From NCBI GenBank assembly GCA_947085985.1, contig CAMTYL010000003.1:234108-298107 (forward strand): 64,000 nucleotides of DNA, read 5' to 3'. Both the position numbers and the translations under genes were made by a program. The notes beneath the pieces are model-generated. The model searched no databases, had not been told where the DNA came from, and was given only the letters and a program-made list of their open reading frames with translations. The number at the start of each line of letters is the position of its first letter. Positions within the stretch are counted from its first letter, which is position 1. This stretch comes from an uncultured bacterium (GTDB lineage Bacteria > Patescibacteriota > Minisyncoccia > Phycocordibacterales > Phycocordibacteraceae). Below are positions 1 through 64,000 of the stretch, in pieces.

Positions 1-339
1 GATGAGCGTTGCGTTTGGAGGAATAACTCCCCCAGCGCCCTGGGAACCATATCCCATATCAGGTGGAATAATGAGCTGGCGTGTACCGCCCACTTTCATA
101 CCTGCAAATCCCTGGTCCCAGCCCGCGATGACCTGCCCTGCACCAAGAGTAAATGTGAATGGCTGACCGCGCTTCTTAGAGCCATCAAAGACGGTCCCGT
201 CTGGCAACATGCCGAGGTAGTGCACGGTAATAGTCTTACCAGCGACCGCTTCTGCTCCTGTTCCTACTACCTTATCTCCAATGGTGAGTGTGGTAGGAAG
301 TTCCTGTGGAAGCGTATCCATTAAGTTCTCTTGATTCAT
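1..339 (-). CDS. FKBP-type peptidyl-prolyl cis-trans isomerase (partial; C-terminus runs off window start)
   Basis: Reverse-strand translation MNQENLMDTLPQ...GKTITVHYLGMLPDGTVFDGSKKRGQPFTFTLGAGQVIAGWDQGFAGMKVGGTRQLIIPPDMGYGSQGAGGVIPPNATLI matches the FKBP domain consensus. ATG at 337-339. Confidence 0.75.
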   Translation of the reverse strand, partial: MNQENLMDTLPQELPTTLTIGDKVVGTGAEAVAGKTITVHYLGMLPDGTVFDGSKKRGQPFTFTLGAGQVIAGWDQGFAGMKVGGTRQLIIPPDMGYGSQGAGGVIPPNATLI

Positions 340-527
340 AGATTCTTGTTCTTGGGTGCTAAAACTTGTAGGTGCGAACTCGGGCTCTCCTAGTGCCGAG
401 GTAGGTGCAAAGTATCCAAGGAGTGCGTTCCCGAAGAACAGGAACCCTCCCACGACTACAATAGCTACCGCAACGGCAATTCCTGTACCTGTGACATTCA
501 TACCAGTCTTGCTATGGGTGAATAGGA

Positions 528-836
528 TTAATCGGTGTCCGACACCGCTAGTATATCATCAGCAATAGAAGCCACTGCCTCTTCAATTGCCTTCTCGGCC
601 CCGGGTACTTTTTCAGCGAGAAACTTCTCTAACTCTTCCTCACTTGCCTCGTTTTCCATGAGCGTAGCGAACTCTTCACGTGTCTTTTCGTCCATACTCT
701 CAATCATGCGCACGAGAGAGCTCTTGAATATGGCGGAATTTAGGTCCGTGAGCAGCTCATCCTGTTCCTCGCCCGGCGCTAGTTCGTCTAGCTCTAGCGC
801 TTCTATAAGTCGTTGGAATTTTGTAGTGTCAGTCAT
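528..836 (-). CDS. hypothetical small acidic protein (102 aa)
   Basis: Intact ORF, strongly acidic (many E/D), no recognised motif. Co-directional with and immediately upstream of the giant ORF. Confidence 0.4.
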   Translation of the reverse strand: MTDTTKFQRLIEALELDELAPGEEQDELLTDLNSAIFKSSLVRMIESMDEKTREEFATLMENEASEEELEKFLAEKVPGAEKAIEEAVASIADDILAVSDTD

Positions 837-845
837 GGTTGAATC

Positions 846-3800
846 TTAGCGTCTCGTAGGTAGAGTGAATTTGGATGCATCCGGAAGATCGGGTATCTTG
901 ACTCCTGCCTCAGGGCCCGCGATTTGTGGATCTGAGCCTGGAGTGGTGTACACCATCTTCACAGCAAAGAATGGCACCCCGAGTTCATTAACTTGCTTTG
1001 CGACAAAATAAACGTTTGTGAGTGATGAGTCAGAACTTGCTCCAGGTGCCATTGCCAATTCTTTGGATAGCATCGCTGCCCTGTTGAAACTGTCTTCAGT
1101 AGAAGTACCCATGGCCCAATACCGATTCTCGTTCACGAGAATCTGAGGCTTGTTCAAGTCCACACCGTTCGGATTCATGAGTGGTCCAGCGTCTGGCTGT
1201 GCAAATGGGTGCATGGCTCCACCTACCACTTCAGCCGCCGGCGCTTGTTCAGGCGCAGGTGCTGGCGCCCTTGGAGCTTCAGTTGGAGCTTTCGGTGCCT
1301 CTGTCGGTGCTGGCTCAGTCGCTGGCGCCTTTGGTGCTGCTACTTCTTCCGGAGGGGTGGTGTTTAGGTCCGCAGGCACGCTAAGTCCTGGCTGCAGCTC
1401 TACATTTTTCTCCACCGTCACACCTACTACACTCTGCTCTACCGTTATTGGCTGCGGAGCTTCCGTTGTGGCAGTGGTGACTGGTGTTTCAGTAGCTGCT
1501 CCTCCAACGGTCTGCCCCAGCGCCTTTGCTTGTGGAATTACATCTGCGCGCATTTCACCCTTGATATCATGTGCGTCATATCCAAGCGGATGCTCAGCAG
1601 AGACCGGTACATTTTCAAAGGCAAGTTGCGGCTTACCGCCCGCAGTCTGGTACCAGATATTCTGGTCGTTATCTACAATGAACTTATCACCAGGATGTAC
1701 GACGAGACTCTGTCCGTCCCTTGCCACCTGCAATTCACGCGTAAGCGCATTCGCATCAGTTTCTAACACGTGCTTAAGTGCAGCGGAAGGATTCTCTACG
1801 TCGTCAGGAATTTGTCCGCGGAGCGCAACAATCATTTCTCCAAACCCTTGCCCTGGCTTCACTACCGCCTCTGCCATAAGTCCGTCAGGAGCAGCTGGAG
1901 CTGCTTCTACCTTTGCAGCGGCGACAGGGGCAGCGTCAACCTTGCTCGCATCTACTGCTTTAGTGTCAGCGCCGGCGACTGTTTTTTCAGCGGGCGCCGC
2001 ATCTGTTTGCGCGCCAGTAGTAGGTGCACCCTTGTCTACTTCAACCTTTAGCGCACCTGCAGGCTCGGCGGCAGGCGCCGGAGCATCCTTTCCACCAAAT
2101 ACATCCTTTGCCTTATCTACTCCAGAATCAAATACATCACCAACCTTATCTGTACCCGCCTGTAACACATCGGCACCATTATCAGCAGCGTAGTGCGCCA
2201 CTTCTCCGTACAGAGCACCAGCACCTATACCGATTCCCGCACCTACTGTTGTAGACAGAGTAGTCTTGATTGAGTCCATTTGCTTGATAGAAGCATAGGC
2301 ACGGTCAAGGTCTTTAGTGAGAACTTGAAGCGCATCTTCGCTGCGTAAATCTCCAATGCTCATTGTGTTTCCACCGATGTTCCCTTGCGTATCTTTTCTG
2401 AGTATCGCAGCTTGCTTTCTGGCACGTGCCTCCTTTTGTGCCTTGCTCGTGACTAAACCAGTGAGAAATCCGCCGATACCACTAAACGTAGTGAATGCCG
2501 ATCTCTCCTGCAGGTTTGCTTGTGCCGCTCGCAGACGTGCTACCTCAGTAGCAGGACCCCCCGCTCTTTCTAGATCCTCCGCCTTGACGCGCTTGTCCTC
2601 AGCCATCCAGCGCATGGTAAGACCAGCCGATGCAGCCACAAGAACAGGAACCATCGCTATACCACCCGTTGCAAGCGTTCCTGCGGTAAGGGCTATTCCA
2701 GTGGCCGCACTACCAAACCCAACACCCAATGAAGAAGCGATGAGCATTGCCTTAGGGTGCTCCTTTAGCCATTTAGCACTTGCTTCTACAAAATTTCCGC
2801 TTCGCGCACCAAGTGCACTAGCGCGGACAGTCGCCTCCTCTTCCGCTGCCTTTATGGCGGCCTCCTTCACAATGTAGCGGCGCTGAAATCGCTCTAGAAC
2901 TTTCTCTGTATCACGACTCTTGCGCTCTTCAGTTCCGCGCTCCTCGCGTTGCAATTGCGCTGCTTCAAGACGGAAGCGAGCTTGTTCTGCACGAGCTTGC
3001 ACCCACTGACGCTTCAGGCTCTTAAGCGCCTCGTCTCCCTGGTTTTGTTCTGCCTTCTTAAGACCCAAACGCTCAGGCACGGCGTCTATCATGCTCCGCT
3101 TCAATTGAAATGCTTCAAGGGCTTTGAAGTATTCTTGCTTCCTGCCTTCCACTACACCCGCTAATTCCTTATCTCTTTCAACATACACCTCCCTTAGCTC
3201 TGATTTACGAACTTGACGCTCAAGCCTTGCTTTTGCGAGCTCAGGTGTGTCCTTATATGCTACAGCTTCAGTAGTAAGCGCCTCTTTTGTCACAGTATTC
3301 AACGCAGCAACAATCTCCGCGCGAGTAGCGTCCATTCCTGGCTCACCAGAAGGAGGACCATCATTACTTAACTGAAAGCCATCTACAGCAGAGCTGCCTG
3401 GCTTGTGGGGGACACGTCCTCTTTTCGTCTTTGCTGGACTTGAGACAGAGCCTGTCTCAACAGCAACGTCGGGGGAATCGCCCAGCCCTTCGGGAGCCGG
3501 CTCCGCTGATGGTTCTCCCGCGCCAGATTGATCTGTTTCAATGGCAGTAGGTACAGTTTCTGAAGTAACAGACTTCTTTTTTCCTCTCTGACGAATCAGC
3601 TCTCCTTTTGCTCCAGCGCTTGTTCCGCGACGGGTGCCACCACTTGTACCAGTCGCATCTGGAGCGGGAATCACTGTCGTCTCCTGTTCCACTCCAGCTC
3701 GACGAGCTATGTCAGAGGGACGCTCGTTCTGCGTATCCTCTTCCGCGACAATCCCACCTCGCGTCGCCATCTCCAATGCCTTTTCAATAGGTAAAGCACT

Positions 3801-4286
3801 ACCCACCCCTTGGAGTGATCTATTGAGTGAAGCAATACCAGCGTTTGCATCTGCGAGATCTCCAAACAAGGAGTCTTGCTCGCGAAGTTGTTGCCCAAGC
3901 ATACTCTTTCCGTTTTTGGCGTAGCGAGCATATGCCTTTCGAGAATCCTTAACGAGTGCAGCAAGCGCACTGCGCTCTGGCAGTGGGTTCCCACTTCTTT
4001 TGAGCTCAGTATCGATGCTATCAATCTGCTCGGCACACCGATCCAAATATGCATCCAATTCGGAGTGCTTAATTTTCCTGTCTAAAAAAGCTGCAAAGAT
4101 TGATTCTGCACGCGCCCAATCATTAGTAAACGTGTTAATTAGCGCTGATATGCGCTCACGCTCCTGACTGGCCTCAGGGGAGTTCCCTGCACCACCAGCA
4201 TCTTCAGCGCCCTCTTGAGTTATAGAAGCTACACTCTTTTTAGAGCCTGGTGGAAAATCGATGCCGCCTCCCATGCCTTTTGCCAT
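846..4286 (-). CDS. giant hypothetical protein (1146 aa): coiled-coil-rich N-region, Gly/Ala-rich hydrophobic two-helix block, long Ala/Pro/Thr/Val low-complexity linker, C-terminal globular domain
   Basis: Single long ORF. Hydrophobic block ...MLIASSLGVGFGSAATGIALTAGTLATGGIAMVPVLVAASAGL.... Linker: repeated APxxP/TEAP motifs. Antisense ORFs 1150-2254 are low-complexity shadows. Confidence 0.5.
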   Translation of the reverse strand: MAKGMGGGIDFPPGSKKSVASITQEGAEDAGGAGNSPEASQERERISALINTFTNDWARAESIFAAFLDRKIKHSELDAYLDRCAEQIDSIDTELKRSGNPLPERSALAALVKDSRKAYARYAKNGKSMLGQQLREQDSLFGDLADANAGIASLNRSLQGVGSALPIEKALEMATRGGIVAEEDTQNERPSDIARRAGVEQETTVIPAPDATGTSGGTRRGTSAGAKGELIRQRGKKKSVTSETVPTAIETDQSGAGEPSAEPAPEGLGDSPDVAVETGSVSSPAKTKRGRVPHKPGSSAVDGFQLSNDGPPSGEPGMDATRAEIVAALNTVTKEALTTEAVAYKDTPELAKARLERQVRKSELREVYVERDKELAGVVEGRKQEYFKALEAFQLKRSMIDAVPERLGLKKAEQNQGDEALKSLKRQWVQARAEQARFRLEAAQLQREERGTEERKSRDTEKVLERFQRRYIVKEAAIKAAEEEATVRASALGARSGNFVEASAKWLKEHPKAMLIASSLGVGFGSAATGIALTAGTLATGGIAMVPVLVAASAGLTMRWMAEDKRVKAEDLERAGGPATEVARLRAAQANLQERSAFTTFSGIGGFLTGLVTSKAQKEARARKQAAILRKDTQGNIGGNTMSIGDLRSEDALQVLTKDLDRAYASIKQMDSIKTTLSTTVGAGIGIGAGALYGEVAHYAADNGADVLQAGTDKVGDVFDSGVDKAKDVFGGKDAPAPAAEPAGALKVEVDKGAPTTGAQTDAAPAEKTVAGADTKAVDASKVDAAPVAAAKVEAAPAAPDGLMAEAVVKPGQGFGEMIVALRGQIPDDVENPSAALKHVLETDANALTRELQVARDGQSLVVHPGDKFIVDNDQNIWYQTAGGKPQLAFENVPVSAEHPLGYDAHDIKGEMRADVIPQAKALGQTVGGAATETPVTTATTEAPQPITVEQSVVGVTVEKNVELQPGLSVPADLNTTPPEEVAAPKAPATEPAPTEAPKAPTEAPRAPAPAPEQAPAAEVVGGAMHPFAQPDAGPLMNPNGVDLNKPQILVNENRYWAMGTSTEDSFNRAAMLSKELAMAPGASSDSSLTNVYFVAKQVNELGVPFFAVKMVYTTPGSDPQIAGPEAGVKIPDLPDASKFTLPTRR

Positions 4287-4297
4287 ACGCTAAATAG

Positions 4298-7039
4298 TTA
4301 TGATAAATATCGCTCCCTGATTATACCTTCAACGGTAGCACGGTCTCGCCCGTAGGTCAGGAACGACAACTGCCTAAGGTCGTCTACCTGGTCTGGGTTC
4401 CCTGGCTGCAGTGGCACGGTCTTCATATTGAACGGCTTCTGCGGTACGCCATTTGCAAGCATGCGCACATACGCGTTACGGTTTTCAATATTCACAAAGT
4501 CATGTGCAGTAAATACTGGCGCAAATTGCTTGGCAAAAAACTCGGCATCTTCCTCGCCCACACGGAATACCGCCATATTACCCACGTTGCCAAACACCGC
4601 ACCGCGAATCTTCTCGTCCACCTGCGCGAGGTACTGGTGGGCAATCGTAAGCGAGAGCTTGTATTTACGGGCTTCAGAGAGAATGCCTGGAATGGAGGAC
4701 GTGGTGATGTTCTGGAACTCATCAATGTAGAGGTAGAAAGGAGGGAAGTTCTTCCCCACAGAATCAGCACGCGAAAGCGCCGCCATGAAGAGTTTGCCCA
4801 CAATGATAAGCCCGAGCAGGTTTGCGTTGCGCTCTCCCAGGCGACCCTTGGATAGGTTCACCAGTAGAATCTTCTTGTTATCAATGACCTCGCGGAACTT
4901 AAACGAAGATTCCTGCTGCCCAATGATTGGGCGCATAAAGTCGTTTGACGTGAACTCATCAATTTTGTTGGTGATGTAGGGCACCAAATTTTGCAGTGAT
5001 GCTTCGCCCTCTGTTTTAGTCGCAATCTCATTCCAGAACTGGTTAACCACTGCGTTGTTGCTACGAGAGAGCTTTAGATTTCTGAAGGCGGCATTAGACA
5101 TAACGCGTCCAATATCCATGAGCGTAGAACCTGAGGAAGGGTCCTCCATCACAAGCTGCGTCGCGTTTGTGAAATACTGCACAAACATTGGCCCCATAGA
5201 CTCGGGCACGTCTCCATAGAGTTGCTGGAATATAGCCAACATCTCGTTCACAATGAACGACTTTTGCTCAGGGCGTGCTGGATCATACTCCAACATGTTG
5301 AGTCCAAATGGTCGGTCAAGACTCGCTGGGTCAAAATAAATGACGTCCTCGTATCGCTCCGGAGGAATGCTTTCAAGTACTTCTATGACGTCGTTGCCGT
5401 GCGGGTCTATAAAACACACGCCGTTGCCTGCACGGATGTCCTGGTCAATAAGGGTGCGGAGCATTCCCGACTTACCTGCACCCGTCTGCCCGATGACATA
5501 GAGGTGGCGAAGCCGGTCTTCTGGAGAAATGCGTATTTCTGTTTCCACCCCCCTGTACGTATTGGTTCCCAGAATAGTACCTTCACTTGGTAGTCCTAGT
5601 GGAGGAGGAGCCACGGCTGCACGCGACTGCTTCAAGTGTGGAGACGACTCTATACCCTGTGGAGGGAAGTGGTAGAGGGTAGTGAGTTCACGAAGTGACA
5701 GCGGTACGTTGCTTGCCTTTTCATACAGACGGAAGGAAAAGTCGCGGAAGAATCGCTTCAGCCCGCTTTTGCCAGGACGCTTAAACTCAATACGGTTGCC
5801 CTTAGTATTCTCAAACTGATTGAAGGGTGCCTCTATTTCAGATAGCATTTGTTCCGCACGGTGCGCGTCCATGGACGAGGTCACGATGCGTATGTTTGTA
5901 GAAACAATCGGAGCAGCCATTTTCTTCTCCATCTGCTCAATAGCAGTTTCGTCCACAGGACGCTGTTCGGCATTGGTCTGTTTTGGGACAAACAGTCCTA
6001 CGGTCTCGCGCGCGAGGTCTCCGACAAACGTTTCAGGTAAACTAAATGCGCGTGCTCGATGCTCGCCCTTGCGGAGCTGATACAAAATACGACGATAGTG
6101 TTCCATGTATTTCTGGCCAGAGGGCTTAAATACAATCTGGAGTGACGCCCCTTCATCTTCGGGCGCAATTTTGGCAAACGCGTTTAAAAGCGCATTGATT
6201 GGGTCGGCATCAAAATCCTGGTAATCCTTTAGCGGAAGCATCGGCTTATCTTTTAGTTCAGCCACTGACCCAACAGCAGAACCTCCATCTACAAATACGT
6301 TGTAGTCGTTTGGCTGAACGACCGCGATGGCATCTGGGAAAATTGCGTGGAGCTGCTTCTCAAACAGGTCACGTCGTGAATTTGGAATAGCAGCATAAAA
6401 CATAAGGTGCGTGCGGTCCACGGGCACGGCCAACTCAAGGGTCATGTAGGACAACTCCCCCGCGTGGGCACTCTCTAGTCCGAGCATGCCTGAATAAAAC
6501 TGCTCCATACTAGAAACAAGCTCGCGCAGTGGGCGCATACGACCGCTTCCATCGTCTCCCTTGTGCTCTGGAAGGGATATTTCATACAGCGTCATGTGGA
6601 GCGCCTTCCATTCCGGCTGACTCTCACTAATCCCTCGCAGAGGCATGCCAGCAAGAAGGTACTGCACCAGGAAGCGGTGGAAGTCGTCGTCTAAGTGAGG
6701 GCTTCCTACTTTATCTAGAACAGCCATCGCGTTTCGCACACCCTTCGTTTCCATAATGCCCCGCAACTCTTCAATGCTGGAGTCGGTGCTTGCTGGGTCT
6801 AAGTTTAGTGAGAGCTTTCGTGCAGCATTCTCAGCGTCTGCAACCGGCATGGCGTAGCTGGGGTGAAATGCCTCATCAGGGGTTGCTATGCGGTGGTGCA
6901 CAATACGTTCCCGTGCGATTTCCGTCCGCGGTTTTTCTACTCGCAGCGTTGCGAGCTCCTGCTCTTTTACGGCAATTTGTGCACGCAGATACGCGAGCTC
7001 CTCCTCGGGAGAGGTTAATGGCTGTACAGGCCCTTCCAT
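4298..7039 (-). CDS. P-loop NTPase of the VirB4 / VirD4(TraG,TraD) / HerA-FtsK superfamily, likely type-IV-secretion-associated ATPase (913 aa)
   Basis: Walker A VIGQTGAGKSGML. CFIDPHGNDVIEVL (DPxG motif as in T4CP/HerA). Walker B-like LYIDEFQNI. Downstream ARKYKLSLTIAHQ (Arg-finger/Q motif pattern of TraD/HerA-type ATPases). About 450-aa N-terminal extension of unknown function. Confidence 0.55.
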   Translation of the reverse strand: MEGPVQPLTSPEEELAYLRAQIAVKEQELATLRVEKPRTEIARERIVHHRIATPDEAFHPSYAMPVADAENAARKLSLNLDPASTDSSIEELRGIMETKGVRNAMAVLDKVGSPHLDDDFHRFLVQYLLAGMPLRGISESQPEWKALHMTLYEISLPEHKGDDGSGRMRPLRELVSSMEQFYSGMLGLESAHAGELSYMTLELAVPVDRTHLMFYAAIPNSRRDLFEKQLHAIFPDAIAVVQPNDYNVFVDGGSAVGSVAELKDKPMLPLKDYQDFDADPINALLNAFAKIAPEDEGASLQIVFKPSGQKYMEHYRRILYQLRKGEHRARAFSLPETFVGDLARETVGLFVPKQTNAEQRPVDETAIEQMEKKMAAPIVSTNIRIVTSSMDAHRAEQMLSEIEAPFNQFENTKGNRIEFKRPGKSGLKRFFRDFSFRLYEKASNVPLSLRELTTLYHFPPQGIESSPHLKQSRAAVAPPPLGLPSEGTILGTNTYRGVETEIRISPEDRLRHLYVIGQTGAGKSGMLRTLIDQDIRAGNGVCFIDPHGNDVIEVLESIPPERYEDVIYFDPASLDRPFGLNMLEYDPARPEQKSFIVNEMLAIFQQLYGDVPESMGPMFVQYFTNATQLVMEDPSSGSTLMDIGRVMSNAAFRNLKLSRSNNAVVNQFWNEIATKTEGEASLQNLVPYITNKIDEFTSNDFMRPIIGQQESSFKFREVIDNKKILLVNLSKGRLGERNANLLGLIIVGKLFMAALSRADSVGKNFPPFYLYIDEFQNITTSSIPGILSEARKYKLSLTIAHQYLAQVDEKIRGAVFGNVGNMAVFRVGEEDAEFFAKQFAPVFTAHDFVNIENRNAYVRMLANGVPQKPFNMKTVPLQPGNPDQVDDLRQLSFLTYGRDRATVEGIIRERYLS

Positions 7040-7096
7040 ACTCTCTAGTATACGGCACTACTGCACGCATTCTGTCTCTACCCTGTAGAGAGCGCC

Positions 7097-7435
7097 CTAG
7101 TCTGTCTTGCGAATGATGATGTGGAAGAAGGCGTTGATGAGTGAGAGCACAATAGAGAAGAAGAGCGCGCCCCAGAATCCTCCCACAGAGAAGTCTGGCA
7201 CAATCGCGGCTGCCAAAAGCACTAGCAGTGCGTTAATCACCAGTGAAAACAGTCCCAGCGTCAAAATTGTGATAGGGAGCGTAAGAATAGCAATCACCGG
7301 CTTTACAAAGAGGTTCAGCACACCGAGCACCACCGCAAGAATAACCGCGCCAAGCAGGGTGACGTCGGTGTTAGGCACAATGTACCCAGCAATCAGTATT
7401 GCAACGACTGAGACGAAGAAATGTACGATGTTCAT
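7097..7435 (-). CDS. DUF360 / phage holin family 4_2-like membrane protein
   Basis: 112 aa, 4 predicted TM helices. Pattern LLGAVILAVVLGVLNLFVKPVIAILTLPITILTLGLFSLVINALLVLLAA...FWGALFFSIVLSLIN fits DUF360 consensus. Confidence 0.6.
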   Translation of the reverse strand: MNIVHFFVSVVAILIAGYIVPNTDVTLLGAVILAVVLGVLNLFVKPVIAILTLPITILTLGLFSLVINALLVLLAAAIVPDFSVGGFWGALFFSIVLSLINAFFHIIIRKTD

Positions 7436-7446
7436 GATGGGTACGG

Positions 7447-8130
7447 TTATGGTGTTACGAATGTAAATGTCGCAATAATTCTAGCAAGCTTGGCGTATTC
7501 CTCGTCCAGTACTGCCTGCGGAATGTCGCGGTCACTCGCAGCCTCGCGGTAGTTAGAACCAACGGCTAGCTTCTCTATCGCAAAGCAGGTGTTTTGGTGC
7601 ACCGTGCGATATGAAATGCCCCGCACGTACTGTTGCATGCCGGCGTTCTCAAACGAGTACGCCTTCCAGGTGGTGCCACCCATAACAATTTCAGTCAGCT
7701 CAATCTCTCCCTGGTCAGCTGCTGCGAAAAGGCATTCCTTCACTTCTTTACTATCCTTGCTGGCACCAATGCGAATAAGCGCGTCAAAATAGCGAGGGTA
7801 GCTATCTTTGCTCTCGGTAGAATATGTAGTGAACGACACGATAGGAGTGCCGACAGTCTCTGTGCCCGCCGCTACACGCCATAGTGCTGGCAGATGGTAC
7901 CCTGCAGCAAATGTCTCCGACACCACTGCCGACTCGGGGTACTGCAACATAAAGCCGTAGTCTCCGCTAATGTATATAGCGTCGCCTGGAGTCATAGGGA
8001 TATTATCCTCTTCGGTGCCAAACGAGTCAGCGAGCCGTTGACTTGAATCAACTAAATACCACGCCGCCCCGAGCGCGATAGCCACAAGCACAGTCGTAAG
8101 TAGTGTAATGATGAGTGTTCCGCGCTTCAT
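7447..8130 (-). CDS. hypothetical membrane-anchored protein (N-terminal TM, 227 aa)
   Basis: ORF with N-terminal hydrophobic anchor LIITLLTTVLVAIALGAAWYL. No recognised domain. Confidence 0.4.
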   Translation of the reverse strand: MKRGTLIITLLTTVLVAIALGAAWYLVDSSQRLADSFGTEEDNIPMTPGDAIYISGDYGFMLQYPESAVVSETFAAGYHLPALWRVAAGTETVGTPIVSFTTYSTESKDSYPRYFDALIRIGASKDSKEVKECLFAAADQGEIELTEIVMGGTTWKAYSFENAGMQQYVRGISYRTVHQNTCFAIEKLAVGSNYREAASDRDIPQAVLDEEYAKLARIIATFTFVTP

Positions 8131-8196
8131 ATATAAAAGTATAGTCTAGAGAACGCTGTCCCCACAGAACTATGTGACGGACAGCGAGCTGTTGTA

Positions 8197-9768
8197 TTAC
8201 GCGCAGGCCAGGTGAAGCTGACGCACTACATATTCGCGAGGCAAAACCGAGAGAAACCAGCCCGCCTTTGGACCAGAATCCCTATCCAGAAACACACGAT
8301 AGAGAGCCTGGAATAACTCTTTGGGAGCAATAGGTACCTCTGTCTTTAGTTGATGCAGTTTCTCGTGGAGCTCTTCACCAGTGCGCTCACCCTCCCCCAG
8401 AAACTGCGCCAGTGCGCCTAGTGCTGTCTTTTGTACCGCAGACAACTCCAGTCCACTTGGCAGCTCTTGCTGCAGACGGTACTGATGAGCCAGAGGCGCG
8501 TAGGTAGATAACCAGTACAGAGCATAGGTCTCACGCTCTTCTAGCACTCGTACTTCTTCCTTGGTGAGAGCTTCTCCCTTTATTCGCGCGGCTTCCTCAA
8601 GCAGTGATACATGGGGCATCTGCGCTATGAAAGCTACCTGCGAAAATCGCAGTATCCATGGTGCCACGTTATCCGCGCGCTCGTTTGGCAATTGCGTGTA
8701 CGCGTACAATCGGGTAAAATCATCCGCGACACCCGTTCGCACCAACTCCGACAAGTCGTCGTGCCAGTCATACATCCGCGGTACCGAGTCCCCTTCGGGG
8801 TCAACATCCACTTGCTGATTTATGTCCTTGCCAATAAGGGCGAGTCTAAACACCGCTGGAGGGAACAGATCACTCATATCGCGCGCAGAAGAGCCGCGAC
8901 CCTTTGAGGAAGACATTTTTTTGCCACCGACGAGAAAGAACTCATATGGCACGTCAAATGGTGGCTCGTAGTTGAACAATTCGCGTGCAATGTGCGCTGC
9001 GGCGTCGCGTGACCCGCCTTTGGTAGAGTGGTCCTTGCCAGCTCCTTCAATATCTACCTGTTGCACCATCCACTTTGCGGCCCAGTCCGCCTTCCAGAAC
9101 AACTTGGACGCCCCCTTCCAAGGAGCGATACGTCCCGTGTGTCCACACGGGACCGTTCCATCTGGACCCTTGTCGCACGCGTAGCCCACTGTTTCTCCAT
9201 CAAAATCAAACGCCCGCGTTGTCATCATCTTTCCACACGCCTCACACACCACCGACACCGGTAGCCACGACTCGTCCTTCACACTTCCAGATACTTCCTT
9301 CAAAATACGGCGCACATCAGCTGCGCGGGTAAGCACGGTTCGGATACAGTCGTCCATTTTTCCAGACTGGTAGAGCTCGGTTGCGCGGTAGTACGTAGGA
9401 GTAAAGCCTGACTTTTGGTGCACTGCTACAAACTCAGCACCAAAGTATTCCGCATAGTTATCGTATCCAGGAACGGGAGAAGGCACAGTGTACAGCGGCT
9501 TCCCTAAGTGTTCAGTGAACACTGCCTCGTCTAAGTAGCCGGGAATGCTATCAAAAGGGTCAAAATCATTTAACTCGTACCGGTACTCGCTTTCTACTCC
9601 GCGTGCTGCGAGCGCCTCGTGAACAAGTCCGTGAATGGCAACTCCCCGCATACTACCAACATGAACCCTTCCTGAAAGGGTCTTCTCGTCACGAATGAGA
9701 AATGTCTTTCCGTCCCGCGGAGTGCGGGTGCGAATAATGTCGTCAGCAATGCGGTCTGCCCAGAACAT
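8197..9768 (-). CDS. lysK: lysine--tRNA ligase, class I (archaeal/CPR type)
   Basis: HVGSMRG (HxGx class I motif) and KMSSSKG (KMSKS-equivalent of class I LysRS). Length 523 aa. Confidence 0.8.
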   Translation of the reverse strand: MFWADRIADDIIRTRTPRDGKTFLIRDEKTLSGRVHVGSMRGVAIHGLVHEALAARGVESEYRYELNDFDPFDSIPGYLDEAVFTEHLGKPLYTVPSPVPGYDNYAEYFGAEFVAVHQKSGFTPTYYRATELYQSGKMDDCIRTVLTRAADVRRILKEVSGSVKDESWLPVSVVCEACGKMMTTRAFDFDGETVGYACDKGPDGTVPCGHTGRIAPWKGASKLFWKADWAAKWMVQQVDIEGAGKDHSTKGGSRDAAAHIARELFNYEPPFDVPYEFFLVGGKKMSSSKGRGSSARDMSDLFPPAVFRLALIGKDINQQVDVDPEGDSVPRMYDWHDDLSELVRTGVADDFTRLYAYTQLPNERADNVAPWILRFSQVAFIAQMPHVSLLEEAARIKGEALTKEEVRVLEERETYALYWLSTYAPLAHQYRLQQELPSGLELSAVQKTALGALAQFLGEGERTGEELHEKLHQLKTEVPIAPKELFQALYRVFLDRDSGPKAGWFLSVLPREYVVRQLHLACA

Positions 9769-9788
9769 GGGGCTATCCTACCACGAGA

Positions 9789-10856
9789 TTACAGTCCGAG
9801 TGTTTTTGGCACGAGTCGAGCTGGACTTTCCACTGTTTCAATTATGGCGCCCGCATCAAGCACTGGAGCCTCTGTAGCCGCAGGCTTGTCTTGCTGCTCC
9901 CGCTCCTCCCTCGCCTCTTGCTTTGCTTTTAGCAGTGCTCTGATGAAATGGGTACCGTCCTCGGGCGTTGAACTAGCAGTGGTTGAAGCGGAGATTCCTG
10001 CCTTCATGACTGACGCTCCTGAAAGGAGACCGCGCGAAGCTGCCACAGGTCGCTCTTCACCCTTATCACTTATGGCGCGGAGGGCTTCTCCTTCGGCAAT
10101 CACTCGCGCGTCCATGTGCAGTGAGCGCAGATACACTACTTTCTTGGAAACAAGCATCTTAAACGTTTCCTTCTCATCAGTGTCTAGCGGGGCTGCCATT
10201 TTTGCCATCGGCATTGCAGCGAGCGCTGACGCGTCCGCAACTTCAGGTGCAGCCGATGCACTGGTCGCAAGCACATCATCAGCTGGCTCGTGGTCCACGC
10301 GTGCACCAAGTTCCTCCGCCAGTTCGCTACGAATGGCGATGGACGCGCCTGGGTCGGTAGTCTCAAATGCCATAGCAAGTGTCTCAACACGCTCAGTTTC
10401 GGCTATAAAGCGCTTGCTCAGCTCTGATTCTTGCTCAGGCGAAAGTGGGCCGCGTCCCTCAAGTGCCTTTGCCTCTTCAACGCGCTTTACCGCAAGCTTT
10501 GCATGGAAGCGGGCCTTCTCTACTCCGGTTCCTGCAAATACGCTTGCTACTGGCTCTGCGACGCCAACCTTTATTGGATAGAGCATATCCCCAGGGAGCG
10601 CCTTCTCGCTCGCAAACGCGGTAGCGCTCGTCGTAGAAACCACAAACACAATCGCAAAAGCACTCGCCATAAGTGGGCGCGATGTAGAAAAGATGCCGGT
10701 GATGAATGAAATACTATTGAACGGAGCCTTCTCTGTCTGTGGCATTGCGTGTAGGTCTGCGTACGCCAAAAGCTCACTGCGCATTGCAGCTCGTGAGCGA
10801 TCCTCAAGGGTGAGGTTCTTCAATTCTTGAAATAGTTGCTTTTCAGTTAGTTTCAT
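9789..10856 (-). CDS. putative anti-sigma factor / membrane protein (4-bp overlap with the sigma factor gene)
   Basis: Start overlaps the stop of the upstream ECF sigma gene (ATGA). Single TM FITGIFSTSRPLMASAFAIVFVV, then an Ala/Glu-rich extracytoplasmic region. Confidence 0.4.
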   Translation of the reverse strand: MKLTEKQLFQELKNLTLEDRSRAAMRSELLAYADLHAMPQTEKAPFNSISFITGIFSTSRPLMASAFAIVFVVSTTSATAFASEKALPGDMLYPIKVGVAEPVASVFAGTGVEKARFHAKLAVKRVEEAKALEGRGPLSPEQESELSKRFIAETERVETLAMAFETTDPGASIAIRSELAEELGARVDHEPADDVLATSASAAPEVADASALAAMPMAKMAAPLDTDEKETFKMLVSKKVVYLRSLHMDARVIAEGEALRAISDKGEERPVAASRGLLSGASVMKAGISASTTASSTPEDGTHFIRALLKAKQEAREEREQQDKPAATEAPVLDAGAIIETVESPARLVPKTLGL

Positions 10857-11353
10857 ACGTGTAGTTGTTCGCGGACCTTTTTCAATGCGCGATTGATGCG
10901 CACCGATACCGCATTTGCGCTCTCTCCACGAAGCGCCGCAATCTCGGCAGGAGAGAATCCTTCCACAAAACGGAGCACCATAGCCTCACGCGAGGGTTCG
11001 TCCAGGGTATATATCACGCGTAGTACTTCTTCATTCATCGCATGATGCAGAATAGGCACTTCGTTAGAACCTTCTATTTCCACGCCTTCGTCAGTTATAG
11101 CATCAAGCGATGTTTCTTTTTTCTTTCTATACCAGTCAATGACAAGATTACGCGCGATAGCATACAAAAGTGCCCTATCGTTTCGCAACACGGTACCCTC
11201 TCGCAAGGCTTGCCAGAAACGGACAAAAACGTCCTGAGTGATATCTTCCGCCTTCTCTTTGTTACTTACCTTCATGAGAACAAAGCGATAGATAGCGTCA
11301 GCGTACGTCTCGTACGATAGGAGAAAATAGTCTTTAGCTTCGTCCTGGTCCAT
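10853..11353 (-). CDS. RNA polymerase sigma factor, ECF (sigma-70 regions 2 and 4)
   Basis: DITQDVFVRFWQ (region 2.x), YAIARNLVIDWYRKKK (region 2.4/3). C-terminal region 4 HTH AEIAALRGESANAVSVRINRALKKVRE. Confidence 0.8.
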   Translation of the reverse strand: MDQDEAKDYFLLSYETYADAIYRFVLMKVSNKEKAEDITQDVFVRFWQALREGTVLRNDRALLYAIARNLVIDWYRKKKETSLDAITDEGVEIEGSNEVPILHHAMNEEVLRVIYTLDEPSREAMVLRFVEGFSPAEIAALRGESANAVSVRINRALKKVREQLHV

Positions 11354-11511
11354 AGAATATGACGTATTCCAGCCAGCATTCTGTCGCTACAGAATCTGGT
11401 GATGGAACACTAAGTCCCCTCTATGGTGCCACAATACTGTGCGTAGGGCTATGGGTACTATAGAACAAGCGCCCCTGTAGGGGCGCTTGTTACAAAAAAC
11501 GGAGCGAGATG

Positions 11512-11988
11512 CTAGCGAGACTTCTTTGCTACTTTCGTAGCCTTTTTGACTGCCTTTACAATTGCCTTCTTGGCGGCCTTTGGGTTGGTAGCTGTCTTTA
11601 CCGCTTTCTTCACGTCAGTTGACGGCTCCAGCTCCTTTTTCATCTTTGTCCAGTTCTTCTTGAGCTCTTCAACAGCTGCGTCCACGTCTTTCTTAGACAC
11701 ACCCTCCATCTGGCGGTATGCCGCTGATGCCTTCTCCACTGCAGCAGCCACGCTCTTGGCGTCTAGCTTCTGAAGCTTCTTCACCTGCTTGAGGGTGTCG
11801 CGCTTTAGGCCCTTTGCCCACTTGCTTGCAGACTCGCGGTGCGCTGCTGCGTTCTTGGTACCGTAGAAGTAGTACCCTGCTGCGCCAGCTGCTGCGACTG
11901 CTGCAAGTACTCCTGCACCAATCTCAACTGCGTCCATAGCACTCATTCCCTTCTTGCTTGCTGCTTTCTTTACAACTTTCTTAGCCAT
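11512..11988 (-). CDS. Lys/Ala-rich basic protein (histone-H1-like / nucleoid-associated?); alternative upstream start at 12045
   Basis: MAKKVVKKAASKK...KAVKKATKVAKKSR. Extreme K/A content with one internal hydrophobic stretch. A start at 12045 would overlap the upstream gene by 38 bp. Confidence 0.4.
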   Translation of the reverse strand: MAKKVVKKAASKKGMSAMDAVEIGAGVLAAVAAAGAAGYYFYGTKNAAAHRESASKWAKGLKRDTLKQVKKLQKLDAKSVAAAVEKASAAYRQMEGVSKKDVDAAVEELKKNWTKMKKELEPSTDVKKAVKTATNPKAAKKAIVKAVKKATKVAKKSR

Positions 11989-12007
11989 ACCGTATGTACT
12001 TAAATTA

Positions 12008-12283
12008 TTAGGACCGCTTTGCGCGGGGCTTGCGCTTGGTAACACCGCTCAGAAACCCGAATAGATGACCGATACGAAGACCGCCCTCTGTCACGCTTTC
12101 GCGCACATTCTGAATGTCTTCGCGCAGCTGCTCACCTTCTTCTTTCACCAGCGTTGCAACTTCGTCAATCTTTCTTAGTACCCCGAGCACGCGGATGAGG
12201 ACTAATGTCAAAAGGATAGTTAGTACAACTACCGCGACAGTCGTCACGACAAAGAAGACATCCATTTTGAGAAAATCGCTCAT
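12008..12283 (-). CDS. DUF948-like small membrane protein
   Basis: N-terminal TM VFFVVTTVAVVVLTILLTLVLI followed by a coiled-coil segment. Architecture of DUF948. Confidence 0.4.
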   Translation of the reverse strand: MSDFLKMDVFFVVTTVAVVVLTILLTLVLIRVLGVLRKIDEVATLVKEEGEQLREDIQNVRESVTEGGLRIGHLFGFLSGVTKRKPRAKRS

Positions 12284-12343
12284 CTGTACCTACATGGTAG
12301 CCTCTCCGTTGCCAAGTGCAAGCTCTTCTGTGTATACCGAGCC

Positions 12344-12574
12344 CTAATCCATTACCTGAACGAAGCGTGGGCCAGAGTAGCCAATCTCGGGCTTGAACAC
12401 TTCCTCCATAAACATCGGAAGTGGGCGGGCGAACATCTCCGCCTTCGCGCCGCCGTAGAGTGGCTTATACACCACGAGCGATTCTTCGGTCTCGGTGTGC
12501 ATGGCGGTGCCGAGCACTTCGTACAATTTTGTGTCATCTTTAAAGTGGTGGTAGATGCCGGGTTCTGGTTGCAT
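12344..12574 (-). CDS. DUF1653 domain protein
   Basis: GIYHHFKDDTKLYEVLGTAMHTETEESLVVYKPLYG...ARPLPMF matches DUF1653 signature (G-Y-HYKG..Y.V...A.H.ET.E..VVY..LY). Confidence 0.6.
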   Translation of the reverse strand: MQPEPGIYHHFKDDTKLYEVLGTAMHTETEESLVVYKPLYGGAKAEMFARPLPMFMEEVFKPEIGYSGPRFVQVMD

Positions 12575-12748
12575 ACAGGCAGTGATTGAAAGCGAAGTAA
12601 TAATGCTCCTGTGCTAGGCGCGCACTGCCCGGAAAAGGAAGCGTATGCAGTATACGATGACTGCAGTCGGGCTGTGCTACAACAACGCACAGGGATAGTA
12701 GTACGAGCGATATGTACTTTTTGTTAAAGATGTGTTATACTTATATTA

Positions 12749-13657
12749 ATGTCATCATCTCGCCGAAAGCCTGGATTCACCCTTAAAAGGGCGCCCGTAG
12801 CCGCTAAAAAGCCTGCAGCGTCCTCGCGCAGGGGTGCTACTAAGACAGCACCTGAACCAAAGCCGAAAGCTCCTCGTGGTCGCGCGTCTTTTTCTACGAC
12901 GCCAAGCTTCGTAAAGCAGCGTGGCCCGTCCCCTATGCCAAAGGGAGAGCTCTACCCTATGCGTATTAATAAGTACCTGGCACTCAAGGGGCACTCTACG
13001 CGCCGCGAAGCAGACACACTGATTACTCGCAAGGCAGTCCTTATCAACGGACGTGTCGCCCAAGTGGGAGACAAGGTACTTGAAACCGATGCAGTGGAGG
13101 TGCGCCGCAACAGTCGCCCAAAGCAGTACGCGTACTTTGCCTTCAACAAGCCAGCGGGCGTAGACACCCACCGAGAAGACACCGGCGCAGAGAACATTTT
13201 TGATTCGCTTCCTGCTGAACTGAAGCAGTTGAAGCTCTTTCCTATTGGCCGCTTGGACAAGGCGTCACACGGTCTCATTATTTTGACGAACGATGGACGC
13301 ATTACCGACCGCCTCTTGAATCCCGACTACGCGCACGAGAAGGTCTACGAAGTGCGTACCAAGCAACCGATACGTGCAACGTTTAAGGATCACATGGAGA
13401 AGGGGGTGCTTATTGAGGGCTATATGACCCGACCTGCTAAAGTAAACCTACTTGGCGAGAAGGCGTTCCGCATCACTCTTACTGAAGGCAAGAGTCACCA
13501 GATTCGCCGCATGGTGGTGGCGCTTCACAACGAAGTGTCCGACCTGCGCCGTATGAGCATCATGAATATTAAAATTGGCGCGCTAAAGGGAGGAAGCTAC
13601 CGCGCAATTGAAGGCGACGAACTTGCTGCATTTCTTTCCGCCCTGGGCTTAGCCTAA
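12749..13657 (+). CDS. RluB/RsuA-family rRNA pseudouridine synthase with basic N-terminal extension
   Basis: S4 domain MRINKYLALKGHSTRREADTLITRKAVLINGRV. Catalytic motif PIGRLDKASHGLIILTNDG (Asp of PseudoU_synth_2). Confidence 0.8.
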   Translation: MSSSRRKPGFTLKRAPVAAKKPAASSRRGATKTAPEPKPKAPRGRASFSTTPSFVKQRGPSPMPKGELYPMRINKYLALKGHSTRREADTLITRKAVLINGRVAQVGDKVLETDAVEVRRNSRPKQYAYFAFNKPAGVDTHREDTGAENIFDSLPAELKQLKLFPIGRLDKASHGLIILTNDGRITDRLLNPDYAHEKVYEVRTKQPIRATFKDHMEKGVLIEGYMTRPAKVNLLGEKAFRITLTEGKSHQIRRMVVALHNEVSDLRRMSIMNIKIGALKGGSYRAIEGDELAAFLSALGLA

Positions 13658-13677
13658 TACAAGGTTCAACCTTGTAT
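13657..13677. repeat. 21-bp perfect palindrome ATACAAGGTTCAACCTTGTAT (copy 1 of 3 in window)
   Basis: Self-complementary except for the central base. Overlaps the stop codon of the pseudouridine synthase gene. Confidence 0.85.
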
Positions 13678-13727
13678 GTATTCACGTTGTATTTTAAGAG
13701 TTGCACGGCTTCATTTATACAGAGCTT

Positions 13728-13746
13728 TACAAGGTTGAACCTTGTA
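13728..13746. repeat. 19-bp palindrome TACAAGGTTGAACCTTGTA (copy 2, reverse-complement form of copy 1)
   Basis: Identical arms to copy 1, 51 bp away, between convergent genes. Confidence 0.85.
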
Positions 13747-13783
13747 TTGGGAGGCTTGGGATAACGTAGAATGGGCCGGCACC

Positions 13784-14488
13784 CTAGGGTGCCGGCCCAT
13801 CTTCATTTTCCCGCGCCTGCTTCCCAACTCGCGCGAGGGCTTCGCGACGAACGTGCTTGGGAAGGTACGTAAGCGAGAGCTTTATGTACATCTTTGAAAG
13901 GTACACGACCACCGAGCCCAGAGTGAACTGAATCTCACCTGCAATCTCTTTGTTCGTTCTTCCTTCCCCTGCCAGCGCAAGCAGTCTGGATTCATTGACC
14001 GATAGCCTGACTAACAAGTCCAGATGATTGCTCGGGTTGAAGTCGGCTAAGTCGTCTCCCTCCTCTGCCGCCGACGCACCCTTTTTCTTTGACTGGTAGG
14101 GACTTCTGGCGCCCCTGGGACTTTCAACCCTTACCTGCCTTTGGAGTACCGCAAGCGAGGCAAGATGTGGCAGCGATTGACCTTGCTCCATGCGAGTAAG
14201 TCGCGCCGCGTCTACGGGCGAATTGTCCGAGTGCTCGGCGCACGTACCCTGGTCAAAATCGGTCACCAGGTTCTTTTTGTCGGAGGTGAGTGCGCACACT
14301 TTACACACTCGTCGTGGCGACCGACAGCCGATTGCGCAGCACCCTTGAGCGTTGCGTAATGGGATGCGGGTCTGCCTGTCGCAGACAGCAGCACTTACTC
14401 CTTGGGGGTTCCAAGCACAGGGCTTGTGTAGAATGACGGTCGGTTTTGAGAGCGAGGTCTCTAGACCTGGCTCAGGATTTCTTGCCAT
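13784..14488 (-). CDS. LuxR/GerE-family HTH transcriptional regulator with Cys-rich N-terminal domain (start uncertain; longest ORF to 14554)
   Basis: C-terminal LSVNESRLLALAGEGRTNKEIAGEIQFTLGSVVVYLSKMYIKL (LuxR HTH). N-terminal cluster CAWNP...CDRQ...CCAIGC...CKVC...CAEH suggests metal binding. Confidence 0.55.
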   Translation of the reverse strand: MARNPEPGLETSLSKPTVILHKPCAWNPQGVSAAVCDRQTRIPLRNAQGCCAIGCRSPRRVCKVCALTSDKKNLVTDFDQGTCAEHSDNSPVDAARLTRMEQGQSLPHLASLAVLQRQVRVESPRGARSPYQSKKKGASAAEEGDDLADFNPSNHLDLLVRLSVNESRLLALAGEGRTNKEIAGEIQFTLGSVVVYLSKMYIKLSLTYLPKHVRREALARVGKQARENEDGPAP

Positions 14489-14584
14489 GAAGGACCTCTC
14501 TGGTTTCTGTTGTATCCGCTGTGAGTATACGCAGGAACCCTGGACTGTCCACAAATATGCCTGTCCCCCGCCATTCTTTGACAG

Positions 14585-14600
14585 GTGAACCCTAGTTCAC
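14585..14600. promoter_or_regulatory. putative LexA (SOS) box GTGAACcctaGTTCAC in the divergent lexA / LuxR-like promoter region
   Basis: Matches GAAC-N4-GTTC (Cheo-box type, CGAACRNRYGTTYC). Located 14 bp upstream of the lexA start. Confidence 0.55.
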
Positions 14601-14613
14601 TTACTATGGGGGT

Positions 14614-15183
14614 ATGGATTACCACACACGGAGGCGCGCGGTTATTGGATTTTGGCAACAGCATCGCCGCATGCCTGGCTACCAAGAGTTTATGAAATTG
14701 CTCGGCGTGAAGAGCAAGAACTCGGTATATAAGTTTGTAGAGAAACTCGTTGATGAGGGTGTTTTGGAAAAAGATTTGCAGGGCAGACTCACCCCCGGGC
14801 GCGAACTGCGCGGCGTACCACTCCTTGGCGTTGTTGAAGCTGGCTTCCCCACTCCTGCAGAGGAAGAGATGCTCGATGTGATGGATTTTGACGAATACCT
14901 GACACCCAACAAGGAATCTAGCTATGTACTCAAAGTGAAGGGTGACTCCATGATAGAAGCTGGTATTCACCCGGGCGACCTGGTCATTGTAGAGCGAAAA
15001 CCCACCTATAAAGTGGGGCAAATTGTGATTGCATCTATTGAAGGCGAATACACCATGAAGTACTTGCGCAAGAAGAACGAGCACTACTATCTGGAACCCG
15101 CTAACAGCGCGTACAAGCCTATCTATCCGAAAGGCAATCTCAACATTGAAGCTGTTGTGACCTCCGTCGTTCGTAAGTACTAG
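14614..15183 (+). CDS. lexA: LexA repressor (S24 peptidase)
   Basis: N-terminal wHTH. Cleavage-site region VEAGFP. Catalytic GDSM...K (VKGDSMIEAGIHPGDLVIVERK..., KYLRKKN). Confidence 0.85.
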   Translation: MDYHTRRRAVIGFWQQHRRMPGYQEFMKLLGVKSKNSVYKFVEKLVDEGVLEKDLQGRLTPGRELRGVPLLGVVEAGFPTPAEEEMLDVMDFDEYLTPNKESSYVLKVKGDSMIEAGIHPGDLVIVERKPTYKVGQIVIASIEGEYTMKYLRKKNEHYYLEPANSAYKPIYPKGNLNIEAVVTSVVRKY

Positions 15184-15294
15184 AGGAACATCCATATATG
15201 GCACGCTGCTTTGTTGTGGGTTCCGATACTCGTTCACCGTATACTCGATACGCCTCACTCCGTTTCTCACCCACGCCTCGCATCGTACTCATAT

Positions 15295-16572
15295 ATGAAT
15301 ATTCCTAAGCCGCCACAATCTTTGATACTCCATGTGGACGGAGATGCCTTCTTCGCCATGTGTGAAGTGTCGCGGCGTCCTGATCTGCGCGGCAAGCCCG
15401 TGGTAGTCGGACGTGAACGTGGCATTGTCACTGCTGCTACCTACGAAGCGAAAGCACTTGGGATTAGTCGAGCCACACCGATATTTGAAGTGCGCAGTCG
15501 CTTTCCACAGGTGACTATCCTCCCTTCCGATTTTGAGCTCTACGCGCAGGTGAGTAAACGCATGTATGCGATTGTGCGGCGTTACGCACCACTCGTAGAG
15601 GAGTATGGGACCGATGAATGTTTCGCTGATCTTTCGCTACTCACTAACCCCATTGAGGACGCGCGACGTATTAAAGAGGAACTTCAGAGTGAGCTCAACA
15701 TCACCTTCTCACTTGGTATTGGTCAAACCAAAGTATTAGCGAAGCTCGGCTCAAAACACCAGAAGCCCGACGGCTTTTTTGTCGTAACCAAGGACAATCG
15801 CACAGAATGCCTTTCGCAGACACTCGTATCCAACATATGGGGACTTGGACCAAAAACATCAGCAAAACTAGCCGGTATGGGAATACTGAACAGTCTTCAG
15901 TTTGCGCAGCTACCGCGCGAGCGCGTGCATGAGTTATTCAACGCACCCATTGTAGACCTGTGGGATGAATTGAATGGAGAGAGCGTTCTTGCAGTAGACT
16001 TTGTAAACGCAAACGACCAAAAATCTATCCAGAGGACGCGAAGTTTTAACCCACCCACTACCGACCCACGCATTCTTTTCTCGGAACTTTCCCAACATGT
16101 TGAGAACGGTTGTCGCAAGGCGCGCCGTCTTGGCACCGTTGCCACGCACGCATCTTTCTTCCTTAAGACGCAGGCATTCCGTTTCCATACTGGCGAAGTA
16201 AAACTACTGGCTCCCACCAACAACCCAAGCGACATTCTTCCTCTTCTTCGCACCGAGTTTCTCCGTGTATATAAATCAAACACGCTCTACCGCACCACCG
16301 GGATTACCCTCTCGGGCCTGAGGGAGCCTGCGAGCCTCCAGCAGAACCTTTTTGAGAGTATACATACCCACGAGCACAGTAAAGTACTTATGCAGACGCT
16401 AGACCGTCTGGAACATAAGTTTGGCGAACACACCGTATTCTTTGGGACGAGCGCTCGCTCAATCACTGCTGACGCTCTACGCCCAGCTCCTTCGCGTATG
16501 CACGAGGATTCTCTCATCTACACCAGTGAAGGCGCGAAGCGCTTTCCTATTCCCTTTATGGGTTCTGTGTAG
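15295..16572 (+). CDS. dinB: DNA polymerase IV (Y-family, DinB)
   Basis: ILHVDGDAFFAMCE...KPVVV...GIVTAATYEAKALGI...YGTDECFADLS are canonical Y-family motifs. Longest ORF from 15211; ATG at 15295 gives a typical N-terminus. Confidence 0.85.
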   Translation: MNIPKPPQSLILHVDGDAFFAMCEVSRRPDLRGKPVVVGRERGIVTAATYEAKALGISRATPIFEVRSRFPQVTILPSDFELYAQVSKRMYAIVRRYAPLVEEYGTDECFADLSLLTNPIEDARRIKEELQSELNITFSLGIGQTKVLAKLGSKHQKPDGFFVVTKDNRTECLSQTLVSNIWGLGPKTSAKLAGMGILNSLQFAQLPRERVHELFNAPIVDLWDELNGESVLAVDFVNANDQKSIQRTRSFNPPTTDPRILFSELSQHVENGCRKARRLGTVATHASFFLKTQAFRFHTGEVKLLAPTNNPSDILPLLRTEFLRVYKSNTLYRTTGITLSGLREPASLQQNLFESIHTHEHSKVLMQTLDRLEHKFGEHTVFFGTSARSITADALRPAPSRMHEDSLIYTSEGAKRFPIPFMGSV

Positions 16573-16816
16573 CCTTAAGTGCCAGCTTCTCGTCTCGAGA
16601 CAGCTGCTTCATCTCGTACTCGCGCCTTGATGCGGAACTTCTATCCGTATGCTCCTCGCTATATACCAGCACAACTGGTCGCTTCGCCCGCGTGTAGCGC
16701 GCCCCTTTGTCGGACTCGTTGTGCTCTTTGATTCTCCTGTCTACATCAGTGGTAATGCCGCTATAGAGGGTTCCGTCTGCGCACTCCACCATGTAGACGT
16801 GCCAGGTACTCGCCAT
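16556..16816 (-). CDS. GIY-YIG nuclease family protein (UPF0213-like)
   Basis: WHVYMVECADGTLYSGITTDVDRRIKEHN is a GIY-YIG motif. 86 aa. Confidence 0.8.
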   Translation of the reverse strand: MASTWHVYMVECADGTLYSGITTDVDRRIKEHNESDKGARYTRAKRPVVLVYSEEHTDRSSASRREYEMKQLSRDEKLALKATQNP

Positions 16817-16819
16817 GCG

Positions 16820-18310
16820 CTATTTCTTACCGAGATCGAGAACATTATCAATGCGAATCTGCTCTACAAATTCCGGAACGTGCGACACAAGAATCATTGC
16901 GCCCTCATACTGGTCAAGCGCTTTTGCAATGACTGGAAGGTGACGGAAATTAATGTGGTTGGTCGGCTCGTCCAAAATGAGAAGCCCTGGACGCATAAGC
17001 ACGAGGCGTGCAAAGGCAACGAGACCCTTCTGTCCCTCGGACAAGGAGCCAATCTTCTTATTCATGTGTTCTGCCGTGATGATGAAGCTTGCTGCAACTT
17101 TGCGCATCTGCTCCTCGTCCTGCTTGTCCATGATGGCGAGCAGCTCCTCGCGTACTGTGCGTTCAAAATCAAGCGTAGAGAAGTCTTGGCGGTAATAGCC
17201 AACACGCACACCCTTTGCAATCTCTGCACCATCTGCTTTGCCCGAAGCAAGACGTTCAAGTAGGGTGGTCTTTCCAATACCATTCGGCCCCTTTAATTGC
17301 AGGTGCTGTTTCTTCTTAAGCACAATGTCTGCTTTGTGCGTCACGGGCACATGCTTCTTTGGGTCAATCGTAGTGTAGGAAGTAATGGTGAGAAGCTCAC
17401 CGACAATCTCGGGCTGCGCAGGAATAACGAATGGACGAATGGTGCGGTCCTCCTTGCGTACATCCACCTTGTTCTCCTCCATCTCTTCAATTGCGGTGCG
17501 CATCTTCTTGGCTACCACGCGCATCTTTCCTCCCTTTTGTGCAAAGAAGTTTGCCTTGTCCTTGTTGTCTTGAATTTGCTTTTCAAGCTGTGCGTTCTTG
17601 CGATTCTCGCGTTCAATACGCGCTGAAATTTCCTTCAAGAGGTCGTAGTAGTTTCCTACGTACTGTTCAATCTTTCGGGTATGGACGTCTAGGTACAACA
17701 CGCCTTCAGTGAAGGAGTTTAGGAACTCCGCATCGTGGGAAATAACCATCACGCTCTTCTCGTACTTCTTAAGGAAGGCGGTAAGGTGCTCAATACCTGC
17801 AGTGTCTAGATTGTTGGTAGGCTCATCAAGTAGGAGCAAGTCGGGATCCTGAATGAGTGCAGAAGCAAGAAGCAAGCGTGCTTGCTGTCCACCAGAGAAG
17901 CTCTTAATAATGCGGTCGTGCGGAGCGTGCAGGTTTACCACTTCAAGTGCAGCATCAATCTTTGGGTCAATATCGTAGACCTTCTCTGTAAAGCGCTTCT
18001 CAAAAAATGCACGCACGGTAAGCTCGCGCTCGTCTGGCGCAATTACCTGGGCCGCGATGGCAACGGTTGTTCCGCGAGGAATAAGTACGCGTCCGTCCTC
18101 TGGCTTTCGCGCTCCGGTGATAAGACTGAAGAGCGTGGACTTGCCTGCGCCGTTCTGTCCCATCAAAGTCACCTTCATACCGCGACGAAGTGAGAAGTTT
18201 ACCGTATCTAGGATAGGGTGATTGTGACCGTATCCAAATGATACGTCTTCAAATTTGACCAGGACCTCGCGTGAAGGTCCTCCTTGTTCTGTATTGTTTT
18301 TTCCAGCCAC
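16820..18310 (-). CDS. ABC-F family ATPase (two tandem ABC domains; EttA/Uup-like)
   Basis: Two Walker A sites (GQNGAGKST, GPNGIGKTT), two signature LSGGQ-like motifs (FSGGQQARL, LSEGQKGLV), no TM domain. Confidence 0.8.
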   Translation of the reverse strand: MAGKNNTEQGGPSREVLVKFEDVSFGYGHNHPILDTVNFSLRRGMKVTLMGQNGAGKSTLFSLITGARKPEDGRVLIPRGTTVAIAAQVIAPDERELTVRAFFEKRFTEKVYDIDPKIDAALEVVNLHAPHDRIIKSFSGGQQARLLLASALIQDPDLLLLDEPTNNLDTAGIEHLTAFLKKYEKSVMVISHDAEFLNSFTEGVLYLDVHTRKIEQYVGNYYDLLKEISARIERENRKNAQLEKQIQDNKDKANFFAQKGGKMRVVAKKMRTAIEEMEENKVDVRKEDRTIRPFVIPAQPEIVGELLTITSYTTIDPKKHVPVTHKADIVLKKKQHLQLKGPNGIGKTTLLERLASGKADGAEIAKGVRVGYYRQDFSTLDFERTVREELLAIMDKQDEEQMRKVAASFIITAEHMNKKIGSLSEGQKGLVAFARLVLMRPGLLILDEPTNHINFRHLPVIAKALDQYEGAMILVSHVPEFVEQIRIDNVLDLGKK

Positions 18311-18351
18311 GTTTTTACTACTCTACCACATTTTCAGCAGATTGGTAAGTA

Positions 18352-19599
18352 CTATGCGTTCTTGCCAGCCAGGTACCCGGTAGTCCAACAAAGTTGAAGT
18401 GAGTACCCGCCCGATGGACGGGTGATATCAAGCAGGTCGCCTGTCACAAACAAATTCTCCACTTTCTTGGAACGCATGGTGCGCATATCAATCTCGGTAA
18501 GTGCCACCCCGCCGTCAGCAACGACCGCACGACTCATACCCATAAGTCCAGAAATGCTAATCGGCAAACCCTTGAACAAATCAATAAGCACACGGCGCTC
18601 TTCCTTGGTTACCGAATGCACTTTAGTGTCGGGACTAATATCTGGAACGAGACCAAGTAGTGTCTCTACCATTGAAGAAGGAACGAGTTGTGGGAGTGTG
18701 TTCCGTAGCAACTTATTCTTGTTGCTATCAAACAGAGCGACGAGTTCCTTGTCCAAGATACCAATGTCTTTGGTTGGGAACATGTCTATGGTCGCAGTAA
18801 CCACTCCTTCGTACAGAAGGTCAGCAACAGTTCCTGCAGCGTTTAGAATAGTTGGTCCTGAAATACCAAAATGTGTGAGCAGAATGTCGCCACGCTTATT
18901 GAGTTTCCTCTCACCATCCAAATAGAAGGTAATCTTCGCATCAGTAAGCGTCGTGCCCTTCAAGGTGTGCACCCACTTCTCTTTTACCGCTAGGGGCACA
19001 ATCGTTGGTGTTGGCGCGGTGACGGTGTGCCCAAGCTCACTCAGCCAATCAAAGCCGTCTCCGGTAGAGCCCGTCTCTGGGTGCGACACGCCACCAGTCG
19101 CAAAGATGTAAGTATCAGCACTGAACTCAAATCCTTGCGCCACAATCGCCGTGATTCTACTTCCCTCTGTTTTTATGCGCGCGATAGCAGTATTGGTACG
19201 TACTTCTACCCCAAGCTCACGCAAATAATTTTCTAACGCTTCAACCACGAATACTGCGCGCTGTGAGACAGGGAACGCACGCTTGCGAGCTTCCACCACA
19301 ATAGGCACACCAATGCGATTAAAGAAGGCTGTTGCTTCTTGCACCCCAAACTCAGCAAACGCAGAGTAGAGAAAGGGCGCAGCCTCGCCATAATTAGCCA
19401 GAAGTGCATGTACGTCTTCTTCTGCATTCAGTATGTTGCAGCGACCGCCACCAGAAATGGCGAGCTTCTTGCCGAGCTCTGCGTTCTTCTCGATGAGTAG
19501 AACGCGCTTGCCCTGCTCAGCTGAAATACAAGCCGCCATCATGCCCGAGGCTCCACCACCCACAACGATAACGTCGTGCGTGTTTCCTGATTTAGGCAT
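18352..19599 (-). CDS. HI0933/BaiN-family FAD-binding oxidoreductase
   Basis: HDVIVVGGGASGMMAACISAEQGKRVLLIEKNAELGKKLAISGGGRCN is the diagnostic N-terminal motif. Confidence 0.8.
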   Translation of the reverse strand: MPKSGNTHDVIVVGGGASGMMAACISAEQGKRVLLIEKNAELGKKLAISGGGRCNILNAEEDVHALLANYGEAAPFLYSAFAEFGVQEATAFFNRIGVPIVVEARKRAFPVSQRAVFVVEALENYLRELGVEVRTNTAIARIKTEGSRITAIVAQGFEFSADTYIFATGGVSHPETGSTGDGFDWLSELGHTVTAPTPTIVPLAVKEKWVHTLKGTTLTDAKITFYLDGERKLNKRGDILLTHFGISGPTILNAAGTVADLLYEGVVTATIDMFPTKDIGILDKELVALFDSNKNKLLRNTLPQLVPSSMVETLLGLVPDISPDTKVHSVTKEERRVLIDLFKGLPISISGLMGMSRAVVADGGVALTEIDMRTMRSKKVENLFVTGDLLDITRPSGGYSLQLCWTTGYLAGKNA

Positions 19600-20473
19600 G
19601 GGCAGCTGGCTGTGCGGTTACGTGCTCCATACACGAAACTGAACAGAGAGTTCCTTCTTCTTTTTGGCACGACTCACACGCAAGAAAGTGCAGGTGACAG
19701 TCATTGTTTGCGCAGTTCACATACTTCTCCGTAGAATCACCACATAGCTTGCAGCGCCCCACCACTTCGCGATCACCGCCAAAATCCATCGTGAGGCGCT
19801 TGTCAAACGTGTACAGTGTTCCCTGGAAATCCTTGCCGGGGAACTTTTCCATGTATGCATGCATGCCGTTCTCTAGCTGGTACACGTCCTCAAACCCGTG
19901 CTCAAGAAGAAACGCGGACATTTTTTCGCAGCGCACACCACCTGTACACACGGTCACTACCTTCTTAGGCTTTAGCGGCTCAAGTACATGCATAGCTTTT
20001 GGCAAATCACGCGAGTTCTCCATACCAGGATTCACCGAACCCTTAAAGTGGCCCGACTGATATTCGTAGTCGTTTCGCATATCCACCACGACAAAATCCT
20101 CACCCTTTTCGTACCACTCGCGCAGTGTCTCTGCGGCTAGGTGCGGCGCAGTACGCACGCGCGGGTCAATGTTCTTAGGGAAGCGTGTTCCCACAATCTC
20201 GTCGCGCACTTTTACATACAGCTTACTGAAGGATGCTCCCGTTCCCTCACTTCGCTTTATGTTCATATCTACAAAGCGTTGATCTTTCACAAGCTCCACT
20301 GCAAACGCTTCGGTATCAGCGGTGAGCCCCTCAAGGGTTCCGTTGATTCCCTCCTCTGCTACGAGTACGCGCCCCAGAAGATTGTGCTCCTTGGCAAGCG
20401 CCCTGACACTGTCCATGACAGCTTTTGGGTCCTCTATAGTGACGTATTTATAGAAAAGCAGTACTTGATGCAT
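19592..20473 (-). CDS. trhO: rhodanese-domain tRNA U34 hydroxylase TrhO (YceA/UPF0176) with C-terminal Cys cluster
   Basis: LLFYKYVTIEDP...EGINGT (N-domain). Rhodanese CTGGVRCEK. C-terminal CKLCGD...CANNDCHLHFLACESC. Longest ORF reaches 20542; Met at 20473 avoids overlap. Confidence 0.7.
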   Translation of the reverse strand: MHQVLLFYKYVTIEDPKAVMDSVRALAKEHNLLGRVLVAEEGINGTLEGLTADTEAFAVELVKDQRFVDMNIKRSEGTGASFSKLYVKVRDEIVGTRFPKNIDPRVRTAPHLAAETLREWYEKGEDFVVVDMRNDYEYQSGHFKGSVNPGMENSRDLPKAMHVLEPLKPKKVVTVCTGGVRCEKMSAFLLEHGFEDVYQLENGMHAYMEKFPGKDFQGTLYTFDKRLTMDFGGDREVVGRCKLCGDSTEKYVNCANNDCHLHFLACESCQKEEGTLCSVSCMEHVTAQPAAHA

Positions 20474-20486
20474 CGGTGGCAGTCTA

Positions 20487-21086
20487 TCAGTTTTGCGCTC
20501 GTTCGTCAGCAGGGCGCTTCTCTTTGCGAAAGCGTGCTGCAAAGAGAATGATGGTCATCGCACCGTTAGCGAGCAGCATCGCGACTGAGTGCAGGACGGT
20601 AGCAACGTTATATGAACTTAGCGAGAGAAGCGAGAGCACATGACGAACCACGTTTGTACCGTATAGTAGAGGCGTCTCGGTCTCTGGGTGTAGGTATGCC
20701 TTGCGCAGCGTAGGAACGAACGCAATCAAATCAATGGTCACAGCAATGACAACAGAAAGCGTTGGGTCCTTAGTGAGGAGCCAAGGAATAAGCCCAAGCA
20801 ACGCGATAATGAGAAATATCGTGTCGGTTCGTGTGACATGCTTAAAACCAAACCGTAGACTGAACAAAAGAATAAGAATTGTGAATGCCTCAGCAACGGC
20901 CGTTGGGAGCGCACCCCAACCCGCACCACTTGCAAGTTGTCCGGCCAACGTAATGCCTGAGACAATACTCCAGACAAACCACGTATAGGCGTGTGGCTCA
21001 ATCTTTCTGCGCAGCAAGTCACGCAAGTAGGGAGCATGACCAACAATTACCAAAAGTGCTGCAAGCACTGCAAAGGTCTCCTTCAT
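20487..21086 (-). CDS. hypothetical polytopic membrane protein (199 aa)
   Basis: 5-6 hydrophobic helices. 4-bp overlap with the upstream 2H phosphoesterase gene. Confidence 0.45.
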   Translation of the reverse strand: MKETFAVLAALLVIVGHAPYLRDLLRRKIEPHAYTWFVWSIVSGITLAGQLASGAGWGALPTAVAEAFTILILLFSLRFGFKHVTRTDTIFLIIALLGLIPWLLTKDPTLSVVIAVTIDLIAFVPTLRKAYLHPETETPLLYGTNVVRHVLSLLSLSSYNVATVLHSVAMLLANGAMTIILFAARFRKEKRPADERAQN

Positions 21087-21631
21087 ACACTAGTCTGCTC
21101 TCCAAAGGGAAATTCACCAATTCTCTTCCACACGTCGGTCGCACCTGGCGTGTGCCACAACGTAAATGAGGAAACCTCAAACGAGACTGGGGACAAAAAC
21201 TGTAGAGAGGCAATACTCTCTTGCTTGCGCTCAGTGTCGTAGAGCCCGTAAAGCAAACTCACGTGTGGCATGTACACCGAGGCATCTTCTCCGCAAAAAA
21301 CACTTCGTGCCATCTGGTGACACTCTGCAACTTCTTCTGCATTCTGGACCGTCATGTACAACGTTCTAAAGTACGTTTCCTCAGCACCAAATCCATTCAA
21401 GGTAAGTGTAAACGGCGACAACTTGTCAGCGAGCAATTGTGCCTTTTGCGCAAGAAGTTCTTCTTCATCTTCGGGAATGGTGGCCAGAAGTGTGAGGTGC
21501 GGAGCAAAGATTGGACCACCGTACTCACCCGCTAGAGCTTCAACGGTACGCGTGAGCATTTCCCCAACTTCGCCACCCGGTTCAAAAAACAAATGGTAGC
21601 CTTCGGTTTCGTTGTTCCTTGGATCAATCAT
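21083..21631 (-). CDS. 2H phosphoesterase superfamily protein (LigT / 2'-5' RNA ligase-like)
   Basis: Two H-x-T/S-x motifs: APHLTLL and MPHVSLLYG. Confidence 0.6.
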   Translation of the reverse strand: MIDPRNNETEGYHLFFEPGGEVGEMLTRTVEALAGEYGGPIFAPHLTLLATIPEDEEELLAQKAQLLADKLSPFTLTLNGFGAEETYFRTLYMTVQNAEEVAECHQMARSVFCGEDASVYMPHVSLLYGLYDTERKQESIASLQFLSPVSFEVSSFTLWHTPGATDVWKRIGEFPFGEQTSV

Positions 21632-21744
21632 TCCTCCATTGTAATACGAGCCTATGTTCCTCGTGCAGGAGTATGCTTAGGAGAGGTTGACCGTTTACAA
21701 CTTTCAATGTATAAACACTTCAGGTTCCTTCTGGGAGAAACATC

Positions 21745-22119
21745 GTGACCACATTCGATTCGTTTCGCTTTTCGCGTCTGATGAGCGACAGACACAGCCT
21801 CTTTGCCGAGTTTCAGGCAAAGATGCATAAGCAGCAGGAGGCTGAGGAGAAGTTCGCCAAAGACCTTCTTGCAGCGGTCCCGAAGCGCTTGAGGCGCTTC
21901 GTCCGTGAACAGGGAGTGATTGAGGTGCTCTTGAAGTACGGTTCCTATTCGGACCGTTACGGCTACAACCTTCCTGGCCTCGGCACCTACGAGTCTGTGC
22001 TGACGGCCATCAAAGAACTGCGCACCGCATGGAAGAAGAACGTCGTCATCACCATCGACGCCCCAGGCGAAATCGGAAGAGTGTCGATTCGTTACTTCGT
22101 CGCTCCGCACATCTACTGA
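21745..22119 (+). CDS. hypothetical protein (124 aa)
   Basis: Intact ORF followed by a strong intrinsic terminator. No recognised motif. Confidence 0.4.
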   Translation: MTTFDSFRFSRLMSDRHSLFAEFQAKMHKQQEAEEKFAKDLLAAVPKRLRRFVREQGVIEVLLKYGSYSDRYGYNLPGLGTYESVLTAIKELRTAWKKNVVITIDAPGEIGRVSIRYFVAPHIY

Positions 22120-22131
22120 CCGCCTGAAGAA

Positions 22132-22178
22132 GCCCGGAGGAGTAATTCCCCGCCGCTCCTCCGGGCGGCTTTCTTTAT
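22132..22178 (+). terminator. rho-independent terminator
   Basis: GCCCGGAGGAG...CTCCTCCGGGC 11-bp stem followed by TTTCTTTATT. Confidence 0.6.
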
Positions 22179-22213
22179 TCAATTACAAAGTGAGGCAATA
22201 CTCTTTATCACGC

Positions 22214-22687
22214 TTAGGAAAAGGGATCCCATCCAGGCCTAGTGTTCGGCGCTCGCTCGCGCAGGCGAATACTAATGAGCACGATGCTTGCACACCACAG
22301 AAGCACGGCAGCCACGAAGAGTCCACCCCCGTCTTGATTCGGGTCTATGCCAAGCGGTGTGAACAGGTGGAAGAATAGGGCACCCGACATAATGACAAAC
22401 GCGATGCCGCTACCGATAAGCGAAAGCACGCGGAAGCGCGGCAATAGTCCAAGGAGGATGAGAACCACCGCGATGAGTTCCACCGTGCCGATGACGTATG
22501 GACTGAATATGCCCGCGTGAGCAAAAATCCCAGAGAACCCAAGCGTACCGGCCCACGAATCAAGGATGCCAAAAATATTTTCAGTGTTCGGGTGATTTGT
22601 GAATTTATACCGAAGCGAGTCCAGGAATATAGCTGCGATATAGAGAGAAAGCACTATGGGAAAAACTGATGTGAATGATTTCTTCAT
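22214..22687 (-). CDS. DoxX-family membrane protein
   Basis: 157 aa, 4 TM. Pattern consistent with DoxX (MKKSFTSVFPIVLSLYIAAIFLDSLRYKF...ELIAVVLILLGLLPRF). Confidence 0.55.
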   Translation of the reverse strand: MKKSFTSVFPIVLSLYIAAIFLDSLRYKFTNHPNTENIFGILDSWAGTLGFSGIFAHAGIFSPYVIGTVELIAVVLILLGLLPRFRVLSLIGSGIAFVIMSGALFFHLFTPLGIDPNQDGGGLFVAAVLLWCASIVLISIRLRERAPNTRPGWDPFS

Positions 22688-22720
22688 ACAGACATAGTAT
22701 AGCGCTTCACAGTACTAACA

Positions 22721-22750
22721 TTGACAAAAGTACATTTATATGTATATAAT
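22721..22750 (+). promoter_or_regulatory. sigma-70-like promoter (TTGACA-N18-TATAAT) at the left edge of the GC-shifted island
   Basis: TTGACA at 22721-22726. TATAAT at 22745-22750. AT-rich context, 27 bp upstream of the 22777 ORF. Confidence 0.5.
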
Positions 22751-22776
22751 ACTTATAGGAATATCATTGCGCAGAC

Positions 22777-23133
22777 ATGGAGATTGCCATGCGCCTCGTT
22801 GCCCTTTCTATCGCCCTTGGCCTGCTACCCAGCGGACAGGTCGTCGCTGCCGAACCGAACTTCCTCCAGTTCTCGGAGGAACCGGTGGGACAGCCCTTCA
22901 CGCCGCCGCACTTGTCCGTCCGCTACAAAAACCGGACGCCCACCTACGCGGAGGCAGTGGCGCTGACGAAGTCCAAGCAGGAGTGCACAGCCGAAGTGGC
23001 GTCCCTCACGTCGTTTCGGAAGGACCGCTATGTCGCCTGCTTGAACTTCAAGCTGAAGCCGCTCGGAGTCGAAGTCACGCTCGCCGGCTCGGCGGCCGAG
23101 TTCGACGCCAAGTACGGTAAGAAGTTGAAGTAA
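22777..23133 (+). CDS. hypothetical secreted protein (signal peptide, 118 aa), GC-rich
   Basis: N-terminal MRLVALSIALGLLPSGQVVAA signal-like. GC visibly higher than flanks. Confidence 0.45.
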   Translation: MEIAMRLVALSIALGLLPSGQVVAAEPNFLQFSEEPVGQPFTPPHLSVRYKNRTPTYAEAVALTKSKQECTAEVASLTSFRKDRYVACLNFKLKPLGVEVTLAGSAAEFDAKYGKKLK

Positions 23134-23150
23134 CTATATCGCCTAACGGA

Positions 23151-23177
23151 GTCGCCCGACCCGTTGGGCGATTTCTG
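23151..23177 (+). terminator. rho-independent terminator
   Basis: TCGCCC-gacccgtt-GGGCGA then TTTCTGT. Confidence 0.45.
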
Positions 23178-23232
23178 TACCCCACCCCTGTTGTGTGATA
23201 GGTTGTCCTCGGACCAACAAGGGAGGCGCAAT

Positions 23233-23533
23233 CGTGCCTAAGAAAGAATTAGGCACCGTTGTGCCAAGCTCTGAGATGCCTGCATACGAAGCGCGCATCA
23301 TGACCACGACCGAGGGCCGCCAAAGTCTGCCCGACGTGCTTCAAAAAATGTACGGCGATAAAGGCATCGTGGCCTTTGACCGCTACGGACGAGTGATTGG
23401 GGTTGCGGTTCCGCTTGAAGCGATTCGCATGCTCGCCGGCGTCTATGTGGATGAAGCGGTCCGAATCCGCATTCGAAACACAGCCCACAACCTTCTCGAT
23501 CACCTTGACCAGCAACAAGAGGATGCCAAGTAG
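23233..23533 (+). CDS. Phd/YefM-like antitoxin-family protein (start uncertain: GTG 23233 after GGAGG, or ATG 23276; longest ORF from 23195)
   Basis: ARIMTTTEGRQSLPDVLQKMYGDKGIVAFDRYGRVIGVAVPLEAIRMLAG resembles the Phd/YefM fold pattern (T.TEAR..L.D.L....G.V...R.G...AV.V..E.Y..L). Confidence 0.45.
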
Positions 23534-23758
23534 ATGCAAACAGTAATACTGCCGCAGGCAGTTCCCACCTACGAGAAGTTCCCTGGGTGCGGGCTTATGA
23601 CCACGAACATTCGGCTTCCCGCTGGTACTGAGGTGGTCCTGGACCCACCCGTGATGGTGCAGGTCAACGGGCGCGAGGTCAAAGCCTACCCGCTCTACAA
23701 CGAACCCGAGACTTTCGTACTCTTCAGGGAGCTCGGTCTGCCCGACCTCGTCGACTAG
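23534..23758 (+). CDS. hypothetical small protein translationally coupled to the Phd/YefM-like gene (candidate toxin partner)
   Basis: ATG directly abuts the upstream TAG (TAGATG). 74 aa, no match to RelE/ParE/Doc motifs. Confidence 0.4.
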   Translation: MQTVILPQAVPTYEKFPGCGLMTTNIRLPAGTEVVLDPPVMVQVNGREVKAYPLYNEPETFVLFRELGLPDLVD

Positions 23759-23762
23759 CCAG

Positions 23763-23800
23763 CCCACCGGCTGCGGATTGCCCGCTCCGGTGGGTTTTCT
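23763..23800 (+). terminator. rho-independent terminator
   Basis: CCCACCGG...CCGGTGGG stem followed by TTTTCT. Confidence 0.55.
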
Positions 23801-23811
23801 GTATCAACGCG

Positions 23812-24618
23812 CTAGTAAACCGATACGGAATTCACAATTCGCCTTGATGCAGCCCTATGTGCAATTCTTTCTTTAGAAGTAGGAACGGTGGCATACAATA
23901 GCGCAGCTAAGTCCTCTGAAGTCCTAGCGACTACTGCATCCACTGCAGGCATACCGCATAGCGTCTCTAGCAGTGCGCACTTCTCTTCTTCCGAATTTCC
24001 TACTGCGGCACCAAGGATTACGCACCCTGCCACGGACCCCTGAAGGCTGTCAGCGTCCTGTTGTCGAACGACAACGTACTCGGTAAGTCCAAGCGCGCTA
24101 ATCACCGCACGCGAGCGCACACAAGCTGTCTCGTCTCTGTCTATGCAGATGATGCGGGTGCCATATAGGTGCGCAGTAAGAATAGCGGAGAGCGGAAGCG
24201 GGCCAGAGCCTACAAAGTACATGGGCTCAGTCACTGAGGTATGTTCCTGATAGAAATCAAACTCCTCATGCACCAACGCAACGTAGTTTTTATAGTACGG
24301 GAACTCGCGCAAACAGGTCCACGCATCCTCTGCGTCGACAATCCTCTGCGACCAATACTCTTCCATACGAAACTCTCCTTCTGCTGCGACACTGCGCACG
24401 CGTGCCACATCTGCTTCAGAGAACACCGAGAGGTGACCGTTTCCACGATGAGCAAGGATAAGACCAACTAACTCCGAAAAGAGTGCGTCAACCTCGGGCG
24501 AGGGAGCAAGTGATGGAAGAGCTTGCAACGCGTCAACAACAGAAAGAACCTGCGCTTTTATCTGCGCAGGTGAAACGGGAGTACTAGTAGCAGTTGTCAT
24601 GAGTAGTATGAGTGCCAC
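23812..24618 (-). CDS. nicotianamine synthase-like protein (NAS/CntL family SAM-dependent aminobutyryl transferase)
   Basis: Collinear NAS hallmarks: LAPSPEVDALFSELV, FPYYKNYVALVHEEFDFY, MYFVGSGPLPLSAILTA, C-terminal RIVNSV. Confidence 0.65.
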   Translation of the reverse strand: MALILLMTTATSTPVSPAQIKAQVLSVVDALQALPSLAPSPEVDALFSELVGLILAHRGNGHLSVFSEADVARVRSVAAEGEFRMEEYWSQRIVDAEDAWTCLREFPYYKNYVALVHEEFDFYQEHTSVTEPMYFVGSGPLPLSAILTAHLYGTRIICIDRDETACVRSRAVISALGLTEYVVVRQQDADSLQGSVAGCVILGAAVGNSEEEKCALLETLCGMPAVDAVVARTSEDLAALLYATVPTSKERIAHRAASRRIVNSVSVY

Positions 24619-24666
24619 AGACCCAAAGGGTCTGTGGCAAAAAGTTGAGCAAGCGTGCGCTTCGTC

Positions 24667-26280
24667 CTAGATGGATTCGCGCGTCGTCTGCCAGACCTGG
24701 ACGTCACCACCGAGCTGTTGTGCGTGGTTAAGCGCACGCAGCAGGAGGTGACGGTCCTTGTTGAGCGTCGAGAAAGAAAGCGCACGGCAGAGTTCGAGTT
24801 GTTGCCAGTAGGCCCGCTCAGGGTCGCTGTTGAGCGATCCCAGCGAGAGCACGCCTTCGGCCGCCATGTCGGCGAGCCTGAGCGACTCGGCTTCTTCTCG
24901 AAACTGACCGAGCTCTGCAGGAAACGCATGCAGCCACCAGGTGATGGAGACGGCAAGCTCACGCTTGTTCGTCGCCACCTCAGAAGCGGCAATGTGCTCT
25001 TCTTGTTCCCGCAGGACCGTTGCGGCTGCGAGCCAGTACTGCATGCAGCGATACAAGGCCCTAGGGAACCACTCGTCGCGCACCGACCCTCGCCGTGCGA
25101 CTTCTTTCAGGATCTGCAGCGGTTCCGGATGTGTAATGAGCCGAAGCGCACCATCAGCCGACACAATCTGCGGCGACGCAGGAATCTCTTCCATGAGTCG
25201 CTGAACTTCCCGAATGGTCTCCTCGCGGGTTCCGGACTCCCTACGCATCAGCTGATAGCTTTCCGCGAGTTCGCCGGGCCCGTCGTACGAGACGATGAGC
25301 TGCGCGAGGCTTGGCAGGTCGAGCGCAAGCGATACGGGCCGCGTGGCGTAGAACGTCACGAAGCCGCGTTCGTCTGGCAGTGTCTGCGTCCAGGTCTCAT
25401 GGACCCGGTTGAACAGTCGACCGTCGCAGGCGCCCTTCACACGAGGAACGAATTCCTGCGTGCCATGGAACACCTGTTGCACGCCGGCGAATGTAGCATC
25501 CGCGGCAAGCAGGTATGAGTAGAGCGCCATGCCGTGTTCATCGTGATGATGATCGTGGTGGCCTTCGTGATTGTGTGGATGCGCGTGATGGTCGTGATGA
25601 CCATGACTACATGCACTGTGGTGGCACGCGGACTTCATGACGACGCCCTCGCCAAGCAACGCGCGAGGAACCGCATCACCTTCGGGAAGAAGGAAGATGC
25701 GCTTACCCGAGGCGTGTTGCTCGATGTAGTCGATGACGCCGTCGAGACGTTCGTCAGCGACGCTCATGACGTCAGGCGGATACTTGGTGAGCGCGATGCC
25801 CACCGTAGCCGCCTTTATCTGGCTTTCCATGATGGCGCCATAGCGCACGCGATTCTGCTCCAGATGGAGCACATCCACGACGCAGACCACCTGGAATGGG
25901 TATCCCGCGGACGAGAGAAAGTTTTTCGTTTCGTCGCCCGACACAATGCCGAACCCCTCCACGAAGATCCATTCCATCCCGTCTGCCGCAAGCGCATCAA
26001 GCGTTCGCCGCAGATCAGCTTCGTCCGAGCAGGTGAAACAGCCGTTCACCATGGGCATGACGGAAGCGTAGGCCGAAGCCACACTTCCGTCCACATTCCC
26101 AATGCCACCCTCGTCGTTGACGATATAGGCGCATCGCTCGCGACTCACTTCTCCAGACTCGGTAAGCGAGCGAAGTGTGGCCACCGTCAGACTGGTCTTA
26201 CCAGCTCCAAACGGCCCCACAGCCGCAAAGATATGCGGCACTGCCGTAGCTTTCATTATCTTCCCCTCCTTGGGGTTCAC
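24667..26280 (-). CDS. COG0523-family (CobW/ZigA/YeiR-like) metallochaperone GTPase with His-rich linker and extended C-terminal domain
   Basis: Walker A GPFGAGKTSL. CxxC-type metal motif NGCFTC (compare CobW GCICC). His-rich stretch CHHSACSHGHHDHHAHPHNHEGHHDHHHDEHG. About 280 aa of C-terminal sequence of unknown function. Confidence 0.6.
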   Translation of the reverse strand: MNPKEGKIMKATAVPHIFAAVGPFGAGKTSLTVATLRSLTESGEVSRERCAYIVNDEGGIGNVDGSVASAYASVMPMVNGCFTCSDEADLRRTLDALAADGMEWIFVEGFGIVSGDETKNFLSSAGYPFQVVCVVDVLHLEQNRVRYGAIMESQIKAATVGIALTKYPPDVMSVADERLDGVIDYIEQHASGKRIFLLPEGDAVPRALLGEGVVMKSACHHSACSHGHHDHHAHPHNHEGHHDHHHDEHGMALYSYLLAADATFAGVQQVFHGTQEFVPRVKGACDGRLFNRVHETWTQTLPDERGFVTFYATRPVSLALDLPSLAQLIVSYDGPGELAESYQLMRRESGTREETIREVQRLMEEIPASPQIVSADGALRLITHPEPLQILKEVARRGSVRDEWFPRALYRCMQYWLAAATVLREQEEHIAASEVATNKRELAVSITWWLHAFPAELGQFREEAESLRLADMAAEGVLSLGSLNSDPERAYWQQLELCRALSFSTLNKDRHLLLRALNHAQQLGGDVQVWQTTRESI

Positions 26281-26340
26281 TGTTGAAGGACATAGAGCGC
26301 CAAGGTGGCGCTCCCCATAACGACTGTATCGTGTTTAGGT

Positions 26341-26367
26341 TCTAGTTGCAAACCATTCGCAACTAGA
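26341..26367. promoter_or_regulatory. near-perfect ~26-bp palindrome TCTAGTTGCAAaccaTTCGCAACTAGA upstream of the COG0523/NAS operon (candidate metalloregulator operator)
   Basis: 11-bp arms with 1 mismatch. Lies between a putative promoter and the RBS (AAGGAGGGGAAG) of the 26280 start. Confidence 0.45.
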
Positions 26368-26408
26368 TGCTGTTGGCATGGTGTATACTAGCACGGTTAA
26401 TAGGAGCG

Positions 26409-26675
26409 TTAGCGATGCGGACACCCAGCAAAACAGCATGGACGGCGCATGCCTCCACTTAGTTTTGAGATAGTCTTCTCAATACGAATTCCGCGCGTCT
26501 CTGCCCTTTTTCCTGAAATTACCCAACAGACCCATTCACTGCGCGCAAGCGGAGTAATATCCTCCCAGACCGCAAGAGCTTTTGGTGCCATTGCAATTGC
26601 AGCCTTCAAATCAGCAGGCAATGTGTGAGCAGGACCCTTCCGTTTCATAACAGTATTGTACAGCGCCCAGATCAA
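26409..26675 (-). CDS. YdeI/OmdA-family protein (DUF1801-like)
   Basis: LPADLKAAIAMAPKALAVWEDITPLARSEWVCWVISGKRAETRGIRIEKTISKL matches the YdeI/OmpD-associated family pattern. Confidence 0.5.
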   Translation of the reverse strand: MIWALYNTVMKRKGPAHTLPADLKAAIAMAPKALAVWEDITPLARSEWVCWVISGKRAETRGIRIEKTISKLSGGMRRPCCFAGCPHR

Positions 26676-26768
26676 GAAGCGTGCTGTGCTGGCAGTCTGG
26701 GAGATGTTGGAACCTTTTGACCAAATCTTCCGAAGCCCTTAGTATGCGACCAGACGGAGGAGCGCATA

Positions 26769-27119
26769 ATGCTTGATTCAGAAATCGCCAACTCCATTGT
26801 GGAGTCGAGCCTAAAATTGCTCGGTGCTCCATACCGAGAAGACTACAGATGTATTGAGTTCGCCCGAGAGGTGTACAGCACCGTCGGACTTTCTCTGCCT
26901 CCGCCTTCGATGAATCTAACGGTGGCGGATATGAAAGACCCGCCCATAGGTTATGTCCTGTACCTGAGGCACAAGGCTCATCGCGGAACGAGTCTATTCA
27001 CTCACGTAGTGATTACGCTTTCAGAACGTAGATGTATACACGCGTCCTATTACTTCGGGATGGCAGTTGTCATAACTGATCTTGATGTACTGCTTGAACT
27101 GTACGACGTAGCCACCTAA
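26769..27119 (+). CDS. small NlpC/P60 (C40 peptidase)-like protein (tentative)
   Basis: LGAPYREDYRCIEFAREVY (Cys in DCSG-like position), later THVVI / CIHAS His residues. Overlaps the convergent 27021-27776 ORF by 99 bp, so one of the two may be shorter. Confidence 0.35.
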   Translation: MLDSEIANSIVESSLKLLGAPYREDYRCIEFAREVYSTVGLSLPPPSMNLTVADMKDPPIGYVLYLRHKAHRGTSLFTHVVITLSERRCIHASYYFGMAVVITDLDVLLELYDVAT

Positions 27120-27776
27120 ACGACCCACTTCAGCGAAGTGGGTCGAGCTGTTTTTGCTGGCCGTCTCGCAAGGTAGATCAATACCTGCGAGTACGAGAAT
27201 TGAAAGTGCTGAGAACAACAGCACACACAGATTCCCTATTATGAAGAAAAAGAAAGCGCTCTTTCGCAGTAACGAACCTACGATTCCATATCGAGCAGCT
27301 CTTCCTTTAGAAAGCTCTGCTAGCCCAGCAAACTCCGTTGCGGATATCCTGAGCTCCTCGATTTTTTCTGGCTCGTCTTCGGGCGCGATTCCGTTAAAAG
27401 TTAATCTCCCTTCCTCCGCCATTGCGACCATCTCTTTCCTCTCTTCAGCATGAAGACGCACCCATTCTGCGTGTAACATCCGTGACGTATGCTCAGCAGT
27501 AAAGACTCTGATGTAAATACCGACAAGGAGAGTTACGAAAAGGAGTCCCCAGCCCAGGAACACAATCTCATATAGTGGAACCGAAAAGGCTTCCTCTGTA
27601 AGAACATCTACTTCAACCGAGATTAAGTAACCTATGAAGGTTATGCTCAGCGAGATAACGCCACCGCTGTAGAGCGCCAGCTTCTCGTAGAAGCTTGATA
27701 GTGCTTTTGTGTGCTCATCGTTGGCATCACTATATGCAATGGCGGCCTCCTGAATAGAGTTCGGTTGTATAGGCAT
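27021..27776 (-). CDS. hypothetical membrane protein (251 aa)
   Basis: Several hydrophobic helices (FYEKLALYSGGVISLSITFIGYLISV; FLGWGLLFVTLLVGIYIRVF; FFFFIIGNLCVLLFSALSILVLAGI). Confidence 0.45.
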   Translation of the reverse strand: MPIQPNSIQEAAIAYSDANDEHTKALSSFYEKLALYSGGVISLSITFIGYLISVEVDVLTEEAFSVPLYEIVFLGWGLLFVTLLVGIYIRVFTAEHTSRMLHAEWVRLHAEERKEMVAMAEEGRLTFNGIAPEDEPEKIEELRISATEFAGLAELSKGRAARYGIVGSLLRKSAFFFFIIGNLCVLLFSALSILVLAGIDLPCETASKNSSTHFAEVGRLGGYVVQFKQYIKISYDNCHPEVIGRVYTSTF

Positions 27777-27881
27777 GACTTACACATCATAGCGGAACTA
27801 CAATGTTTTGCCTTACTTATTTACTAGCCCATGTACGCTAGAACGAGAATAACCTACAACACGTGTCGTGCTAGCTGTCAA

Positions 27882-27912
27882 TGGCTGGGGGAAAGGGATT
27901 CGAACCCCTATA
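27882..27912 (-). pseudogene. orphan tRNA 3' fragment (T-arm + acceptor 3' strand + CCA) with no matching 5' half
   Basis: Reverse strand reads ...AGGGGTTCGAATCCCTT-TCCCCCA-G-CCA. The required 5' acceptor complement (TGGGGGA) is absent within 100 nt. Confidence 0.4.
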
Positions 27913-27966
27913 GACGGCACCAAAAACCGTGTCCTACAGGCGAGTGAGCGAGTGAAATGTGCTGTG

Positions 27967-28037
27967 CTGGGAGACTAGGGATCGAACCTAGATTCACGGC
28001 TTCAAAGGCCGCTGTCCTACCATTAGACGATCTCCCA
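27967..28037 (-). tRNA. tRNA-Gln (anticodon TTG)
   Basis: Reverse strand TGGGAGA-TC-GTCT-AATGGTA-GGAC-A-GCGGC-CTTTGAA-GCCGT-GAAT-CTAGG-TTCGATC-CCTAG-TCTCCCA-G. All stems pair. Confidence 0.8.
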
Positions 28038-28039
28038 GC

Positions 28040-28108
28040 ACAGAACACTTCCGAGCGAACGCTGTCTGTATGGGCGTAGCCCATACCATTAGACGATCTG
28101 CAGCTCTA
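28040..28108 (-). pseudogene. degenerate tRNA-Gln-like 5' fragment (shares AGATCGTCTAATGGTA and GACAGCG with tRNA-Gln, interrupted by 17 nt)
   Basis: Reverse strand GCTGCAGATCGTCTAATGGTA-TGGGCTACGCCCATACA-GACAGCG-TTCGCTCGG. No T-arm. Confidence 0.35.
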
Positions 28109-28129
28109 CCTACAAATATTTCTAACCTC

Positions 28130-29164
28130 CTAATCCTGCCTGGAAACCTCCATCACTGCAAGCTCAAGCGGGAGTGCAGGAATCGGGGAAAAGCGGATGC
28201 GACTTGCCGCATCCAAGAACACACGAAGCGTGTCGTGCGTCAGTTTGGAATCCTTTGCACTTGAAAGCTGTTCCACCTCCCCATACACATCACTTCCAAG
28301 CTCAGCAGCAATCTCTTTACGAAGCTCGGGCGCCTGGCGCACCAAGAGCACCGCGCGCATATGCTCTAGCACAAGGGTCAGATACAAATTCATGTCTACT
28401 CCCTGCCTACTCGCAGACGCAATGGCCACCAGCGCTCCCTCTGAATTCCCTGCTGACAGTGCCCCAACCAACTCGTGCACGAGCGCGTGGCGTGGCGCAC
28501 CCGTTGCTTGCTCCACCTCCGTGAGGCTCAGCTTTTTGTCAGTGGCTGATGCGAGCACTTTCTCAAGCACAGAGAGCGCGTCGCGATAGGAACCATCCGC
28601 CAAAAGGGCGACCAAGTCAGCGGCAGCTGGTTCAAGTGTGTACCCCTCCTTCTTTGACACGCCACTCACTACCCCAGAGAGTACTTCACGCGTCGGTTTC
28701 TTGAATTCAAACACCTGGCAACGCGAACGCACCGTCTCTGGCACCTTCTCAAGCTCCGTCGTTGCAAGCACAAAGATTGCGTGTGCTGGTGGCTCTTCAA
28801 GCGTTTTTAGAAACGCATTCCAGGCACTCTTGGAGAGCATGTGCGCCTCGTCCAGAATGTAGAACTTGAACGAGGAGTTGAACGGCAGCGTGTACACCTG
28901 CTCAGTGAGCGCGCGAATATCTTCCACACTGTTATTAGATGCTGCGTCTATCTCGCATAGGTCACGATCGTCGGTGCCAAGCTCGCGCGCAAAGATTCGC
29001 GCAACAGAAGTCTTTCCGAGCCCGCGACTTCCGGAAAATAGGTACGCATGCCCAATCTTTTTGCTTGCCAGCTGTTCCTTCAAGGGACGAACGATGTGGT
29101 CCTGTCCTACCAGGTCGTCAAAGGTGTGCGGACGATATGCGCGATACAGCGACTGATGAGCCAT
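28130..29164 (-). CDS. dnaX: DNA polymerase III subunit gamma/tau (short form)
   Basis: YRPHTFDDLVGQDHIV. Walker A GSRGLGKTS. Walker B ILDEAHML. Sensor VRSRCQ. Confidence 0.8.
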   Translation of the reverse strand: MAHQSLYRAYRPHTFDDLVGQDHIVRPLKEQLASKKIGHAYLFSGSRGLGKTSVARIFARELGTDDRDLCEIDAASNNSVEDIRALTEQVYTLPFNSSFKFYILDEAHMLSKSAWNAFLKTLEEPPAHAIFVLATTELEKVPETVRSRCQVFEFKKPTREVLSGVVSGVSKKEGYTLEPAAADLVALLADGSYRDALSVLEKVLASATDKKLSLTEVEQATGAPRHALVHELVGALSAGNSEGALVAIASASRQGVDMNLYLTLVLEHMRAVLLVRQAPELRKEIAAELGSDVYGEVEQLSSAKDSKLTHDTLRVFLDAASRIRFSPIPALPLELAVMEVSRQD

Positions 29165-29181
29165 TACGAGCAGTATACCAG

Positions 29182-30147
29182 TTAGCGAGCGCTCTCCAGA
29201 ATCTGGAGAAAGGAGTCAAAGTCGGGCGCGTCCATGAGGGCGGCTCGTAGTGGTGCGGCGTCATCAAACCCGACAATGAATGCCTTTACGTGCTTTTTAA
29301 GAATATGAAAGGATTTCTGAGGACGCAGTTCCTGGTAGCGCACCGCAAGGTCGAGAAGCGCGCTCACCTTCTCTTCTTTAGACACATCTTCACGCGTCTT
29401 TCCAAGAAAGAGCCACGGATTTCCAAAAATGGCACGCCCGAGCATGATGCCGTCGGCTCCGCTTGCGAGCGCCTTTGCACGCGCGTCCGCAATGTCTTCA
29501 ACGTCGCCATTACCCAGAATGAGTGTCTCAGGACTTACGCGGTCACGAATAGCTACTGCGCGCGGCATAAGGTCCCAGTGCGCGGGCACCTTGCTCATTT
29601 CTTTGCGGGTACGCAGGTGCACGGTAAGCGCCGCTGGTTTTTCTTCCAGTACCTGCGTGAGCCACTCCTCCATATTCTCGCTGTTGTAGCCTATGCGCGT
29701 TTTGACAGAGACTGGCAGGCCACCCTCCTTCGCTGCGCGAATAATCGCGCGCGCCTTCTCGGGATTCCTTATCATCGCGGAGCCACATCCCTGCTTCTCA
29801 ATCGCCTTGTCCGGGCAACCCATGTTGATATCAACGCCATCAAACCCAAGCTCTTTGCAGAGCTTTGCAGCGTACGCCATGTTCTCGGGATTGCTTGAAA
29901 AGAGTTGCGCCACAATAGGTCGCTCTCCTTCACTAAACTGCAAGTCACGCAGAAGCGGGTTCTCCGCGTCTGGCATGAGCTTGCGCTCACGAGTAGCGTA
30001 CAGCCCGTCAGCAGACACAAATTCCGTCCAGGTGACGTCGGGCTTTCCCGTCTCTGCTATAAGCGCACGATAGGCAGGGTCGGTGACGTCCGCCATAGGA
30101 GCGAGTACAAAAAAGGGTTTTGGGAGATTGTTCCAAAATGACGTCAT
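29182..30147 (-). CDS. tRNA-dihydrouridine synthase (Dus family)
   Basis: FVLAPMADVTDPAYRALI; DGVDINMGCP (catalytic Cys); VSVKTRIG. ORF extends to 30177; Met at 30147 chosen. Confidence 0.8.
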   Translation of the reverse strand: MTSFWNNLPKPFFVLAPMADVTDPAYRALIAETGKPDVTWTEFVSADGLYATRERKLMPDAENPLLRDLQFSEGERPIVAQLFSSNPENMAYAAKLCKELGFDGVDINMGCPDKAIEKQGCGSAMIRNPEKARAIIRAAKEGGLPVSVKTRIGYNSENMEEWLTQVLEEKPAALTVHLRTRKEMSKVPAHWDLMPRAVAIRDRVSPETLILGNGDVEDIADARAKALASGADGIMLGRAIFGNPWLFLGKTREDVSKEEKVSALLDLAVRYQELRPQKSFHILKKHVKAFIVGFDDAAPLRAALMDAPDFDSFLQILESAR

Positions 30148-30180
30148 AGAAGTATGGGTACCGCACTTAGTGAGCACTGT

Positions 30181-31224
30181 CTAGAGCGCGTCCTGACTTG
30201 GCTCTGAATCTTGCTCCGGTACTGGTTCTTGAACCGGCTCTGGATCTGGCGTAGAAACTACTGGTGCCCCCTTGCGCAGGTACACCTTACTCTCAAATCG
30301 GAGGTCTACGTACTCCACGGTTCCGTCATTGATTTTTACTTGTGGGAACACGCTTGCGGCTAGTTGCGCCGCTTCTTTCTCCCTGCCAATCACATAGGTG
30401 ATGCGTGTTCCGGCGAGCGTGTAGAAGTCGGCTTCGTCGTCCCGAATCGCAAGCTCCGAGATGTTTGCCCCAAGGGCGCGGAAGGTCTTAGCAAGACGAA
30501 GGGAGTTGGGTATCGCGCTTGCATACCCCACGTGCGCTCGCACTGGCTCCACCGCGCCACCCTCAAGCGGTACATACACTTTCAGCAGAAGCGTGGAAGA
30601 TGCAGCGGGCTCCACCCCTGTGTACGGCGCAAACACGTATCCGTCCGCGTCAGTCCCAAAACATGTTTCCACCTTCTCACTGCGAGCTGGTCCACACCAC
30701 ACAAAGGCACTAGAGCGAAGCACCGGCACCACTTGTATTCCCTGTAAGCCCGCGGAATGAAACGACACTGCTACGACGTGCGGGTGCTCTGCCAAAATTC
30801 GTTTTCGTATATCCGACTCGGGAATAAAGAAGATTGAATTGCGCGGAACAATAAAAAGATGTGTTCCCTGCATGGCTTTCGTTGCAATCGCACGAATGCT
30901 CTCTGCGTCCTCTCCAACCACTTCAACATTTTTGATGCGAAGCTCAGGTATCCATGCGGCATAGATGAGAGCAGCAACGGCGAGCGCGACAAACGCACTC
31001 ACACCAATGTAAAAAATTCGCTTTGCTCGGGCGCGACGCACTTTTAACGGCTCCGCGGATGCTGGCTGCCTACGTGTACGCGTTGCCACTATTGGCTGCG
31101 CCACTGCTCTCGGTGCTGGTTTTCGTGCAGGATTACGCTTAGCCCGTGCAGGCGTACTGACCGCAGCAGGAGTGCGCGCAGGCGGCGCGCTACGCACTAC
31201 GTCCCAAGACTTAGTAGACTTCAT
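30181..31224 (-). CDS. FtsQ/DivIB-like cell-division protein (basic N-tail, TM, POTRA-like domain)
   Basis: N-terminal Arg/Pro-rich tail. TM IFYIGVSAFVALAVAALIYAAW. IKNVEVVG...LFIV... pattern typical of the POTRA region. Confidence 0.45.
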   Translation of the reverse strand: MKSTKSWDVVRSAPPARTPAAVSTPARAKRNPARKPAPRAVAQPIVATRTRRQPASAEPLKVRRARAKRIFYIGVSAFVALAVAALIYAAWIPELRIKNVEVVGEDAESIRAIATKAMQGTHLFIVPRNSIFFIPESDIRKRILAEHPHVVAVSFHSAGLQGIQVVPVLRSSAFVWCGPARSEKVETCFGTDADGYVFAPYTGVEPAASSTLLLKVYVPLEGGAVEPVRAHVGYASAIPNSLRLAKTFRALGANISELAIRDDEADFYTLAGTRITYVIGREKEAAQLAASVFPQVKINDGTVEYVDLRFESKVYLRKGAPVVSTPDPEPVQEPVPEQDSEPSQDAL

Positions 31225-31349
31225 TGACTAAATAATACCAGCTCCGCCGTACAAAAGGGTGGCTGCAGACGGCAACGGCTCGCACTCAACGTATTGCTCT
31301 TACTTATACGCTTCGTGCTCCGCCGGCCATCTTCGCTCACCCTTTCGCA

Positions 31350-32627
31350 CTACTCGCCTTGGCCTGATTTACCCAATGAAGTCTTCCCGACATAGGGGAC
31401 GAGTACTTCAGGCACACGGATAGTGCCGTCTTCTTGCTGATAATTTTCTACAAGCATTGAGAGAATGCGCGGCATTGCTACTGCGGTGTTGTTGAGTGAG
31501 TGGGCAAACTGCAACTTGCCCTCGCTATCGCGATAGCGCGTGGTAAGACGGCGTGTCTGGAAGTCGTGGAAGTACGAGGAGGAGTGTGTTTCGCGGTACG
31601 TGTTTTGCGACGGCATCCACGCTTCAATGTCGTACTTCTTTACCTGTCCAAGCCCTAGGTCACCACCGCAATTAACCACTACGTGGTATGGCAGATTTAG
31701 GAGCTGCAAGAACTCTTCCGCGTTCTGTGTGAGCTCTTCATGCAAACGCACTGACTCAGTGTGTGACGCTTCACACAACACTACCTGCTCCCATTTGAAA
31801 AACTCGTGTACACGAATGAGGCCCTTCGTGTCCTTGCTGTGACTACCTGCCTCTCTGCGGAAACAGGGAGAGTAGGAAACAAACTTCACCGGAAGCTGAT
31901 TCATATCAAGCGTCTCGTTCATGTAGTAGCCCATGGTCGCCACCTCAGCGGTGCCTGATAGATACTCCCCGTCCTGTGTCTTGTACAAATCTTCCTCGCT
32001 CTGTGGCAGGTAGCCCGTTCCCATAAACGTCTCACGACGAACCAGAGACGGCGCGATGAGCGGCTCAAATCCTTTCTTCACAAAATGCATGAGCGCAAGT
32101 TGGGAGACGGCGTTCGCAAGGAGTACTCCATCACCCTTCAAAAAGTATCCGCGGAACCCTGCCACCTTCGTACCACGCTCAAAATCAGCCATGCCGAGAT
32201 TGGTCATCAGCTCCACATGATCCTTTGGCGCAAATGAAAATGTAGGAATGTCGCCCCAGGTCCTCACTTCTACGTTGTCAGCATCACTATCCCCCTCAGG
32301 CACCGTCATGTCAGGAATGTTTGGGACGGAGAGCATAAGCTTCTGCCACTCTTCCATTACCTTCACCAGCTTTTCTTCCGCTTCTGCCATGCCGTCCTTT
32401 AGCGTCTTTAGCGATTCAAGCAGCTTCTCCTTTTCTTCTCCTTGAATATTTACAATATTAAAACTTGCACGGTTCTGCTCTGCGCGCTTTTCATCAAGCT
32501 CCGTGCGCAGTGCTTTGCGCTCGTCGTCCACCGCAATAAGGCGATCTATGTCCACCTCAATGTGTTTCTTGCGGGCACCCTCCTGTACCAGCTCTTTATT
32601 CTCGCGGATGAAATGAATGTCTAGCAT
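31350..32627 (-). CDS. serS: serine--tRNA ligase
   Basis: N-terminal coiled-coil arm MLDIHFIRENKELV...LDEKRAE. Class II motifs FRREAGS, GYRGYF. 425 aa. Confidence 0.9.
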   Translation of the reverse strand: MLDIHFIRENKELVQEGARKKHIEVDIDRLIAVDDERKALRTELDEKRAEQNRASFNIVNIQGEEKEKLLESLKTLKDGMAEAEEKLVKVMEEWQKLMLSVPNIPDMTVPEGDSDADNVEVRTWGDIPTFSFAPKDHVELMTNLGMADFERGTKVAGFRGYFLKGDGVLLANAVSQLALMHFVKKGFEPLIAPSLVRRETFMGTGYLPQSEEDLYKTQDGEYLSGTAEVATMGYYMNETLDMNQLPVKFVSYSPCFRREAGSHSKDTKGLIRVHEFFKWEQVVLCEASHTESVRLHEELTQNAEEFLQLLNLPYHVVVNCGGDLGLGQVKKYDIEAWMPSQNTYRETHSSSYFHDFQTRRLTTRYRDSEGKLQFAHSLNNTAVAMPRILSMLVENYQQEDGTIRVPEVLVPYVGKTSLGKSGQGE

Positions 32628-32652
32628 AGGACTATAATAATGAAAGCATAGT

Positions 32653-33513
32653 ATGGAGTACCAAATGCGACAACTCTCTCCTGCGGACTACCCCGAAGGA
32701 CTGCGAGAAATTCCTGATGTACCGCCTTCGCTCTATATCCGCGGGAGCCTACCTCCGGAGGGCACCGTCTATTTGACCGTGGTTGGCTCGCGCGACCTCT
32801 CTACCTATGGGCGCGAGGCCGCCGAGCGCCTGATTGCCGGCCTTGCTGGCTACCCCGTCTGTATTGTCTCGGGGCTCGCGCTTGGCGCTGATGCTTGTGC
32901 GCACCGAGCAGCGCTTGCCGCAGGTCTCCACACCATAGCGTTCCCTGGCTCTGGTATAGACGATGCAAGCATAGCGCCTAGAACGAACGCTGGGCTTGCG
33001 GCGCAGATTCTCGCGTCTGGTGGAGCACTTATGAGTGAGTACCCACCAGGCACCCTTGCAGCGCCCTGGATGTTCCCCGCACGCAATCGCCTCATGGTGG
33101 GCATAGCGAGCGCCGTGCTCGTGATTGAAGCGGGTGAGCGCTCGGGCACACTTATCACCGCAAGACTCTCAGGCGAATACAACCGCGACTTATTGTGCGT
33201 ACCCTACCGCATTGGTGACCGTGGTGGGTACGCGGCAAACCTATTTATTCGCCTCGGTGCTGCGCTCGTAGCAGAGCCTGTGCATATTTTGGACGCGCTT
33301 AGTATAAACCGGGAAAAGAAGGTGAACGATTCTGTCGTGCACAAACTCACTCCACAGGAGCACGTGTTGTACGAGCTTCTGCAAGTGCCACTCGCCCGCG
33401 ACGAGATAATTCGCGACTCGGGCCTGCCTGCACACGAGGTGCTCACCGCGCTCGTCATGCTAGAGCTTCGCGGCGTACTCAAAGAGGAATTTGGTGCGTG
33501 GCGCAGAGTGTAA
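32653..33513 (+). CDS. dprA: DNA-processing protein DprA (Smf)
   Basis: VVGSRDLSTYGREAAERLIAGLAGYPVCIVSGLALGADACAHRAAL...VIEAGERSGTLITA is a Rossmann-fold DprA signature. Confidence 0.8.
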   Translation: MEYQMRQLSPADYPEGLREIPDVPPSLYIRGSLPPEGTVYLTVVGSRDLSTYGREAAERLIAGLAGYPVCIVSGLALGADACAHRAALAAGLHTIAFPGSGIDDASIAPRTNAGLAAQILASGGALMSEYPPGTLAAPWMFPARNRLMVGIASAVLVIEAGERSGTLITARLSGEYNRDLLCVPYRIGDRGGYAANLFIRLGAALVAEPVHILDALSINREKKVNDSVVHKLTPQEHVLYELLQVPLARDEIIRDSGLPAHEVLTALVMLELRGVLKEEFGAWRRV

Positions 33514-33577
33514 CTGCCACTGCGCACTCGCGTGCGCTTGACTATATATAGGTACGCGCGTTATGCATAGGCAAATG

Positions 33578-35977
33578 GCAAAGAAACTTCTTATCGTTGA
33601 GTCCCCAGCAAAAGCGCGCACTATCGGCCAGTACCTAGGTACTGGCTACGAAGTATTGGCGTCTGTCGGCCATGTGCGCGATTTGCCCAAGACCAACAAG
33701 GATGCGGTAGATATTGAAGGCGGGTTCACCCCACGCTACGTAGTCTCGCCCGATAAGCGCGACGTGATTGAGCGCATTACTGCCGCATCAAAAAAAGCAG
33801 AAGAGATATTCCTTGCGACTGACCCCGACCGCGAGGGAGAAGCTATTGCCTGGCACATCAAGGAGGCTGTGGGCATGAAGAACCCGAAGCGTGTAGTGTT
33901 CTACGAAATTACTAAGAATGCCGTTGAAGAGGCGCTCACCCACCCGAGAGAGATTGACGAGAACCTGCGCCAGGCGCAAGAAGCACGCCGTGTACTTGAC
34001 CGCCTCGTAGGGTACGACCTCTCCGGACTTATCTGGAAGAAGGTGCGCTACGGACTTTCCGCAGGACGAGTGCAGTCCCCTGCGCTTCGTATTCTTGCTG
34101 AACGCGAGCGCGAAATTAAGGCCTTTGTTCCAGAGACTTACTACTCGCTAGACGCTGTTTTCCATGCAAAGGGTGGCGACATTCCTGCAAGCTGCACGGT
34201 GGAGCCGAAAACAAACGAAGAAGCAACACGCATCGTCACCCTAGGGCGCACTAGTAGCTGGAGCATTAGCGATATCACCGAACGCGAGGAGGAGAGAAAG
34301 CCACGCCCACCCTTCACTACGTCCACCTTGCAACAGGTTGCCTCTACTCGTCTTGGATTTTCTCCAAGTCGTACCATGCGCGCTGCGCAAAAGCTGTACG
34401 AGGCAGGACACATCACCTACATGCGTACTGACTCCGTAAATCTCTCCAAGGACGCGGTTGCAAAAATTGCGGAGGTGGTTGCAGGCGAGTTTGGTGCTCC
34501 TTCTGTTGAAACGCGCTCATACAAGACGACGAGTAAGAATGCGCAAGAAGCGCACGAAGCGGTGCGCCCCACCGACCCAGCCCGCACACACGCAGGCACC
34601 CCAGGGGATGAGCAGTCCCTCTACGACCTTATCCGCGCACGCACTCTCGCCTCGCAGATGAAGTCAGCACGCATGCTACGCACCGCGGTAAAGATCAAAG
34701 CTGACGCGGACATCCCTCTTTTTAGTACAAATGGTTCACGCCTTGTGTACCCTGGGTGGCTTGCCTGCGATACACGCGCTCGCGGTGAGGATGTTGAACT
34801 ACCGCTTCTCGCTGTCGGTGAGTCGGTAGATGTGATGAAGTTGGGCTCACTTGAAAAGCAGACCGAGCCACCAAATCGCTACACTGAAGCAGGGCTCGTG
34901 AAGGAGCTTGAGAAGCGTGGCATCGGCAGACCGTCCACCTATGCGAGCATCATGAAAACTATTCAAGACCGCGGCTATGTGGAAAAGACTGGGCGCACCC
35001 TTACTCCAACGGCTACCGGCATGGTGGTCTCTGGCTGGCTTGAAGAGCACTTCGCGGAGTACGTGTCTGACTCGTTTACCGCAGAAATGGAGAACGAGCT
35101 GGACGAGATTGCGCGCGGAGAGCGCGGATACGTGGAAACACTGAGGGAATTTTATACGCCCTTTTCCAAAGCAGTTGCGAGCAAGGAAGATTTGCCAAAG
35201 GCAACGTCGCTTGGTGCCGTTCCTGCAGAGTTCCTGTGCCCACTGTGTTCTGCGTCCATGGAATTCAAGCTTGGTCGTGGTGGCATATTCATGAGCTGTA
35301 CTCGCTACCCGGAGTGCGAGGGCGCCAGGCAGGAGGACGGTACTGAAGTAAAGCCGGACGAGCCCATTGGAAACGACCCCGCAACGGGTGCACCTATTTA
35401 TGTAAAGACCGGGCGCTTTGGGCCCTACGTTGAGCTGGTCCTTCCACCGAAAGAATTGCCACCGGTAGAAGACGTGCCACTGCTGACTAAGAACGGAAAG
35501 CCAAGCAAGCGAAAGCCAAAGAAGCCAGCAGAACCAAAGCCAGAGCTTCGCCGCGCGAGTATTCCCGCTGGAGTGCCACTTGATACGGTGGATTTGAAAC
35601 TTGCCCTACATTATCTCTCCCTTCCTCGTGAGCTAGGTAATCACCCCGACAGCGGCAAGGTGCTCATTGCAAACATCGGACGCTTCGGTCCCTACATTGG
35701 ACACGACGGAGAGTTCCGTTCTCTAAAAAAGGGCGACGACCCGTACACCATCACTCTTGAGCGTGCGGTTGCCGTACTCGCAGAACCAAAGCTTCCTCCA
35801 AAGGGCGTGACTATTGTGCGCGAGCTTGGAAAGCACCCAAAGACGGGCAAGGCGCTCGTGCTCTACAAGTCAAAGTCCGGTTACTTCCTCAAGAAGGGTC
35901 TGCGGCGCATATCGCTCCCCGAGAGCATTAGTCCAGATTCGCTCACTGCAGAAGAAGCAGCAAGTTACCTCGCCTAG
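33578..35977 (+). CDS. topA: DNA topoisomerase I
   Basis: TOPRIM LLIVESPAKARTIGQYLG...TDPDREGEAIAWH. Active-site Tyr region HITYMRTDS. C-terminal zinc ribbon CPLCSASM...CTRYPEC and Lys-rich tail. Confidence 0.9.
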   Translation, partial: AKKLLIVESPAKARTIGQYLGTGYEVLASVGHVRDLPKTNKDAVDIEGGFTPRYVVSPDKRDVIERITAASKKAEEIFLATDPDREGEAIAWHIKEAVGMKNPKRVVFYEITKNAVEEALTHPREIDENLRQAQEARRVLDRLVGYDLSGLIWKKVRYGLSAGRVQSPALRILAEREREIKAFVPETYYSLDAVFHAKGGDIPASCTVEPKTNEEATRIVTLGRTSSWSISDITEREEERKPRPPFTTSTLQQVASTRLGFSPSRTMRAAQKLYEAGHITYMRTDSVNLSKDAVAKIAEVVAGEFGAPSVETRSYKTTSKNAQEAHEAVRPTDPARTHAGTPGDEQSLYDLIRARTLASQMKSARMLRTAVKIKADADIPLFSTNGSRLVYPGWLACDTRARGEDVELPLLAVGESVDVMKLGSLEKQTEPPNRYTEAGLVKELEKRGIGRPSTYASIMKTIQDRGYVEKTGRTLTPTATGMVVSGWLEEHFAEYVSDSFTAEMENELDEIARGERGYVETLREFYTPFSKAVASKEDLPKATSLGAVPAEFLCPLCSASMEFKLGRGGIFMSCTRYPECEGARQEDGTEVKPDEPIGNDPATGAPIYVKTGRFGPYVELVLPPKELPPVEDVPLLTKNGKPSKRKPKKPAEPKPELRRASIPAGVPLDTVDLKLALHYLSLPRELGNHPDSGKVLIANIGRFGPYIGHDGEFRSLKKGDDPYTITLERAVAVLAEPKLPPKGVTIVRELGKHPKTGKALVLYKSKSGYFLKKGLRRISLPESISPDSLTAEEAASYLA

Positions 35978-36299
35978 AAAACAGCTGAGCCCGCTCCCTA
36001 AAAGGGGCGGGCTCTTCGCTTAGGCCGCAGCGACTGACACCACCGGGATTGGCACGATGTAGGGAGACGACGGGTGGTCGATCTCAAACTCCAGCGTGTC
36101 CTCTTCGGTGCACAGCAGCCGGACGCGCTGCGAATTCATGCGGTCCGTATGAAGTACACGGTTTACTCCACACGCTCCGCAGTGCGACCGTGCTTTACTC
36201 AGCAATATTTTCAAAAGAACTCTCCTCCTGATTGCACGATTTCTACAACTGCTCGCGCAGTAAACGGGTTACCGTTTGTGACAAACGGATTAGAGCAGT

Positions 36300-37919
36300 A
36301 TGCTAAAGACCATGACAACGGTCAAGGAAATACTCGCCCAAATGACCAACGTGAGTGCCACTGACAAGGCACTTGTGGAAAAGGCATACGAATTTGCCAA
36401 AAAGGCGCACGAGAACCACACCCGCTATTCAGGTGAGCCTTACTTCATTCACCCCAGTGCCGTGGCCAAACACTTGGCCGAGCTCGGACTAGATGCACAA
36501 ACTGTTGCTGCTGCCCTTTTGCACGACGCTATTGAAGACACCCACGTCACCGACGAAGAGGTCTCGGCTGAATTTGGCCCTGAGGTGCTTTTTTTGGTAC
36601 AAGGGGTCACCAAGCTCGGGCAACATAAGTATCAGGGCACTGAGCGCCACGCAGAGAGTCTGAGGCGCCTTCTGGTAGCCACCGCGGCTGACGTGCGAGT
36701 ACTGATTGTGAAATTGGCCGACCGCTACCACAACATGACGACGCTTGAGCATGTACCTGCGGAGAAGCGTCGCCGCATTGCCCTTGAGACACTAGAAATT
36801 TACGCACCGCTTGCCGACCGTCTCGGCATGGGCCGTATCAGAAAGGACTTTGAGGACATGGCGTTCCCATTCATTGACGAAGATGCGTACCATCACGCCG
36901 TTGAAGTGCGCAAACTGGCCGCAAAGGAAACAGAGGCCGGACTCATCAAGGTACAGAAGGAGGTGCGTCATGCACTTGCGCGCAAAGGCATGCGAGATTT
37001 CAAGACCGGCATTCGCATGAAGGGGCTGTGGAGCTTGCACCAAAAGCTGAAGCGTAAGGGTGACGATATCACGAAGATTCACGACATTGCCGCGCTTCGT
37101 ATCATTGTGCCAACTATCCCCGACGCGTACACCGCGCTTGGCGTACTCCACTCGCTGTGGAAGCCACTGCCAGGAGAATTTAAGGACTACATTGCGGTAC
37201 CAAAGCCTTCTAGTGGCTACCAGTCGCTACACACTACGCTCGTGACTCCCGAGGCTGGAATTGTAGAAATTCAAATTCGCACCAACGAAATGCACGAGCA
37301 GGCAGAGTTTGGCATTGCGTCGCATGGCTCCTACAAAGCGCTTGGTCGCAAAGCAAAGCAGGGCTCTGTGCAAAAACTTTCCATTCCTTGGATTCGCGAC
37401 CTGCTTCCAAATCTAATGAACATGAAGCGGACGGCCGCTGAGTCGGCCTCAAACGGAAAGGCCACACCTATCCCAGGCTGGCTTACCGAGCTTGCAGACG
37501 CACATGCAAAAAATTCCGAGTCGAGCGAGTTTGTGGAGGGACTAAAGACAGATTTCTTCTCGCATCGCATTTTTGTGTTCTCTCCAAGGGGAGACGTGAT
37601 AGACCTTCCGACCGGTTCAACACCTGTAGACTTTGCCTACGCCATTCACAGTGATTTGGGTGAGCACATGCAAGGAGCAAAGATTAACGGCAAGCTAGTT
37701 TCTTTTGATACTGAACTTAGAAATGGCGACATTATTGAAATCATAAAGAGCAAAAACGCGCGCCCAACAGCAAAGTGGCACGACTACGCGCGTACAAGCA
37801 TGGCGCGCCGACACATACGAAGCTACTTGGATACGCACGCGCGACCAGAGTCCACCATTCCGGAAATAAAGCCCCTTCGTCTCACGAGAAAGAAGAATCC
37901 AAAAAAAGCGAAGGATTAA
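36300..37919 (+). CDS. rel: RelA/SpoT-homolog (p)ppGpp synthetase/hydrolase (HD + synthetase + TGS; no ACT)
   Basis: HD motif LLHDAIEDT. Synthetase RIIVPT...YQSLHT. TGS FVFSPRGDVIDLPTGSTPVDFAY. Confidence 0.85.
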   Translation: MLKTMTTVKEILAQMTNVSATDKALVEKAYEFAKKAHENHTRYSGEPYFIHPSAVAKHLAELGLDAQTVAAALLHDAIEDTHVTDEEVSAEFGPEVLFLVQGVTKLGQHKYQGTERHAESLRRLLVATAADVRVLIVKLADRYHNMTTLEHVPAEKRRRIALETLEIYAPLADRLGMGRIRKDFEDMAFPFIDEDAYHHAVEVRKLAAKETEAGLIKVQKEVRHALARKGMRDFKTGIRMKGLWSLHQKLKRKGDDITKIHDIAALRIIVPTIPDAYTALGVLHSLWKPLPGEFKDYIAVPKPSSGYQSLHTTLVTPEAGIVEIQIRTNEMHEQAEFGIASHGSYKALGRKAKQGSVQKLSIPWIRDLLPNLMNMKRTAAESASNGKATPIPGWLTELADAHAKNSESSEFVEGLKTDFFSHRIFVFSPRGDVIDLPTGSTPVDFAYAIHSDLGEHMQGAKINGKLVSFDTELRNGDIIEIIKSKNARPTAKWHDYARTSMARRHIRSYLDTHARPESTIPEIKPLRLTRKKNPKKAKD

Positions 37920-37967
37920 ATGTGACGCGACCCCGAGCGCTCTGCGCTCGGGGTCTTGCTGCGATAA

Positions 37968-38258
37968 TCAGCGAAAGCTGTTGATGAGTGTAGCCAGAGT
38001 AGCAATTCTGAGAGAATACTCAGGCTTCCCTACCCCCAACTTCGAATCTCCAGATTCAGCAATGAGAAATGCGACTCCTCCTTGCTGAGCAGGCGAAATT
38101 ATCGCGTTCTCGTTCACGAGTGTCATGATCTCCTTCAGGATCTGAGCCTTGTGCGAAAAATGCGCTTCGTCTGGGCGTCTGCGGTGCTCCTCTACTATCC
38201 GAAGATACGAGTCACGTAGCTCCTGAAGCCACCCCTTGGCACTCCTGGAAGTATTCAT
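37968..38258 (-). CDS. hypothetical protein downstream of parB (96 aa)
   Basis: Intact ORF co-directional with parB. No recognised motif. Confidence 0.35.
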   Translation of the reverse strand: MNTSRSAKGWLQELRDSYLRIVEEHRRRPDEAHFSHKAQILKEIMTLVNENAIISPAQQGGVAFLIAESGDSKLGVGKPEYSLRIATLATLINSFR

Positions 38259-38311
38259 TTCCGTCCCTCGCTGTTTTTAGTCCCACTGGACTATAACAGA
38301 AGTAAAAAGAA

Positions 38312-39358
38312 TTAAACAGTAAAGCTGGAAACAGAGTAAATATCCTCCTCTGGCTCCTTTTCCTTTTTCTCTTCAGCTACTACTACTGGAGCAGGCGCTA
38401 CTGGTTCTACCTGTGTAGTGTTTGGAAAAAGATACGGGACCACTGCCACGTCATTCTCGCCCGCGGCTGGGGCCTCCTTCTCTGCCAACAGCTGTGCCTC
38501 GCGTGTCGCAAGAATATTTGCGATGTTCGCAAGGTCTTCAGAAGAAAAGAATTCAATAAGAACACGCCCGCCATTTGGACGATTTTCAATCAACACGCGT
38601 GTGCCAAGAGTCTCGGTGAGGCTCTTCTCTAGTTCCATCATTTCCATGGTCTTGTCGTGCTTGCGGATGCGGTCGGTAGCGATGCGGCGAGCCATTTGTT
38701 CAACCATGCGCACACTTGTCTTCTTGAGCATGATTTCTCTAAACAATGTCTGCATCTCCTCCTTGCGATCCTGGAGCATCAAGAGTGCGCGTGCGTGCCC
38801 TTCGGTAATCTCTTTTGCTACCACTGCGTTCTGAATTTCTTCAGGAAGCAAAAGGAGGCGGATTGAGTTGGTGATGTATTCGCGACTGCGGCCCACCTTT
38901 GCTCCAACTTCAGCGTGCGAGAGTCCGAATGTCTCCACCAGTTGCGCGAGTGCCTTAGCGCGATCAATAGAGTTTAGGTCCTCGCGCTGCAAGTTCTCAA
39001 TGATGGCGAGCTCAAGCTTCATCTTGTCAGTCTGCTCGCCCGCACGGATAACTACAGGCACTTCTTTTAGACCGATTAATTTTGAAGCACGGAAACGGCG
39101 CTCACCCGCAATGAGTTCGTACGAGGCTTGAAGGCCGCCACCCGGTAGCTCGCGCTCGGTGCGTGTGACCACCAGCGGTTGCAGCACACCGTACTGACGA
39201 ATGCTTTCAGCCAGTGCCTTCAAGCGCTCTTCATCAAATTCTTTACGTGGTTGGTATGGGTTAGGTGAAATGCGTTCTACCTCTACCCAGTACACCGAGT
39301 CGTACTTGGTTGGCTCGGTATATTTAGATGCAAGCTTGTCGCCGCCAAACGGATTCAT
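38312..39358 (-). CDS. parB: ParB/Spo0J chromosome partitioning protein
   Basis: ParB box GERRFRASKL. HTH GLSHAEVGAKVGRSREYITNSIRLL. Confidence 0.85.
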   Translation of the reverse strand: MNPFGGDKLASKYTEPTKYDSVYWVEVERISPNPYQPRKEFDEERLKALAESIRQYGVLQPLVVTRTERELPGGGLQASYELIAGERRFRASKLIGLKEVPVVIRAGEQTDKMKLELAIIENLQREDLNSIDRAKALAQLVETFGLSHAEVGAKVGRSREYITNSIRLLLLPEEIQNAVVAKEITEGHARALLMLQDRKEEMQTLFREIMLKKTSVRMVEQMARRIATDRIRKHDKTMEMMELEKSLTETLGTRVLIENRPNGGRVLIEFFSSEDLANIANILATREAQLLAEKEAPAAGENDVAVVPYLFPNTTQVEPVAPAPVVVAEEKKEKEPEEDIYSVSSFTV

Positions 39359-39463
39359 GTATGCATTCTATCACTACGTACCCGCATCACACAGAAGGAG
39401 CGGTGGTGAAAAAAGAACCCGATAGTGGTATGGTTACCCCTAGTGAAGAAGACATTCACTGAT

Positions 39464-39550
39464 GCCGCGGTGATGAAATTGGTAGACATAGGGGTCTCAA
39501 AATCCCCTGCTGGCAACGGCGTGCGGGTTCGAGTCCCGCCTGCGGCACCC
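39464..39550 (+). tRNA. tRNA-Leu (anticodon CAA), long variable arm
   Basis: GCCGCGG-TG-ATGAAATTGGTAGACAT-AGGGGT-CTCAAAA-TCCCC-TGCTGGCAACGGCGT-GCGGG-TTCGAGT-CCCGC-CTGCGGC-A-CC. Confidence 0.8.
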
Positions 39551-40129
39551 ATAGACACTGCTCTCGCACCAGTACTCGCCTACATAGTCGGTGTTGCCTT
39601 AGGAGACGGGAATCTATCCTGCCCAAACGGCAGAGCCACGCGACTTCGCATAACTTGCGATACTAGATATCCAGAAGTAGCTGATGAGATTATCAAGAGT
39701 CTTAACCAGCTTTTCCCACATAACAAGGTTTCCAGGGTTAAGCCTCGAGGAGGTTGTTTTGATATCAGCGTTTACTCAAACAAACTGAATGACTGGATCC
39801 CATGGCGTGTTGGGCATGGCTCCAAAATTGTTCAGTGCGTAACTGTACCCGAGTGGATACTTTTGAATGAAGAGTATTCAAAGCATTGTCTTCGTGGACT
39901 AATTCAGACAGACGGATGCGTGTATGTAGATAGGGGCTACAGAATGGTGAATTTTACGAACAATTCAAAAGAGCTGGCGCAAAGTGTTCATGAGCTGCTA
40001 ACGCAATTGAAGTACCGCCCTCGCCTCATCTGTGTCAGTAACGGGGGCTTTAGAAAGTACACGACACGAGTGGCCAGGAAAGTTGAGGTTGAGCGGCTTA
40101 TACAAGATACAGGACTCTACAAATCGTAA
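39551..40129 (+). CDS. LAGLIDADG homing endonuclease (two motifs). Reading frame is open through the upstream tRNA-Leu(CAA) back to GTG 39425; no canonical start between tRNA end and motif 1
   Basis: Motif 1 LAYIVGVALGDGNL. Motif 2 LRGLIQTDGCVYV. In-frame codons from 39551 (ATA GAC ACT...) lack ATG/GTG/TTG until after motif 1. Confidence 0.6.
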   Translation: MDTALAPVLAYIVGVALGDGNLSCPNGRATRLRITCDTRYPEVADEIIKSLNQLFPHNKVSRVKPRGGCFDISVYSNKLNDWIPWRVGHGSKIVQCVTVPEWILLNEEYSKHCLRGLIQTDGCVYVDRGYRMVNFTNNSKELAQSVHELLTQLKYRPRLICVSNGGFRKYTTRVARKVEVERLIQDTGLYKS

Positions 40130-40169
40130 TGGGTGTGTATGGACAGGACGTAACAAGTTTCGGCGACCC

Positions 40170-40203
40170 TGCAAAGGGTCGCCGAAACTTTTTCACTATG
40201 GTA
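40170..40203 (+). terminator. rho-independent terminator after the LAGLIDADG ORF
   Basis: TCGGCGACCC-tgcaa-AGGGTCGCCGA then AACTTTTTC. Confidence 0.6.
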
Positions 40204-40428
40204 TCCTCGTACTTCCCGCAACGATAGTAAACAGGAATCCCCGATGCCGTTTGGAGTGCTTAATCTGTTCTTCCCCGTTGTAGTTTCCGCTCTGTTTGCG
40301 CCCGCGACTTCTACCCGTCGCGACGACGGCGCCGACACCGACAAGCCGCCTCTTGTGGGCGGCGAAGATTTTGCCCAGTGGGGTGCGCCCGAACGCGCAC
40401 GTTGTCACGGCTAAAGCCACAACGGGAA

Positions 40429-40459
40429 GGGCCCGGCGCAGAAGCGCCGGGCCCTTTTC
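40429..40459 (+). terminator. rho-independent terminator with no annotated upstream CDS (possible ncRNA end)
   Basis: GGCCCGGCGC-agaa-GCGCCGGGCC then CTTTTCA. Confidence 0.5.
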
Positions 40460-40601
40460 AATATCCTCTGTTGAATTTCCGTGCGAGAAAATTGCTTTAG
40501 CTGCTAGGCACGGAGAGGCGAGGAGCGAGCCGTACATGCGAGTACGGTGAGCGACTCGCAGAGGCTCCGTAACAACGCAGATAAGGAAATTTTGTCGTGC
40601 G

Positions 40602-41264
40602 CTATATCTTGCCAACAAGATCCATCCCCGGCTCTAGCGTATCCCCTCCTGGCTCCCACGCTGCCGGACACACCTGCCCCGAGTGCGTGTCGACAAACTG
40701 CGCTGCTTGTAGTTTGCGCAGTGTCTCTTTTGCAGAACGACCAATGCCATTGTCATGCACCTCCATAGTTTTGAGTACTCCCTTCGGGTCAATGATGAAC
40801 GTGCCGCGAAGCGCGAGACCTTCGTCTGGAGTGAGCATGGTGTCACCACCCTGAATGAGTACCCCGAATGCATCTGCAACCTTTCCTGTTGGATCTGCTC
40901 CCATAGGGAACTCAATCTTCTTGATTGCCTCTGACGTATCGTGCCATGCCTTGTGCACAAATACGGTGTCGGTTGAGAACGACACTACTTCTGCACCAAG
41001 CTCCGTAAACTTCGCGTAGAGGCCCGCCATTTCTTCAAGCTCTGTTGGGCATACAAACGTAAAGTCTGCCGGGTAGAACATGACGATAAGCCACTTGCCA
41101 CGGAAGTCTGAGAACTTCATTGGCTTCACTTCGTTGTTCTGAAACGCCTCAAACTCGTAGTCAGGGATCGTTTCTCCGATACGTATTGAAGAGGAGTACT
41201 CTCGGTACGAATCGTGGAAATCGCCACAGTGCTCACAGTAATTGCTCTTTTGTTCAGTAGTCAT
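40602..41264 (-). CDS. peroxiredoxin (AhpC/TSA, 2-Cys type) with short Cys-containing N-terminal extension
   Basis: Peroxidatic Cys FTFVCPTE. Resolving Cys VCPAAW. N-terminal CEHCGD. Confidence 0.85.
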   Translation of the reverse strand: MTTEQKSNYCEHCGDFHDSYREYSSSIRIGETIPDYEFEAFQNNEVKPMKFSDFRGKWLIVMFYPADFTFVCPTELEEMAGLYAKFTELGAEVVSFSTDTVFVHKAWHDTSEAIKKIEFPMGADPTGKVADAFGVLIQGGDTMLTPDEGLALRGTFIIDPKGVLKTMEVHDNGIGRSAKETLRKLQAAQFVDTHSGQVCPAAWEPGGDTLEPGMDLVGKI

Positions 41265-42152
41265 ATGCGTTTTCCGTTATGTGAAGGTCATGATAGCATC
41301 CCAAGTATTGTGAAGCACCTGGATAACGCTCTCCCGCTACTGTGCGTTGTGGGGCCCACTGCCTCGGGCAAATCTGCGCGCGCGGTAGCGCTCGCAAAAG
41401 AGCTGGACGGTGAGGTCATTTCCGTAGATTCTCGCCAGGTGTATCGGATGCTTGATATCGGCACCGAGAAGACAACCGTGGAAGAAATGGACGGCATTAC
41501 TCACCACCTCATAGATATTCTTGACCCGCGGGAATCCTACAGCGCGGCTGACTTCGTGCGCGACGCAGAGCGCCTGATCGTTGACATTGAAGCGCGTGGC
41601 AAGCGCCCCATACTAGCAGGAGGCACGCACTTCTATTTTGAAGCGCTCATATACGGACTGCCAGAAACGAGTGCCCCCGACCCCACTGCAAGGCTCGCAC
41701 TTGAAGCACTCCCGACAGAGGAACTTGTGTCTCGTCTTAAACACAGCGACCCGCGACGAGCGGAGCGCGTTGACCCTCAGAATCGCCGTCGCCTTATCCG
41801 TGCGCTTGAAATAGTGGCCGAGCATGGTCACGTGCCAGAGCGCAACACCGAGACGCCACTGCGAGACGTAGAGTGGGTAGTTATTAACCCCGAGCGCGAC
41901 GTACTGCGCGAGCGTATCACCAGCCGTCTTGAGTCAGCATTTGCTCGCGGACTCATAGAAGAGGTGCGCGGCGTCCGAGACTATGTGGGCGACACTCGTT
42001 TGAACGAACTAGGGCTTGAATATCGCGTCATCGGCGAGTTTCTGCGTGGCGAACGCGAGGAAGATACGCTTCTATCTACCCTCTCAACAAAGCTCTGGCA
42101 CTACGCGCGCCATCAAAAGGCATGGCTGCGCAAACTAGCTGCCACCACTTAG
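41265..42152 (+). CDS. miaA: tRNA dimethylallyltransferase
   Basis: P-loop VVGPTASGKS. DSRQVYRMLDIGTEK. THFYFEAL. Longest ORF from 41214 would overlap the divergent peroxiredoxin start; ATG at 41265 used. Confidence 0.8.
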   Translation: MRFPLCEGHDSIPSIVKHLDNALPLLCVVGPTASGKSARAVALAKELDGEVISVDSRQVYRMLDIGTEKTTVEEMDGITHHLIDILDPRESYSAADFVRDAERLIVDIEARGKRPILAGGTHFYFEALIYGLPETSAPDPTARLALEALPTEELVSRLKHSDPRRAERVDPQNRRRLIRALEIVAEHGHVPERNTETPLRDVEWVVINPERDVLRERITSRLESAFARGLIEEVRGVRDYVGDTRLNELGLEYRVIGEFLRGEREEDTLLSTLSTKLWHYARHQKAWLRKLAATT

Positions 42153-43126
42153 CGACCTGTTGGAGACCAGTGCAATGGATCGGTTGGTAGCGCATTTCTG
42201 AAGCCCCACTTACTACCATTCGCCTTAAGCCAGTTGTAAGTTTTGGTATTACATCCAGACTGGCCATTCTTACACCCAACGGATATATCTATGGCGACTC
42301 CGGAATTGTGATTGGAACCGTTACCTCCCTTTGAACAAGGAATCGCAGCCTTTCCTGACCCAAGTCTGCTCCAAATCGCCACCTGCTGTGCTTCGGAACG
42401 ATACGCGCTAGTGACTTTCAATGTCACTCCTTCCTTGCGCGCAGCTTCGTGCATTGCCATAAAGTTCTTTACGGTGGCTGGTGTCGCTTTTCGTGCCTCA
42501 CCACCGGTGACTGACGTTGGAAATGCCACCATGCTTGACTCGGGCGCGGCCGGACAGTTCTTTCCACCGACGGCTGGATTTACGGGAGTATCATTATCCC
42601 AAGATTCGCTGAGCATAAGTTCACCGGCGGTGATTTTTCCGGAAAACAGAGAGTCCATGTTGTCAGTCTTTCGCACACACGCAGAACCACTGCCCAAAAT
42701 GCTGTTCCATGGACCCCAACTCGCATCACTCGGGTTGTACAGCGTCTTCATGACAAAGTCCACAATCAGCCATGCGGATAGCGTGATGAGTAGGCCAATA
42801 GCAGCATTGCCGAGCATCTTTCTCGCTGTGCTCTTTGCTTCAGGATTCACTGCGGATGTGATGAGAAGGAACCCTGCCCACGCCATAATTATGACAAAAA
42901 AGAGCACGCCAAGCGCAATGGCAACGCCAAGCAAATTTTGTACGACATGCATCATTGCACCAAAGGAAAGCGGGTCCCCTTTGTTACAAGTTGGATCCAA
43001 GTCGCTTGCGTCCGGAATGATGTGGAATCCGCTCCCAAGAGTCGGTATTCCTTGTGCTTGAGCAAACACCGGAGCAATCAGTCCTACAAGAAGCGTGAGC
43101 GTGAGAATTGGAATGAATAGTTTCAT
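42149..43126 (-). CDS. fusion protein: signal peptide + pilin-like two-helix membrane module + C-terminal M15/VanY-type D-Ala-D-Ala carboxypeptidase domain
   Basis: N-module GAMMHVVQNLLGVAIALGVLFFVIIMAWAGFLLITSAVNPEAKSTARKMLGNAAIGLLITLSAWLIVDFVMKTLY. Peptidase motifs SAYRSEAQQ, HNSGVAIDI, WGFRN...DPLHWS. Longest ORF to 43186. Confidence 0.65.
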   Translation of the reverse strand: MKLFIPILTLTLLVGLIAPVFAQAQGIPTLGSGFHIIPDASDLDPTCNKGDPLSFGAMMHVVQNLLGVAIALGVLFFVIIMAWAGFLLITSAVNPEAKSTARKMLGNAAIGLLITLSAWLIVDFVMKTLYNPSDASWGPWNSILGSGSACVRKTDNMDSLFSGKITAGELMLSESWDNDTPVNPAVGGKNCPAAPESSMVAFPTSVTGGEARKATPATVKNFMAMHEAARKEGVTLKVTSAYRSEAQQVAIWSRLGSGKAAIPCSKGGNGSNHNSGVAIDISVGCKNGQSGCNTKTYNWLKANGSKWGFRNALPTDPLHWSPTGR

Positions 43127-43130
43127 ATAA

Positions 43131-43661
43131 CTATGGCAAAGGCTCTGCACCAGGACAGAAGCTGAGACCAAGGTCGTAGCCCCCATAGGTGTCGGAAAGT
43201 CCCGGCGTAGTACGTACCGATACTGCCAGCTTACAAAGCTCTGGTTCAGTCATTTCTAGTTTTGCCTTCATGGCAGCTTCTGCGCGACGACGCACTTCAC
43301 CCAGTGGCTCTGACTGTATGTTTACCAAAAATTCGCCCAGACCCGCGGCAGCGTCTGGAGGGAAGTACAGAATAATGTACGCATCTTCGTCAGAGCCCGC
43401 AAAAAGATACCCGGAGGCTACCCCAGCCCAATCTGGCTGATTCTCCTTTGTAAAATCCCGAGCCTGCACGGTAGAGCCGTCACGCAGTGAGAGTGTGAGT
43501 GTCTTTGATGCTACTGAGGCAGTGCCACCCGTAAACCCAAACGGGCTTGTGGTTGGCTCACTCGGTATTGGCTTGCCTTGTGAGAGAAATAAGAACAGAC
43601 CTGCACCAATTATTGCGACTACTACTAGCACCCCCGCGCAAGCAATCAAGACGTACTTCAT
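43131..43661 (-). CDS. hypothetical membrane-anchored protein (176 aa)
   Basis: N-terminal TM YVLIACAGVLVVVAIIGAGLFLFL, then a Thr/Ser-rich extracytoplasmic domain. Confidence 0.45.
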   Translation of the reverse strand: MKYVLIACAGVLVVVAIIGAGLFLFLSQGKPIPSEPTTSPFGFTGGTASVASKTLTLSLRDGSTVQARDFTKENQPDWAGVASGYLFAGSDEDAYIILYFPPDAAAGLGEFLVNIQSEPLGEVRRRAEAAMKAKLEMTEPELCKLAVSVRTTPGLSDTYGGYDLGLSFCPGAEPLP

Positions 43662-43683
43662 AGAAAAATAGTATCACGCATAC

Positions 43684-44751
43684 TTACTTACCTGCTTCAC
43701 AACCTTTTACATTGCGGATCGGCGTAACCTGACAGCGACTTGCCGAACATGCCCAGTCACTAAAATCCATATTCTTGTCCATTGCACAAGCAGCTGCCGT
43801 GCTTACGGCTGGATCCTTTGCGGCCTCGACACATGCACTGTATAGGGCCTTTGCCTCACTCGTATTCTTTATTTCAGAATTACACCAGCCTGGATGGTTG
43901 GCCTGGTCAGTGTAGTTTCCCTTCATACACGGCCGCGTAAAGGCATCTGGGCACTTCAGTGTCTTGCCGTCCTTCTTAAGCTCATGCACCGTAAGGTTTA
44001 TCTGCCACAAACCAACCGAATACGATGGACCTTTTCCATTATTCAACTTGTCGCTCCCGCTTACAACACGAGTGTTACCGCCAGCGCTTTCCATATTGCA
44101 TATAATTGCCGCGTCTGAAGCTCGCTTAGCAAAGCATGTCTTTTGCATACTAGTCACGCTGCACGGATTACTTTGCGTGACGGGCGGTTGACACTTCGGG
44201 CCAGCGGAAATGCCACTGGTTCCCGAAGAGCCACCTTCATAGGAGGATGTGGTGAGCTGGCCCGCAGTGATTGGCGCATCAAAAAGAGCTTTCATATTCG
44301 TCGTCTTTTGCACGCAGGTATCTCCACCCGTCAAAATTGAGTTCCAAGGGCCGAACTTTCCCTGTTGACCGTCAGGTCCGCTATACAAGGCCTTCATCAC
44401 AAAATCAACAATGAGCCACGCAGAGCACACAATCAGAAATCCAATCACCGCATTGATGAGCATCTTGCGCGCCGTACTCTTTGCCTCAGGATTAAACGGA
44501 GACATGATGAGAATGAATCCTGCCCACGCCATAATCACCACTGCAAAGAGTATGCCCACTGAGATGCCCGCGTTTATGAGGTTCTGGGCTATGCCCATTA
44601 CCCCCTCAAACCCGCACGGACAAGAGCGGCAGGCCTCTGGCACCAAGCTCCACCCGGAAGAGAAGAGTGGCATGTCCTGCGCACGGGATACAAGCGGGAC
44701 AGCAAGCAGCATTGCTGCCGAAATAATTGGAGTCGCCCGGACTAACTTCAT
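43684..44751 (-). CDS. fusion protein: signal peptide + pilin-like two-helix membrane module (paralog of 42149-43126 N-module) + VirB1/Slt-like lytic transglycosylase domain, Cys-rich
   Basis: N-module MGIAQNLINAGISVGILFAVVIMAWAGFILIMSPFNPEAKSTARKMLINAVIGFLIVCSAWLIVDFVMKALY. ESAGGNTRVV...YSVGLWQIN (catalytic E-S and GLxQIN motif of GH23/VirB1-type transglycosylases). Confidence 0.55.
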   Translation of the reverse strand: MKLVRATPIISAAMLLAVPLVSRAQDMPLFSSGWSLVPEACRSCPCGFEGVMGIAQNLINAGISVGILFAVVIMAWAGFILIMSPFNPEAKSTARKMLINAVIGFLIVCSAWLIVDFVMKALYSGPDGQQGKFGPWNSILTGGDTCVQKTTNMKALFDAPITAGQLTTSSYEGGSSGTSGISAGPKCQPPVTQSNPCSVTSMQKTCFAKRASDAAIICNMESAGGNTRVVSGSDKLNNGKGPSYSVGLWQINLTVHELKKDGKTLKCPDAFTRPCMKGNYTDQANHPGWCNSEIKNTSEAKALYSACVEAAKDPAVSTAAACAMDKNMDFSDWACSASRCQVTPIRNVKGCEAGK

Positions 44752-44833
44752 GTAAGCATTGTAGCCTGCAAATCGGGCGCGTGGCTGCGCTTTTCCCCGC
44801 CCCGGTTCTCTGGTATCGTGAGTCTGTCACCAC

Positions 44834-44907
44834 GGGTCCATAGTTTAGTGGTAGAACATCGGTCTCCAAAACCGATAGTGTAGGTTCGATTCCTACTGGG
44901 CCCGCCA
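44834..44907 (+). tRNA. tRNA-Trp (anticodon CCA)
   Basis: GGGTCCA-TA-GTTTAGTGGTAGAACA-TCGGT-CTCCAAA-ACCGA-TAGTG-TAGGT-TCGATTC-CTAC-TGGGCCC-G-CCA. Confidence 0.85.
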
Positions 44908-44912
44908 AGAAG

Positions 44913-44934
44913 AACCCCGAAAGGGGTTTTCTTC
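44913..44934 (+). terminator. rho-independent terminator after tRNA-Trp
   Basis: AACCCC-gaaa-GGGGTT followed by TTCTTC. Confidence 0.55.
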
Positions 44935-44968
44935 GTGGCGGGCCCAAGCAAACGTGGGACGTTTGCGC

Positions 44969-45304
44969 GTAGGAATCGAAGATGTTGCGAGCATATTTCG
45001 TAAGCGAAGCGGACTGAAATATCCGCAACGTGTACAGAAACTGTAAGTTTCGAAAGCGAAGCGTTTCCTACTGGACTTAGGAATCGAAGCGCGGAGCCGT
45101 GACGACGGCGAGCGGGGGTCGCGGAATTTTGCAGCAGGAAAATATCTGTGACCGATGCGTGAGCAAATTCTCTTACGAGCACAGCGAGTTTAGAGATATA
45201 AGGAGCTGCGCGACTATATATCTATTATTTGTCTATTTAGAGAATGCGAACTTCCTACTGGTCTTAGATCCCGGGCGAAAGTGGTACTCCACGGTTCCTA
45301 CTGA
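44969..45304. repeat. cluster of tRNA-Trp-derived fragments: inverted T-arm copies GTAGGAATCGAAG (44969-44981, 45076-45087) and direct 3'-end copies TTCCTACTGG/A (45063-45072, 45252-45261, 45295-45304)
   Basis: Exact 10-13-nt matches to the tRNA-Trp T-loop/acceptor TTCGATTCCTACTGG, in both orientations, within a 400-bp noncoding trailer. Confidence 0.7.
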
Positions 45305-45309
45305 GCCCC

Positions 45310-46224
45310 TTATCCGTACTTCTTAAGAAAATCTGCTACTTTAATGTAGCCAAGTTTCACTTGATGTGGTGCAACCCCAGTCTCCAAAAAATCGGCATAC
45401 TCTTTCTCCTTTACATTACCCTTCTGATCAATAAACTGCCCCCAGAACATGAGGCCAGACGGGTATGCATCAGAGTCATCTGCGACGGAGAAGCCGACAC
45501 GCCTTGCTATCGGTGTGTCCATAAGCCAGGAGCGTCCAATAATATATTTTGCATTCGGGCTGTTCTCCTTAATAGACGTTGCGAGCTCGCGAAAGGAATC
45601 CTGAGAGAAAATATTTACAGCTGAAATTTCATCATTTTCAACTTGCTCTGCAAGCGGAGTAACATGAATCTCAACAACTTCGTCCTCTGCAGATATCTGT
45701 GGGAAGTCAGGAAAGAGCTTCCCGTTAAATACTGCGTAGCCTATTAATCCCGCATGAAAAGGACCTCTTCTATCTTGTGGCGGCATCTCCTCTGGTACCC
45801 TATCCTCAACTACCTTTTCTCCAATCTCTGCTGCAGAAAAACTTTCTCCCACTTTTGAAACGATACTCGGTAAACGAGGAATGAATGATGTATCCTCGGG
45901 CGCGTAGCTGGCATCAACAGCATCAAGTACACACTGAGTAAATGATTGGTATGTATCTGGTAGCTGCCAGGAGTGCTTTCTCGTATTCGTATAGAAAGCG
46001 TCAGAGATAAGGGGCTGGAGAATGTAACAGTCGTGAAGGTATGAACTTAGTCGCTCCCCCTTTGGAATAGTTTCTGTGCTCGGTGTTTTACCTTCCCATA
46101 CGCGTACCCGGTACTGAGTCTCAAGCGAATCAAGCTTTGCGTATACCGACTCCTTAGTTTCAGCGGGGCTTGTTTCTGCTATAGCAGGTCGTGGCTTTTG
46201 TTCAGCAATACCTTCGTATCCCAT
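45310..46224 (-). CDS. hypothetical protein (start ATG 46224; longest ORF from GTG 46269)
   Basis: Intact 300+ aa ORF. No recognised motif. Confidence 0.4.
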   Translation of the reverse strand: MGYEGIAEQKPRPAIAETSPAETKESVYAKLDSLETQYRVRVWEGKTPSTETIPKGERLSSYLHDCYILQPLISDAFYTNTRKHSWQLPDTYQSFTQCVLDAVDASYAPEDTSFIPRLPSIVSKVGESFSAAEIGEKVVEDRVPEEMPPQDRRGPFHAGLIGYAVFNGKLFPDFPQISAEDEVVEIHVTPLAEQVENDEISAVNIFSQDSFRELATSIKENSPNAKYIIGRSWLMDTPIARRVGFSVADDSDAYPSGLMFWGQFIDQKGNVKEKEYADFLETGVAPHQVKLGYIKVADFLKKYG

Positions 46225-46251
46225 GACGAAACTGTAGCATAGTGAAAACCC

Positions 46252-46280
46252 TTGACACCGAAAAGCCACTTTGATAGATT
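46252..46280 (+). promoter_or_regulatory. sigma-70-like promoter TTGACA-N17-TAGATT driving candidate sRNA 1
   Basis: TTGACA 46252-46257. TAGATT 46275-46280. Confidence 0.45.
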
Positions 46281-46286
46281 ACTTGA

Positions 46287-46362
46287 ACTGCCAACAAGTT
46301 CGTCTCCGGACAGACTTTGCTGGCAGTACAAAGAAACCGCCCTCGGGCGGTTTCTTTGCTTT
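46287..46362 (+). ncRNA. candidate small RNA 1 (~75 nt): 5' imperfect hairpin (CTGCCAACAAG...CTTTGCTGGCAG) + terminator hairpin AAACCGCC-ctcg-GGCGGTTT + U-tract
   Basis: Promoter-TSS-terminator spacing. No plus-strand CDS. The terminator hairpin is identical to that of candidate 2. Confidence 0.4.
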
Positions 46363-46403
46363 CTAATACGAAATCACACGGTTAAAGGCTATCCACAGGG
46401 TGC

Positions 46404-46432
46404 TTGACAAGAAAACCGGGATAGTATATCTT
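46404..46432 (+). promoter_or_regulatory. sigma-70-like promoter TTGACA-N17-TATCTT driving candidate sRNA 2
   Basis: TTGACA 46404-46409. TATCTT 46427-46432. Confidence 0.45.
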
Positions 46433-46438
46433 ACGTAG

Positions 46439-46512
46439 GTGCTCATGAGTTTTCGCTCTCGGGCAAATTCTTGTGAGCACACTGGAGAAACCGCCCTCGG
46501 GCGGTTTTTCCA
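46439..46512 (+). ncRNA. candidate small RNA 2 (~75 nt): 5' hairpin (GTGCTCATGAG...CTTGTGAGCAC) + terminator hairpin GAAACCGCCCTCGGGCGGTTT + UUUUU
   Basis: Same architecture as candidate 1, 150 bp downstream. 24-nt identical terminator segment. Confidence 0.4.
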
Positions 46513-46629
46513 TTTACGGGCAGTCAACTCGCTTGCGAGTTGCTTTGCCCCTTATGCAGGATTCTGGCTGGGCTTCCTCGCCAGAATCCTGCGAAAGGAG
46601 AAAGTACTTACATTTCAATGCCCAAAACA

Positions 46630-46660
46630 AAACCGCCCCTTCCGAGGCGGTTTTGCTATC
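46630..46660 (-). terminator. rho-independent terminator of rpmG (third member of the AAACCGCC...GGCGGTTT hairpin family)
   Basis: Minus strand reads AAAACCGCC-tcggaagg-GGCGGTTTT then GTTTTGGG. Confidence 0.55.
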
Positions 46661-46678
46661 TGCGCGAATCCCTATCTG

Positions 46679-46831
46679 TTACTTCTTAACCTCCTTGTAT
46701 ACCTCGCGCTTTCGGGTGTTTGGGTCGTATTTCTTAAGCTCCAACTTTCGAGTGACCTTCTTCTTATTCTTGGTGGTCATACGAATGTGTCCCGAAGGAG
46801 ACTTCATTTTCTGTAGGCGGTCTTGTGACAT
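46679..46831 (-). CDS. rpmG: 50S ribosomal protein L33 (zinc-less form)
   Basis: MSQDRLQKMKSPSGHIRMTTKNKKKVTRKLELKKYDPNTRKREVYKEVKK aligns with L33 ...[40 protein letters not shown]. Internal start within a longer 80-aa ORF. Confidence 0.8.
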   Translation of the reverse strand: MSQDRLQKMKSPSGHIRMTTKNKKKVTRKLELKKYDPNTRKREVYKEVKK

Positions 46832-46862
46832 AGATAGGCAGACTATACCAGCGGGCGGGATA

Positions 46863-49541
46863 CTACGCAACTGCGACAGGAGTCTTAGCCTTAGCCCGCT
46901 TAGCGGTCTTCTGGACCTCAAACGAAGGCACTCCGCCCTTAAGTACTACCTTTACCACTCCACCCTCCATAATGCCCTGTCCAATCATCAGCGAGGCGAT
47001 AGGGGTCAGAATCTTGTCCTGGATAGTGCGCTTCAGGGGGCGAGCTCCGTACTGTGGGTTGTAGCCCTTGTCTGCAAGCCATGCCTTTACCTCGTCAGAA
47101 AGTTCAAGCGTAATGCGCTTGCCACCAAGGCGAGCGACCACTTCCTTAACCTGCTTCTCCACAATGCGAGCAAGTGATTCCTTGCTGAGCACATCAAAGA
47201 TGACGATGTCGTCCAAGCGGTTCAAGAACTCGGGACGGAACTGATTCTTAAGGGCCTGCATCACACGCTCCTTAATCTGCTCGCGCTCAGCCTCTCCTTC
47301 GGCGCTGGATGCTTCAAAGCCAATGCCTGCCATACGGTCCATAAATTCAGAACCGATGTTCGAAGTAAGCACAATGATGGTGTTCTTGAAGTTCACCTTC
47401 CTGCCCTTTCCGTCAGTAAGGTGACCTGAATCAAGAACCTGAAGAAGAATGTTGAACACCTCCGGATGCGCCTTCTCAATTTCGTCGAAAAGCACAACGG
47501 CGTACGGTCGGTGGCGAATACGCTCCGTGAGCGAGCCTGCTTCCTCGTATCCCACATATCCCGGTGGGGCACCAATAAGCTTTGCTATTGAGTGCTTCTC
47601 CATAAACTCCGACATATCCACGCGCACGAGCGCTTCCGTGTCGTTAAACATAAACTCCGCAAGTTTGCGTGATAGCTCGGTCTTACCTACTCCCGTTGGC
47701 CCCATGAATAAGAAGGAACCAATCGGACGATTTGGGTCACTAATACCTACACGAGAGCGCTTTACGGCGTCAGTAATGATCTGTACCGCTGCGTCCTGCC
47801 CAATAACCGCCGCTTTGAGCTCATCCTCCATGCGAGAGAGTTTTGCTGCCTCCTCTTCAAGCATCTTCACGACCGGAATTCCTGTCCAGCGCGCCACTAC
47901 TCCAGCAATCTCTTGCTCAGTCACTTCCTCATGCAGTACCCGGCGCGACTTCTGAAGCGTCTTCAGGCGCTTTGATTTAGTCTCCAATTCCTTCTGTAGA
48001 GTTGGCATTTGTCCGTAGCGAATTTCTGCAGCGGTGCCAAGGTCAGCAATAGCTTCTGCGTTGTCAGAGGCCACGCGCAATCGATCCAGCTCGGCCTTCA
48101 GAGCACGAATGCTTTGAATAACCTCCTTCTCGTTCTTCCACTTAAGCTCAAGCTCGCTGGTCTTCTCGCGCCAATCTGCAATCTCTGCATCAATAGTTGC
48201 AATGCGTCCCTTGATTTCCTTTGCATGCTCACCCCCTTCGTCTTTCTTCAACGCCTGGCGCTCAATCTCAAGTCGGCGAATCCTTCTATCTGTCTCCTCA
48301 AGTTGTGGCGGCTTGTTCTCAAGCGCAATACGAAGGCCTGAGGCAGCCTCGTCAATCAAATCAATTGCTTTGTCTGGCAAAAAACGGTCGGTAATGTAGC
48401 GACTAGACAGCTCTACTGCAGACACAAGCGCACCGTCCGTAATACGCACCCCATGGAAGAGCTCGTACCTATCACGAAGACCACGCAAAATTGCCACCGC
48501 GTCCTCAATGGACGGCTCATTTACATACACAGGCTGGAAGCGGCGCGTAAGCGCTCCATCCTTCTCAATGTGTTGCTGGTACTCCTTAAGCGTTGTCGCG
48601 CCAATCACGCGCATCTCTCCGCGTGCAAGCGCTGGCTTTAGCATGTTGCTTGCGTCCATCGCGCCGTCGGCCGCCCCTGCTCCCACAATCGTGTGTAGCT
48701 CGTCCACAAACAAAATAACCTTGCCCTCGGAGCGCTCCACCTCCTTCATTACATTCTTCATACGCTCCTCAAATTCTCCGCGGTATTTAGTGCCCGCAAT
48801 CATGAGTCCTAAATCAAGCGACAGCAGCTCCTTGCCCTTTAGACTCTCAGGCACGTCACCCGCTGCGATGCGTGCCGCTAGACCCTCTGCCACGGTTGTC
48901 TTTCCGGTACCCGGCTCTCCAATCAATACGGGATTGTTCTTGGTGCGGCGCGAGAGGATTTGAATAACGCGATTAATCTCTTGGTCGCGACCAATGACTG
49001 GGTCCAGCACATTGTCTGCAGCAAGCTTTGTTAAGTTGCGAGTGAACTTGGTAAGCGCGCGGAACTTTTTCTCACCAGTCACCTGTCCGTCCTTAGACGA
49101 CTTTAATTCCTTCAACACCTGCATGACGGTGTCTGCGTCAATTTTAAAACGCGAAATGATTTCCTCGGCAGGGCCTGGGTGCTCAAGCACCGCCACAAAC
49201 AGGTGCTCGGTTCCGACAAAGGAATCGTTCATTCTCGCTGCCACTTTCGCAGCAGACTCTAAAGCGCTTGCCAAGTCTGGCGTGAGATACAAATTATAGG
49301 AAGGGGAAAGAGTGCCCGCGGACTCTGGCATTTCTAGCATCTCAAGCAAGGTGTCAGCCAAGAGCATGGTGTCCGTGTCCATGCGATCTAGTACGGAAAA
49401 GACAAGGCTCTCTTCCTGATAGACCAGCGCAGCAAGAAGGTGCAAGGGGCTCACGTGGTTTTGCCCCCGCTCAATAGCAAGCTCGTGCGACTTCTTTATC
49501 GCTTCTTTGGCCTTTGTAGTGAAATTCTTGAATGGTGGCAT
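46863..49541 (-). CDS. clpB: ATP-dependent chaperone ClpB
   Basis: Clp N-domain. AAA1 [13 protein letters not shown]. Long coiled-coil M-domain. AAA2 [17 protein letters not shown]. 892 aa. Confidence 0.9.
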
Positions 49542-49598
49542 GGAATGAAGAGACTATGCTAATAAAGACGCCCGAGCCTGCACCTCCTTACCCTACAC

Positions 49599-50357
49599 CT
49601 ATTGTGCGGGCGACGAGGTGGCAGAAAGTAGCACGAGGATACGGTCAGAGGAGGCAACCAGCCCTGGAATCCCCGTAGCAAGCCCAATAAGGTCGCCAGA
49701 GATGTTCACCACACCCGCACCAACGGGAATACCAGTAAGACTTGTGTGTACGCCCGCTTCTTCTACCTTGGAGATAATACCGGTGGTGGCACTTCCGTCA
49801 CGGGTGACCGCAACAGCGGTCTGTCCCTGTTTCAAGGAGCTGCTCTTTATCAAATCTGGCGAGGCGACGGTCGGCAACACCGCCGTGTCAGCGAATCCAT
49901 AAATGGTGAAGGTTGCTCCTGCACGCGAGATTGACGCAGGAACACCTACCTGTCCAGGGAACACGATGAATGCTTCTGTCGGAAGTCCGGGCACCGTCAT
50001 GGTTACCACCGCGCGAGCCTTTGGAATATAGGTAGCGGTCGCGATGGCAGGGGTGCTGGTGCCACTTCCTTTATATACGTATACCGTACGCGCAGCGTTA
50101 GCGGCAATGGCGGCTGACAGCAGATCCTCGTCCTTTATCACCACCGTGGTCTGCTTGGTAACAATGCCTGGCAACTGTGTGGTCTGCACCGCACCTTCAA
50201 CCGTACGCTCCACAATGTGGTTAATGGTCTGGGTAACTGTTGGGGGCGCTTGGTCAAGGAGGGATACCGCAAGCACCGCGGTGGCAATAGCCGTCACAAA
50301 GTTCACCAAAATGGTGAGCAGGAGGAGCTGGGTCTTACTTAGGTCCTCTATGTTCAT
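49599..50357 (-). CDS. hypothetical membrane-anchored protein (252 aa), 4-bp overlap with upstream desulfurase gene
   Basis: N-terminal TM LLLLTILVNFVTAIATAVLAVSLL, then a Thr/Ala/Val-rich domain. Confidence 0.4.
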   Translation of the reverse strand: MNIEDLSKTQLLLLTILVNFVTAIATAVLAVSLLDQAPPTVTQTINHIVERTVEGAVQTTQLPGIVTKQTTVVIKDEDLLSAAIAANAARTVYVYKGSGTSTPAIATATYIPKARAVVTMTVPGLPTEAFIVFPGQVGVPASISRAGATFTIYGFADTAVLPTVASPDLIKSSSLKQGQTAVAVTRDGSATTGIISKVEEAGVHTSLTGIPVGAGVVNISGDLIGLATGIPGLVASSDRILVLLSATSSPAQ

Positions 50358-51526
50358 GTCTTTAGTATACCAGCGGTGTCAAGGAAATTCACACTACGGA
50401 TAAGTGCGCGGGAAAAGGAGCGTACCTCGGCAGGCGTGGTCTGCGGCGAGAAGGATACGCGAAGCGTGGTGGTGGCTTCCTCTATTGAGCTGGTCCTTTG
50501 TAGCACGGGGCGAGAGCCTTCGCCGTTTTGCTCACATGCACTTTTGGTAGAGACCGCAAACCCCTCCGCATCAAGAAGAGCTACGAGGTAATCAGTATCG
50601 CGCCCAACAAACGAGACATTCACAATATGCGGCGCTTGAAGCTTCGCCTCGTGCACCACTGCGCCGCCTATCCGCCCCACCGCCTCCAAAAGTTCAGTGC
50701 GCAGTAGATGGGCCCGAGCGTTGAAGGTGTCTCGGTGATGTGCAGCGTCTGCGAGTGCCTCTGCAAACGCAGACAAAAGTGCAGGAGAAGGAGTACCCGG
50801 GCGTAGCCCGCGCTCTTGCCCGCCACCTACATAGAGCGGAGATAGCAGCACGCGACGTGGCGCGATAAGCACCCCAGCGCCACGCACCCCGCCTACCTTC
50901 TGCGCGTCCAGAACAACAAGGTCCGCTCCGAGTCGCGTCAGCTCAAAGGGAGCTACGATGGGTGCTTGACTTGCGTCCACATGAATGACAGGGTGTGTAC
51001 CCACTACTCGGCGCACATCGCGCACGGGAGTAATCGCTCCCGTTTCTCCACAGACTAGAGTGAGTGCAACAAGCACCGTATCTGGTGTCACCTGTGCACG
51101 CAGGGAGTTTAGGTCTAGCACCCCGTCTCGGTATGCAACTGGCTCGGTGCGCACGCTGAGTTTTGCAAGTTCCTCTACCGCCCCAACCAGGGAGCGATGA
51201 GCCCCCGCGTCATACAACACATGCATATCGCTTGCCTGACGCCCAGCCTCAAGGAGCGCCTCAATATGCCCCTCTATTCCAAGAGCGTTTGCCTCTGTCG
51301 CGGAGCCCGTAGCAATCACTGCGTCTGCTTTCACTTCTGCGAGCGCCGCGATACGAGCACGAGCCTGTTCAAGTACCTGCTTTGCCTTCCTTCCCTCCTC
51401 GTGAGGAGATGCGGGGTTCCCATACAGCGAAAGCGCAGCCACAAAAGCCCTCTGAGCACGCGGATTGACCGGGCACGCAGCGGCAGCGTCTAGGTACACG
51501 CGGCGCCGGTTCGTTAGGAGATTCAT
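50354..51526 (-). CDS. cysteine desulfurase (class V aminotransferase, NifS/IscS-like)
   Basis: PLP-lysine region LDAQKVGGVRGAGVL. Active-site Cys loop STKSACEQ. ATGSATEANALG. Longest ORF to 51625. Confidence 0.7.
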   Translation of the reverse strand: MNLLTNRRRVYLDAAAACPVNPRAQRAFVAALSLYGNPASPHEEGRKAKQVLEQARARIAALAEVKADAVIATGSATEANALGIEGHIEALLEAGRQASDMHVLYDAGAHRSLVGAVEELAKLSVRTEPVAYRDGVLDLNSLRAQVTPDTVLVALTLVCGETGAITPVRDVRRVVGTHPVIHVDASQAPIVAPFELTRLGADLVVLDAQKVGGVRGAGVLIAPRRVLLSPLYVGGGQERGLRPGTPSPALLSAFAEALADAAHHRDTFNARAHLLRTELLEAVGRIGGAVVHEAKLQAPHIVNVSFVGRDTDYLVALLDAEGFAVSTKSACEQNGEGSRPVLQRTSSIEEATTTLRVSFSPQTTPAEVRSFSRALIRSVNFLDTAGILKT

Positions 51527-51557
51527 TACCTCTAAAGGTGCAGGGAACGTTGCAAAT

Positions 51558-53069
51558 ATGCAAGTACCATGGTCTATTAAGAACATTATGGCTGTTTCCC
51601 CTCGCCCACCTATCGTCGCTGTCATGGGTCACATTGACCACGGCAAGTCGTCCCTGCTTGACTACATCCGCGCGTCCAAAGTGACTGAGGGTGAGGCAGG
51701 TGGTATCACCCAGCACGTTTCAGCCTACGAGGCCGTACACGAGCATGAGGGTGTGGCCCGCACCATCACCTTCCTGGACACCCCCGGGCACGAGGCCTTT
51801 CGCGCTCTTCGCTCACGTGGCGCGGCCGCTGCAGATGTGGCGATTCTAGTAGTTGCTGCTGACGACGGCGTGAAGCCCCAAACTCTTGAAGCTTACGAAG
51901 CAATCCAGGAGGCAGGCACTCCGTTTGTTATAGCGTTCACTAAAATTGATAAGAACGGCGCTGACCTAGAAAAGGCAAAGTACGGCGTGCTTGAACACGG
52001 CATCTACCTTGAGGGTCTTGGCGGGTCTATCTCGTACGCAGGCGTGTCGTCTAAGACGGGCGAAGGTATCGCAGAGCTCCTCGATCTCGTACTCCTTACT
52101 GCTGAAATGGCCGAGCTTACTACCAACCCAGAGGCAGAGGCTTCTGGGTACGTACTTGAGTCTTCACAGGACCCGAAGCAAGGAATCACCGCAAGCCTCA
52201 TCATAAAAGATGGCACGCTCTCGGTAGGAGACTTTGCGATTGCGGGAAGCGCGATGGTACCCGTTCGCTTTATTGAGAACTTTGCCGGAAAGCGCATTAT
52301 AACGGCTGCGGCGTCTCAGCCAATACGTTTGGCTGGCTGGAGCGTATTGCCCCCTGCGGGCACGCCGTTTCTCTGTGCACGCACCAAGAAGGACGCTGAG
52401 AAGCTGGTGGTAGCGCCCGAGCGAGCCTCCCTTCGCTTGGACCAGCTCACTACTGAGGAGAAAGGAAAGGTACTGTTGCCACTCATCATAAAAGCTGACG
52501 CAACGGGCAGTATCGCCGCTATCAAGCACGAGCTCGCCAAAATTGAACACGAACGCGTCCTGGTGCGCATTGTGTCAGAGGGGCTTGGCGCCGTATCAGA
52601 AAACGACGTGAAGACCGCGCAGGCAGGCGGCGCGGTCGTCATTGCCTTTACGGTGAGCACCGACGGAAGAGCACGCGACCTTGCAGACCGTGCAGGTGTT
52701 TCTATAGAGACCTTCTCAATCATTTACGACCTCACCAAGCGTATTCAGGAAATCGTCACTGAGCGCTCACCGCGCTTTATGCAGGAAGAAATTTTGGGTC
52801 AGGCAAAAATCCTAAAGGTGTTCAGTGTTGCTGGGGTCAAGCACGTGCTTGGCGCACGCTGGGAGAGTGGCGCGCTTACCGTAGGGGACATGGTAAAAGT
52901 AGACCGCCGTGGTATTCCGCTTGGGAATATGAAGCTTACCAACCTGCAGCAGGTGCGTCAGGACGTGAAGGAAATCCACGTTGAGGGTGAATTCGGACTC
53001 CAGCTTGAGGGTAAGGTAGAGATTGCTGCAGGAGACACCATACAAGCGTTCACCATGGTTGAAAAATAG
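51558..53069 (+). CDS. infB: translation initiation factor IF-2 (short form lacking N-terminal domain)
   Basis: G1 [15 protein letters not shown]3 [12 protein letters not shown] (FTKIDK). C-terminal beta-barrel domains. Start ATG 51558 (or 51588); longest ORF from 51465. Confidence 0.85.
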
Positions 53070-53070
53070 T

Positions 53071-53418
53071 ATGAGTATCCGCGACAACCGCATCAGCATT
53101 CAGCTTATGGAACAGGCGGGCGCCTACATCGCTCGCGAAGCTGGCCGTAACACCCTCATCACGCCAACGCGTGTAGCCCTTTCCAAAGACGGCAAGGATG
53201 CCACCATTTTCGTAAGCGTCTATCCTGTGAAGGATATTGACCACGCACTCGCCTTTCTCTTGCGTCACAAAGACCTCTTCCGTAATAGCCTGCGAAAGAC
53301 CACGCGCATTGGACGCATCCCCTACATCCGTTTTGAGTTTGATCACGGAGAGGCAAACCGTCAGCACATAGACGAGATTTCTCGCGAGATATCCAAAGGA
53401 CACTCGCACGAGGACTAG
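53071..53418 (+). CDS. rbfA: ribosome-binding factor A
   Basis: MSIRDNRISIQLMEQAGAYI...LITPTRVALSKDGKDATIFVSVYP...IPYIRFEFD fits the RbfA KH-like pattern. Start 2 nt after the infB stop. Confidence 0.7.
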   Translation: MSIRDNRISIQLMEQAGAYIAREAGRNTLITPTRVALSKDGKDATIFVSVYPVKDIDHALAFLLRHKDLFRNSLRKTTRIGRIPYIRFEFDHGEANRQHIDEISREISKGHSHED

Positions 53419-53443
53419 CTTCGCGGTAGTATTGCCGTATCAG

Positions 53444-53515
53444 GCTCGGTGGTGAAGTAGAAACACGGCGGATTGCAAACCCGCTACTGCGCGGGTGCGA
53501 TTCCCGCCCGGGCCT
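53444..53515 (+). tRNA. tRNA-Cys (anticodon GCA), atypical (A-C at 31-39, G54 in T-loop)
   Basis: GGCTCGG-TG-GTG-AAGTAGAAA-CAC-G-GCGGA-TTGCAAA-CCCGC-TACTG-CGCGG?-TGCGATT-CCCGC-CCGGGCC-U73. The U73 discriminator fits Cys identity. Confidence 0.55.
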
Positions 53516-53656
53516 CTGAACGAAGTGAAGAGAACGGGAGAACCCTGCCTGCGCAGGGTTCGTCGGGAATCGCAAGCCGCAGCGATACTTCTTGTACTCA
53601 AGAGGTCGCGAGGCCGGGCAGGAGCACTTGCTCGTCCGCGAGCTTAGTGACTGGTG

Positions 53657-53676
53657 CCGTTTCCCGCCCGGGCCTC
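53657..53676 (+). repeat. direct repeat of the tRNA-Cys 3' end (TTCCCGCCCGGGCCTC, 16/16; extended GGTGC-G-TTCCCGCCCGGGCCTC) 160 bp downstream of the original
   Basis: Exact 16-nt identity between 53501-53516 and 53661-53676. Confidence 0.8.
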
Positions 53677-53693
53677 CAAGGTATACTTATTTA

Positions 53694-54197
53694 GTGTCGG
53701 CACGCGTACCAGAGCGTTGGGCTGAGGCAAATGTGCGAGACGCTGTGTCTCGTTCAACCAGTGTTCGTGATCTCATTCAAAATCTTGGACTGGTGCCTGC
53801 TGGTGGTAATTATGACCAGTGCTATCTGCACATTGAACGTTACAAGATTGATATCTCGCACTTTACTGGAAAGGCGTGGTGTAAAGGACGCACTATTCCG
53901 AAGTCTCCCGTATATTCGCTTGAGGAGCTGCTCGTTAAAGACGCAAAAACTTCTCGTGTAAATCTCAAGAGGCGCTTGTTTTCTTCAGGACTGAAAAGAC
54001 GTGCGTGCGAGGAATGCGGCTGGGCGCGAGTAAGTGAGGACGGGAGAATTCCAATTGAGCTTGATCATATAAACGGGGACAGTAGGGACAACAGGCTGGA
54101 GAATTTGAGAATTCTGTGCCCTAATTGCCACAGTTTGAAACCTACACACAGAGGAAGTAATATTCTCTACAAGCGCCGGGGTGGTGAAATTGGTTAG
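53694..54197 (+). CDS. HNH endonuclease (homing-endonuclease-like). Start uncertain (longest ORF from 53592 runs through the tRNA-Cys repeat); stop codon lies inside tRNA-Leu(TAA)
   Basis: CEECGW...IELDHINGDSRDNRLENLRILCPNCHS is a canonical HNH (His-Asn-His, Cys4) motif. TAG stop is the TTAG of the tRNA D-loop. Confidence 0.7.
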   Translation: MSARVPERWAEANVRDAVSRSTSVRDLIQNLGLVPAGGNYDQCYLHIERYKIDISHFTGKAWCKGRTIPKSPVYSLEELLVKDAKTSRVNLKRRLFSSGLKRRACEECGWARVSEDGRIPIELDHINGDSRDNRLENLRILCPNCHSLKPTHRGSNILYKRRGGEIG

Positions 54198-54259
54198 ACA
54201 CGAAGGTCTTAAACACCTTCGACGGAAACGTCATGCGGGTTCGAGTCCCGCCCCCGGCA
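54175..54259 (+). tRNA. tRNA-Leu (anticodon TAA), long variable arm
   Basis: GCCGGGG-TG-GTGAAATTGGTTAGACAC-GAAGGT-CTTAAAC-ACCTTC-GACGGAAACGTCAT-GCGGG-TTCGAGT-CCCGC-CCCCGGC-A. Confidence 0.8.
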
Positions 54260-54442
54260 CATTTGAGTGAAGCGAAAGGAGTGCTGGGGAGCACATCTGG
54301 GAGATGTGCGTGCGGGACCCGAAAACCTTGCGAGACTGGACGCTAGTCCAGCCGCAAGGTGTACGCTGAGATTCTTAAGGAGCACAGCGACTGTAAGAAT
54401 CCAAGTGCAGTTTAGCAAAAGCTGCCCGTCCCCGTAGGGAAA

Positions 54443-54460
54443 GAGTCCCGCCCCCGGCAC
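54443..54460 (+). repeat. direct repeat of the tRNA-Leu(TAA) 3' end (GAGTCCCGCCCCCGGCAC, 18/18) exactly 200 bp downstream
   Basis: Identical to 54243-54260. Confidence 0.8.
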
Positions 54461-54482
54461 CGAGATATCGTATAATCACCAG

Positions 54483-55625
54483 ATGCTCAGCCGACTACTT
54501 TCTCGCTTTTCTCCGCACCACCCTCTTATTGAGGTAGGCATTTCTAAAGAGGCCCTACTGCACAACCTTAGAAGTTATCAGACCGCATACCCAGAGTTTG
54601 GTCTTGCTCCTGTTCTCAAAAGCAACGCCTACGGCCACGACCTTGGGCTGGTTGCTCGCGTACTTGATACTGAGCCAATTTCTTTTTTTATGGTGGACTC
54701 ACTCTACGAGGCAAGGCGCCTGCGCGCGGCAGGAGTTCGAAAGACGGTGGTGGTCATGGGCTACACTCGCCCCGAGGATATGGCGGAAAGTAGGTACCGC
54801 GACGTGCACTTCGTGATTGTTGATATTGAGCAGCTGCGGCTTGTCGCCACCCAAGCCAAGCGTTCTCTCACACTTCACCTGAAGCTTGATACGGGTATGC
54901 ATCGCCAAGGGATCACTAAAGCAGACCTTCCTGAAGCCATCGCCCTCCTTTCTGGCAACCCGCACCTCTCTCTTGCGGGTGTGTGCTCGCACTTTGCTGA
55001 CGCTGATACTGAAGGGTCCGCACATGCACAAAGGCAGCTAACCACCTGGAAAGAGATGCTCTCGGTCCTTGAGTCAACCTTCACAAGCATTACGTACAAA
55101 CACTTTGCAGCCACCAAAGGTGTGCGCTTCGCAAAGGAAGCGGGCACGAACGTGATTCGTCTTGGTATTGGACTCTATGGGTTTGATACCGCACCAAACA
55201 AGGACACGCCCCTTATGCCGGTGATGGAGTTGCGCTCCATTGTGGGAGGATTGCGCACGGTCGCAGCGCTTGAATCCGTAGGGTATAACGCTACCTACAC
55301 TGCAGACCACGAAACCAGGGTGGCAACGGTCCCTGCGGGCTATTTTGAGGGCATAGACCGCAGACTCTCCAACAAGGGACAGGTATCCATACGGGGCGTC
55401 CTCTGCCCCATCATTGGGCGAGTCTCTATGAACATGGTGTGCGTAGACGTAACGCACGTTCCTGACATTGCAATCGGCGACGAGGTCATTCTGATTAGTC
55501 GTGCCGCCACTAACCCAAACTCGGTGCCGAGCATCCGTTCATTAGTGAGCTGTCCTGACTACCAGGAATCAGAGTATGTGATTATTTCGCACATTCCCCA
55601 GCACTTGCGCCGAGTACTTGAATAA
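54483..55625 (+). CDS. alr: alanine racemase
   Basis: PLP-lysine motif APVLKSNAYGHDLG. 380 aa. C-terminal beta-domain. Confidence 0.85.
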   Translation: MLSRLLSRFSPHHPLIEVGISKEALLHNLRSYQTAYPEFGLAPVLKSNAYGHDLGLVARVLDTEPISFFMVDSLYEARRLRAAGVRKTVVVMGYTRPEDMAESRYRDVHFVIVDIEQLRLVATQAKRSLTLHLKLDTGMHRQGITKADLPEAIALLSGNPHLSLAGVCSHFADADTEGSAHAQRQLTTWKEMLSVLESTFTSITYKHFAATKGVRFAKEAGTNVIRLGIGLYGFDTAPNKDTPLMPVMELRSIVGGLRTVAALESVGYNATYTADHETRVATVPAGYFEGIDRRLSNKGQVSIRGVLCPIIGRVSMNMVCVDVTHVPDIAIGDEVILISRAATNPNSVPSIRSLVSCPDYQESEYVIISHIPQHLRRVLE

Positions 55626-55676
55626 CTGTGCGGATACGTATATTATTCCCCTATTCCTGACCTCGGTCAGGAATAT

Positions 55677-55749
55677 GCGCCCTTAGCTCAGTTGGTAGAG
55701 CAACTCCCTCTTAAGGAGATGGTCCCTGGTTCGAATCCAGGAGGGCGCA
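55677..55749 (+). tRNA. tRNA-Lys (anticodon CTT)
   Basis: GCGCCCT-TA-GCTCAGTTGGTAGAGC-A-ACTCC-CTCTTAA-GGAGA-TGGTC-CCTGG-TTCGAAT-CCAGG-AGGGCGC-A. Confidence 0.8.
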
Positions 55750-55796
55750 CAAATAAAAACACCCGGACCTCCGGGTGTTTTTATTTGTGCGCCCTC
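55741..55796. terminator. 56-bp perfect palindrome made of the tRNA-Lys 3' end (GAGGGCGCACAAAT), a terminator hairpin (AAAAACACCCGG-acct-CCGGGTGTTTTT) and an inverted copy of the tRNA 3' end (ATTTGTGCGCCCTC)
   Basis: Read directly. Outer arms 14 bp, inner arms 12 bp, 4-nt loop. Confidence 0.75.
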
Positions 55797-56047
55797 AGGA
55801 AGACATCTGCATGTCTTCCGTCTGGATTCGAACGCCGGAGCATGTTTCTCTCAGCAGAGAGAAACAGCGAGGCGGTGCCCGACCTAAATTTCTTGAGCGC
55901 AGCGATTAGAAATTGAAAGTACTCCTGTGGTGCAGAGCAAGCCGAGTGACGACGAGGCGCAGACTCGCGGGCGAAAAGCGTAATCGCGGTCCAGGATGAT
56001 TTTATCTGTTTGTGCAGCTTATGATTTCTGGTACCATAGCAAAACAA

Positions 56048-56129
56048 GCCCGGGTGGTGAAATTGGTATACACGCCTGCCTTAGGAGCAGGTCCCTTCGG
56101 GGGTGGAGGTTCAAGTCCTCTCCCGGGCA
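56048..56129 (+). tRNA. tRNA-Leu (anticodon TAG), long variable arm
   Basis: GCCCGGG-TG-GTGAAATTGGTATACAC-GCCTGC-CTTAGGA-GCAGG-TCCCTTCGGGGGT-GGAGG-TTCAAGT-CCTCT-CCCGGGC-A. Confidence 0.8.
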
Positions 56130-56417
56130 CAACAACGAACAAGTCTGATGCGGAAGCATTGGACTTCTATCGTTTTGTAGACCCGGTAGAGGACTTGAAA
56201 GACGGAGGTGCGCGCCGAGAATCTCTTGAGCGAAGCGATTAGAGATTCCAAGTACTCCTGGGGTGAAGCCACGCGAAGCGTGTAGCCGAGTCGGGGTCGC
56301 GCTACTTAGCGAGTCTGCGAGCTTAGTGATGCGTGGCCAAAAGTGTAATCACGTGTCCTCCGGGCACAACAACGAACAAGTCTGATGCGGAAGCATTGGA
56401 CTTCTATCGTTTTGTAG
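56123..56417 (+). repeat. 58-nt direct repeat (CCGGGCAC + 50-nt trailer) at 56123-56180 and 56360-56417, bracketing a ~180-bp trailer unit homologous to the unit after tRNA-Lys (55890-55995)
   Basis: Exact 58/58 identity. Bracketed unit shares CTTGAGCG(A/C)AGCGATTAGA...AGTACTCCTG...AGCCGAGT...AAAAG(C/T)GTAATC(G/A)CG(G/T)GTCC with the Lys trailer. Confidence 0.8.
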
Positions 56418-56447
56418 CACTGGGAAAAGACTCCAGAGTAGTAAGGG

Positions 56448-57542
56448 TTAGTTACTTTCCGAAGAGTAGTCCGCCACCTGAATGAGCTCTCTGCCGTACT
56501 CCTCAACAAGTTCACGAATTTCTGCCACTTCTGTATCAGTCCCTATCAGATCTTCGGACACACTCGCCGTACCGAGCGTTACGCCGATGAGGTTGCCCGT
56601 AATGGCACCCGTGCTGTCACTGTCCCCGTCGTGATTTACCGCAAGACGCAGCGCATCTGCAACGGACAGTGTTCCGTTTGCACATTGCAGTGCGCAGTAC
56701 AATGAAATCGCGAGTGCTTCCTCCGCTATCCATCCCTGCCCAAGAGCCTGGAGACTCTCTGTGCTTGGCTGGTGTTGCGCACCTTCTAGTGCTCGCTCGT
56801 ATAGCTCCTGTACGTCCGGAGCGGGGAAATACTTAAGCGCGGTTTCAACCGCTTCTCCGAGACTTTCACCATGGAGCACAAGTGCAATGACGACTGCAAG
56901 CAGGCCACTTGCATGATGAGCTATGGGGTTGCCATGAGTAATGGCAGCGTCACTTGCTCCCTGCTCGTACACTTTTTGTAAGTCTGTGCGAGTTGTGCCC
57001 TTAACTACGTTCCCGAAGAAAAGTCCTATAGGAGCTGCGCGCATCACTGCTCCACAACTTTTACTATCATTTGCAGCTGGCTCTGGAGGCAGCGGCATAT
57101 TCTTAAGCGCACTTAGGCACGTCAAACCAGGTGCGCGTGGACCCTGAGCGTATATCACTTCATGCAAATGTTTGCTTCCCCATTCTCTGTTTATGTATCT
57201 AGGGTTTTCTTCGCGTTGTGTCGTAAGCCACTGCAAATAGCTTTCGGCAGTATACGTCCAGTAGGGCGCGAGGATTCCTTTATCCAAGCCACGCTTGTGC
57301 GCGTGGATTAGTCCGTCGGCTGCAAATAGTGCCATCTGCGTGTCATCCGTCACTGCGCCCTTCTTGCCGTAGCAAACGTCCGGGTACTGAATACCAGAGA
57401 CCTTTTGTTCTACTCCACCGTACTTTTCTAGAATCGCGTCGAGCTTCATGAACTCTACAGCAGAGCCAAGTGCGTCTCCTGTTGCCCCAAGCAACAAGCA
57501 GGCCTGCGCCTTGTCTATTCTTGTAGCTTTGTCTGTCGTCAT
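56448..57542 (-). CDS. ADP-ribosylglycohydrolase family protein (DraG/ARH-like)
   Basis: LLGATGDALGSAVEF (metal-binding GDALG motif). C-terminal D..D.TGAI (NHDGDSDSTGAITG). Confidence 0.75.
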   Translation of the reverse strand: MTTDKATRIDKAQACLLLGATGDALGSAVEFMKLDAILEKYGGVEQKVSGIQYPDVCYGKKGAVTDDTQMALFAADGLIHAHKRGLDKGILAPYWTYTAESYLQWLTTQREENPRYINREWGSKHLHEVIYAQGPRAPGLTCLSALKNMPLPPEPAANDSKSCGAVMRAAPIGLFFGNVVKGTTRTDLQKVYEQGASDAAITHGNPIAHHASGLLAVVIALVLHGESLGEAVETALKYFPAPDVQELYERALEGAQHQPSTESLQALGQGWIAEEALAISLYCALQCANGTLSVADALRLAVNHDGDSDSTGAITGNLIGVTLGTASVSEDLIGTDTEVAEIRELVEEYGRELIQVADYSSESN

Positions 57543-57743
57543 ACAGTGGGTGAGATTATGAATATGGTCCCAGTATACCGTTTAACACCTAGGAGTAATG
57601 CTCTTGCGCAACTTTGGATAGAGCAAAGCAAACTTGACTTTTGTCTATTTTGTGTGTTATACTGTGTGTTGAGTCTAGTTCCTCGAAAACTCAAGGTAAC
57701 TAGCATCCACAAACGGCCTGCGGGCCATACTTGGAGACGTACC

Positions 57744-58931
57744 ATGACCAAGGCCAACATCATCCACAAGCCGTGGAAGTACAAAATGCTGCTTGGCGCA
57801 TACGTCGCCTTGCTACTCGTATCTCTTCTGAGCCGCACGTTCACCGGAGGGCTTGAGTGGCTGACGAAGAACGGCTTCTACAACGCCGACTTCGTCTCCT
57901 TCATGCTCATCGCTGTATTTGCTTTCAGTTTGAGAAATGTCCGCGCTGGTTTCATCGGTGGAATCGCGGTATTCAACCAACCTTCGATGGAAATAGGCAG
58001 CGGGTTGTACCTGATTGTGCCAGGCTCTGAGCTTGGTGTGTTGCCTCTACACGAGCAGAATGACCAGTTTCCGGCCGATCCTGATCTCATCAGTAAGCGA
58101 CCGGACACCAGCCCATTGATGCCAGGTGAGGTTCGCCCCATCCGCATCATGACCGGTCCGCCCGAGGCCGCTGATGAGTACGAAGTTCTCGGCGAGCGCA
58201 CTGCTCCCGAGTTCACCTTCAGTGTTCGTTGGAGAGTCCACGAAAAAGGATTCTTCGAACTCGCCCTGAACCTTCCTGGAGGGACTGACTGGAAGAACAA
58301 GCTTTTTCATGTCCGCAAATACATGCGCGACACGGCCGAGGGCTTGCTCAACCTGGAAGTCACCAGTCGGTCGCCGGCGAAGGTCGTTGCTGAGCAACGA
58401 AAGATCGGCGTAGAGCTTAAAACTGCGCTCGAGACAGCCTTCAAGCGATACGCTCTGGAGATCGTGGAAGTACTGCTGCAGTCGCCAGACTTCGGCGACG
58501 GCATCAACCACGCTCTCGCACGAGTCATCGAAGCTCGTGGCGAGGCCAAGGAAACCAGAACGAAGGCGGATGGCAAAAGCTACGAAACAGCTAAGCTGTC
58601 CGAAGGCGCTGCTACTGCTGCTGTAAACGCAGCCGAGGCTGAGAAGGTTCGCTTGCGACTGGTCTCAGAAGGCCAGAAGGAAGCGGATCTGAACGCTGCA
58701 ATCGGGCGTGAAGCAGCCCTGGCTGCTGAAGGCACTGGTCGTAAGAAGGCCGCCGAAGCTCTCGACATGGAAGGCGCTCACTACATGGCGCTTGAACAAG
58801 CCCCAGAGATTCTCGGGGATAAGACCGTCATTGTGGGAGCTGAAGGCGTTGCTCAAGCTCTCGGAATCGGTTCTGCAGTCCAAGCGGCTACGAAACCACC
58901 CGCAAGCCAGAAAGGAGGCACGGCGAAATGA
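57744..58931 (+). CDS. SPFH/band-7 (stomatin/HflK-like) membrane protein; GC-richer than flanks
   Basis: N-terminal TM, central SPFH-like region, C-terminal Ala/Glu-rich coiled coil ARGEAKETRTKADGKSYETAKLSEGAATAAVNAAEAEKVRLRL. Longest ORF from 57546. Confidence 0.55.
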   Translation: MTKANIIHKPWKYKMLLGAYVALLLVSLLSRTFTGGLEWLTKNGFYNADFVSFMLIAVFAFSLRNVRAGFIGGIAVFNQPSMEIGSGLYLIVPGSELGVLPLHEQNDQFPADPDLISKRPDTSPLMPGEVRPIRIMTGPPEAADEYEVLGERTAPEFTFSVRWRVHEKGFFELALNLPGGTDWKNKLFHVRKYMRDTAEGLLNLEVTSRSPAKVVAEQRKIGVELKTALETAFKRYALEIVEVLLQSPDFGDGINHALARVIEARGEAKETRTKADGKSYETAKLSEGAATAAVNAAEAEKVRLRLVSEGQKEADLNAAIGREAALAAEGTGRKKAAEALDMEGAHYMALEQAPEILGDKTVIVGAEGVAQALGIGSAVQAATKPPASQKGGTAK

Positions 58932-59581
58932 GTTTGCTCATAAACATTCTTGTTCCGCTTGTCTGCGTCACCATCATCATCGCACTCATCATGCGCGCTG
59001 GTTGGTGGCAAAGGGCGACGAAACGGGAAGAGGAGGGCGCCAACCAAGCCCCTCCTCAAGCAACACCGACTCCAGCAGCTGCACCCGCAGCTGCTGGCCA
59101 CGGTGGCGGTCACGACAGTCACAGCGATCATGGCCCCCCGCCATGGTCTTCGCAAGTGATTGCTGTTCTGGTTGTGCTCTTCGTCCTCGGCGGCATCTCC
59201 GCCGGAGTTGTCTGGTTTGTTAACCGAGACGAACCAGCAAAGGAGACTCGCACCCGGCAGAAAGAATCGCGGGCTTCGGCGGACGCACAACGTGCTCCGT
59301 CTTCGGGCGAAGCAAGCAAGTGCTCAACAGAGCAGGGGGACGTCGAGGAAATCGTCGTCCCCACCGAAGGCCTCTACGGTCCCATCAGGGTCCCAAGGGG
59401 TCATACGGCCTGCTATGGTCCCGGCGACATCTACCAGAAGCTTCGTTTCAAGCGAGGGTACGGGGACACCCCGCCCAACACCTGGAACGAGGGCTACGGC
59501 AGCCGGCAGTGGGTGGCAATCATTCCGGGGGAATCCTCGGAGCCACTCACGGTTCGCGTTTGGACCGAGCCGCTTCGCTAG
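58928..59581 (+). CDS. membrane protein translationally coupled to the SPFH gene (NfeD-like partner?)
   Basis: ATGA overlap. Two TM helices flanking a Pro/Ala/His-rich loop. C-terminal beta-rich soluble domain. Confidence 0.4.
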   Translation: MSLLINILVPLVCVTIIIALIMRAGWWQRATKREEEGANQAPPQATPTPAAAPAAAGHGGGHDSHSDHGPPPWSSQVIAVLVVLFVLGGISAGVVWFVNRDEPAKETRTRQKESRASADAQRAPSSGEASKCSTEQGDVEEIVVPTEGLYGPIRVPRGHTACYGPGDIYQKLRFKRGYGDTPPNTWNEGYGSRQWVAIIPGESSEPLTVRVWTEPLR

Positions 59582-59616
59582 CACCCTGAGTTTACTTCCG
59601 GCACATCCCGTGCCAC

Positions 59617-59657
59617 GCCGCCCAACCCCTAACCGGGAAGGGCGGCTTTGTTTTACC
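59617..59657 (+). terminator. rho-independent terminator
   Basis: GCCGCCC...GGGCGGC stem followed by TTTGTTTT. Confidence 0.5.
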
Positions 59658-59895
59658 CACCGACGATGTTGCGCAGGAGCGCAATGATGGCGTTAGCACC
59701 GAAAATAATCACCAGGCCGATGATTCCCCACAGCATGTGCTGTTGACCCTTCTTGCGCTTCTCCTCGTCCTCAGAGCCTCCAATAAAGAGAACGACTCCC
59801 CAGACAAAAATGACAAAAGCAGCAAGAGAGAGAAGGGTGATGATTGGTATCAAAATGGCGCTCTCCACCTTCGCGAGAAATTGTTCGTAGTTCAT
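59653..59895 (-). CDS. T4SS-pilin-like (TrbC/VirB2-type) small two-helix membrane protein, paralog 1 of 5
   Basis: helix1 - GGSEDEEKRKKGQQHMLWG - helix2 architecture. Confidence 0.5.
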   Translation of the reverse strand: MNYEQFLAKVESAILIPIITLLSLAAFVIFVWGVVLFIGGSEDEEKRKKGQQHMLWGIIGLVIIFGANAIIALLRNIVGG

Positions 59896-59964
59896 TACTT
59901 ACTATCATAGCAAACGGCCACGCCTGAAGCGTGGCCGTCCACAGAAGAAACCGAAAGCTGGTCT

Positions 59965-60333
59965 TTAGCGAGGACCGCCTGTAGTAGGGGCTACTGGGTA
60001 GCTAGGCACGTTGTTCTGCAGGCCTACTGACCCGGTAAGAATACGTACGAGTCCCCATACTGATACCATCACGAAGAAGCCGATAAGGCCCCAGAGCATG
60101 AGTGCACGACCCTTCTCCTTTGCCTCCTCGTTAGTTCCGCCGAGGATGAACACCTGGAACACGCCCCAGATAAATACGATAAACGCGAGTGCAAATACTA
60201 CCGGTACCGCAACGTTGTTGATGAGACCGATAATAAACTCACCTGCACCCTGCACACTTGTGACGGTTCCCGTCTGCGCGAATGCGATGAGTGGGAAAAC
60301 GAGCACGGCACCAATAAGACCAAGTTTCTTCAT
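59965..60333 (-). CDS. T4SS-pilin-like protein, paralog 2 (with signal peptide)
   Basis: Signal peptide, then VPVVFALAFIVFIWGVFQVFILGGTNEEAKEKGRALMLWGLIGFFVMVSVWGL. Confidence 0.5.
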   Translation of the reverse strand: MKKLGLIGAVLVFPLIAFAQTGTVTSVQGAGEFIIGLINNVAVPVVFALAFIVFIWGVFQVFILGGTNEEAKEKGRALMLWGLIGFFVMVSVWGLVRILTGSVGLQNNVPSYPVAPTTGGPR

Positions 60334-60416
60334 AGAGGATAATTAGCTAGATACCCTTATAGGATAGTCTAGTGGTGGGTAACGTCAATAGAATAAGCAG
60401 CCTGGTGTGGAAAACA

Positions 60417-60845
60417 CTAGCGATTACACTTCGACGGGTCTTTGTCAAAACACGGCAAGTTTGGGCGCGTGTTGTTGTCGGTAGGAATAAGTGACTTAGC
60501 AAGATTCACCAGTCCCCAAATGGAGAGCATCACCACAAAGCCAATGAGTGCCCATAGTACAAACTTAGCTCCCTCCTTTCTCTTTTCCTCGTTATTAGCT
60601 CCAAGAATAAAAGCCTGGAACACGCCCCAGAGAAACACTATGAATGCGAGCGCAAACACGAATGGCACTACCACCGTATTAAGCACTCCAATAAATGAGT
60701 CACTCAAGTTCTGAATCGCACTCGTATTTAGCGCCCCGGGCTGTGGGGCCGGGGCTGGATTCTGTTGCGCTACGGCAACTGAGGCAGAGAGCAACAGCAG
60801 CGAGAGTAAGGCAACGTGTCCCAGTCGGAAAAAGAAAGTCTTCAT
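60417..60845 (-). CDS. T4SS-pilin-like protein, paralog 3 (with signal peptide)
   Basis: VVPFVFALAFIVFLWGVFQAFILGANNEEKRKEGAKFVLWALIGFVVMLSIWGL. Confidence 0.5.
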   Translation of the reverse strand: MKTFFFRLGHVALLSLLLLSASVAVAQQNPAPAPQPGALNTSAIQNLSDSFIGVLNTVVVPFVFALAFIVFLWGVFQAFILGANNEEKRKEGAKFVLWALIGFVVMLSIWGLVNLAKSLIPTDNNTRPNLPCFDKDPSKCNR

Positions 60846-60894
60846 ATATCTATAAGCGTACCAGACTACCCTACTCTACTTCGCGGTTATCCCA

Positions 60895-61134
60895 CTAGCT
60901 AGGGAGTATACCCAGAAACAGTCTGACGATGCTCCACACAGAGAACAGTACGACAAATCCAATAATTCCCCAGAGCATAAAGACGCGCCCCTTCTGCCGC
61001 TGCTCTTCGCCGCCCATAAAAAAGAACCGCACCATCCCAATGAGGAAGAAAATAAAGGCCAGCGCGTACAGAAGCGGTATAACCGCTCCATCTACCAGGC
61101 GCGCAATACTGTTTACGAGGTCTGCGAACGTCAT
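60895..61134 (-). CDS. T4SS-pilin-like protein, paralog 4
   Basis: IPLLYALAFIFFLIGMVRFFFMGGEEQRQKGRVFMLWGIIGFVVLFSVWSI. Confidence 0.5.
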   Translation of the reverse strand: MTFADLVNSIARLVDGAVIPLLYALAFIFFLIGMVRFFFMGGEEQRQKGRVFMLWGIIGFVVLFSVWSIVRLFLGILPS

Positions 61135-61135
61135 A

Positions 61136-61558
61136 CTAGCCGAGTGAATCTACTGTTGAGCGAATCACCATACCAATGGTTTGAGCACCCAAAAGCACCA
61201 GTCCTCCTATCACCGTCCACATAAGGGCGCTTCTGGCTGACCGAAGCTCTTCTTCATTTCCCTGGGCTTTTACAAACAGAAAGCCCACATACACAATGGC
61301 AAGGGTCAAAACAATGGTTCCGAGCGTTATTACTGCCTCAAGAATTTTTTCCAGGAATTCAGGGAGTGAATCAATCCCATCGAGCGGATTGGTGAGTCCT
61401 CCGCTGTAGCCACCAGGATTATCACCACCAGAGCCTCCCGCAGGATTGCCTCCTCCAGAGCCTCCTGCCGGCGTCTGCGCCAATGCGAAGGAGGCAAAGG
61501 AGCCATTGATTGCCACAAACGTCAGTGCGATGAATAAGAGTCTAAAGAAGCGATTCAT
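61136..61558 (-). CDS. T4SS-pilin-like protein, paralog 5 (signal peptide, Gly-rich insert)
   Basis: Signal peptide, GGSGGGNPAGGSGG repeats, then LGTIVLTLAIVYVGFLFVKAQGNEEELRSARSALMWTVIGGLVLL. Confidence 0.45.
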   Translation of the reverse strand: MNRFFRLLFIALTFVAINGSFASFALAQTPAGGSGGGNPAGGSGGDNPGGYSGGLTNPLDGIDSLPEFLEKILEAVITLGTIVLTLAIVYVGFLFVKAQGNEEELRSARSALMWTVIGGLVLLGAQTIGMVIRSTVDSLG

Positions 61559-61567
61559 AAAGAGTAA

Positions 61568-62872
61568 TTAGCGAAGCCCCGCACTAATAGCTTGGTCGAG
61601 GCTGGTGACTGCTGAAGTAGCATCCTGACGACCGCTGGTAACACTACTTACCATCGTAGCAAATAGCGCATCAGTTTCAGATGGTGATGGGGACAGCCAG
61701 CCGCGAGCCATGAGCGCCTGTGGGTAGTATATCGGCTCAAAGAGGTTTCCTTCCTGCGGGACTAGTAGCGCACGCTGCGCTGGGGCCATAGAGAGCTCGC
61801 GTGCTAGTACAGGCAGGGTGTTGCTCTTAGTGAGTGCCATAGCTACCCGGAATGCCCCATTCGGGTTCTGAGAGGCCTTAGGAATGGCAAAGGCATAGAG
61901 TCTCCCGTAGGTTATGCGACTGTCTGTCACTCCAGGCTGTGGGATAGCCGTCATGTCAAAATCCAAATTGGGATTCCCGCCAGAGATAAGGGGTTCTTCA
62001 GACGCAAACCCTGGGTACAGGCTCACATCCCCCGCAAGGAATGACTGGCGCGCAGACGGGAATGCACGGTTCCAGGTGTAGCTTGTCTTAGAAGGATTTG
62101 CGAACTGTAGATAGTATCCAACAGCGGAGACTGCTGGCTCTACTCCAAAACTCTGCCCTACTTGGCGTGAAAGCGTACCGCGTAACCCGTCGTTACTACG
62201 CTCCGAAATTGAATACCCTGCCTGCATAAGTAGCAAGGACATGATTGCGCGTGCGTTCTCAATATTCTCGTACGTACCGAGCGAGATTCCGCTTCGCGCG
62301 ATGCCGCCCACCTGATCCAGCCGGGTCAAGGCCTGCGAAAGTCCTGCTACCGCTTCCCAGGTTGTGGGAGGTGTTGCTGCGCCCACGGCGGTTAGGTGCG
62401 TGCGATTGTAGTAGAGAACAAGCGGGTCAAGCACAAAGGGAATCCCGTATGCCCCCTTTCCGTAGAGGAAAAGTTCCGCCTCGGGCAAATACGTGTCTCG
62501 GAATGTGCGCGCAGACGTGGCGGAATTCTCAAGTAATTGAATCTTGTCCTCAACTCCCGCCAATTGCTCTTGAGAAATAAGAATCATGTCCGGTCCTCGA
62601 CCGGCAGCGATAGCATCGGAGAGGTCGCGGTCAAAGGTATCAACCGGGTACTCATAGTAGGTAGTTGCCTCTAACTCTCCGTGAGCATTGCGCAGGTTCA
62701 TAATGGTGTCCTGCACACTTCGCTCGGGCAATGTTCCCCAAATGGTCACTCGGCCAACCGGGGTCACTCCGCTACTAAATCCTTTAAAGTTTGCAAAGAG
62801 AAACAGGCTGACAAGCGCAATCAACCCAAACGCGACCATGATGACGATTTGGAATGGTTTTAGTTCCTGCAT
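61568..62872 (-). CDS. membrane-anchored extracellular solute-binding protein (ABC transporter SBP family 1-like)
   Basis: N-terminal TM anchor. 434-aa periplasmic-binding-protein-like composition. No adjacent permease in window. Confidence 0.45.
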   Translation of the reverse strand: MQELKPFQIVIMVAFGLIALVSLFLFANFKGFSSGVTPVGRVTIWGTLPERSVQDTIMNLRNAHGELEATTYYEYPVDTFDRDLSDAIAAGRGPDMILISQEQLAGVEDKIQLLENSATSARTFRDTYLPEAELFLYGKGAYGIPFVLDPLVLYYNRTHLTAVGAATPPTTWEAVAGLSQALTRLDQVGGIARSGISLGTYENIENARAIMSLLLMQAGYSISERSNDGLRGTLSRQVGQSFGVEPAVSAVGYYLQFANPSKTSYTWNRAFPSARQSFLAGDVSLYPGFASEEPLISGGNPNLDFDMTAIPQPGVTDSRITYGRLYAFAIPKASQNPNGAFRVAMALTKSNTLPVLARELSMAPAQRALLVPQEGNLFEPIYYPQALMARGWLSPSPSETDALFATMVSSVTSGRQDATSAVTSLDQAISAGLR

Positions 62873-62898
62873 ATGTAGCTAATCATACCGCGCCGCGC

Positions 62899-63447
62899 CT
62901 ATGGAGCGGTGAACACTATGGAATAGTGATGGGGCCCTGCACGGAAGTCCTTCAATTTATGAAAGCCGCCAGTGATGAAGAGTTCAAGCGCGGTGTGTTC
63001 GGGTACCACGTGTCCCTTAGATGGCCCCATGCCATCGTAACTTCCCGCCCAATCAACGACCAACAGACGCCCACCGGGCTTTAAAATACGCTTAATCTCT
63101 GATATTGCAGTGGCGACATCTTCTAACTGAAACAGAATGTTAGAAAGTATGACAGCGTCCATGGATGCTTCCTTCAAGGTTGTGCCGCCATTTCGTTCAA
63201 TATTTCCCCAAATGGTTTCAACGTTCTTAAGGCCGGAGTCTCGCGCCGTGTTCGCCAAGTGCTTCAGAACTTCTTCCTGCACATCTATCGCGTACACGCG
63301 CCCGCTGTTTCCTACGATACGCCCAGCCGCAAGCGCGTGGTGGCCCACCCCTGCACCCAAATCAGCCACCTTCATGCCCTCACGAAGACCAAGCTGCAAG
63401 ACGTTTGAAAAAGGGTCGCTAAAGTTCATATATATATAAAGTAGCAC
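62899..63447 (-). CDS. class I SAM-dependent methyltransferase
   Basis: Motif I VADLGAGVGHHAL. Motif post-I VYAIDV. GGRLLVVDW. Confidence 0.75.
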   Translation of the reverse strand: MLLYIYMNFSDPFSNVLQLGLREGMKVADLGAGVGHHALAAGRIVGNSGRVYAIDVQEEVLKHLANTARDSGLKNVETIWGNIERNGGTTLKEASMDAVILSNILFQLEDVATAISEIKRILKPGGRLLVVDWAGSYDGMGPSKGHVVPEHTALELFITGGFHKLKDFRAGPHHYSIVFTAP

Positions 63448-63490
63448 AGGCCGCCCAAGGGGCGGCCTGTATCAACAGCAGCGCAAAAAA

Positions 63491-63847
63491 TTACTCCACT
63501 ACACTTCTTGCAAAGGTAATCGCACCGTTCTTGTGCAGAGTGACTGTGAGCGGATAGCCAGAACCAGTAGTTATCTCGGAGGTGATGTCTATGTCTTCTT
63601 CGCCTGGACGTCCATGATCGTACTTTCCTGCTCCACGCTCTTCCGCTGGTGAATTATTAAAGTCATCAATCCAGCGATCAAAACTTTCAACAGGAGTTCC
63701 TGTAGCCTTCATTGCCATCCATGTCGCTAGAGCACCTCCTTCTAGACTGTAGACGAGCGCACTCTGCACCCTCTCGTCAGGAGTAAGCACGCTCTTTTCG
63801 TATTTGTTTGTTGGGGTGGCGTAGCCACCTTCTATGCCGAAGTTCAT
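63491..63847 (-). CDS. hypothetical protein (start at ATG 63847 preferred; longest ORF to 63922 would cover the palindrome)
   Basis: Intact ORF. No recognised motif. Confidence 0.4.
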   Translation of the reverse strand: MNFGIEGGYATPTNKYEKSVLTPDERVQSALVYSLEGGALATWMAMKATGTPVESFDRWIDDFNNSPAEERGAGKYDHGRPGEEDIDITSEITTGSGYPLTVTLHKNGAITFARSVVE

Positions 63848-63896
63848 ATATCTAAATCGTATCACGCTGCACCCCTCTACTGTCTCTGTTTTCTGT

Positions 63897-63915
63897 TTAC
63901 AAGGTTCAACCTTGT
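63897..63915. promoter_or_regulatory. 19-bp palindrome TACAAGGTTCAACCTTGTA (copy 3), about 10 bp downstream of a minus-strand -10 element: candidate operator
   Basis: Identical to copies at 13657-13677 and 13728-13746. Sits between the promoter and the start codon of the 63491-63847 gene. Confidence 0.6.
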
Positions 63916-63925
63916 ACCACACCGG

Positions 63926-63954
63926 CCTTATAATACATAGTGCTGTGGCACGTA
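63926..63954 (-). promoter_or_regulatory. sigma-70-like promoter (minus strand) TTACGT-N17-TATAAG
   Basis: Minus-strand reading AAAAATTACGTgccacagcactatgtatTATAAGgccggtgtgg then the palindrome. Confidence 0.4.
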
Positions 63955-64000
63955 ATTTTTCAATTGCACCAGAAGAGTTCTATCATGTATATAATCGCGG

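Follow-up and report, generated by a model that had tools for sequence, protein, structure and literature searches.

The window analysed in this work, a 64-kb stretch of DNA from a probably Saccharibacteria-like CPR bacterium, carries on its minus strand two genes that are inferred to form a small metal-regulated unit. The first one (24667..26256, ATG at 26256), here called G3EL, encodes a divergent COG0523-like P-loop NTPase of 529 aa, and the second (NAS, 23812..24600, ATG at 24600) a 262-aa member of the nicotianamine synthase family, a putative aminobutyryl (3-amino-3-carboxypropyl) transferase. The initial annotation had rightly read both genes as co-directional, with proteins of 537 and 268 aa. 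Such ORFs indeed exist (24667-26280 and 23812-24618, each from a GTG), but the preferred starts are those of the shorter versions: an AGGAGG ribosome-binding site (26265-26270, minus strand) lies 8 nt ahead of the ATG of G3EL, the start also picked by gene callers, whereas the GTG of NAS at 24618 sits within a strong hairpin, and its ATG agrees with the gene call in a relative of 96% identity and with a spacing conserved across other lineages. A compositional shift attributed to the whole region is confined to the G3EL gene (60.1% GC, GC3 0.69), the NAS gene (52.2% GC, GC3 0.49) equalling the window mean of 52.8% GC. The OmdA/YdeI gene thought to follow the pair belongs to that family (Pfam E=9.7e-18) but lies upstream on the same strand (26409-26675); an ion-channel gene stands at its place in the 96%-identical relative, and because this neighbour is not conserved it was excluded as a component of the system.

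Comparison with the same relative indicates purifying selection on both genes (dN/dS of 0.25 for G3EL and 0.16 for NAS), and the leader differs at 4/113 positions against a dS of 0.08-0.14. On the other hand, tblastn did not detect elsewhere in the 64 kb any gene for a Fur-family regulator, a ZIP transporter, a canonical COG0523 protein or X152, an orphan 152-aa protein of the related loci; Fur and X152 were also missed by HMM searches, in the case of Fur even with the family HMM at E<=10. The window lineage might then have lost X152, the canonical COG0523 and the Fur gene, leaving behind an unregulated or non-functional pair, and the missing T-run after the intercistronic hairpin described below, as well as the unequal GC3 of both genes, could be taken as further signs of decay. 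Such a decaying remnant is nevertheless very improbable, given two intact ORFs under the mentioned constraint and an operator box, promoter, leader and ribosome-binding site that all persist in the relative despite replacement of the upstream gene. The pair is best explained as a reduced two-gene version of a larger CPR metal-starvation cassette.

The NTPase and the NAS-family enzyme

G3EL is, by sequence comparison, a divergent relative of the COG0523 proteins. Its NTPase domain (residues ~1-200, 25657-26256) matches the Pfam cobW profile PF02492 with 52.9 bits (cut-off 20.7, E=4.4e-14), over residues 21-167 only, and the closest sequence in the PDB is that of YjiA, a COG0523 protein (E=5e-9). 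Motifs GPFGAGKTS (Walker A) and EGFGI (ExxG) are invariant across the G3EL family, as is NGCFTC, whose counterpart in YjiA is NGCICC, a Thr standing for the middle Cys. In the NKxD motif only TK is conserved, and where YjiA has its Asp (TKTD) the family shows P, E, S or T. A His-rich linker (residues ~209-241, 25534-25632; 16 His in 45 residues for the His-rich stretch) leads to a CobW_C-like beta domain (residues ~242-325, 25282-25533), modelled as beta-rich at residues 244-304. The Pfam CobW_C profile PF07683 gave no match in G3EL even at E<=10, whereas comparing its profile with those of the CobW_C portions of canonical paralogues gave a probability of 53% (E=1.4e-4) and aligned the RxKG motif. 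The remaining ~200 aa make up a family-specific helical domain (residues 326-529, 24670-25281) with many invariant polar residues, for which no specific fold relative was found, and which is restricted to the G3EL family (76 cluster representatives among 1.84 billion proteins); homology between this domain and X152 was ruled out (hhalign probability of 0.2%).

The GAGKTS, GCFTC and His-rich elements initially noted are thus all present in the sequence, and the COG0523 assignment is supported by the cobW/G3E profile and the YjiA match but not by a CxCC motif, an NKxD motif or a Pfam CobW_C match. Like known members (YjiA, YeiR, ZigA, ZagA, ZNG1 and CobW), G3EL has a P-loop fold of the G3E type, a Cys motif following strand 2 and a His-rich stretch; a CobW_C-like nature of the next, beta-rich domain with RxKG is only tentative, and membership in a Fur-family regulon is inferred. 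G3EL departs from these proteins in having CxTC and TKxx, in its extra helical domain, and in its frequent coexistence with a canonical COG0523 protein in the same cassette. Since its CxCC lacks the middle Cys and its NKxD the Asp, G3EL may depart from the characterised COG0523 proteins in metal site and in nucleotide specificity.

The second protein, proposed from the outset as a nicotianamine-synthase-like enzyme, is supported as such at the level of family membership: its 268-aa version scores about 4-fold above the threshold of the Pfam NAS profile PF03059 (111.4 bits, cut-off 27.1, E=6.4e-32, residues 22-247 covered), and the catalytic residues are kept. Its closest solved structure is the thermonicotianamine synthase of M. 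thermautotrophicus (MtNAS, PDB 3fpe/3fpf; E=1e-12), whereas the S. aureus CntL structures only reach E ~1e-3 and the NCBIfam CntL equivalog NF033601 gives 33 bits against a cut-off of 350. Catalytic Glu and Tyr of MtNAS (E81 and Y107) correspond in the alignment to E86 and Y112 (268-aa numbering), positions that are invariant in 22/22 NAS sequences when aligned with the MtNAS fragment, and a SAM-binding motif VGSGPLPL (GxGPLPL) can be read directly. As far as similarity allows to conclude, the enzyme is nearer to the archaeal thermonicotianamine synthase than to CntL. The Pfam family, the catalytic pair and the SAM site are common to MtNAS and to plant and fungal nicotianamine synthases, and the window protein resembles the MtNAS type in being a short core enzyme of ~265 aa that would need no opine dehydrogenase as a partner. 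It differs from MtNAS in its bacterial (CPR) origin, in its location behind a G3E NTPase in an operon with a Fur box, and in the coupling or fusion of its relatives to X152 or a GNAT domain.

The operator and the metal probably sensed

Ahead of G3EL there is a palindrome (26341..26367, TCTAGTTGCAAACCATTCGCAACTAGA; TCTAGTTGCGAAtggTTTGCAACTAGA on the gene strand) of 12-3-12 architecture with one mismatch, which encloses a core 6-5-6 box TTGCGA-ATGGT-TTGCAA (26346-26362). It occurs once in the 64 kb, and none of 100 shuffles contained one. At up to 2 mismatches the box pattern is found at this site alone, and the five sites with 3 mismatches correspond to the chance level, so that the box scan revealed no further regulon members in the window. 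The palindrome had been described as near-perfect, which is correct, and as lying between promoter and ribosome-binding site, which is not, since the box overlaps the -35 hexamer of a putative sigma-70-type promoter (26323..26351, minus strand; -35 TTGCAA at 26346-26351, 17-nt spacer, -10 TACAGT at 26323-26328). This promoter scores 8/12 consensus matches, under the threshold of the consensus scan, and is for this reason inferred from conservation rather than independently detected: the layout TTGCAA-17-TACAGT (or TACGCT) recurs in six related loci, the 96%-identical relative among them.

Each of the 15 CPR loci scanned has a box of the form (a/t)TGCAA-N5-TTGCA(t/a) ahead of the operon, at a distance within 250 bp and often at -104/-105 from the start codon. 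Most metagenome loci having an upstream flank also carry one; it is absent from the four myxobacterial loci. Moreover, a Fur-family gene (PF01475) adjoins the operon in most relatives, and the same box precedes ZIP transporters in several of them, including a perfect version ahead of a ZIP gene (E=6.7e-23) and, in two loci, one that separates a ZIP-like gene from a divergent Fur gene. The palindrome thus recurs at orthologous loci, with genes for Fur-family regulators alongside. None of the three refuting conditions set in the initial annotation (failure of the NAS profile, failure of the COG0523 assignment, no palindrome at orthologous loci) came true, and its idea of a metal system not yet characterised, with a regulator of Zur/Nur type, finds support in this conservation and adjacency. 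We take the palindrome for a real operator on these comparative grounds, in the absence of binding data; in the window, where no Fur-family gene exists, regulation is inferred from the conserved box alone. A role as terminator of the upstream OmdA gene was rejected: no T-run follows the palindrome, the sequence of the hexamers and not mere pairing is conserved across lineages, and it persists in the 96%-identical relative, where another gene with its own terminator lies upstream.

Regarding the metal involved, the box resembles in its 6-5-6 architecture, its hexamers and its overlap with the promoter the Nur box of Streptomyces coelicolor, with consensus tTGCaa-N5-ttGCAA (PMC3919588, PMC2691836). 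The operator of the window fits this consensus with one mismatch and that of a related locus (TTGCAA-CATAG-TTGCAA) perfectly, the five bases at the centre show little conservation, which is also true of Nur boxes, and the likeness is to this Ni-responsive element and not to the 7-1-7 Zur box. A module for nickel (or cobalt or iron) could be conceived from these data, where a Nur-like repressor senses Ni, G3EL acts as a HypB/UreG-like Ni chaperone and the ligand binds Ni; His-rich stretches are typical of Ni chaperones, and both nicotianamine and staphylopine bind Ni well. By sequence the adjacent Fur-family regulators fall into none of the subfamilies Zur, Fur, PerR or Nur: they score far under the cut-offs of all NCBIfam equivalogs, and one of them is about equidistant from Fur, Zur, PerR and Nur in a PDB sequence search. 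The nickel reading is, however, quite unlikely. The regulator just mentioned shows F and N at the Ni-site positions His70 and His72 when aligned to Nur (3eyy), and other CPR regulators have R/D or K/D at these positions (Fur-alignment columns). According to the Nur paper, the Ni site is conserved only in Nur orthologues; the present comparison covers His70 and His72, and not His126. Neither a Ni enzyme nor a Ni transporter was seen at any locus, and the genes near the boxes, namely ZIP transporters and canonical COG0523 paralogues, are the typical content of a Zn-limitation regulon, which would indirectly point to zinc.

A further conserved element lies between the two genes. Between the stop codon of G3EL and the start codon of NAS, the transcript would form a 12-bp stem-loop (UGCCACAGACCC-uuu-GGGUCUGUGGCA; 24613..24639, minus strand) with a folding z of -5.99, not equalled by any of 200 shuffles. 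Strong hairpins (z from -3.4 to -6.0) occupy the equivalent place in 14/14 lineages folded, although the stem sequences are unrelated. In most relatives a T-run, usually TTTTTATA(C), comes after the hairpin, and the NAS ATG lies within ~20 nt beyond, an arrangement that makes it terminator-like, so that co-expression of G3EL and NAS may be only partial. The window and its 96%-identical relative have ACTCATAC in place of the T-run.

The related cassettes and a proposed function

G3EL is directly followed by NAS in 21/21 distinct non-myxobacterial loci, a pairing kept in ~20 related lineages; no description of it was found in the searched literature, as judged in part from titles and abstracts. 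X152 is found along with NAS at 18/21 of these loci; one protein fuses the two, and a NAS-GNAT fusion is also present among the relatives. Canonical COG0523 paralogues form part of six cassettes, including that of a locus (L029) in which NAS occurs without G3EL and a ZIP gene lies inside the operon. So tight a linkage, together with the orphan protein, the fusions and the lack of transporters, might suggest that NAS modifies a macromolecule, placing 3-amino-3-carboxypropyl groups on the His-rich loop of G3EL, on X152 or on RNA to give a modified metal-binding protein without any free chelator, for which the invariant polar residues of the helical domain and its lack of known fold relatives could also be invoked. 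This alternative is scarcely credible: we know of no NAS-family member that modifies macromolecules, the catalytic residues and overall similarity fit the small-molecule enzyme MtNAS, and NAS is found without G3EL in L029 and without X152 in the window. The absence of X152 in the window does imply that its NAS may make a different or incomplete product.

The main reading of these data, to which we give a probability of roughly 0.55, is a zinc-starvation module supplying both a nicotianamine-type chelator and a new metallochaperone. A Fur-family repressor, encoded outside these 64 kb and adjacent in the relatives, would bind TTGCGA-N5-TTGCAA and, as the box overlaps the -35 hexamer, block the promoter while the sensed metal, most likely zinc, is plentiful. 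Upon metal shortage, transcription would yield G3EL, with its Cys-x-x-Cys site, His-rich loop, CobW_C-like domain and a helical domain through which a partner or client may dock, whereas read-through of the intercistronic hairpin would yield the NAS-family enzyme. The latter would transfer aminobutyrate units from SAM to build a nicotianamine-type polyamino-carboxylate chelator without an opine-dehydrogenase step, in a direct synthesis resembling that of the archaeal and plant enzymes and unlike that of CntL/CntM. The chelator would hold or shuttle the scarce metal and the NTPase would hand it over to essential client proteins. No chemistry data exist for the product, and the metal and its binding, the coupling of chelator and NTPase and the intra- or extracellular site of action are all inferred.

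Known bacterial systems of related chemistry are the CntKLM ones (staphylopine, pseudopaline, yersinopine and bacillopaline), which share with the CPR cassette a bacterial NAS-like enzyme and a metal-starvation regulator, the latter only inferred here. In this line, the Zur regulon of P. aeruginosa is reported to include both cnt genes and COG0523 genes (PMC8531726, PMC11481552). The CPR cassette differs in that neither CntM nor CntK, nor an exporter or chelate importer, forms part of it. The absence of CntK and CntM initially reported is borne out for the Pfam-annotated genes called within ~10 kb in the window's own contigs and in the 96%-identical relative, the remainder of the window having not been scanned for CntM; in addition, no opine dehydrogenase or racemase was detected in any CPR cassette. 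A published survey of opine-metallophore clusters started from CntM and was by its own statement blind to CntM-free systems (PMC7438024), which explains why such systems would have been missed.

The product of NAS could still be a secreted metallophore (zincophore), exported and re-imported by transporters encoded elsewhere, in which case G3EL would only redistribute the imported metal. CPR cells live attached to hosts, and could in this way scavenge host metal. Moreover, the characterised bacterial NAS-like enzymes (CntL) all make secreted metallophores (PMC7438024), and the myxobacterial NAS, with 40% identity, belongs to a cluster of the classical kind, where its companions are genes for a TonB-dependent receptor and for ABC and MFS transporters, plus PhyH and ATP-grasp genes. 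This explanation cannot be set aside, yet it is doubtful: neither exporters (MFS, EamA, MatE) nor chelate importers appear in ~20 CPR cassettes, whose only transporters are ZIP, which moves free ions, and YibE_F, and none of that kind was found in the region of the window covered by Pfam-annotated gene lists. This lack of linked chelator transport makes us lean towards an intracellular role within the preferred zinc-starvation module.

A bolder reading, rather unlikely and advanced here only as speculation, considers G3EL, NAS and, in the relatives, X152 as a new metal-trafficking machine, where the nicotianamine-type molecule made on site is an obligatory ligand or cofactor of a new class of G3E NTPase, the helical domain binds the enzyme or the metal-ligand complex, and nucleotide hydrolysis drives the hand-over of the metal to clients within an episymbiont of minimal genome. 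If so, it would have no precedent, either as a bacterial nicotianamine pathway independent of CntM or as a metallochaperone coupled to a chelator. CPR lineages are generally regarded as minimal in biosynthetic capacity, and bacterial nicotianamine-like chemistry has so far been known only from CntL/CntM opine metallophores, mostly of pathogens. The present cassette comprises a CntM-free NAS strictly tied to a new long COG0523-like NTPase, to which the relatives add an orphan protein sometimes fused to NAS. It supplies two protein domains without known relatives, as well as an operator motif of defined sequence for a Fur-family regulator of CPR bacteria. The link that it suggests between a chelator of small size and a metallochaperone is open to testing, and for COG0523 proteins in general such a connection is still poorly understood.

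A further feature of the locus is a hairpin in the leader (GAGCGCC-accuu-GGCGCUC; 26295..26313, minus strand), near the predicted 5' end of the transcript. It folds no better than shuffles (z=-1.0), and a known riboswitch or other RNA was discarded, no Rfam match being obtained even at E<=10. The hairpin is identical in the 96%-identical relative, and many other relatives have at its position, around -56, a second box of the form TGCAAA...TTTGCA.

Identity and layout of the gene pair

As judged from its sequence, the second protein of the pair is firmly a member of the nicotianamine synthase (NAS) family, as the initial annotation had proposed: the Pfam NAS model scored 111 bits (cut-off 27), and among solved structures the nearest is thermonicotianamine synthase from Methanothermobacter (MtNAS, E=1e-12). 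The match to CntL of S. aureus, an opine-metallophore enzyme, reached only E about 1e-3, and the NCBIfam CntL model gave 33 bits versus a cut-off of 350. Residues E81 and Y107 of MtNAS, mutant forms of which are deposited in the PDB and which we take to be catalytic, align to E86 and Y112 of the window NAS, two positions that do not vary among the 22 NAS sequences placed in an alignment with the MtNAS fragment.

The first protein, G3EL, had been described as a COG0523 GTPase, a view that holds with some reservations. A cobW/G3E nucleotide-binding domain is present (Pfam E=4.4e-14), the best solved sequence relative is YjiA (COG0523) and the predicted fold matches SIMIBI GTPases, but the protein is better regarded as an atypical, COG0523-like member, with CxTC where characterised COG0523 proteins have CxCC and with an NKxD motif lacking the Asp. 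The anticipated CobW_C domain was not found by Pfam in G3EL; hhalign, however, gave a weak match (probability 53%) between the part of the protein C-terminal to its His-rich linker and the CobW_C domains of canonical paralogues. In a search of 1.84 billion proteins, moreover, the profile of the family-specific C-terminal helical domain picked out only 76 cluster representatives; almost all are ~500-550 aa long and carry this domain at the same position, so that G3EL constitutes a small, distinct subfamily.

Both genes lie on the minus strand. For G3EL (24667-26256), the ATG at 26256, with AGGAGG 8 nt 5' of it, and the stop at 24667 delimit 529 aa; the 537 aa originally assigned correspond to an in-frame GTG at 26280. 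Likewise, the 268 aa first given for NAS can be obtained from a GTG at 24618, but the ATG at 24600 (23812-24600, 262 aa) is preferred because a 12-bp hairpin encloses that GTG, because the NAS of L026, a 96%-identical relative, is called at the ATG, and because the distance from hairpin to ATG agrees with other lineages.

The hairpin in question, which the initial annotation had not mentioned, is a stem-loop with a perfect 12-bp stem (24613-24639, minus strand) between the G3EL stop and the NAS start codon; it has z=-5.99, and none of 200 shuffles folds equally well. A comparably strong hairpin (z -3.4 to -6.0) occupies the same place in 14 of 14 lineages folded (window, L006, L009, L013, L014, L016-L019, L024, L031-L034), with stem sequences unrelated between lineages. 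Most relatives have a T-run after this hairpin, as a rule TTTTTATA(C), with the NAS ATG no more than about 20 nt further on, an arrangement that resembles an intrinsic terminator; the window lineage has ACTCATAC in place of the T-run, and its termination signal appears weakened. Most simply, the hairpin can be read as a partial terminator or an RNA-stability element by which the G3EL:NAS ratio is set.

Distribution and gene order in relatives

G3EL is rare, with 8 matches in a search of 5.8 billion proteins, 11 loci from one-genome-per-species bacterial and archaeal genomes and 10 in JGI metagenomes; recorded hosts are Candidatus Saccharibacteria, Parcubacteria and Paceibacteria, and Myxococcota contribute more remote members (31-33% identity). 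The co-occurrence proposed as a check was found in relatives: wherever the flank was long enough, NAS lies directly 3' of G3EL outside the Myxococcota (21 of 21 distinct loci), against 0/4 in myxobacterial loci. Such strict linkage, together with the family-specific helical domain, suggests by inference that the two proteins are directly coupled, functionally or physically.

The next gene after NAS in 18 of the 21 non-myxobacterial loci encodes X152, an orphan protein of 152-201 aa (genes or homologues at L006 11432-12037, L009 10511-10969, L014 10456-10914 and L029 9240-9830), whose invariant residues include W, YK, AY, H, IC, R, W, E and KW and for which no Pfam, NCBIfam or PDB relative was found. 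A single database protein of 423 aa, P0011, carries X152 on the C-terminus of NAS, and in a Doudnabacteria locus (L029) NAS is fused to a GNAT acetyltransferase (7001-8308) and followed by a canonical COG0523 gene, an X152 homologue, a ZIP transporter and YibE_F. Canonical COG0523 paralogues were found in six loci. The window and L026 represent the only lineage with the pair alone, and neither X152 nor a Fur-family gene could be detected in the 64-kb window, family HMMs included; selection on the pair is nonetheless purifying (dN/dS 0.25 for G3EL and 0.16 for NAS).

About 3 kb from the cassette of L006, a 214-aa protein (4511-5155, minus strand) matches histidine racemase models weakly (HisR E=3e-10, CntK E=1.3e-7, both far under cut-offs); no homologue of it was found in the window. 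In Myxococcota, distant G3EL homologues (L011 2449-7269, L021 9923-10840) lie near canonical COG0523 genes, with NAS not adjacent, and that of L011 also near DUF1826, GST and metallophosphatase genes, neighbours that point to a broader metal-related role of the G3EL family.

Operator, sensed metal and proposed role

The palindrome TCTAGTTGCAAACCATTCGCAACTAGA (26341-26367; core TTGCGA-ATGGT-TTGCAA on the gene strand) is unique in the window (0/100 shuffles), and its presence in orthologous loci was confirmed: with up to 3 mismatches accepted, and usually no more than 2, the pattern TGCAAATNATTTGCA occurs in the 250 bp preceding the operon in 15 of 15 CPR (Patescibacteria) loci scanned, often at -104 or -105 relative to the start codon. 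The box is also found in most metagenome loci with upstream flank, and is absent upstream in 4/4 myxobacterial loci; its hexamers are conserved, but not the central five bases. The palindrome had been placed between promoter and RBS. In the window, TACAGT stands 17 nt downstream of the right hexamer TTGCAA, and this TTGCAA-17-TACAGT arrangement recurs in lineages with only 38-50% protein identity, so the box overlaps the -35 element instead of lying 3' of the promoter. L026 has retained the box together with the promoter, the leader and the RBS, differing at 4 of 113 nt, and all its sequence 5' of the box differs from the window, neighbour gene included. In relatives, additional boxes stand before ZIP transporters and in the interval separating divergent Fur-family and ZIP-like genes, and the NAS-GNAT cassette lies behind the same box with a divergent Fur-family gene.

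The suggested search for Zur/Nur-like regulators in relatives gave a Fur-family gene adjacent to the cassette in most loci, but no sub-type assignable by sequence. The 6-5-6 layout of the CPR box matches that of the published Nur box, tTGCaa-N5-ttGCAA (PMC3919588, PMC2691836), a resemblance that keeps nickel open as the sensed metal. However, the adjacent CPR Fur-family regulators lack the nickel-site histidines that define Nur orthologues, and ZIP importers, canonical COG0523 and a His-rich G3E protein are typical content of a zinc-limitation regulon; on both grounds, zinc is favoured.

In the proposed mechanism, a Fur-family repressor would sit on the box, covering the -35 element, as long as metal suffices, and metal limitation would derepress G3EL and, via read-through, NAS. 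The enzyme may then make a nicotianamine-type chelator from SAM, no opine dehydrogenase being needed, with G3EL as a putative metallochaperone. No exporter or chelate importer was found in any of roughly 20 CPR cassettes, unlike the cluster of a myxobacterial NAS (40% identical) on a Pyxidicoccus fallax contig (L027 327-10410), which comprises ABC transporter, TonB-dependent receptor, PhyH dioxygenase, NAS, ATP-grasp ligase and MFS exporter genes. This difference leads us to lean towards intracellular buffering or a shuttle role for the NAS product. The myxobacterial cluster, free of CntM (another opine-metallophore enzyme), probably represents a nicotianamine-derived metallophore system of its own, not yet described.

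A published map of bacterial nicotianamine-like clusters took CntM as its starting point and is, by its own statement, blind to CntM-independent systems (PMC7438024). In the literature, consulted partly at title/abstract level, no description was found of a NAS-COG0523 operon, of a NAS gene in CPR bacteria or of a Fur-family box for these phyla. Fur-family metal regulons, NAS-type chelator synthases and G3E metallochaperones are already known kinds, and the system also includes two protein domains without known relatives.

Genomic surroundings

The GC shift noted initially for the region applies to G3EL (60.1% GC, GC3 0.69) and not to NAS (52.2%, GC3 0.49); neighbouring housekeeping genes have GC3 of 0.57-0.60. 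The OmdA/YdeI gene, thought to follow the pair, sits upstream of it and is not a conserved neighbour. The operon lies within a stretch of small unannotated ORFs (22200-27960) bordered by a tRNA-Gln (27966-28037, minus strand); L026 has different small genes here, with an ion-channel gene replacing OmdA, and the operon flanks are therefore variable. In L006, a tRNA-like sequence, read by eye only, is found directly upstream of the cassette. Convergent with NAS are two small abutting ORFs of 112 and 74 aa (23195-23758, plus strand), the TAG stop of the former being followed at once by the ATG of the latter (23533/23534). Neither has a Pfam match; the 74-aa ORF is conserved in L026, and a terminator-like hairpin (23780-23795) follows the two.

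Follow-up and report, generated by a model that had tools for sequence, protein, structure and literature searches.

A free-standing LAGLIDADG homing endonuclease gene family tied to tRNA-Leu(CAA) in Patescibacteria, with possible translation through the tRNA in one Saccharibacteria-like clade

The monomeric double-motif LAGLIDADG homing endonucleases I-DmoI and I-Tsp061I belong to archaeal rRNA introns. In phage T4, SegB is a free-standing GIY-YIG homing endonuclease encoded in a tRNA gene cluster, and its spread is thought to depend on cutting the tRNA-gene DNA of genomes without SegB. A different relation between tRNAs and coding sequences is found in animal mitochondria, where tRNA punctuation makes leaderless mRNAs. 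In CPR/Patescibacteria, insertions with LAGLIDADG endonucleases have been described inside the 16S and 23S rRNA genes, often in group I introns, in a paper that does not mention tRNA (PMC11270868). The full-text literature search carried out here has revealed no account of a tRNA-Leu-linked LAGLIDADG family, of bacterial tRNA-coupled leaderless mRNAs or of leaderless usage in Saccharibacteria.

The window, that is, the whole stretch of 64,000 nucleotides analysed in this work, carries a LAGLIDADG endonuclease gene directly after a tRNA-Leu(CAA) gene (Table 1). The tRNA scored 49.6 bits in Rfam (gathering score 29), with a G1-C72 pair and A73 as discriminator, and was placed by ARAGORN at 39463-39551; the Rfam ends have been used throughout. 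It differs by one nucleotide from the tRNA of an endonuclease-free allele (L082, see below). The gene appeared in the list of open reading frames as 39425-40129 (234 aa, GTG start). The endonuclease reading frame is open across the entire tRNA, the in-frame canonical starts (39425, 39443, 39470, 39473, 39479 and 39521) are all within or 5' of the tRNA, and the first in-frame ATG, GTG or TTG past it is TTG 39863, located 3' of motif 1. The original prediction, which described a LAGLIDADG ORF running through the tRNA with no canonical start after it, is thus accurate in all its parts. The tRNA sequence is free of stop codons in two of its three frames and, because of this, an open frame across it is weak evidence when taken alone.

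The strong terminator also claimed for the 3' side of the ORF was recovered, with a centroid fold of -30.2 kcal/mol and a z-score of -4.48 (0 of 200 shuffles were as stable). This hairpin was overlooked by a rule-based terminator scan. When the leader, the tRNA and the start of the ORF were folded together as RNA, the structure was no more stable than shuffles (z +0.74).

Table 1. Features of the tRNA-Leu(CAA)-endonuclease locus, in window positions.
Feature	Position	Strand	Description
Predicted -35 (GTGAAA) of the tRNA-Leu(CAA) promoter	39406-39411	+	17 nt 5' of the -10 hexamer; predicted from the sequence
Predicted extended -10, TGGTATGGT	39426-39434	+	hexamer TATGGT at 39429-39434
GTG, proposed leaderless start	39443-39445	+	8 nt past the -10 hexamer, in the endonuclease frame, no Shine-Dalgarno motif
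tRNA 5' leader	39443-39463	+	21 nt, 7 codons (VKKTFTD)
Proposed full ORF (228 aa)	39443-40129	+	leader, tRNA, CCC and endonuclease core
tRNA-Leu(CAA)	39464-39547	+	84 nt, 28 codons in the ORF frame; discriminator A73 at 39547; Rfam RF00005 and ARAGORN
CCC then ATA	39548-39553	+	ATA 39551-39553 where the ancestral start of the family is placed
LAGLIDADG endonuclease core	39551-40129	+	192 aa, stop TAA 40127-40129; Pfam LAGLIDADG_3, AlphaFold2, Foldseek
Intrinsic terminator	40155-40195	+	16-bp perfect hairpin 40155-40190, then T-run (UUUUU)

Like SegB, the window gene is a free-standing endonuclease gene at a tRNA gene. However, SegB belongs to another nuclease superfamily, is phage-borne and has its own expression signals, and it neither has a start codon coupled to a tRNA end nor reads through a tRNA. 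With the rRNA-gene insertions of CPR bacteria (PMC11270868) the gene shares the phylum, the superfamily and a site at conserved stable-RNA genes, but its family lies outside the RNA gene, just past the tRNA discriminator, with no intron detected by Rfam. When region 38500-41500 was searched with Rfam at E <= 1, the tRNA and weak terminator look-alikes were the only matches, which ruled out an intron-encoded enzyme, the tRNA being uninterrupted. An intein was ruled out as well since no host protein surrounds the ORF. The free-standing gene proposed as one of the initial candidates is therefore retained.

The ORF is a single-chain double-motif LAGLIDADG homing endonuclease gene, with a predicted I-DmoI-like fold and putative nuclease activity. 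It matched Pfam LAGLIDADG_3 with an E-value of 2.5e-10 (40.9 bits, cutoff 22.5), and both motifs are present in one polypeptide, as originally described, motif 1 being LAYIVGVALGDGNL (39575-39616) and motif 2 LRGLIQTDGCV (39890-39922). A PDB search by sequence, profile included, gave no match at E <= 0.01, and solved relatives were reached by fold comparison only. The AlphaFold2 model of the core (pLDDT 96, pTM 0.92) displays the expected duplicated alpha-beta-beta-alpha-beta-beta-alpha order, and its best Foldseek matches were I-DmoI and I-Tsp061I (E about 7e-9, TM 0.64-0.73), with LAGLIDADG enzymes in all the top positions. The window protein resembles these two enzymes in its length of about 190 aa, in the two motifs per chain, in the predicted duplicated fold and in the acidic residue of each motif; unlike them, it is encoded by a free-standing gene behind a bacterial tRNA gene and not by an intron, and sequence identity is only about 19-21%. 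The catalytic aspartates D19 (in GDG) and D121 (in TDG) showed no variation among the 22 homologs aligned or among the 19 sequences checked (17 loci of the window's clade plus L004 and L005). The window ORF keeps all of the 42 residues that are invariant in the family, both catalytic aspartates included.

A distant fold resemblance to WhiA, a domesticated LAGLIDADG transcription factor, was also observed (Foldseek match 8dy7_I), together with sub-threshold matches to the Pfam models WhiA_N and LAGLIDADG_WhiA (21.8 vs. a cutoff of 23.4 and 16.5 vs. 23.2). Unlike WhiA, the window protein is about 190 aa long instead of about 310 aa, has no match to the C-terminal helix-turn-helix model HTH_WhiA and retains the catalytic aspartates, and an identification as WhiA was rejected. 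The WhiA label that several homologs carry at JGI is a mis-annotation.

The homolog search gave 530 matches and defined a large family of free-standing LAGLIDADG nucleases of about 190 aa, previously undescribed and unnamed. No NCBIfam model was found for it, the matches being weak ones to the homing-endonuclease insertions in models of intein-bearing helicases and RFC. Among 80 genome loci, tRNA-Leu(CAA) is located directly upstream on the same strand in 73 and inverted in one, the remaining six being contig ends, and in none is it absent. The gene thus adjoins this tRNA in all 74 informative loci, nearly all of them from Patescibacteria, which bears out the proposed tie to the tRNA locus. 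Orthologous loci without the ORF, whose inspection had been suggested as a way of defining the insertion boundaries, were found in two alleles, L082 and L084, nearly identical to each other and with the same tRNA and synteny; the L082 sequence reads ...CCTGCGGCA up to the junction and CATGTATATAAAAGG after it. The right-hand boundary could not be defined in this way, the sequence past the stop codon being unconserved among 18 loci and with respect to the endonuclease-free allele. Because the 3' flanks are unconserved, no half-site of a putative target can be deduced.

Other mobile-element origins were considered for this family. A phage origin was rejected, as the scan of viral contigs gave no close relative and one 30% fragment only. 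A tRNA-targeting integrative element was rejected too: with up to 5 mismatches allowed, the 3' end of tRNA-Leu(CAA) occurs only once in the window, no integrase is present, and the inserted DNA amounts to one ORF of 579 nt.

Whether the family still homes or has been domesticated, with vertical inheritance and a role for the host connected with the tRNA-Leu(CAA) locus, is independent of how translation starts. The synteny ParB-tRNA-HE-(Prx)-MiaA is constant across Saccharibacteria-like genomes, the divergence of the endonuclease tracks that of ParB (r 0.47, Spearman p 5e-5), purifying selection is strong and the viral contigs scanned hold no copy, all of which would suit a domesticated protein. 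However, both catalytic aspartates are invariant, unlike in the domesticated WhiA, the family occurs patchily (144 stretches confirmed by tblastn among 185,579 species genomes, with strict motifs), an allele without the endonuclease branches within the occupied ones, other clades hold decayed copies and the endonuclease evolves much faster than the neighbour genes. Domestication is viewed as an unlikely alternative. The presence and absence pattern at L082 and L084, taken with the tracking of ParB, agrees equally well with homing and with vertical descent accompanied by loss.

Shine-Dalgarno motifs are almost absent from the family, and its members start in other ways. In 31 of 81 family loci a canonical start codon lies 1-4 nt past the tRNA discriminator A73, so that tRNA 3' processing would make a leaderless or near-leaderless 5' end, as in mitochondrial tRNA punctuation. 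The differences from the mitochondrial case are that these are bacteria, that a single gene of selfish type is concerned and that the window's clade gave the arrangement up, the codon homologous to the abutting start being ATA in the window. About 11 other family loci have their own promoter, with a -10 box 5-8 nt before the start. In the window as a whole, TAnnnT was found 6-9 nt before the start of 19 of the 45 long ORFs and SD-like motifs were rare, a pattern suggesting that leaderless translation is the norm in this Saccharibacteria-like genome and is used heavily there. Three expression routes through the tRNA unit can be distinguished in the family on these sequence features: a start abutting the tRNA 3' end, an own leaderless promoter and, as proposed here for the window's clade, an ORF that would run through the tRNA.

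Alignment with the 190-aa family members places their initial methionine on the isoleucine encoded by ATA 39551. Among the 18 loci of the window's clade with DNA available, the codons at this position are ATA, ATT, ATC, GTT, GTA, TTA, CCA, ACA and AGC, with isoleucine in 12 of the 18 and in most of the protein-only members. The clade as aligned has therefore lost the family's ancestral start codon, a loss common to about 30 members in which every ORF is full-length. Conventional ATG starts displaced from the tRNA, considered in the original prediction for the orthologs, were found in part only: ATG is used in other clades, but abutting the tRNA (1-4 nt past A73), and in no member of the window's clade.

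Loss of the start followed by decay is the usual end of the homing-endonuclease life cycle, and the absence of a canonical start past the tRNA and the sporadic decayed copies elsewhere in the family (L072, frameshifted; L076, with TTG changed to TTC; L029, without start) would agree with a dead or dying gene in which the pseudogene is still undisrupted. Against it, the start-less members, some 30 in number, have remained full-length, the 18 clade ORFs with DNA are all intact with at most one change at the 42 invariant sites, none of these sites being altered in the window, and pN was far below pS in every pair compared. Where dS was unsaturated, as between L087 and L089, neither of which has a near-cognate AUN at the old start, dN/dS was 0.12 (0.086/0.719). 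Comparison of these sequences shows a gene under purifying selection despite its lost start, and a decaying pseudogene, one of the options initially raised, is strongly disfavoured and very improbable.

How a gene without its ancestral start would be translated is suggested by the region 5' of the tRNA. TGnTAnnnT occurs at the homologous position in 17 of the 18 clade loci, and a GTGGAAAAA/GTGAAAAA block is found in the orthologous loci at the same register as the predicted -35. A generic sigma-70 scan gave no promoters, the tRNA promoter being under its threshold, a point that counts against translation through the tRNA; the promoter and terminator calls rest instead on ortholog conservation, genome-wide -10 geometry and folding. 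GTG 39425, given originally as the beginning of the frame, was discarded since it overlaps the predicted extended -10, and the conserved candidate is GTG 39443. This codon has the -10 spacing of a leaderless gene with respect to the predicted transcription start, and a 100%-identical protein in the database (P0001, 228 aa) begins with it.

A start in frame 0 is located 7-8 nt past TGnTAnnnT in 14 of the 18 clade loci (11 GTG, 1 TTG and 2 ATG), with two out-of-frame starts at that distance, counts that are not independent because the loci share common ancestry. The leader measures 21 nt in 11 loci, 18 nt in two and 13 nt in one, and the frame is always kept; the locus with the 13-nt leader also carries a compensating 1-nt deletion in the tRNA D-loop. 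Leader sequence conservation is only about 45%, and none of 93 in-frame leader codons is a stop, compared with 20 of 159 codons out of frame. The upstream start is present in all six loci with a non-AUN codon at the old start, an association (2x2 counts 8/6/4/0) that is suggestive only, with a hand-calculated hypergeometric probability of about 0.16. Of the two endonuclease-free alleles, L082 has an in-frame ATG at -12 in its shorter leader and L084 has no in-frame start, in what is a single lineage with an ambiguous -10 assignment.

The main rival places initiation at the old site. An RNase Z-type cleavage after A73 would produce an mRNA beginning 5'-CCC-AUA, and AUA 39551 would start this leaderless or near-leaderless message, the ancestral route being kept with a weakened start. 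The exact alignment of ATA with the family methionine, the prevalence of isoleucine at this position in the clade and the processing-coupled starts that are the family norm speak for it, as do four of the 18 clade loci (L002, L003, L093 and L096) that have no upstream start, keep every invariant residue and carry ATA, ATT or ATC. However, translation initiates very poorly at AUA and AUU in the bacteria studied, and six clade members with GTT, TTA, GTA, CCA, ACA or AGC there have intact and constrained ORFs, among them the pair L087 and L089. This route also leaves the in-frame upstream start, the frame-preserving leader lengths and the stop-free leader unexplained. The non-canonical ATA start, also raised originally, is hence kept as the main rival, although an unlikely one, and is not the favoured option.

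Initiation inside the tRNA on unprocessed transcripts, at GTG 39470, ATG 39473, TTG 39479 or GTG 39521, would also cover the four loci without an upstream start. Conservation of the tRNA keeps these codons in the endonuclease frame throughout the clade, and starts of the ATG 39473 type (MKLVDIG...) were picked by gene callers for many homologs. Their conservation is nevertheless uninformative because it is fully explained by tRNA function, and the codons, which sit within the acceptor and D stems, have no SD motif or -10 positioned for them; selection on the upstream start and leader would be left unexplained. This alternative is considered quite improbable.

The reading best supported by the comparative data, and to which slightly better than even confidence is given, is leaderless initiation where transcription of the tRNA begins, with translation through tRNA-Leu(CAA) into the nuclease, that is, the option of translation within a tRNA-containing transcript contemplated from the beginning. 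The endonuclease gene, which lacks both a promoter and a ribosome-binding site proper to it, would be transcribed from the tRNA promoter, and GTG 39443, at or beside the predicted transcription start, would most likely begin translation of a leaderless mRNA. The ribosome would then read the leader, the tRNA and CCC before entering the nuclease, and the transcript would end at the terminator hairpin. In the AlphaFold2 model of the resulting 228-aa form, the 36 N-terminal residues (from leader, tRNA and CCC) adopt no ordered structure (pLDDT <50) and do not alter the core, so the product would be a nuclease with a disordered tail.

Each primary transcript would be destined either to tRNA maturation or to translation, and ribosomes loading co-transcriptionally on the 5' GUG might keep the tRNA unfolded. 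Expression of the nuclease would thereby be low and coupled to transcription of the tRNA. Strong competition for the same transcript is to be expected from RNase P and from folding of the tRNA, which is an argument against translation through the tRNA. The four clade loci without an upstream start are conserved, and therefore a second start route must exist; with its ATA, the window might use this route too. In evolutionary terms, the chances are judged about even that a functional tRNA gene has come to double as coding sequence in one Saccharibacteria clade, starting from a leaderless mRNA made by tRNA 3' processing.

Compact monomeric LAGLIDADG scaffolds such as these may serve as starting points for meganucleases. 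The reliance on leaderless starts matters for gene calling in Patescibacteria, in which pipelines either miss this gene or predict ORFs overlapping the tRNA. Cultivable and genetically tractable strains of Saccharibacteria exist. The work defines a large family of bacterial free-standing LAGLIDADG nucleases that is always tied to one tRNA gene, and the homing site or the co-option of the family is therefore directly testable. To our knowledge, an ORF translated through the tRNA would be, if true, the first ORF in a bacterium to run through a functional tRNA gene, and the ancestral state of the family would be a bacterial counterpart of mitochondrial tRNA punctuation.

The layout given for this region in the original prediction, with a tRNA-Leu(CAA), an ORF running through it, two LAGLIDADG motifs and a terminator, was borne out by the analysis. 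ARAGORN placed the ends of the tRNA at 39463-39551, and the limits of Rfam were used. The earliest in-frame ATG, GTG or TTG located 3' of the tRNA is TTG 39863, far beyond motif 1. Two of the three frames of this tRNA are stop-free when read from its sequence, so a frame that stays open across it would be weak evidence taken alone. The predicted promoters of ParB (minus strand) and of the tRNA-Leu/endonuclease unit (plus strand) lie back to back in the 84-nt divergent intergenic region 39359-39442. A second strong GC hairpin (GGGCCCGGCGC...GCGCCGGGCCC, then TTTT, near 40420-40455) was found within 40344-40506, in the stretch that separates the endonuclease terminator from the convergent peroxiredoxin gene; this hairpin accounts for the weak sub-threshold Rfam matches to ar35, Thr_leader and Leu_leader and probably acts as the terminator of peroxiredoxin.

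Coordinates of the tRNA-associated endonuclease genes and their neighboring elements
Feature	Position	Strand	Remarks
tRNA-Leu(CAA)	39464-39547	+	Rfam 49.6 bits; G1-C72; discriminator A73
ORF of 234 aa, GTG start, passing through the tRNA	39425-40129	+	ORF listing
Endonuclease motif 1	39575-39616	+	
Endonuclease motif 2	39890-39922	+	
Perfect 16-bp hairpin and U-run, 3' of the endonuclease	40155-40190	+	Centroid -30 kcal/mol; z -4.5
tRNA-Cys, 5' of the HNH ORF	53443-53516		
HNH ORF as listed	53592-54197		23-nt overlap with tRNA-Leu(TAA)
tRNA-Leu(TAA), 3' of the HNH ORF	54175-54260		

The window ORF scored above the gathering score of Pfam LAGLIDADG_3, and 530 homologs, usually 187-195 aa long, were retrieved from about 5.8 billion proteins. 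In a 22-member alignment 42 columns were invariant, including the G-D-G of motif 1 and the T-D-G of motif 2, in which the catalytic Asp residues sit. The AlphaFold2 model (pLDDT 96) had I-DmoI and I-Tsp061I as top Foldseek matches (E about 7e-9, TM 0.64-0.73), which are alike in predicted fold but share only about 20% sequence identity with the endonuclease; a sequence-level PDB search gave no match, and no NCBIfam family covers the protein. As the Rfam scan of the locus revealed no intron, the gene is free-standing. Homologs are rarely named, the names being 'LAGLIDADG family homing endonuclease', 'intein/homing endonuclease' and 'WhiA'. Many of them (P0051, P0066, P0067, P0072, P0077 and others) bear the JGI and NCBI annotation 'DNA-binding transcriptional regulator WhiA', a name considered wrong because the window protein keeps the catalytic residues and scored under the cutoffs of the WhiA Pfam models. 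The endonuclease belongs to a known kind of enzyme as a new variant, the family itself not having been found described in the literature.

Eighty loci of this family were fetched from bacterial and archaeal contigs, with one genome per species, and almost all belonged to Patescibacteria (Saccharibacteria, Paceibacterota, Kaiserbacteria, Minisyncoccia and others). A tRNA-Leu(CAA) was located immediately 5' and on the same strand in 73 of these loci, six were cut by the contig edge, none lacked the tRNA, and only L080 (1073-1300) carried it in opposite orientation to the endonuclease. The tRNA was also present in 16/16 further occupied loci from other collections, and no close relative of the endonuclease was found in the viral contigs scanned. 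The linked tRNAs are highly varied, with acceptor stems such as GCCGCGG, GGGCGAG, GCCGGAG and GCCCGGG, among others. The module was also observed on MAG contigs labelled Azotimanducaceae, Binatia, Omnitrophota or 'uncultured Gammaproteobacteria' (L006, L029, L056 and L031/L033/L038/L043/L058/L059/L070/L079, L070 being a 678-kb contig), which may mean either that Patescibacteria contigs were mislabelled or misbinned or that the module really moved across phyla.

The 190-aa forms begin with a Met that aligned exactly on codon 39551, which is ATA in the window. Among 81 loci, the start was found 1-4 nt past the tRNA discriminator in 31 (23 ATG, 7 TTG and 1 GTG; GGCA-C-ATG or GGCA-CC-ATG, for example) and after a leader of 6-16 nt in 18, about 11 loci have their own -10 box 5-8 nt 5' of the start (such as TATAAT-TTAACAA-ATG), and an SD-like motif occurs only once. 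The promoter of the L080 endonuclease is leaderless (TGCTAAAAT, 7 nt, then GTG). Given this layout, the family is suited to leaderless or near-leaderless translation. Encoded CCA is missing from most tRNAs in the window, and tRNAs of this type mature through an endonucleolytic cut after position 73; for starts directly adjoining the tRNA, the mRNA 5' end is presumably made by tRNA 3' processing, as in mitochondrial tRNA punctuation. A TAnnnT element, often with an upstream TGn, ends 6-9 nt 5' of the start in 19 of the 45 long window ORFs, any SD-like motif being present in just 5 of the 45, and the divergent ParB gene (minus strand) shows TGATAGAAT, 6 nt, then ATG 39358. The genome thus appears to lean largely on leaderless mRNAs.

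A second endonuclease gene adjoining tRNAs, an HNH-domain ORF (Pfam HNH_3 2.4e-6, HNH 1e-5), is located within 53443-54260. Its real start is likely GTG 53694, which is preceded by TATACT and 6 nt and would also be leaderless. The 3' end of tRNA-Cys recurs as a 19-nt copy (95%) at 53658-53676, 160 nt downstream of the original and directly before the HNH gene, and that of tRNA-Leu(TAA) recurs exactly over 18 nt at 54443-54460, 200 nt downstream of the original and directly before alanine racemase (ATG 54483). These direct repeats look like small insertions that duplicate tRNA ends.

The clade of the window comprises 18 occupied loci with the same tRNA type (acceptor ...CTGCGGCA) and the synteny RelA/SpoT-ParB(-)-tRNA-endonuclease-(Prx)-MiaA. 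The family position lacks a canonical start in all 18, holding ATA (7 loci), ATT (4 loci), ATC, GTT, GTA, TTA, CCA, ACA or AGC instead, and about 12 protein-only members carry I, T, K, P, S or L there. Nevertheless, all the ORFs are full length and retain the invariant residues, and L087 and L089, whose old start codons now read TTA and GTA, gave a dN/dS of 0.086/0.719 = 0.12. The decaying pseudogene contemplated at first was discarded on these grounds; full-length ORFs and this dN/dS in a start-less clade argue that the gene is translated, and complete lack of translation in the window is considered highly improbable.

Presence of the endonuclease is polymorphic, because in the endonuclease-free alleles L082 and L084 ParB is as near to the occupied lineages as these are to one another. 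Their tRNA differs by 1 nt, the neighbors ParB, Prx and MiaA are those of the occupied loci, and a terminator follows 16 nt past A73; loss is likelier than gain for these alleles. Endonuclease divergence tracks that of ParB (r 0.47), with faster change (about 70% identity where ParB has about 84%). Outside the clade, damaged copies show a frameshift in a poly-A run past TTG (L072), TTC where the relative L065 has TTG (L076), a start missing on both sides of the tRNA (L029) or no canonical start 3' of it (L053, L055), which fits the decay phase of the homing-endonuclease life cycle. The region 3' of the stop is not conserved across the compared loci, which left no target half-site to be recognized in it. 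The preferred reading is a selfish nuclease that has long persisted by vertical descent, and a domesticated host protein is regarded as rather unlikely. The locus is also prone to rearrangement, since in L082 two opposite-strand ORFs (9480-11070), presumably pyrE- and pyrF-like, separate the tRNA terminator from the peroxiredoxin gene, and occupied L094 has an OMP decarboxylase gene directly 3' of the endonuclease.

An extended -10 element (TGnTAnnnT) was found 5' of the tRNA in a single register in 17 of the 18 clade loci, and in 14 of the 18 a frame-0 start follows after 7-8 nt (11 GTG, one TTG in L095 and two ATG in L088 and L098), with just two out-of-frame starts at equivalent positions; in the window this start is GTG 39443. 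The leader has 21 nt in 11 loci, 18 nt in two and 13 nt in L081, where a 1-nt D-loop deletion in the tRNA puts it back in frame. Leaders are only about 45% identical to one another, yet not one of their 93 in-frame codons is a stop, against 20 of 159 in the remaining two frames and about 7 expected in frame from composition alone. An in-frame stop directly precedes the upstream start in L085, L088, L090 and L092. Leaders are short in L004 and L005, Saccharibacteria relatives that retain an ATG after the tRNA, and shorter too in the near-identical endonuclease-free L082 and L084, of which only L082 has an in-frame start. The spacing at 39426-39445 agrees with that of leaderless genes of this genome. 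GTG 39425 was discarded as start, as it shares bases with the predicted -10 and probably falls outside the transcript. Judged from these sequence patterns, translation in the window probably begins at 39443 and reads through the tRNA; this leaderless start would give a 228-aa product in which a 36-residue tail, disordered in the model, precedes an unaltered core.

However, RNase P is expected to compete with translation through the tRNA, and the upstream start is missing in four of the 18 loci (L002, L003, L093 and L096), yet their ORFs are fully conserved. In all four the old start codon is now ATA, ATT or ATC, which favors a near-cognate start, AUA 39551 in the window, but the six loci with a non-AUN codon there all have the upstream start (6/6), and initiation at AUA 39551 is judged unlikely. 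Since both patterns coexist, two workable routes are suggested in the clade, one through the tRNA and the other from an AUN codon on processed RNA, and the window carries both candidates, GTG 39443 and ATA 39551. Initiation at a codon within the tRNA itself is very doubtful. Literature searches retrieved no description of this endonuclease family or of its mode of expression; a leaderless ORF translated through a tRNA, if true, would represent a novel type of gene organization.

What the first reader, a model, noticed from the sequence alone, without database searches (positions are those of the whole stretch)
42149..44751. Two adjacent paralogs: a shared T4SS-pilin-like membrane module fused to different peptidoglycan hydrolases (M15 DD-peptidase and VirB1-like lytic transglycosylase)
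About 70 residues after the signal peptide are near-identical between the two proteins (…IMAWAGF(L/I)LI…NPEAKSTARKML…SAWLIVDFVMK(T/A)LY). They have the same helix-charged loop-helix layout as the five small pilin-like genes at 59653-61558. The C-termini carry SxYRS/HxxGxAxD/WxF…PxHW (VanY/M15) and ES…GLWQIN (GH23/VirB1) motifs. Fusing a pilin-like anchor to murein-cutting enzymes suggests dedicated cell-wall remodelling for a surface or secretion apparatus, or attack on a host/partner cell wall.
Basis: partly seen in the sequence, partly recalled or inferred. Interest (0 to 1): 0.6.

Follow-up and report, generated by a model that had tools for sequence, protein, structure and literature searches.

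The report
Pilin-anchored cell-wall hydrolase operon
An ultra-small (Patescibacteria) bacterium carries a conserved three-gene operon in which a sugar-chain cutter and a peptide cutter of the cell wall are each built onto the membrane hairpin of a conjugation-type (VirB2) pilin, which gives a testable lead on how these bacteria get their unusual pili or secretion machine through a cell wall.

Summary
On the minus strand, 43684-44751 (355 aa) and 42149-43126 (325 aa; the listed ATG at 43186 is probably not the start) share an N-terminal module (51% identity over 175 aa, E 1e-52).

The module is a Sec signal peptide plus a VirB2-type pilin hairpin (PF18895). It is homologous to the five small pilins at 59653-61558 (hhalign 96%).

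One cargo is a firm M15B zinc peptidase: VanY scores 56.7 bits, the H-D-H ligands are invariant, and the predicted fold matches LdcB. The other is a divergent lysozyme-like domain (SLT_3) with invariant Glu-Ser and GLWQIN motifs. It scores below Pfam threshold and has no structural match.

The cassette [pilin-lysozyme]-[membrane protein]-[pilin-peptidase] is conserved at one housekeeping locus (ClpB…MiaA-Prx-ParB) across Paceibacteria-type genomes. Gene 3's cargo is swapped among at least seven families, including VanY and CHAP.

Most likely reading: a split, pilin-targeted equivalent of the bifunctional VirB1-type wall hydrolases of monoderm type IV secretion systems. It is never adjacent to a VirB4-like gene, so a housekeeping autolysin role remains a serious rival.

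Novelty: a new variant of a known kind, not described in the papers I could search.

The parts
43684..44751 (-). Gene 1: pilin-module + lysozyme-like (SLT_3) protein, 355 aa
   Evidence: ORF. Pfam T4SS_pilin 28.9 bits (threshold 26.6); SLT_3 17.3 bits (threshold 27). 290 homologues, several named 'pilin' by NCBI.
44680..44751 (-). Gene 1 signal peptide (aa 1-24, …VSRA|QD)
   Evidence: Hydrophobic segment at aa 3-21. Ala24 is nearly invariant in 40 orthologues. The cleavage site is inferred from the -3/-1 rule.
44383..44610 (-). Gene 1 VirB2-type hairpin (aa 48-123: helix, NPEAKSTARKML loop, helix)
   Evidence: AlphaFold helices 48-83 and 88-123. Hydrophobic segments 65-83 and 97-115. PF18895 match at aa 54-118. 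hhalign to the small pilins 96%.
44314..44382 (-). Gene 1 conserved juxtamembrane motif (YSGPDGQQGKFGPWNSILTGGDTC, ending at invariant Cys146)
   Evidence: G134, W136 and C146 are invariant in 40 orthologues. C146 is the only invariant column in 133 representatives.
44182..44313 (-). Gene 1 disordered Gly/Ser/Thr-rich linker (aa 147-190)
   Evidence: pLDDT below 50 over aa 128-183. This region has the lowest identity among orthologues, 0.36.
43687..44181 (-). Gene 1 lysozyme-like catalytic domain (aa 191-355). Putative catalytic Glu221-Ser222 at nt 44086-44091; GLWQIN at aa 247-252.
   Evidence: pLDDT about 87-98. E221, S245, G247, L248, Q250 and N252 are invariant; S222 and I251 are nearly invariant. 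SLT_3 hits in 25/25 family members, best E 2.6e-7. hhalign puts ES…GLMQ in register with Slt70 and MltE.
43131..43661 (-). Gene 2: conserved single-pass membrane protein, 176 aa, unknown function
   Evidence: No Pfam, NCBIfam or PHROG hit below E 0.05. One N-terminal hydrophobic segment. 21 homologues. Homologues occupy the same position in L001, L003-L006 and occur in about 62 of 74 species loci. Invariant C143 and C169.
42149..43126 (-). Gene 3: pilin-module + M15B (VanY/LdcB-like) zinc peptidase, 325 aa (mechanical ORF extends to 43186)
   Evidence: ORF. VanY 56.7 bits (threshold 25) and T4SS_pilin 23.9 bits. 212 homologues. Start supported by the orthologue alignment.
42737..42964 (-). Gene 3 VirB2-type hairpin (aa 55-130)
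   Evidence: AlphaFold helices 55-90 and 95-130. Hydrophobic segments 65-83 and 108-126.
42152..42559 (-). Gene 3 M15B peptidase domain (aa 190-325). Key residues: Arg243 (nt 42398-42400), His273 (42308-42310), Asp280 (42287-42289), Asp316, His319 (42170-42172).
   Evidence: R243, H273, D280 and H319 are invariant and D316 nearly invariant in 40 orthologues. PDB profile hits to LdcB/YodJ at 1e-8, VanY and Ply500. Foldseek to LdcB 4jid at E 2e-6, probability 1.0. PHROG endolysin families at 2e-9.
59653..61558 (-). Array of five small VirB2-type pilin paralogs (80, 122, 142, 79 and 140 aa): the free-standing form of the shared module
   Evidence: All pass PF18895. Alignment A5. hhalign with the N-module 96%, E 2e-9.
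4298..7039 (-). VirB4/VirD4-like ATPase (913 aa): candidate motor of the T4SS-like system, 35 kb from the cassette
   Evidence: Pfam DUF87 31 bits and TraG-D_C 24.8 bits, both above threshold. Weak NCBIfam hits to TraD/VirD4/VirB4 models, all far below their cut-offs. The assignment is tentative.

Best explanation
Genes 44751→42149 (minus strand) form a three-gene operon for a cell-wall-cutting module on the outer face of the cytoplasmic membrane of a Patescibacteria (Paceibacteria-type, monoderm) bacterium.

Shown:
- Genes 1 and 3 each encode the same layout: a signal peptide, a VirB2/TrbC-type pilin hairpin, a conserved juxtamembrane motif with an invariant cysteine, a disordered linker of about 40 residues, and an enzyme domain.
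- Gene 1's enzyme is a lysozyme-like (SLT_3, GH23-like) domain with an invariant Glu-Ser…GLWQIN signature.
- Gene 3's enzyme is a zinc M15B peptidase with a complete His-Asp-His site.
- Gene 2 is a conserved single-pass membrane protein.
- Cassette order and chromosomal slot are conserved across many species.
- The pilin module is about as conserved as the enzymes.
- Gene 3's cargo is exchanged among several hydrolase families.

Inferred:
- After Sec export and signal-peptide cleavage, the hairpin leaves both termini outside and the basic loop inside. The enzymes therefore hang in the wall compartment on flexible tethers.
- The pilin module is more than an anchor. It brings the enzymes to the site where the genome's free VirB2-like pilins are handled by the T4SS-like machine.
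- There, a glycan cutter and a peptide cutter together open a local gap in the peptidoglycan. Other monoderm T4SSs do this with one bifunctional VirB1-type hydrolase (PrgK, TraG of pIP501, CwlT).
- Gene 2 probably restrains or scaffolds the lysozyme-like enzyme.
For: Architecture and topology:
- Three hydrophobic segments in each enzyme protein (signal peptide plus two transmembrane helices).
- AlphaFold predicts helix-loop-helix, a disordered linker, then a confident C-terminal domain.
- The loop NPEAKSTARKML is basic.

Pilin identity:
- PF18895 matches.
- hhalign against the window's five small pilins: 96%, E 2e-9.
- Reciprocal HMM hits.

Enzymes:
- Peptidase: VanY 56.7 bits, invariant R243/H273/D280/H319, LdcB/VanY/Ply500 by profile and by fold.
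- Lysozyme-like: invariant E221, GLWQIN and near-invariant S222, SLT_3 in 25/25 members, ES…GLMQ aligned in register with Slt70/MltE and with canonical SLT domains.
- A relative with a canonical SLT domain (58 bits) on the same pilin module sits in the same chromosomal slot.

The anchor is under strong constraint:
- All-pairs identity is 0.57 for the N-module against 0.43 for the enzyme in gene 1, and 0.51 against 0.60 in gene 3.

Cassette conservation:
-.
- About 47 of 74 species loci show gene1|mid|pilin-gene3.

Other cargos on this module are also wall hydrolases:
- VanY 8, CHAP 5, SLT_3 5, SLT 4 among 133 representatives.
- SLT plus CHAP-type peptidase is the domain pair of monoderm VirB1-type enzymes (PMC12102498).

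Literature fit:
- This genome has a pilin array and a VirB4/VirD4-like ATPase.
Against: - The cassette is never next to T4SS genes. No VirB4-like ORF lies within ±4 kb in 74 loci. In the window it is 15 kb from the pilin array and 35 kb from the ATPase.
- Its neighbours are housekeeping genes: ClpB, MiaA, peroxiredoxin, ParB.
- The ATPase is only weakly typed.
- PMC12102498 reports that classical VirB1 homologues are associated with VirB4 specifically in Paceibacteria. A dedicated T4SS hydrolase may therefore already exist in this lineage.
- The nearest solved relatives of the peptidase, LdcB and VanY, are carboxypeptidases that trim stem peptides rather than open cross-links.
- The lysozyme-like assignment lacks fold confirmation.
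- No expression or interaction data exist.
Confidence: 0.45

Rival explanations
1. Housekeeping autolysins. The pair trims and cleaves the organism's own peptidoglycan during growth, division or recycling. The pilin-derived hairpin has simply been recruited as a stable two-helix membrane anchor, with no link to a pilus or T4SS.
For: - The chromosomal position among core genes is fixed and syntenic over species down to about 40% protein identity.
- No T4SS gene lies nearby.
- LdcB-type enzymes are normal wall-maturation carboxypeptidases.
- A linker of about 40 residues is the right length to reach the cell's own wall from the membrane (inference).
Against: - Passive anchors usually drift, yet this one is as conserved as the active domains and keeps the pilin loop signature and an invariant Cys.
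- Gene 3's cargo is replaced by at least seven unrelated families at the same slot, and is sometimes absent. That is unusual for an essential housekeeping activity acting on one constant wall chemistry.
Confidence: 0.27
2. Host-directed, pilus-borne enzymes. The fusion proteins are minor pilins that co-polymerise with the small VirB2-like pilins, so the enzymes are displayed on the pilus, or are released by cleavage at the conserved juxtamembrane motif. They then digest the wall of the partner or host cell. Gene 2 protects the producer, as an immunity- or inhibitor-like protein.
For: - In VirB2/TraA pilins both termini face outward, so a C-terminal cargo would lie on the pilus surface (established knowledge of F and T pili, from memory).
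- The glycan cutter is constant while the peptide cutter is highly variable. This matches targets whose glycan is universal but whose peptide chemistry differs between hosts.
- The gene following the lysozyme-like gene is a small exported membrane protein present in about 62 of 74 loci, which is the position of an immunity gene.
- Patescibacteria are largely epibionts whose T4SS and pilins are essential for growth on hosts (PMC10633639).
Against: - There is no evidence of polymerisation.
- A 150-aa globular cargo on every subunit is sterically incompatible with a VirB2 filament, so incorporation would have to be sparse.
- Gene 2 stays with gene 1, not with the variable gene 3, and nothing follows gene 3 except a convergent miaA. 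This is unlike polymorphic toxin-immunity pairs.
- Hosts of this lineage are unknown.
Confidence: 0.2
3. Catalytically irrelevant cargo. The proteins are specialised pilins whose C-terminal domains only bind peptidoglycan (adhesion or anchoring) rather than cut it.
For: - The lysozyme-like domain is very divergent: below Pfam threshold and with no structural match.
- Many cargo families have no recognisable catalytic family.
Against: - The catalytic Glu221 and all three zinc ligands plus Arg243 are invariant across 40 orthologues each. That is the pattern of active enzymes.
Confidence: 0.05

Closest known systems
Cell-wall hydrolases of monoderm (Gram-positive) type IV secretion systems: PrgK (pCF10), TraG (pIP501), CwlT (ICEBs1), TcpG (pCW3)
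   Same: - Membrane-tethered and extracytoplasmic.
- Combine a glycan-cleaving lysozyme/SLT activity with a peptide-cleaving activity.
- Found in bacteria with a single membrane and an exposed wall.
- CHAP and SLT cargos also occur on this pilin module.
   Different: - The two activities here are on two polypeptides, with a third conserved gene between them.
- The anchor is a VirB2-type pilin hairpin rather than a plain N-terminal transmembrane helix.
- The peptidase in this window is M15B rather than CHAP, NlpC/P60 or M23.
- The genes are not inside a T4SS cluster.
VirB2/TrbC/TraA conjugative pilins and the Patescibacteria 'T4SS_pilin' (PF18895) arrays (PMC12102498, PMC10633639)
   Same: - Signal peptide, two hydrophobic helices and a short basic loop.
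- Significant profile similarity to the genome's own small pilins.
   Different: - Carry a C-terminal linker plus enzyme of 200 or more residues.
- Have an extra conserved juxtamembrane motif (FGPWNSIL…C).
- Have cysteines flanking the hairpin that four of the five small pilins lack entirely and the fifth lacks at those positions.
- An HMM survey would score them as 'VirB2' and miss the enzyme.
M15B zinc peptidases: LdcB/YodJ, VanY, and the Ply500/T5-type L-Ala-D-Glu endolysins
   Same: - SxxR, SxHxxGxAxD and (E/D)xxH motifs.
- Same fold.
   Different: - Asp replaces the usual Glu before the last His in most orthologues; Glu is kept in a few.
- An extra Cys-rich insert (GCxNGxSxCN).
- Specificity unknown.
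- Fused to a pilin module.
GH23 lytic transglycosylases / VirB1 / Pfam SLT_3 (PF18896)
   Same: - Glu-Ser catalytic motif at the end of a helix.
- A GL(M/W)Q(I)N motif about 25 residues later.
- A small helical domain with a β-hairpin.
   Different: - An insertion of 10-11 residues between the two motifs.
- Many conserved cysteines.
- Only about 37 columns align to canonical SLT (E 1e-3, probability 21%).
- No Foldseek match to any solved or viral lysozyme-like structure.

Membership tests
T4SS_pilin / VirB2-TrbC pilin superfamily (PF18895, PF04956) | Match to the family HMM at or above Pfam's gathering score | tested here: met
   Gene 1 scores 28.9 bits against a threshold of 26.6. Gene 3 scores 23.9 bits, just below, but most of its orthologues carry PF18895 in the precomputed annotation. 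All 133 representatives of the module match PF18895.
T4SS_pilin / VirB2-TrbC pilin superfamily (PF18895, PF04956) | Cleavable signal peptide followed by two hydrophobic helices joined by a short charged loop | tested here: met
   Hydropathy shows three segments in each protein. AlphaFold predicts a helix-loop-helix. The loop is NPEAKSTARKML. The cleavage site itself is inferred.
T4SS_pilin / VirB2-TrbC pilin superfamily (PF18895, PF04956) | Homology to free-standing pilins of the same genome | tested here: met
   hhalign of A6 against A5 gives probability 96%, E 2e-9. Reciprocal HMM hits range from 2.8e-8 to 3e-4.
T4SS_pilin / VirB2-TrbC pilin superfamily (PF18895, PF04956) | Polymerises into a pilus assembled by a VirB4-driven machine | not testable with these tools
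   Requires multimer modelling, microscopy or biochemistry.
Peptidase M15B (VanY/LdcB) | Match to the VanY HMM above threshold | tested here: met
   56.7 bits against a threshold of 25.
Peptidase M15B (VanY/LdcB) | Zinc ligands His-Asp-His, the substrate-binding Arg, and an acidic catalytic residue three positions before the last His | tested here: met
   R243, H273, D280 and H319 are invariant. D316 is nearly invariant, with Glu in a few orthologues.
Peptidase M15B (VanY/LdcB) | LAS/Hedgehog-type fold | tested here: met
   Foldseek to LdcB 4jid/4mph at E about 2e-6 and probability 1.0; also VanY, VanXY and Ply500.
   The nearest relatives include LD-carboxypeptidases, DD-carboxypeptidases and L-Ala-D-Glu endopeptidases.
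Lysozyme-like / GH23 (Pfam SLT_3 PF18896, SLT PF01464) | Match to a family HMM at or above its gathering score | tested here: inconclusive
   The window protein scores 17.3-19.4 bits on SLT_3 (threshold 27) and does not hit PF01464. All 25 aligned family members hit SLT_3 (best E 2.6e-7) and 5 hit SLT. Four homologues carry PF18896 in the precomputed annotation.
Lysozyme-like / GH23 (Pfam SLT_3 PF18896, SLT PF01464) | Catalytic Glu(-Ser) and GLMQ-type motif, conserved and in register with known enzymes | tested here: met
   E221, S245, G247, L248, Q250 and N252 are invariant; S222 and I251 are nearly invariant. hhalign places them on the ES…GLMQ of Slt70, MltE and canonical SLT domains (E 0.084, 0.015 and 0.0011).
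Lysozyme-like / GH23 (Pfam SLT_3 PF18896, SLT PF01464) | Lysozyme-like three-dimensional fold | tested here: not met
Lysozyme-like / GH23 (Pfam SLT_3 PF18896, SLT PF01464) | Lytic transglycosylase chemistry (1,6-anhydroMurNAc product) as opposed to hydrolysis | not testable with these tools
   Requires muropeptide analysis.
VirB1-type T4SS-associated wall hydrolase | Encoded within or next to the T4SS gene cluster | tested here: not met
   No VirB4-like ORF lies within ±4 kb in 74 loci. In the window the cassette is 35 kb from the ATPase and 15 kb from the pilin array.
VirB1-type T4SS-associated wall hydrolase | Membrane-tethered extracytoplasmic glycosidase plus peptidase | tested here: met
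   Domain and topology predictions; split over two genes.
Polymorphic effector with immunity protein | Constant N-terminal delivery module with interchangeable C-terminal domains | tested here: met
   At least 12 cargo clusters among 121 representatives. At least five of them were seen as gene 3 at the same locus.
Polymorphic effector with immunity protein | Cognate immunity gene immediately downstream of, and co-varying with, the variable domain | tested here: not met
   Gene 3 is followed by a convergent miaA. The conserved small gene follows the constant gene 1 instead.

The most novel reading that the evidence does not exclude
The fusion proteins are minor subunits of a VirB2-type pilus in a single-membrane bacterium. 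They display, or release, a glycan cutter and a host-matched, swappable peptide cutter on the filament: an enzymatically armed conjugative-type pilus that drills through the partner cell's wall. Gene 2 would act as the producer's inhibitor. This would give the enigmatic, essential Patescibacteria T4SS pilins a concrete mechanistic role in epibiosis.
Probability: 0.18. Interest if true: 0.85.

Novelty: new variant of a known kind. Interest (0 to 1): 0.58.

Why it matters
Patescibacteria make up a large share of bacterial diversity. [quoted passage not shown]

How a pilus crosses a Gram-positive-type wall is open. So is why most of these genomes lack a recognisable VirB1 (PMC12102498). A conserved operon that welds wall-cutting enzymes onto the pilin module offers a concrete candidate answer, with simple experiments to test it.

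It also shows that HMM surveys counting PF18895 hits as 'pilins' include enzyme fusions.

Finally, it reveals a fixed chromosomal slot where the peptide-cutting cargo is swapped among many families. That could report on wall chemistry, of the bacterium itself or of its host, in uncultured lineages.

Tried and rejected
1. Concerted evolution or gene conversion between the two N-modules in one genome. The shared NPEAKSTARKML loop suggested it. Rejected: within-genome identity (about 0.55) equals the cross-genome mean (about 0.55), and modules group by orthology.

2. Sequence link of the lysozyme-like domain to solved structures. A profile against PDB sequences gave only a designed repeat protein at E 0.16.

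4. PHROGs. No hit for gene 1, gene 2 or two SLT_3-positive homologues.

5. Identity of the two commonest alternative gene-3 cargos (X1, X2). No PDB sequence match. hhalign of X1 against the VanY family aligned only the shared N-module. Their conserved His/Asp/Cys patterns suggest metallopeptidases, but that rests on motifs only.

6. Promoter and terminator scan of 41900-45400. Promoter-like sites were close to shuffled expectation. Terminator-like sites were more numerous than in shuffles, but most lay inside the coding regions and none marked the operon's ends. Uninformative.

7. Literature. No mention of pilin-hydrolase fusions in the main text or held supplements of PMC12102498, the passages retrieved from PMC10633639, PMC12857230, or term searches. 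The Southlakia T4SS hydrolase SEML1_0006 is a conventional multidomain enzyme, not pilin-fused.

8. Organism name. The exact-sequence look-ups gave no name. Record titles of the closest species loci disagree.

Full report
**What is there**

On the minus strand the window holds three tightly packed genes:
- 43684-44751 (355 aa), called gene 1 here.
- 43131-43661 (176 aa), gene 2.
- 42149-43186 as a mechanical ORF, gene 3.

The spacers are 22 nt between genes 1 and 2, and 4 nt between gene 2 and the internal ATG of gene 3 at 43126. The upstream ATG at 43186 would overlap gene 2 by 56 nt. All 39 aligned orthologues begin at the MKLF… position, so I take gene 3 as 42149-43126 (325 aa). A convergent miaA ends 4 nt into gene 3's stop. 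tRNA-Trp lies just upstream of gene 1 on the other strand.

**Check of the observation**

Genes 1 and 3 share 89/175 identities (51%, E 1e-52) confined to their N-terminal halves. Identity is 51/76 over the hairpin and 41/51 over IMAWAGF…LY. That is strong, though not 'near-identical over 70 residues'. All quoted motifs are present.

**The shared module is a VirB2-type pilin hairpin**

- Pfam T4SS_pilin (PF18895) scores 28.9 bits for gene 1 (threshold 26.6) and 23.9 for gene 3. NCBIfam's Mbov_0395 pilin-like conjugal protein model gives 33 and 31 bits, below its cut-off of 40.
- The five small ORFs at 59653-61558 all pass PF18895.
- A profile of the N-module aligns to a profile of those five with 96% probability, E 2e-9. 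The alignment covers helix 1, the N(P/E)E…K/R loop and helix 2.
- Reciprocal HMM searches find exactly these seven ORFs in the window.
- Hydropathy shows a signal-peptide segment plus two membrane helices in each fusion protein.
- AlphaFold models give helix-loop-helix, then a region with pLDDT below 50 (30-55 residues), then a confident domain.
- With the signal peptide removed (…SRA|QD and …AQA|QG; Ala24 nearly invariant) and a basic loop, the inferred topology puts both termini and the enzymes outside the membrane.

The module extends beyond Pfam's hairpin. It has a juxtamembrane motif, LY…FGPWNSIL…C, whose cysteine is the only invariant column in 133 representatives. In 129 of 132 representatives there are also cysteines before helix 1, nearly always three or one. 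Totals are therefore even: 3+1 in gene 1 and 1+1 in gene 3. This suggests disulfide staples across the two outer ends of the hairpin (inference). Four of the five small pilins have no cysteine at all; the fifth has two.

**Gene 3 cargo: a bona fide M15B zinc peptidase**

- VanY scores 56.7 bits against a threshold of 25.
- In 40 orthologues Arg243, His273, Asp280 and His319 are invariant. Asp316 is nearly so, replaced by Glu in the canonical EPWH form in a few.
- A family profile hits LdcB/YodJ (1e-8), VanY-type enzymes and the Ply500 endolysin among solved structures.
- The model matches LdcB with probability 1.0.
- PHROG endolysin families match at 2e-9.
- Whether it removes terminal D-Ala (LD or DD) or cuts inside the stem peptide cannot be told from sequence.

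**Gene 1 cargo: lysozyme-like, but divergent**

- The window protein scores only 17-19 bits on SLT_3 (PF18896, threshold 27).
- All 25 aligned family members hit SLT_3 (best E 2.6e-7) and five hit canonical SLT.
- Glu221, Ser245-x-Gly-Leu-x-Gln-x-Asn252 and several cysteines are invariant, and Ser222 and Ile251 nearly so, in 40 orthologues.
- hhalign puts Glu-Ser and GLWQ on the catalytic ES…GLMQ of E. coli Slt70 and MltE, and of canonical SLT domains. The register is correct each time but the statistics are weak: E 0.084, 0.015 and 0.0011, over about 37 columns, with a 10-11 residue insertion.
- Independent positional support comes from P0271. It has the same pilin module fused to a canonical SLT domain (58 bits) and occupies the same slot after ClpB-L33.
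- My reading is 'works like a GH23-type glycan cleaver, probable member of SLT_3', not 'is a VirB1'.

**The cassette and its relatives**

- Homologues number 290 (gene 1) and 212 (gene 3). They come from Patescibacteria metagenomes; NCBI calls them 'pilin' or 'D-alanyl-D-alanine carboxypeptidase family protein'.
- Gene 2 has 21 detectable homologues, no known domain, one N-terminal membrane helix and two invariant cysteines.
- The order gene1-gene2-gene3 and the surroundings (IF-2, aminotransferase, ClpB | cassette | MiaA, peroxiredoxin, ParB, RelA/SpoT, TopA) are conserved. This holds down to about 40% protein identity.
- I examined 74 species-representative loci (Paceibacterota, Parcubacteria, Kaiserbacteria, Moraniibacteriota; some records labelled Saccharibacteria). 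About 47 have gene1 | gene2 | a second pilin-module gene, and gene 2 is present in about 62. VanY is the gene-3 cargo in 11. None has a VirB4-like ORF within 4 kb.

**Cargo swapping**

An exhaustive profile search with the N-module finds 25,943 cluster representatives at E ≤ 1e-3 (the whole pilin family). Of these, 61 reach E ≤ 1e-30. The best 150 are mostly 300-450 aa proteins of the form module plus cargo.

Among 133 of them, Pfam sees VanY (8), CHAP (5), SLT_3 (5), SLT (4) and DUF4329 (1). Most cargos are unrecognised. BLAST clustering gives at least 12 cargo families.

VanY, 'X2', a 14-member unnamed family and a CHAP/NlpC-like family all occur downstream of a gene 2 homologue; a further unnamed family, like VanY and X2, abuts the convergent miaA. 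In one lineage gene 3 is missing.

So the glycan-cutter gene and gene 2 are the constant core. The peptide-cutter position is a replacement hot spot.

**The anchor is not passive**

Across orthologues the N-module is as conserved as the enzymes: 0.57 against 0.43 for gene 1 and 0.51 against 0.60 for gene 3. The linker is the least conserved part. The two modules of one genome are no more alike than modules from different genomes, so an ancient duplication under purifying selection explains the similarity, not gene conversion.

**How it most likely works**

Shown: the architecture, homologies, catalytic residues, and conservation of cassette and locus.

Inferred: Sec export, outside-facing enzymes on flexible tethers, and an operon.

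My preferred mechanism (about 0.45) is as follows. The pilin module targets a glycan cutter and a peptide cutter to the place where the VirB2-like pilins are assembled. There they open the wall locally. This is the job done in other monoderm T4SSs by one bifunctional VirB1-type enzyme with SLT plus CHAP-type domains.

This fits the report that most Patescibacteria with VirB2 lack a detectable VirB1 and that other glycosidases may substitute (PMC12102498). Such surveys would have scored these fusions simply as VirB2.

The main weakness is the lack of any physical linkage to T4SS genes, together with the housekeeping neighbourhood. That keeps an autolysin role alive (about 0.27).

A more adventurous reading (about 0.2) is pilus display or release against a host wall, with gene 2 as inhibitor. 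The constant-glycan, variable-peptide pattern favours it. Sterics, and the position of gene 2 next to the constant gene rather than the variable one, weigh against it.

**Comparison with what is known, and novelty**

The closest systems are PrgK, TraG(pIP501) and CwlT (same task; different anchor and gene organisation), the Patescibacteria pilin arrays (same module, no cargo), LdcB/VanY/Ply500 (same catalytic fold) and GH23/SLT_3 (same catalytic motifs).

The Saccharibacteria T4SS hydrolase SEML1_0006 is a conventional multidomain enzyme without a pilin module.

I found no description of pilin-hydrolase fusions, of the three-gene cassette, or of the cargo-swap locus in the searchable literature. 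The domain combinations are implicit in database annotations.

I rate it a new variant of a known kind, of moderate to good interest.

Noticed in passing
window 4298-7039 (-) and 846-4286 (-): A 913-aa ATPase carries DUF87/HerA and TraG-D_C domains, with weak TraD/VirD4/VirB4 model hits. It is followed by a 1146-aa protein with no Pfam match and one hydrophobic segment. This may be the T4SS motor region of the genome, 35 kb from the cassette.
   Followed up: partly
database proteins P0248, P0256, P0260, P0306, P0346 etc.: Seventeen of the top 150 matches to the pilin-module profile contain 5-17 tandem copies of the hairpin in one polypeptide, up to 1775 aa. They are either 'poly-pilin' proteins or run-together gene calls of pilin arrays.
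   Followed up: no
window 39425-40129 (+), next to tRNA-Leu(CAA) at 39463-39551: A LAGLIDADG_3 homing-endonuclease-like ORF (40.9 bits) lies between peroxiredoxin and ParB, and its mechanical ORF overlaps a tRNA-Leu gene. A LAGLIDADG gene sits at the same position in locus L085.
   Followed up: partly
window 44314-44316 (Cys146 of gene 1) and 42677-42679 (Cys150 of gene 3), with Cys41/44/46 and Cys47 upstream of helix 1: Cysteines flank the pilin hairpin in the fusion proteins but not in the free small pilins. Upstream counts of 3 or 1, plus one invariant downstream Cys, give even totals. This suggests disulfide staples that might stand in for the head-to-tail cyclisation known for VirB2/TrbC.
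   Followed up: partly
loci L005, L084, L085, L087 and clusters: Several alternative gene-3 cargos have no Pfam or PDB sequence match but carry conserved His/Asp/Cys patterns, for example CHxNGTCVD…HFS(V)Y and SCHYGG…AVDFGD…NHxHVS. They look like unrecognised metallopeptidase or amidase families.
   Followed up: partly
window 56448-57542 (-), 57546-58931 (+), 58928-59581 (+): An ADP-ribosylglycohydrolase (207 bits), an SPFH/Band-7 protein and a proline/alanine-rich membrane protein lie immediately beside the five-pilin array. A Band-7 gene also lies near the cassette region in locus L003.
   Followed up: no
loci L010-L013 and others: The closest species-level relatives (56-79% identity) are labelled 'uncultured Candidatus Saccharibacteria' in their records. 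More distant ones with the same synteny are labelled Paceibacterota, Parcubacteria or Kaiserbacteria. The labels are probably inconsistent automated classifications.
   Followed up: no
window 45310-46269 (-): A 319-aa ORF sits directly upstream of the cassette, beyond tRNA-Trp. It has no Pfam match and no hydrophobic segment. A gene of matching length and position is called in the window's own strain (L009), whereas more distant genomes have other genes in that position.
   Followed up: no
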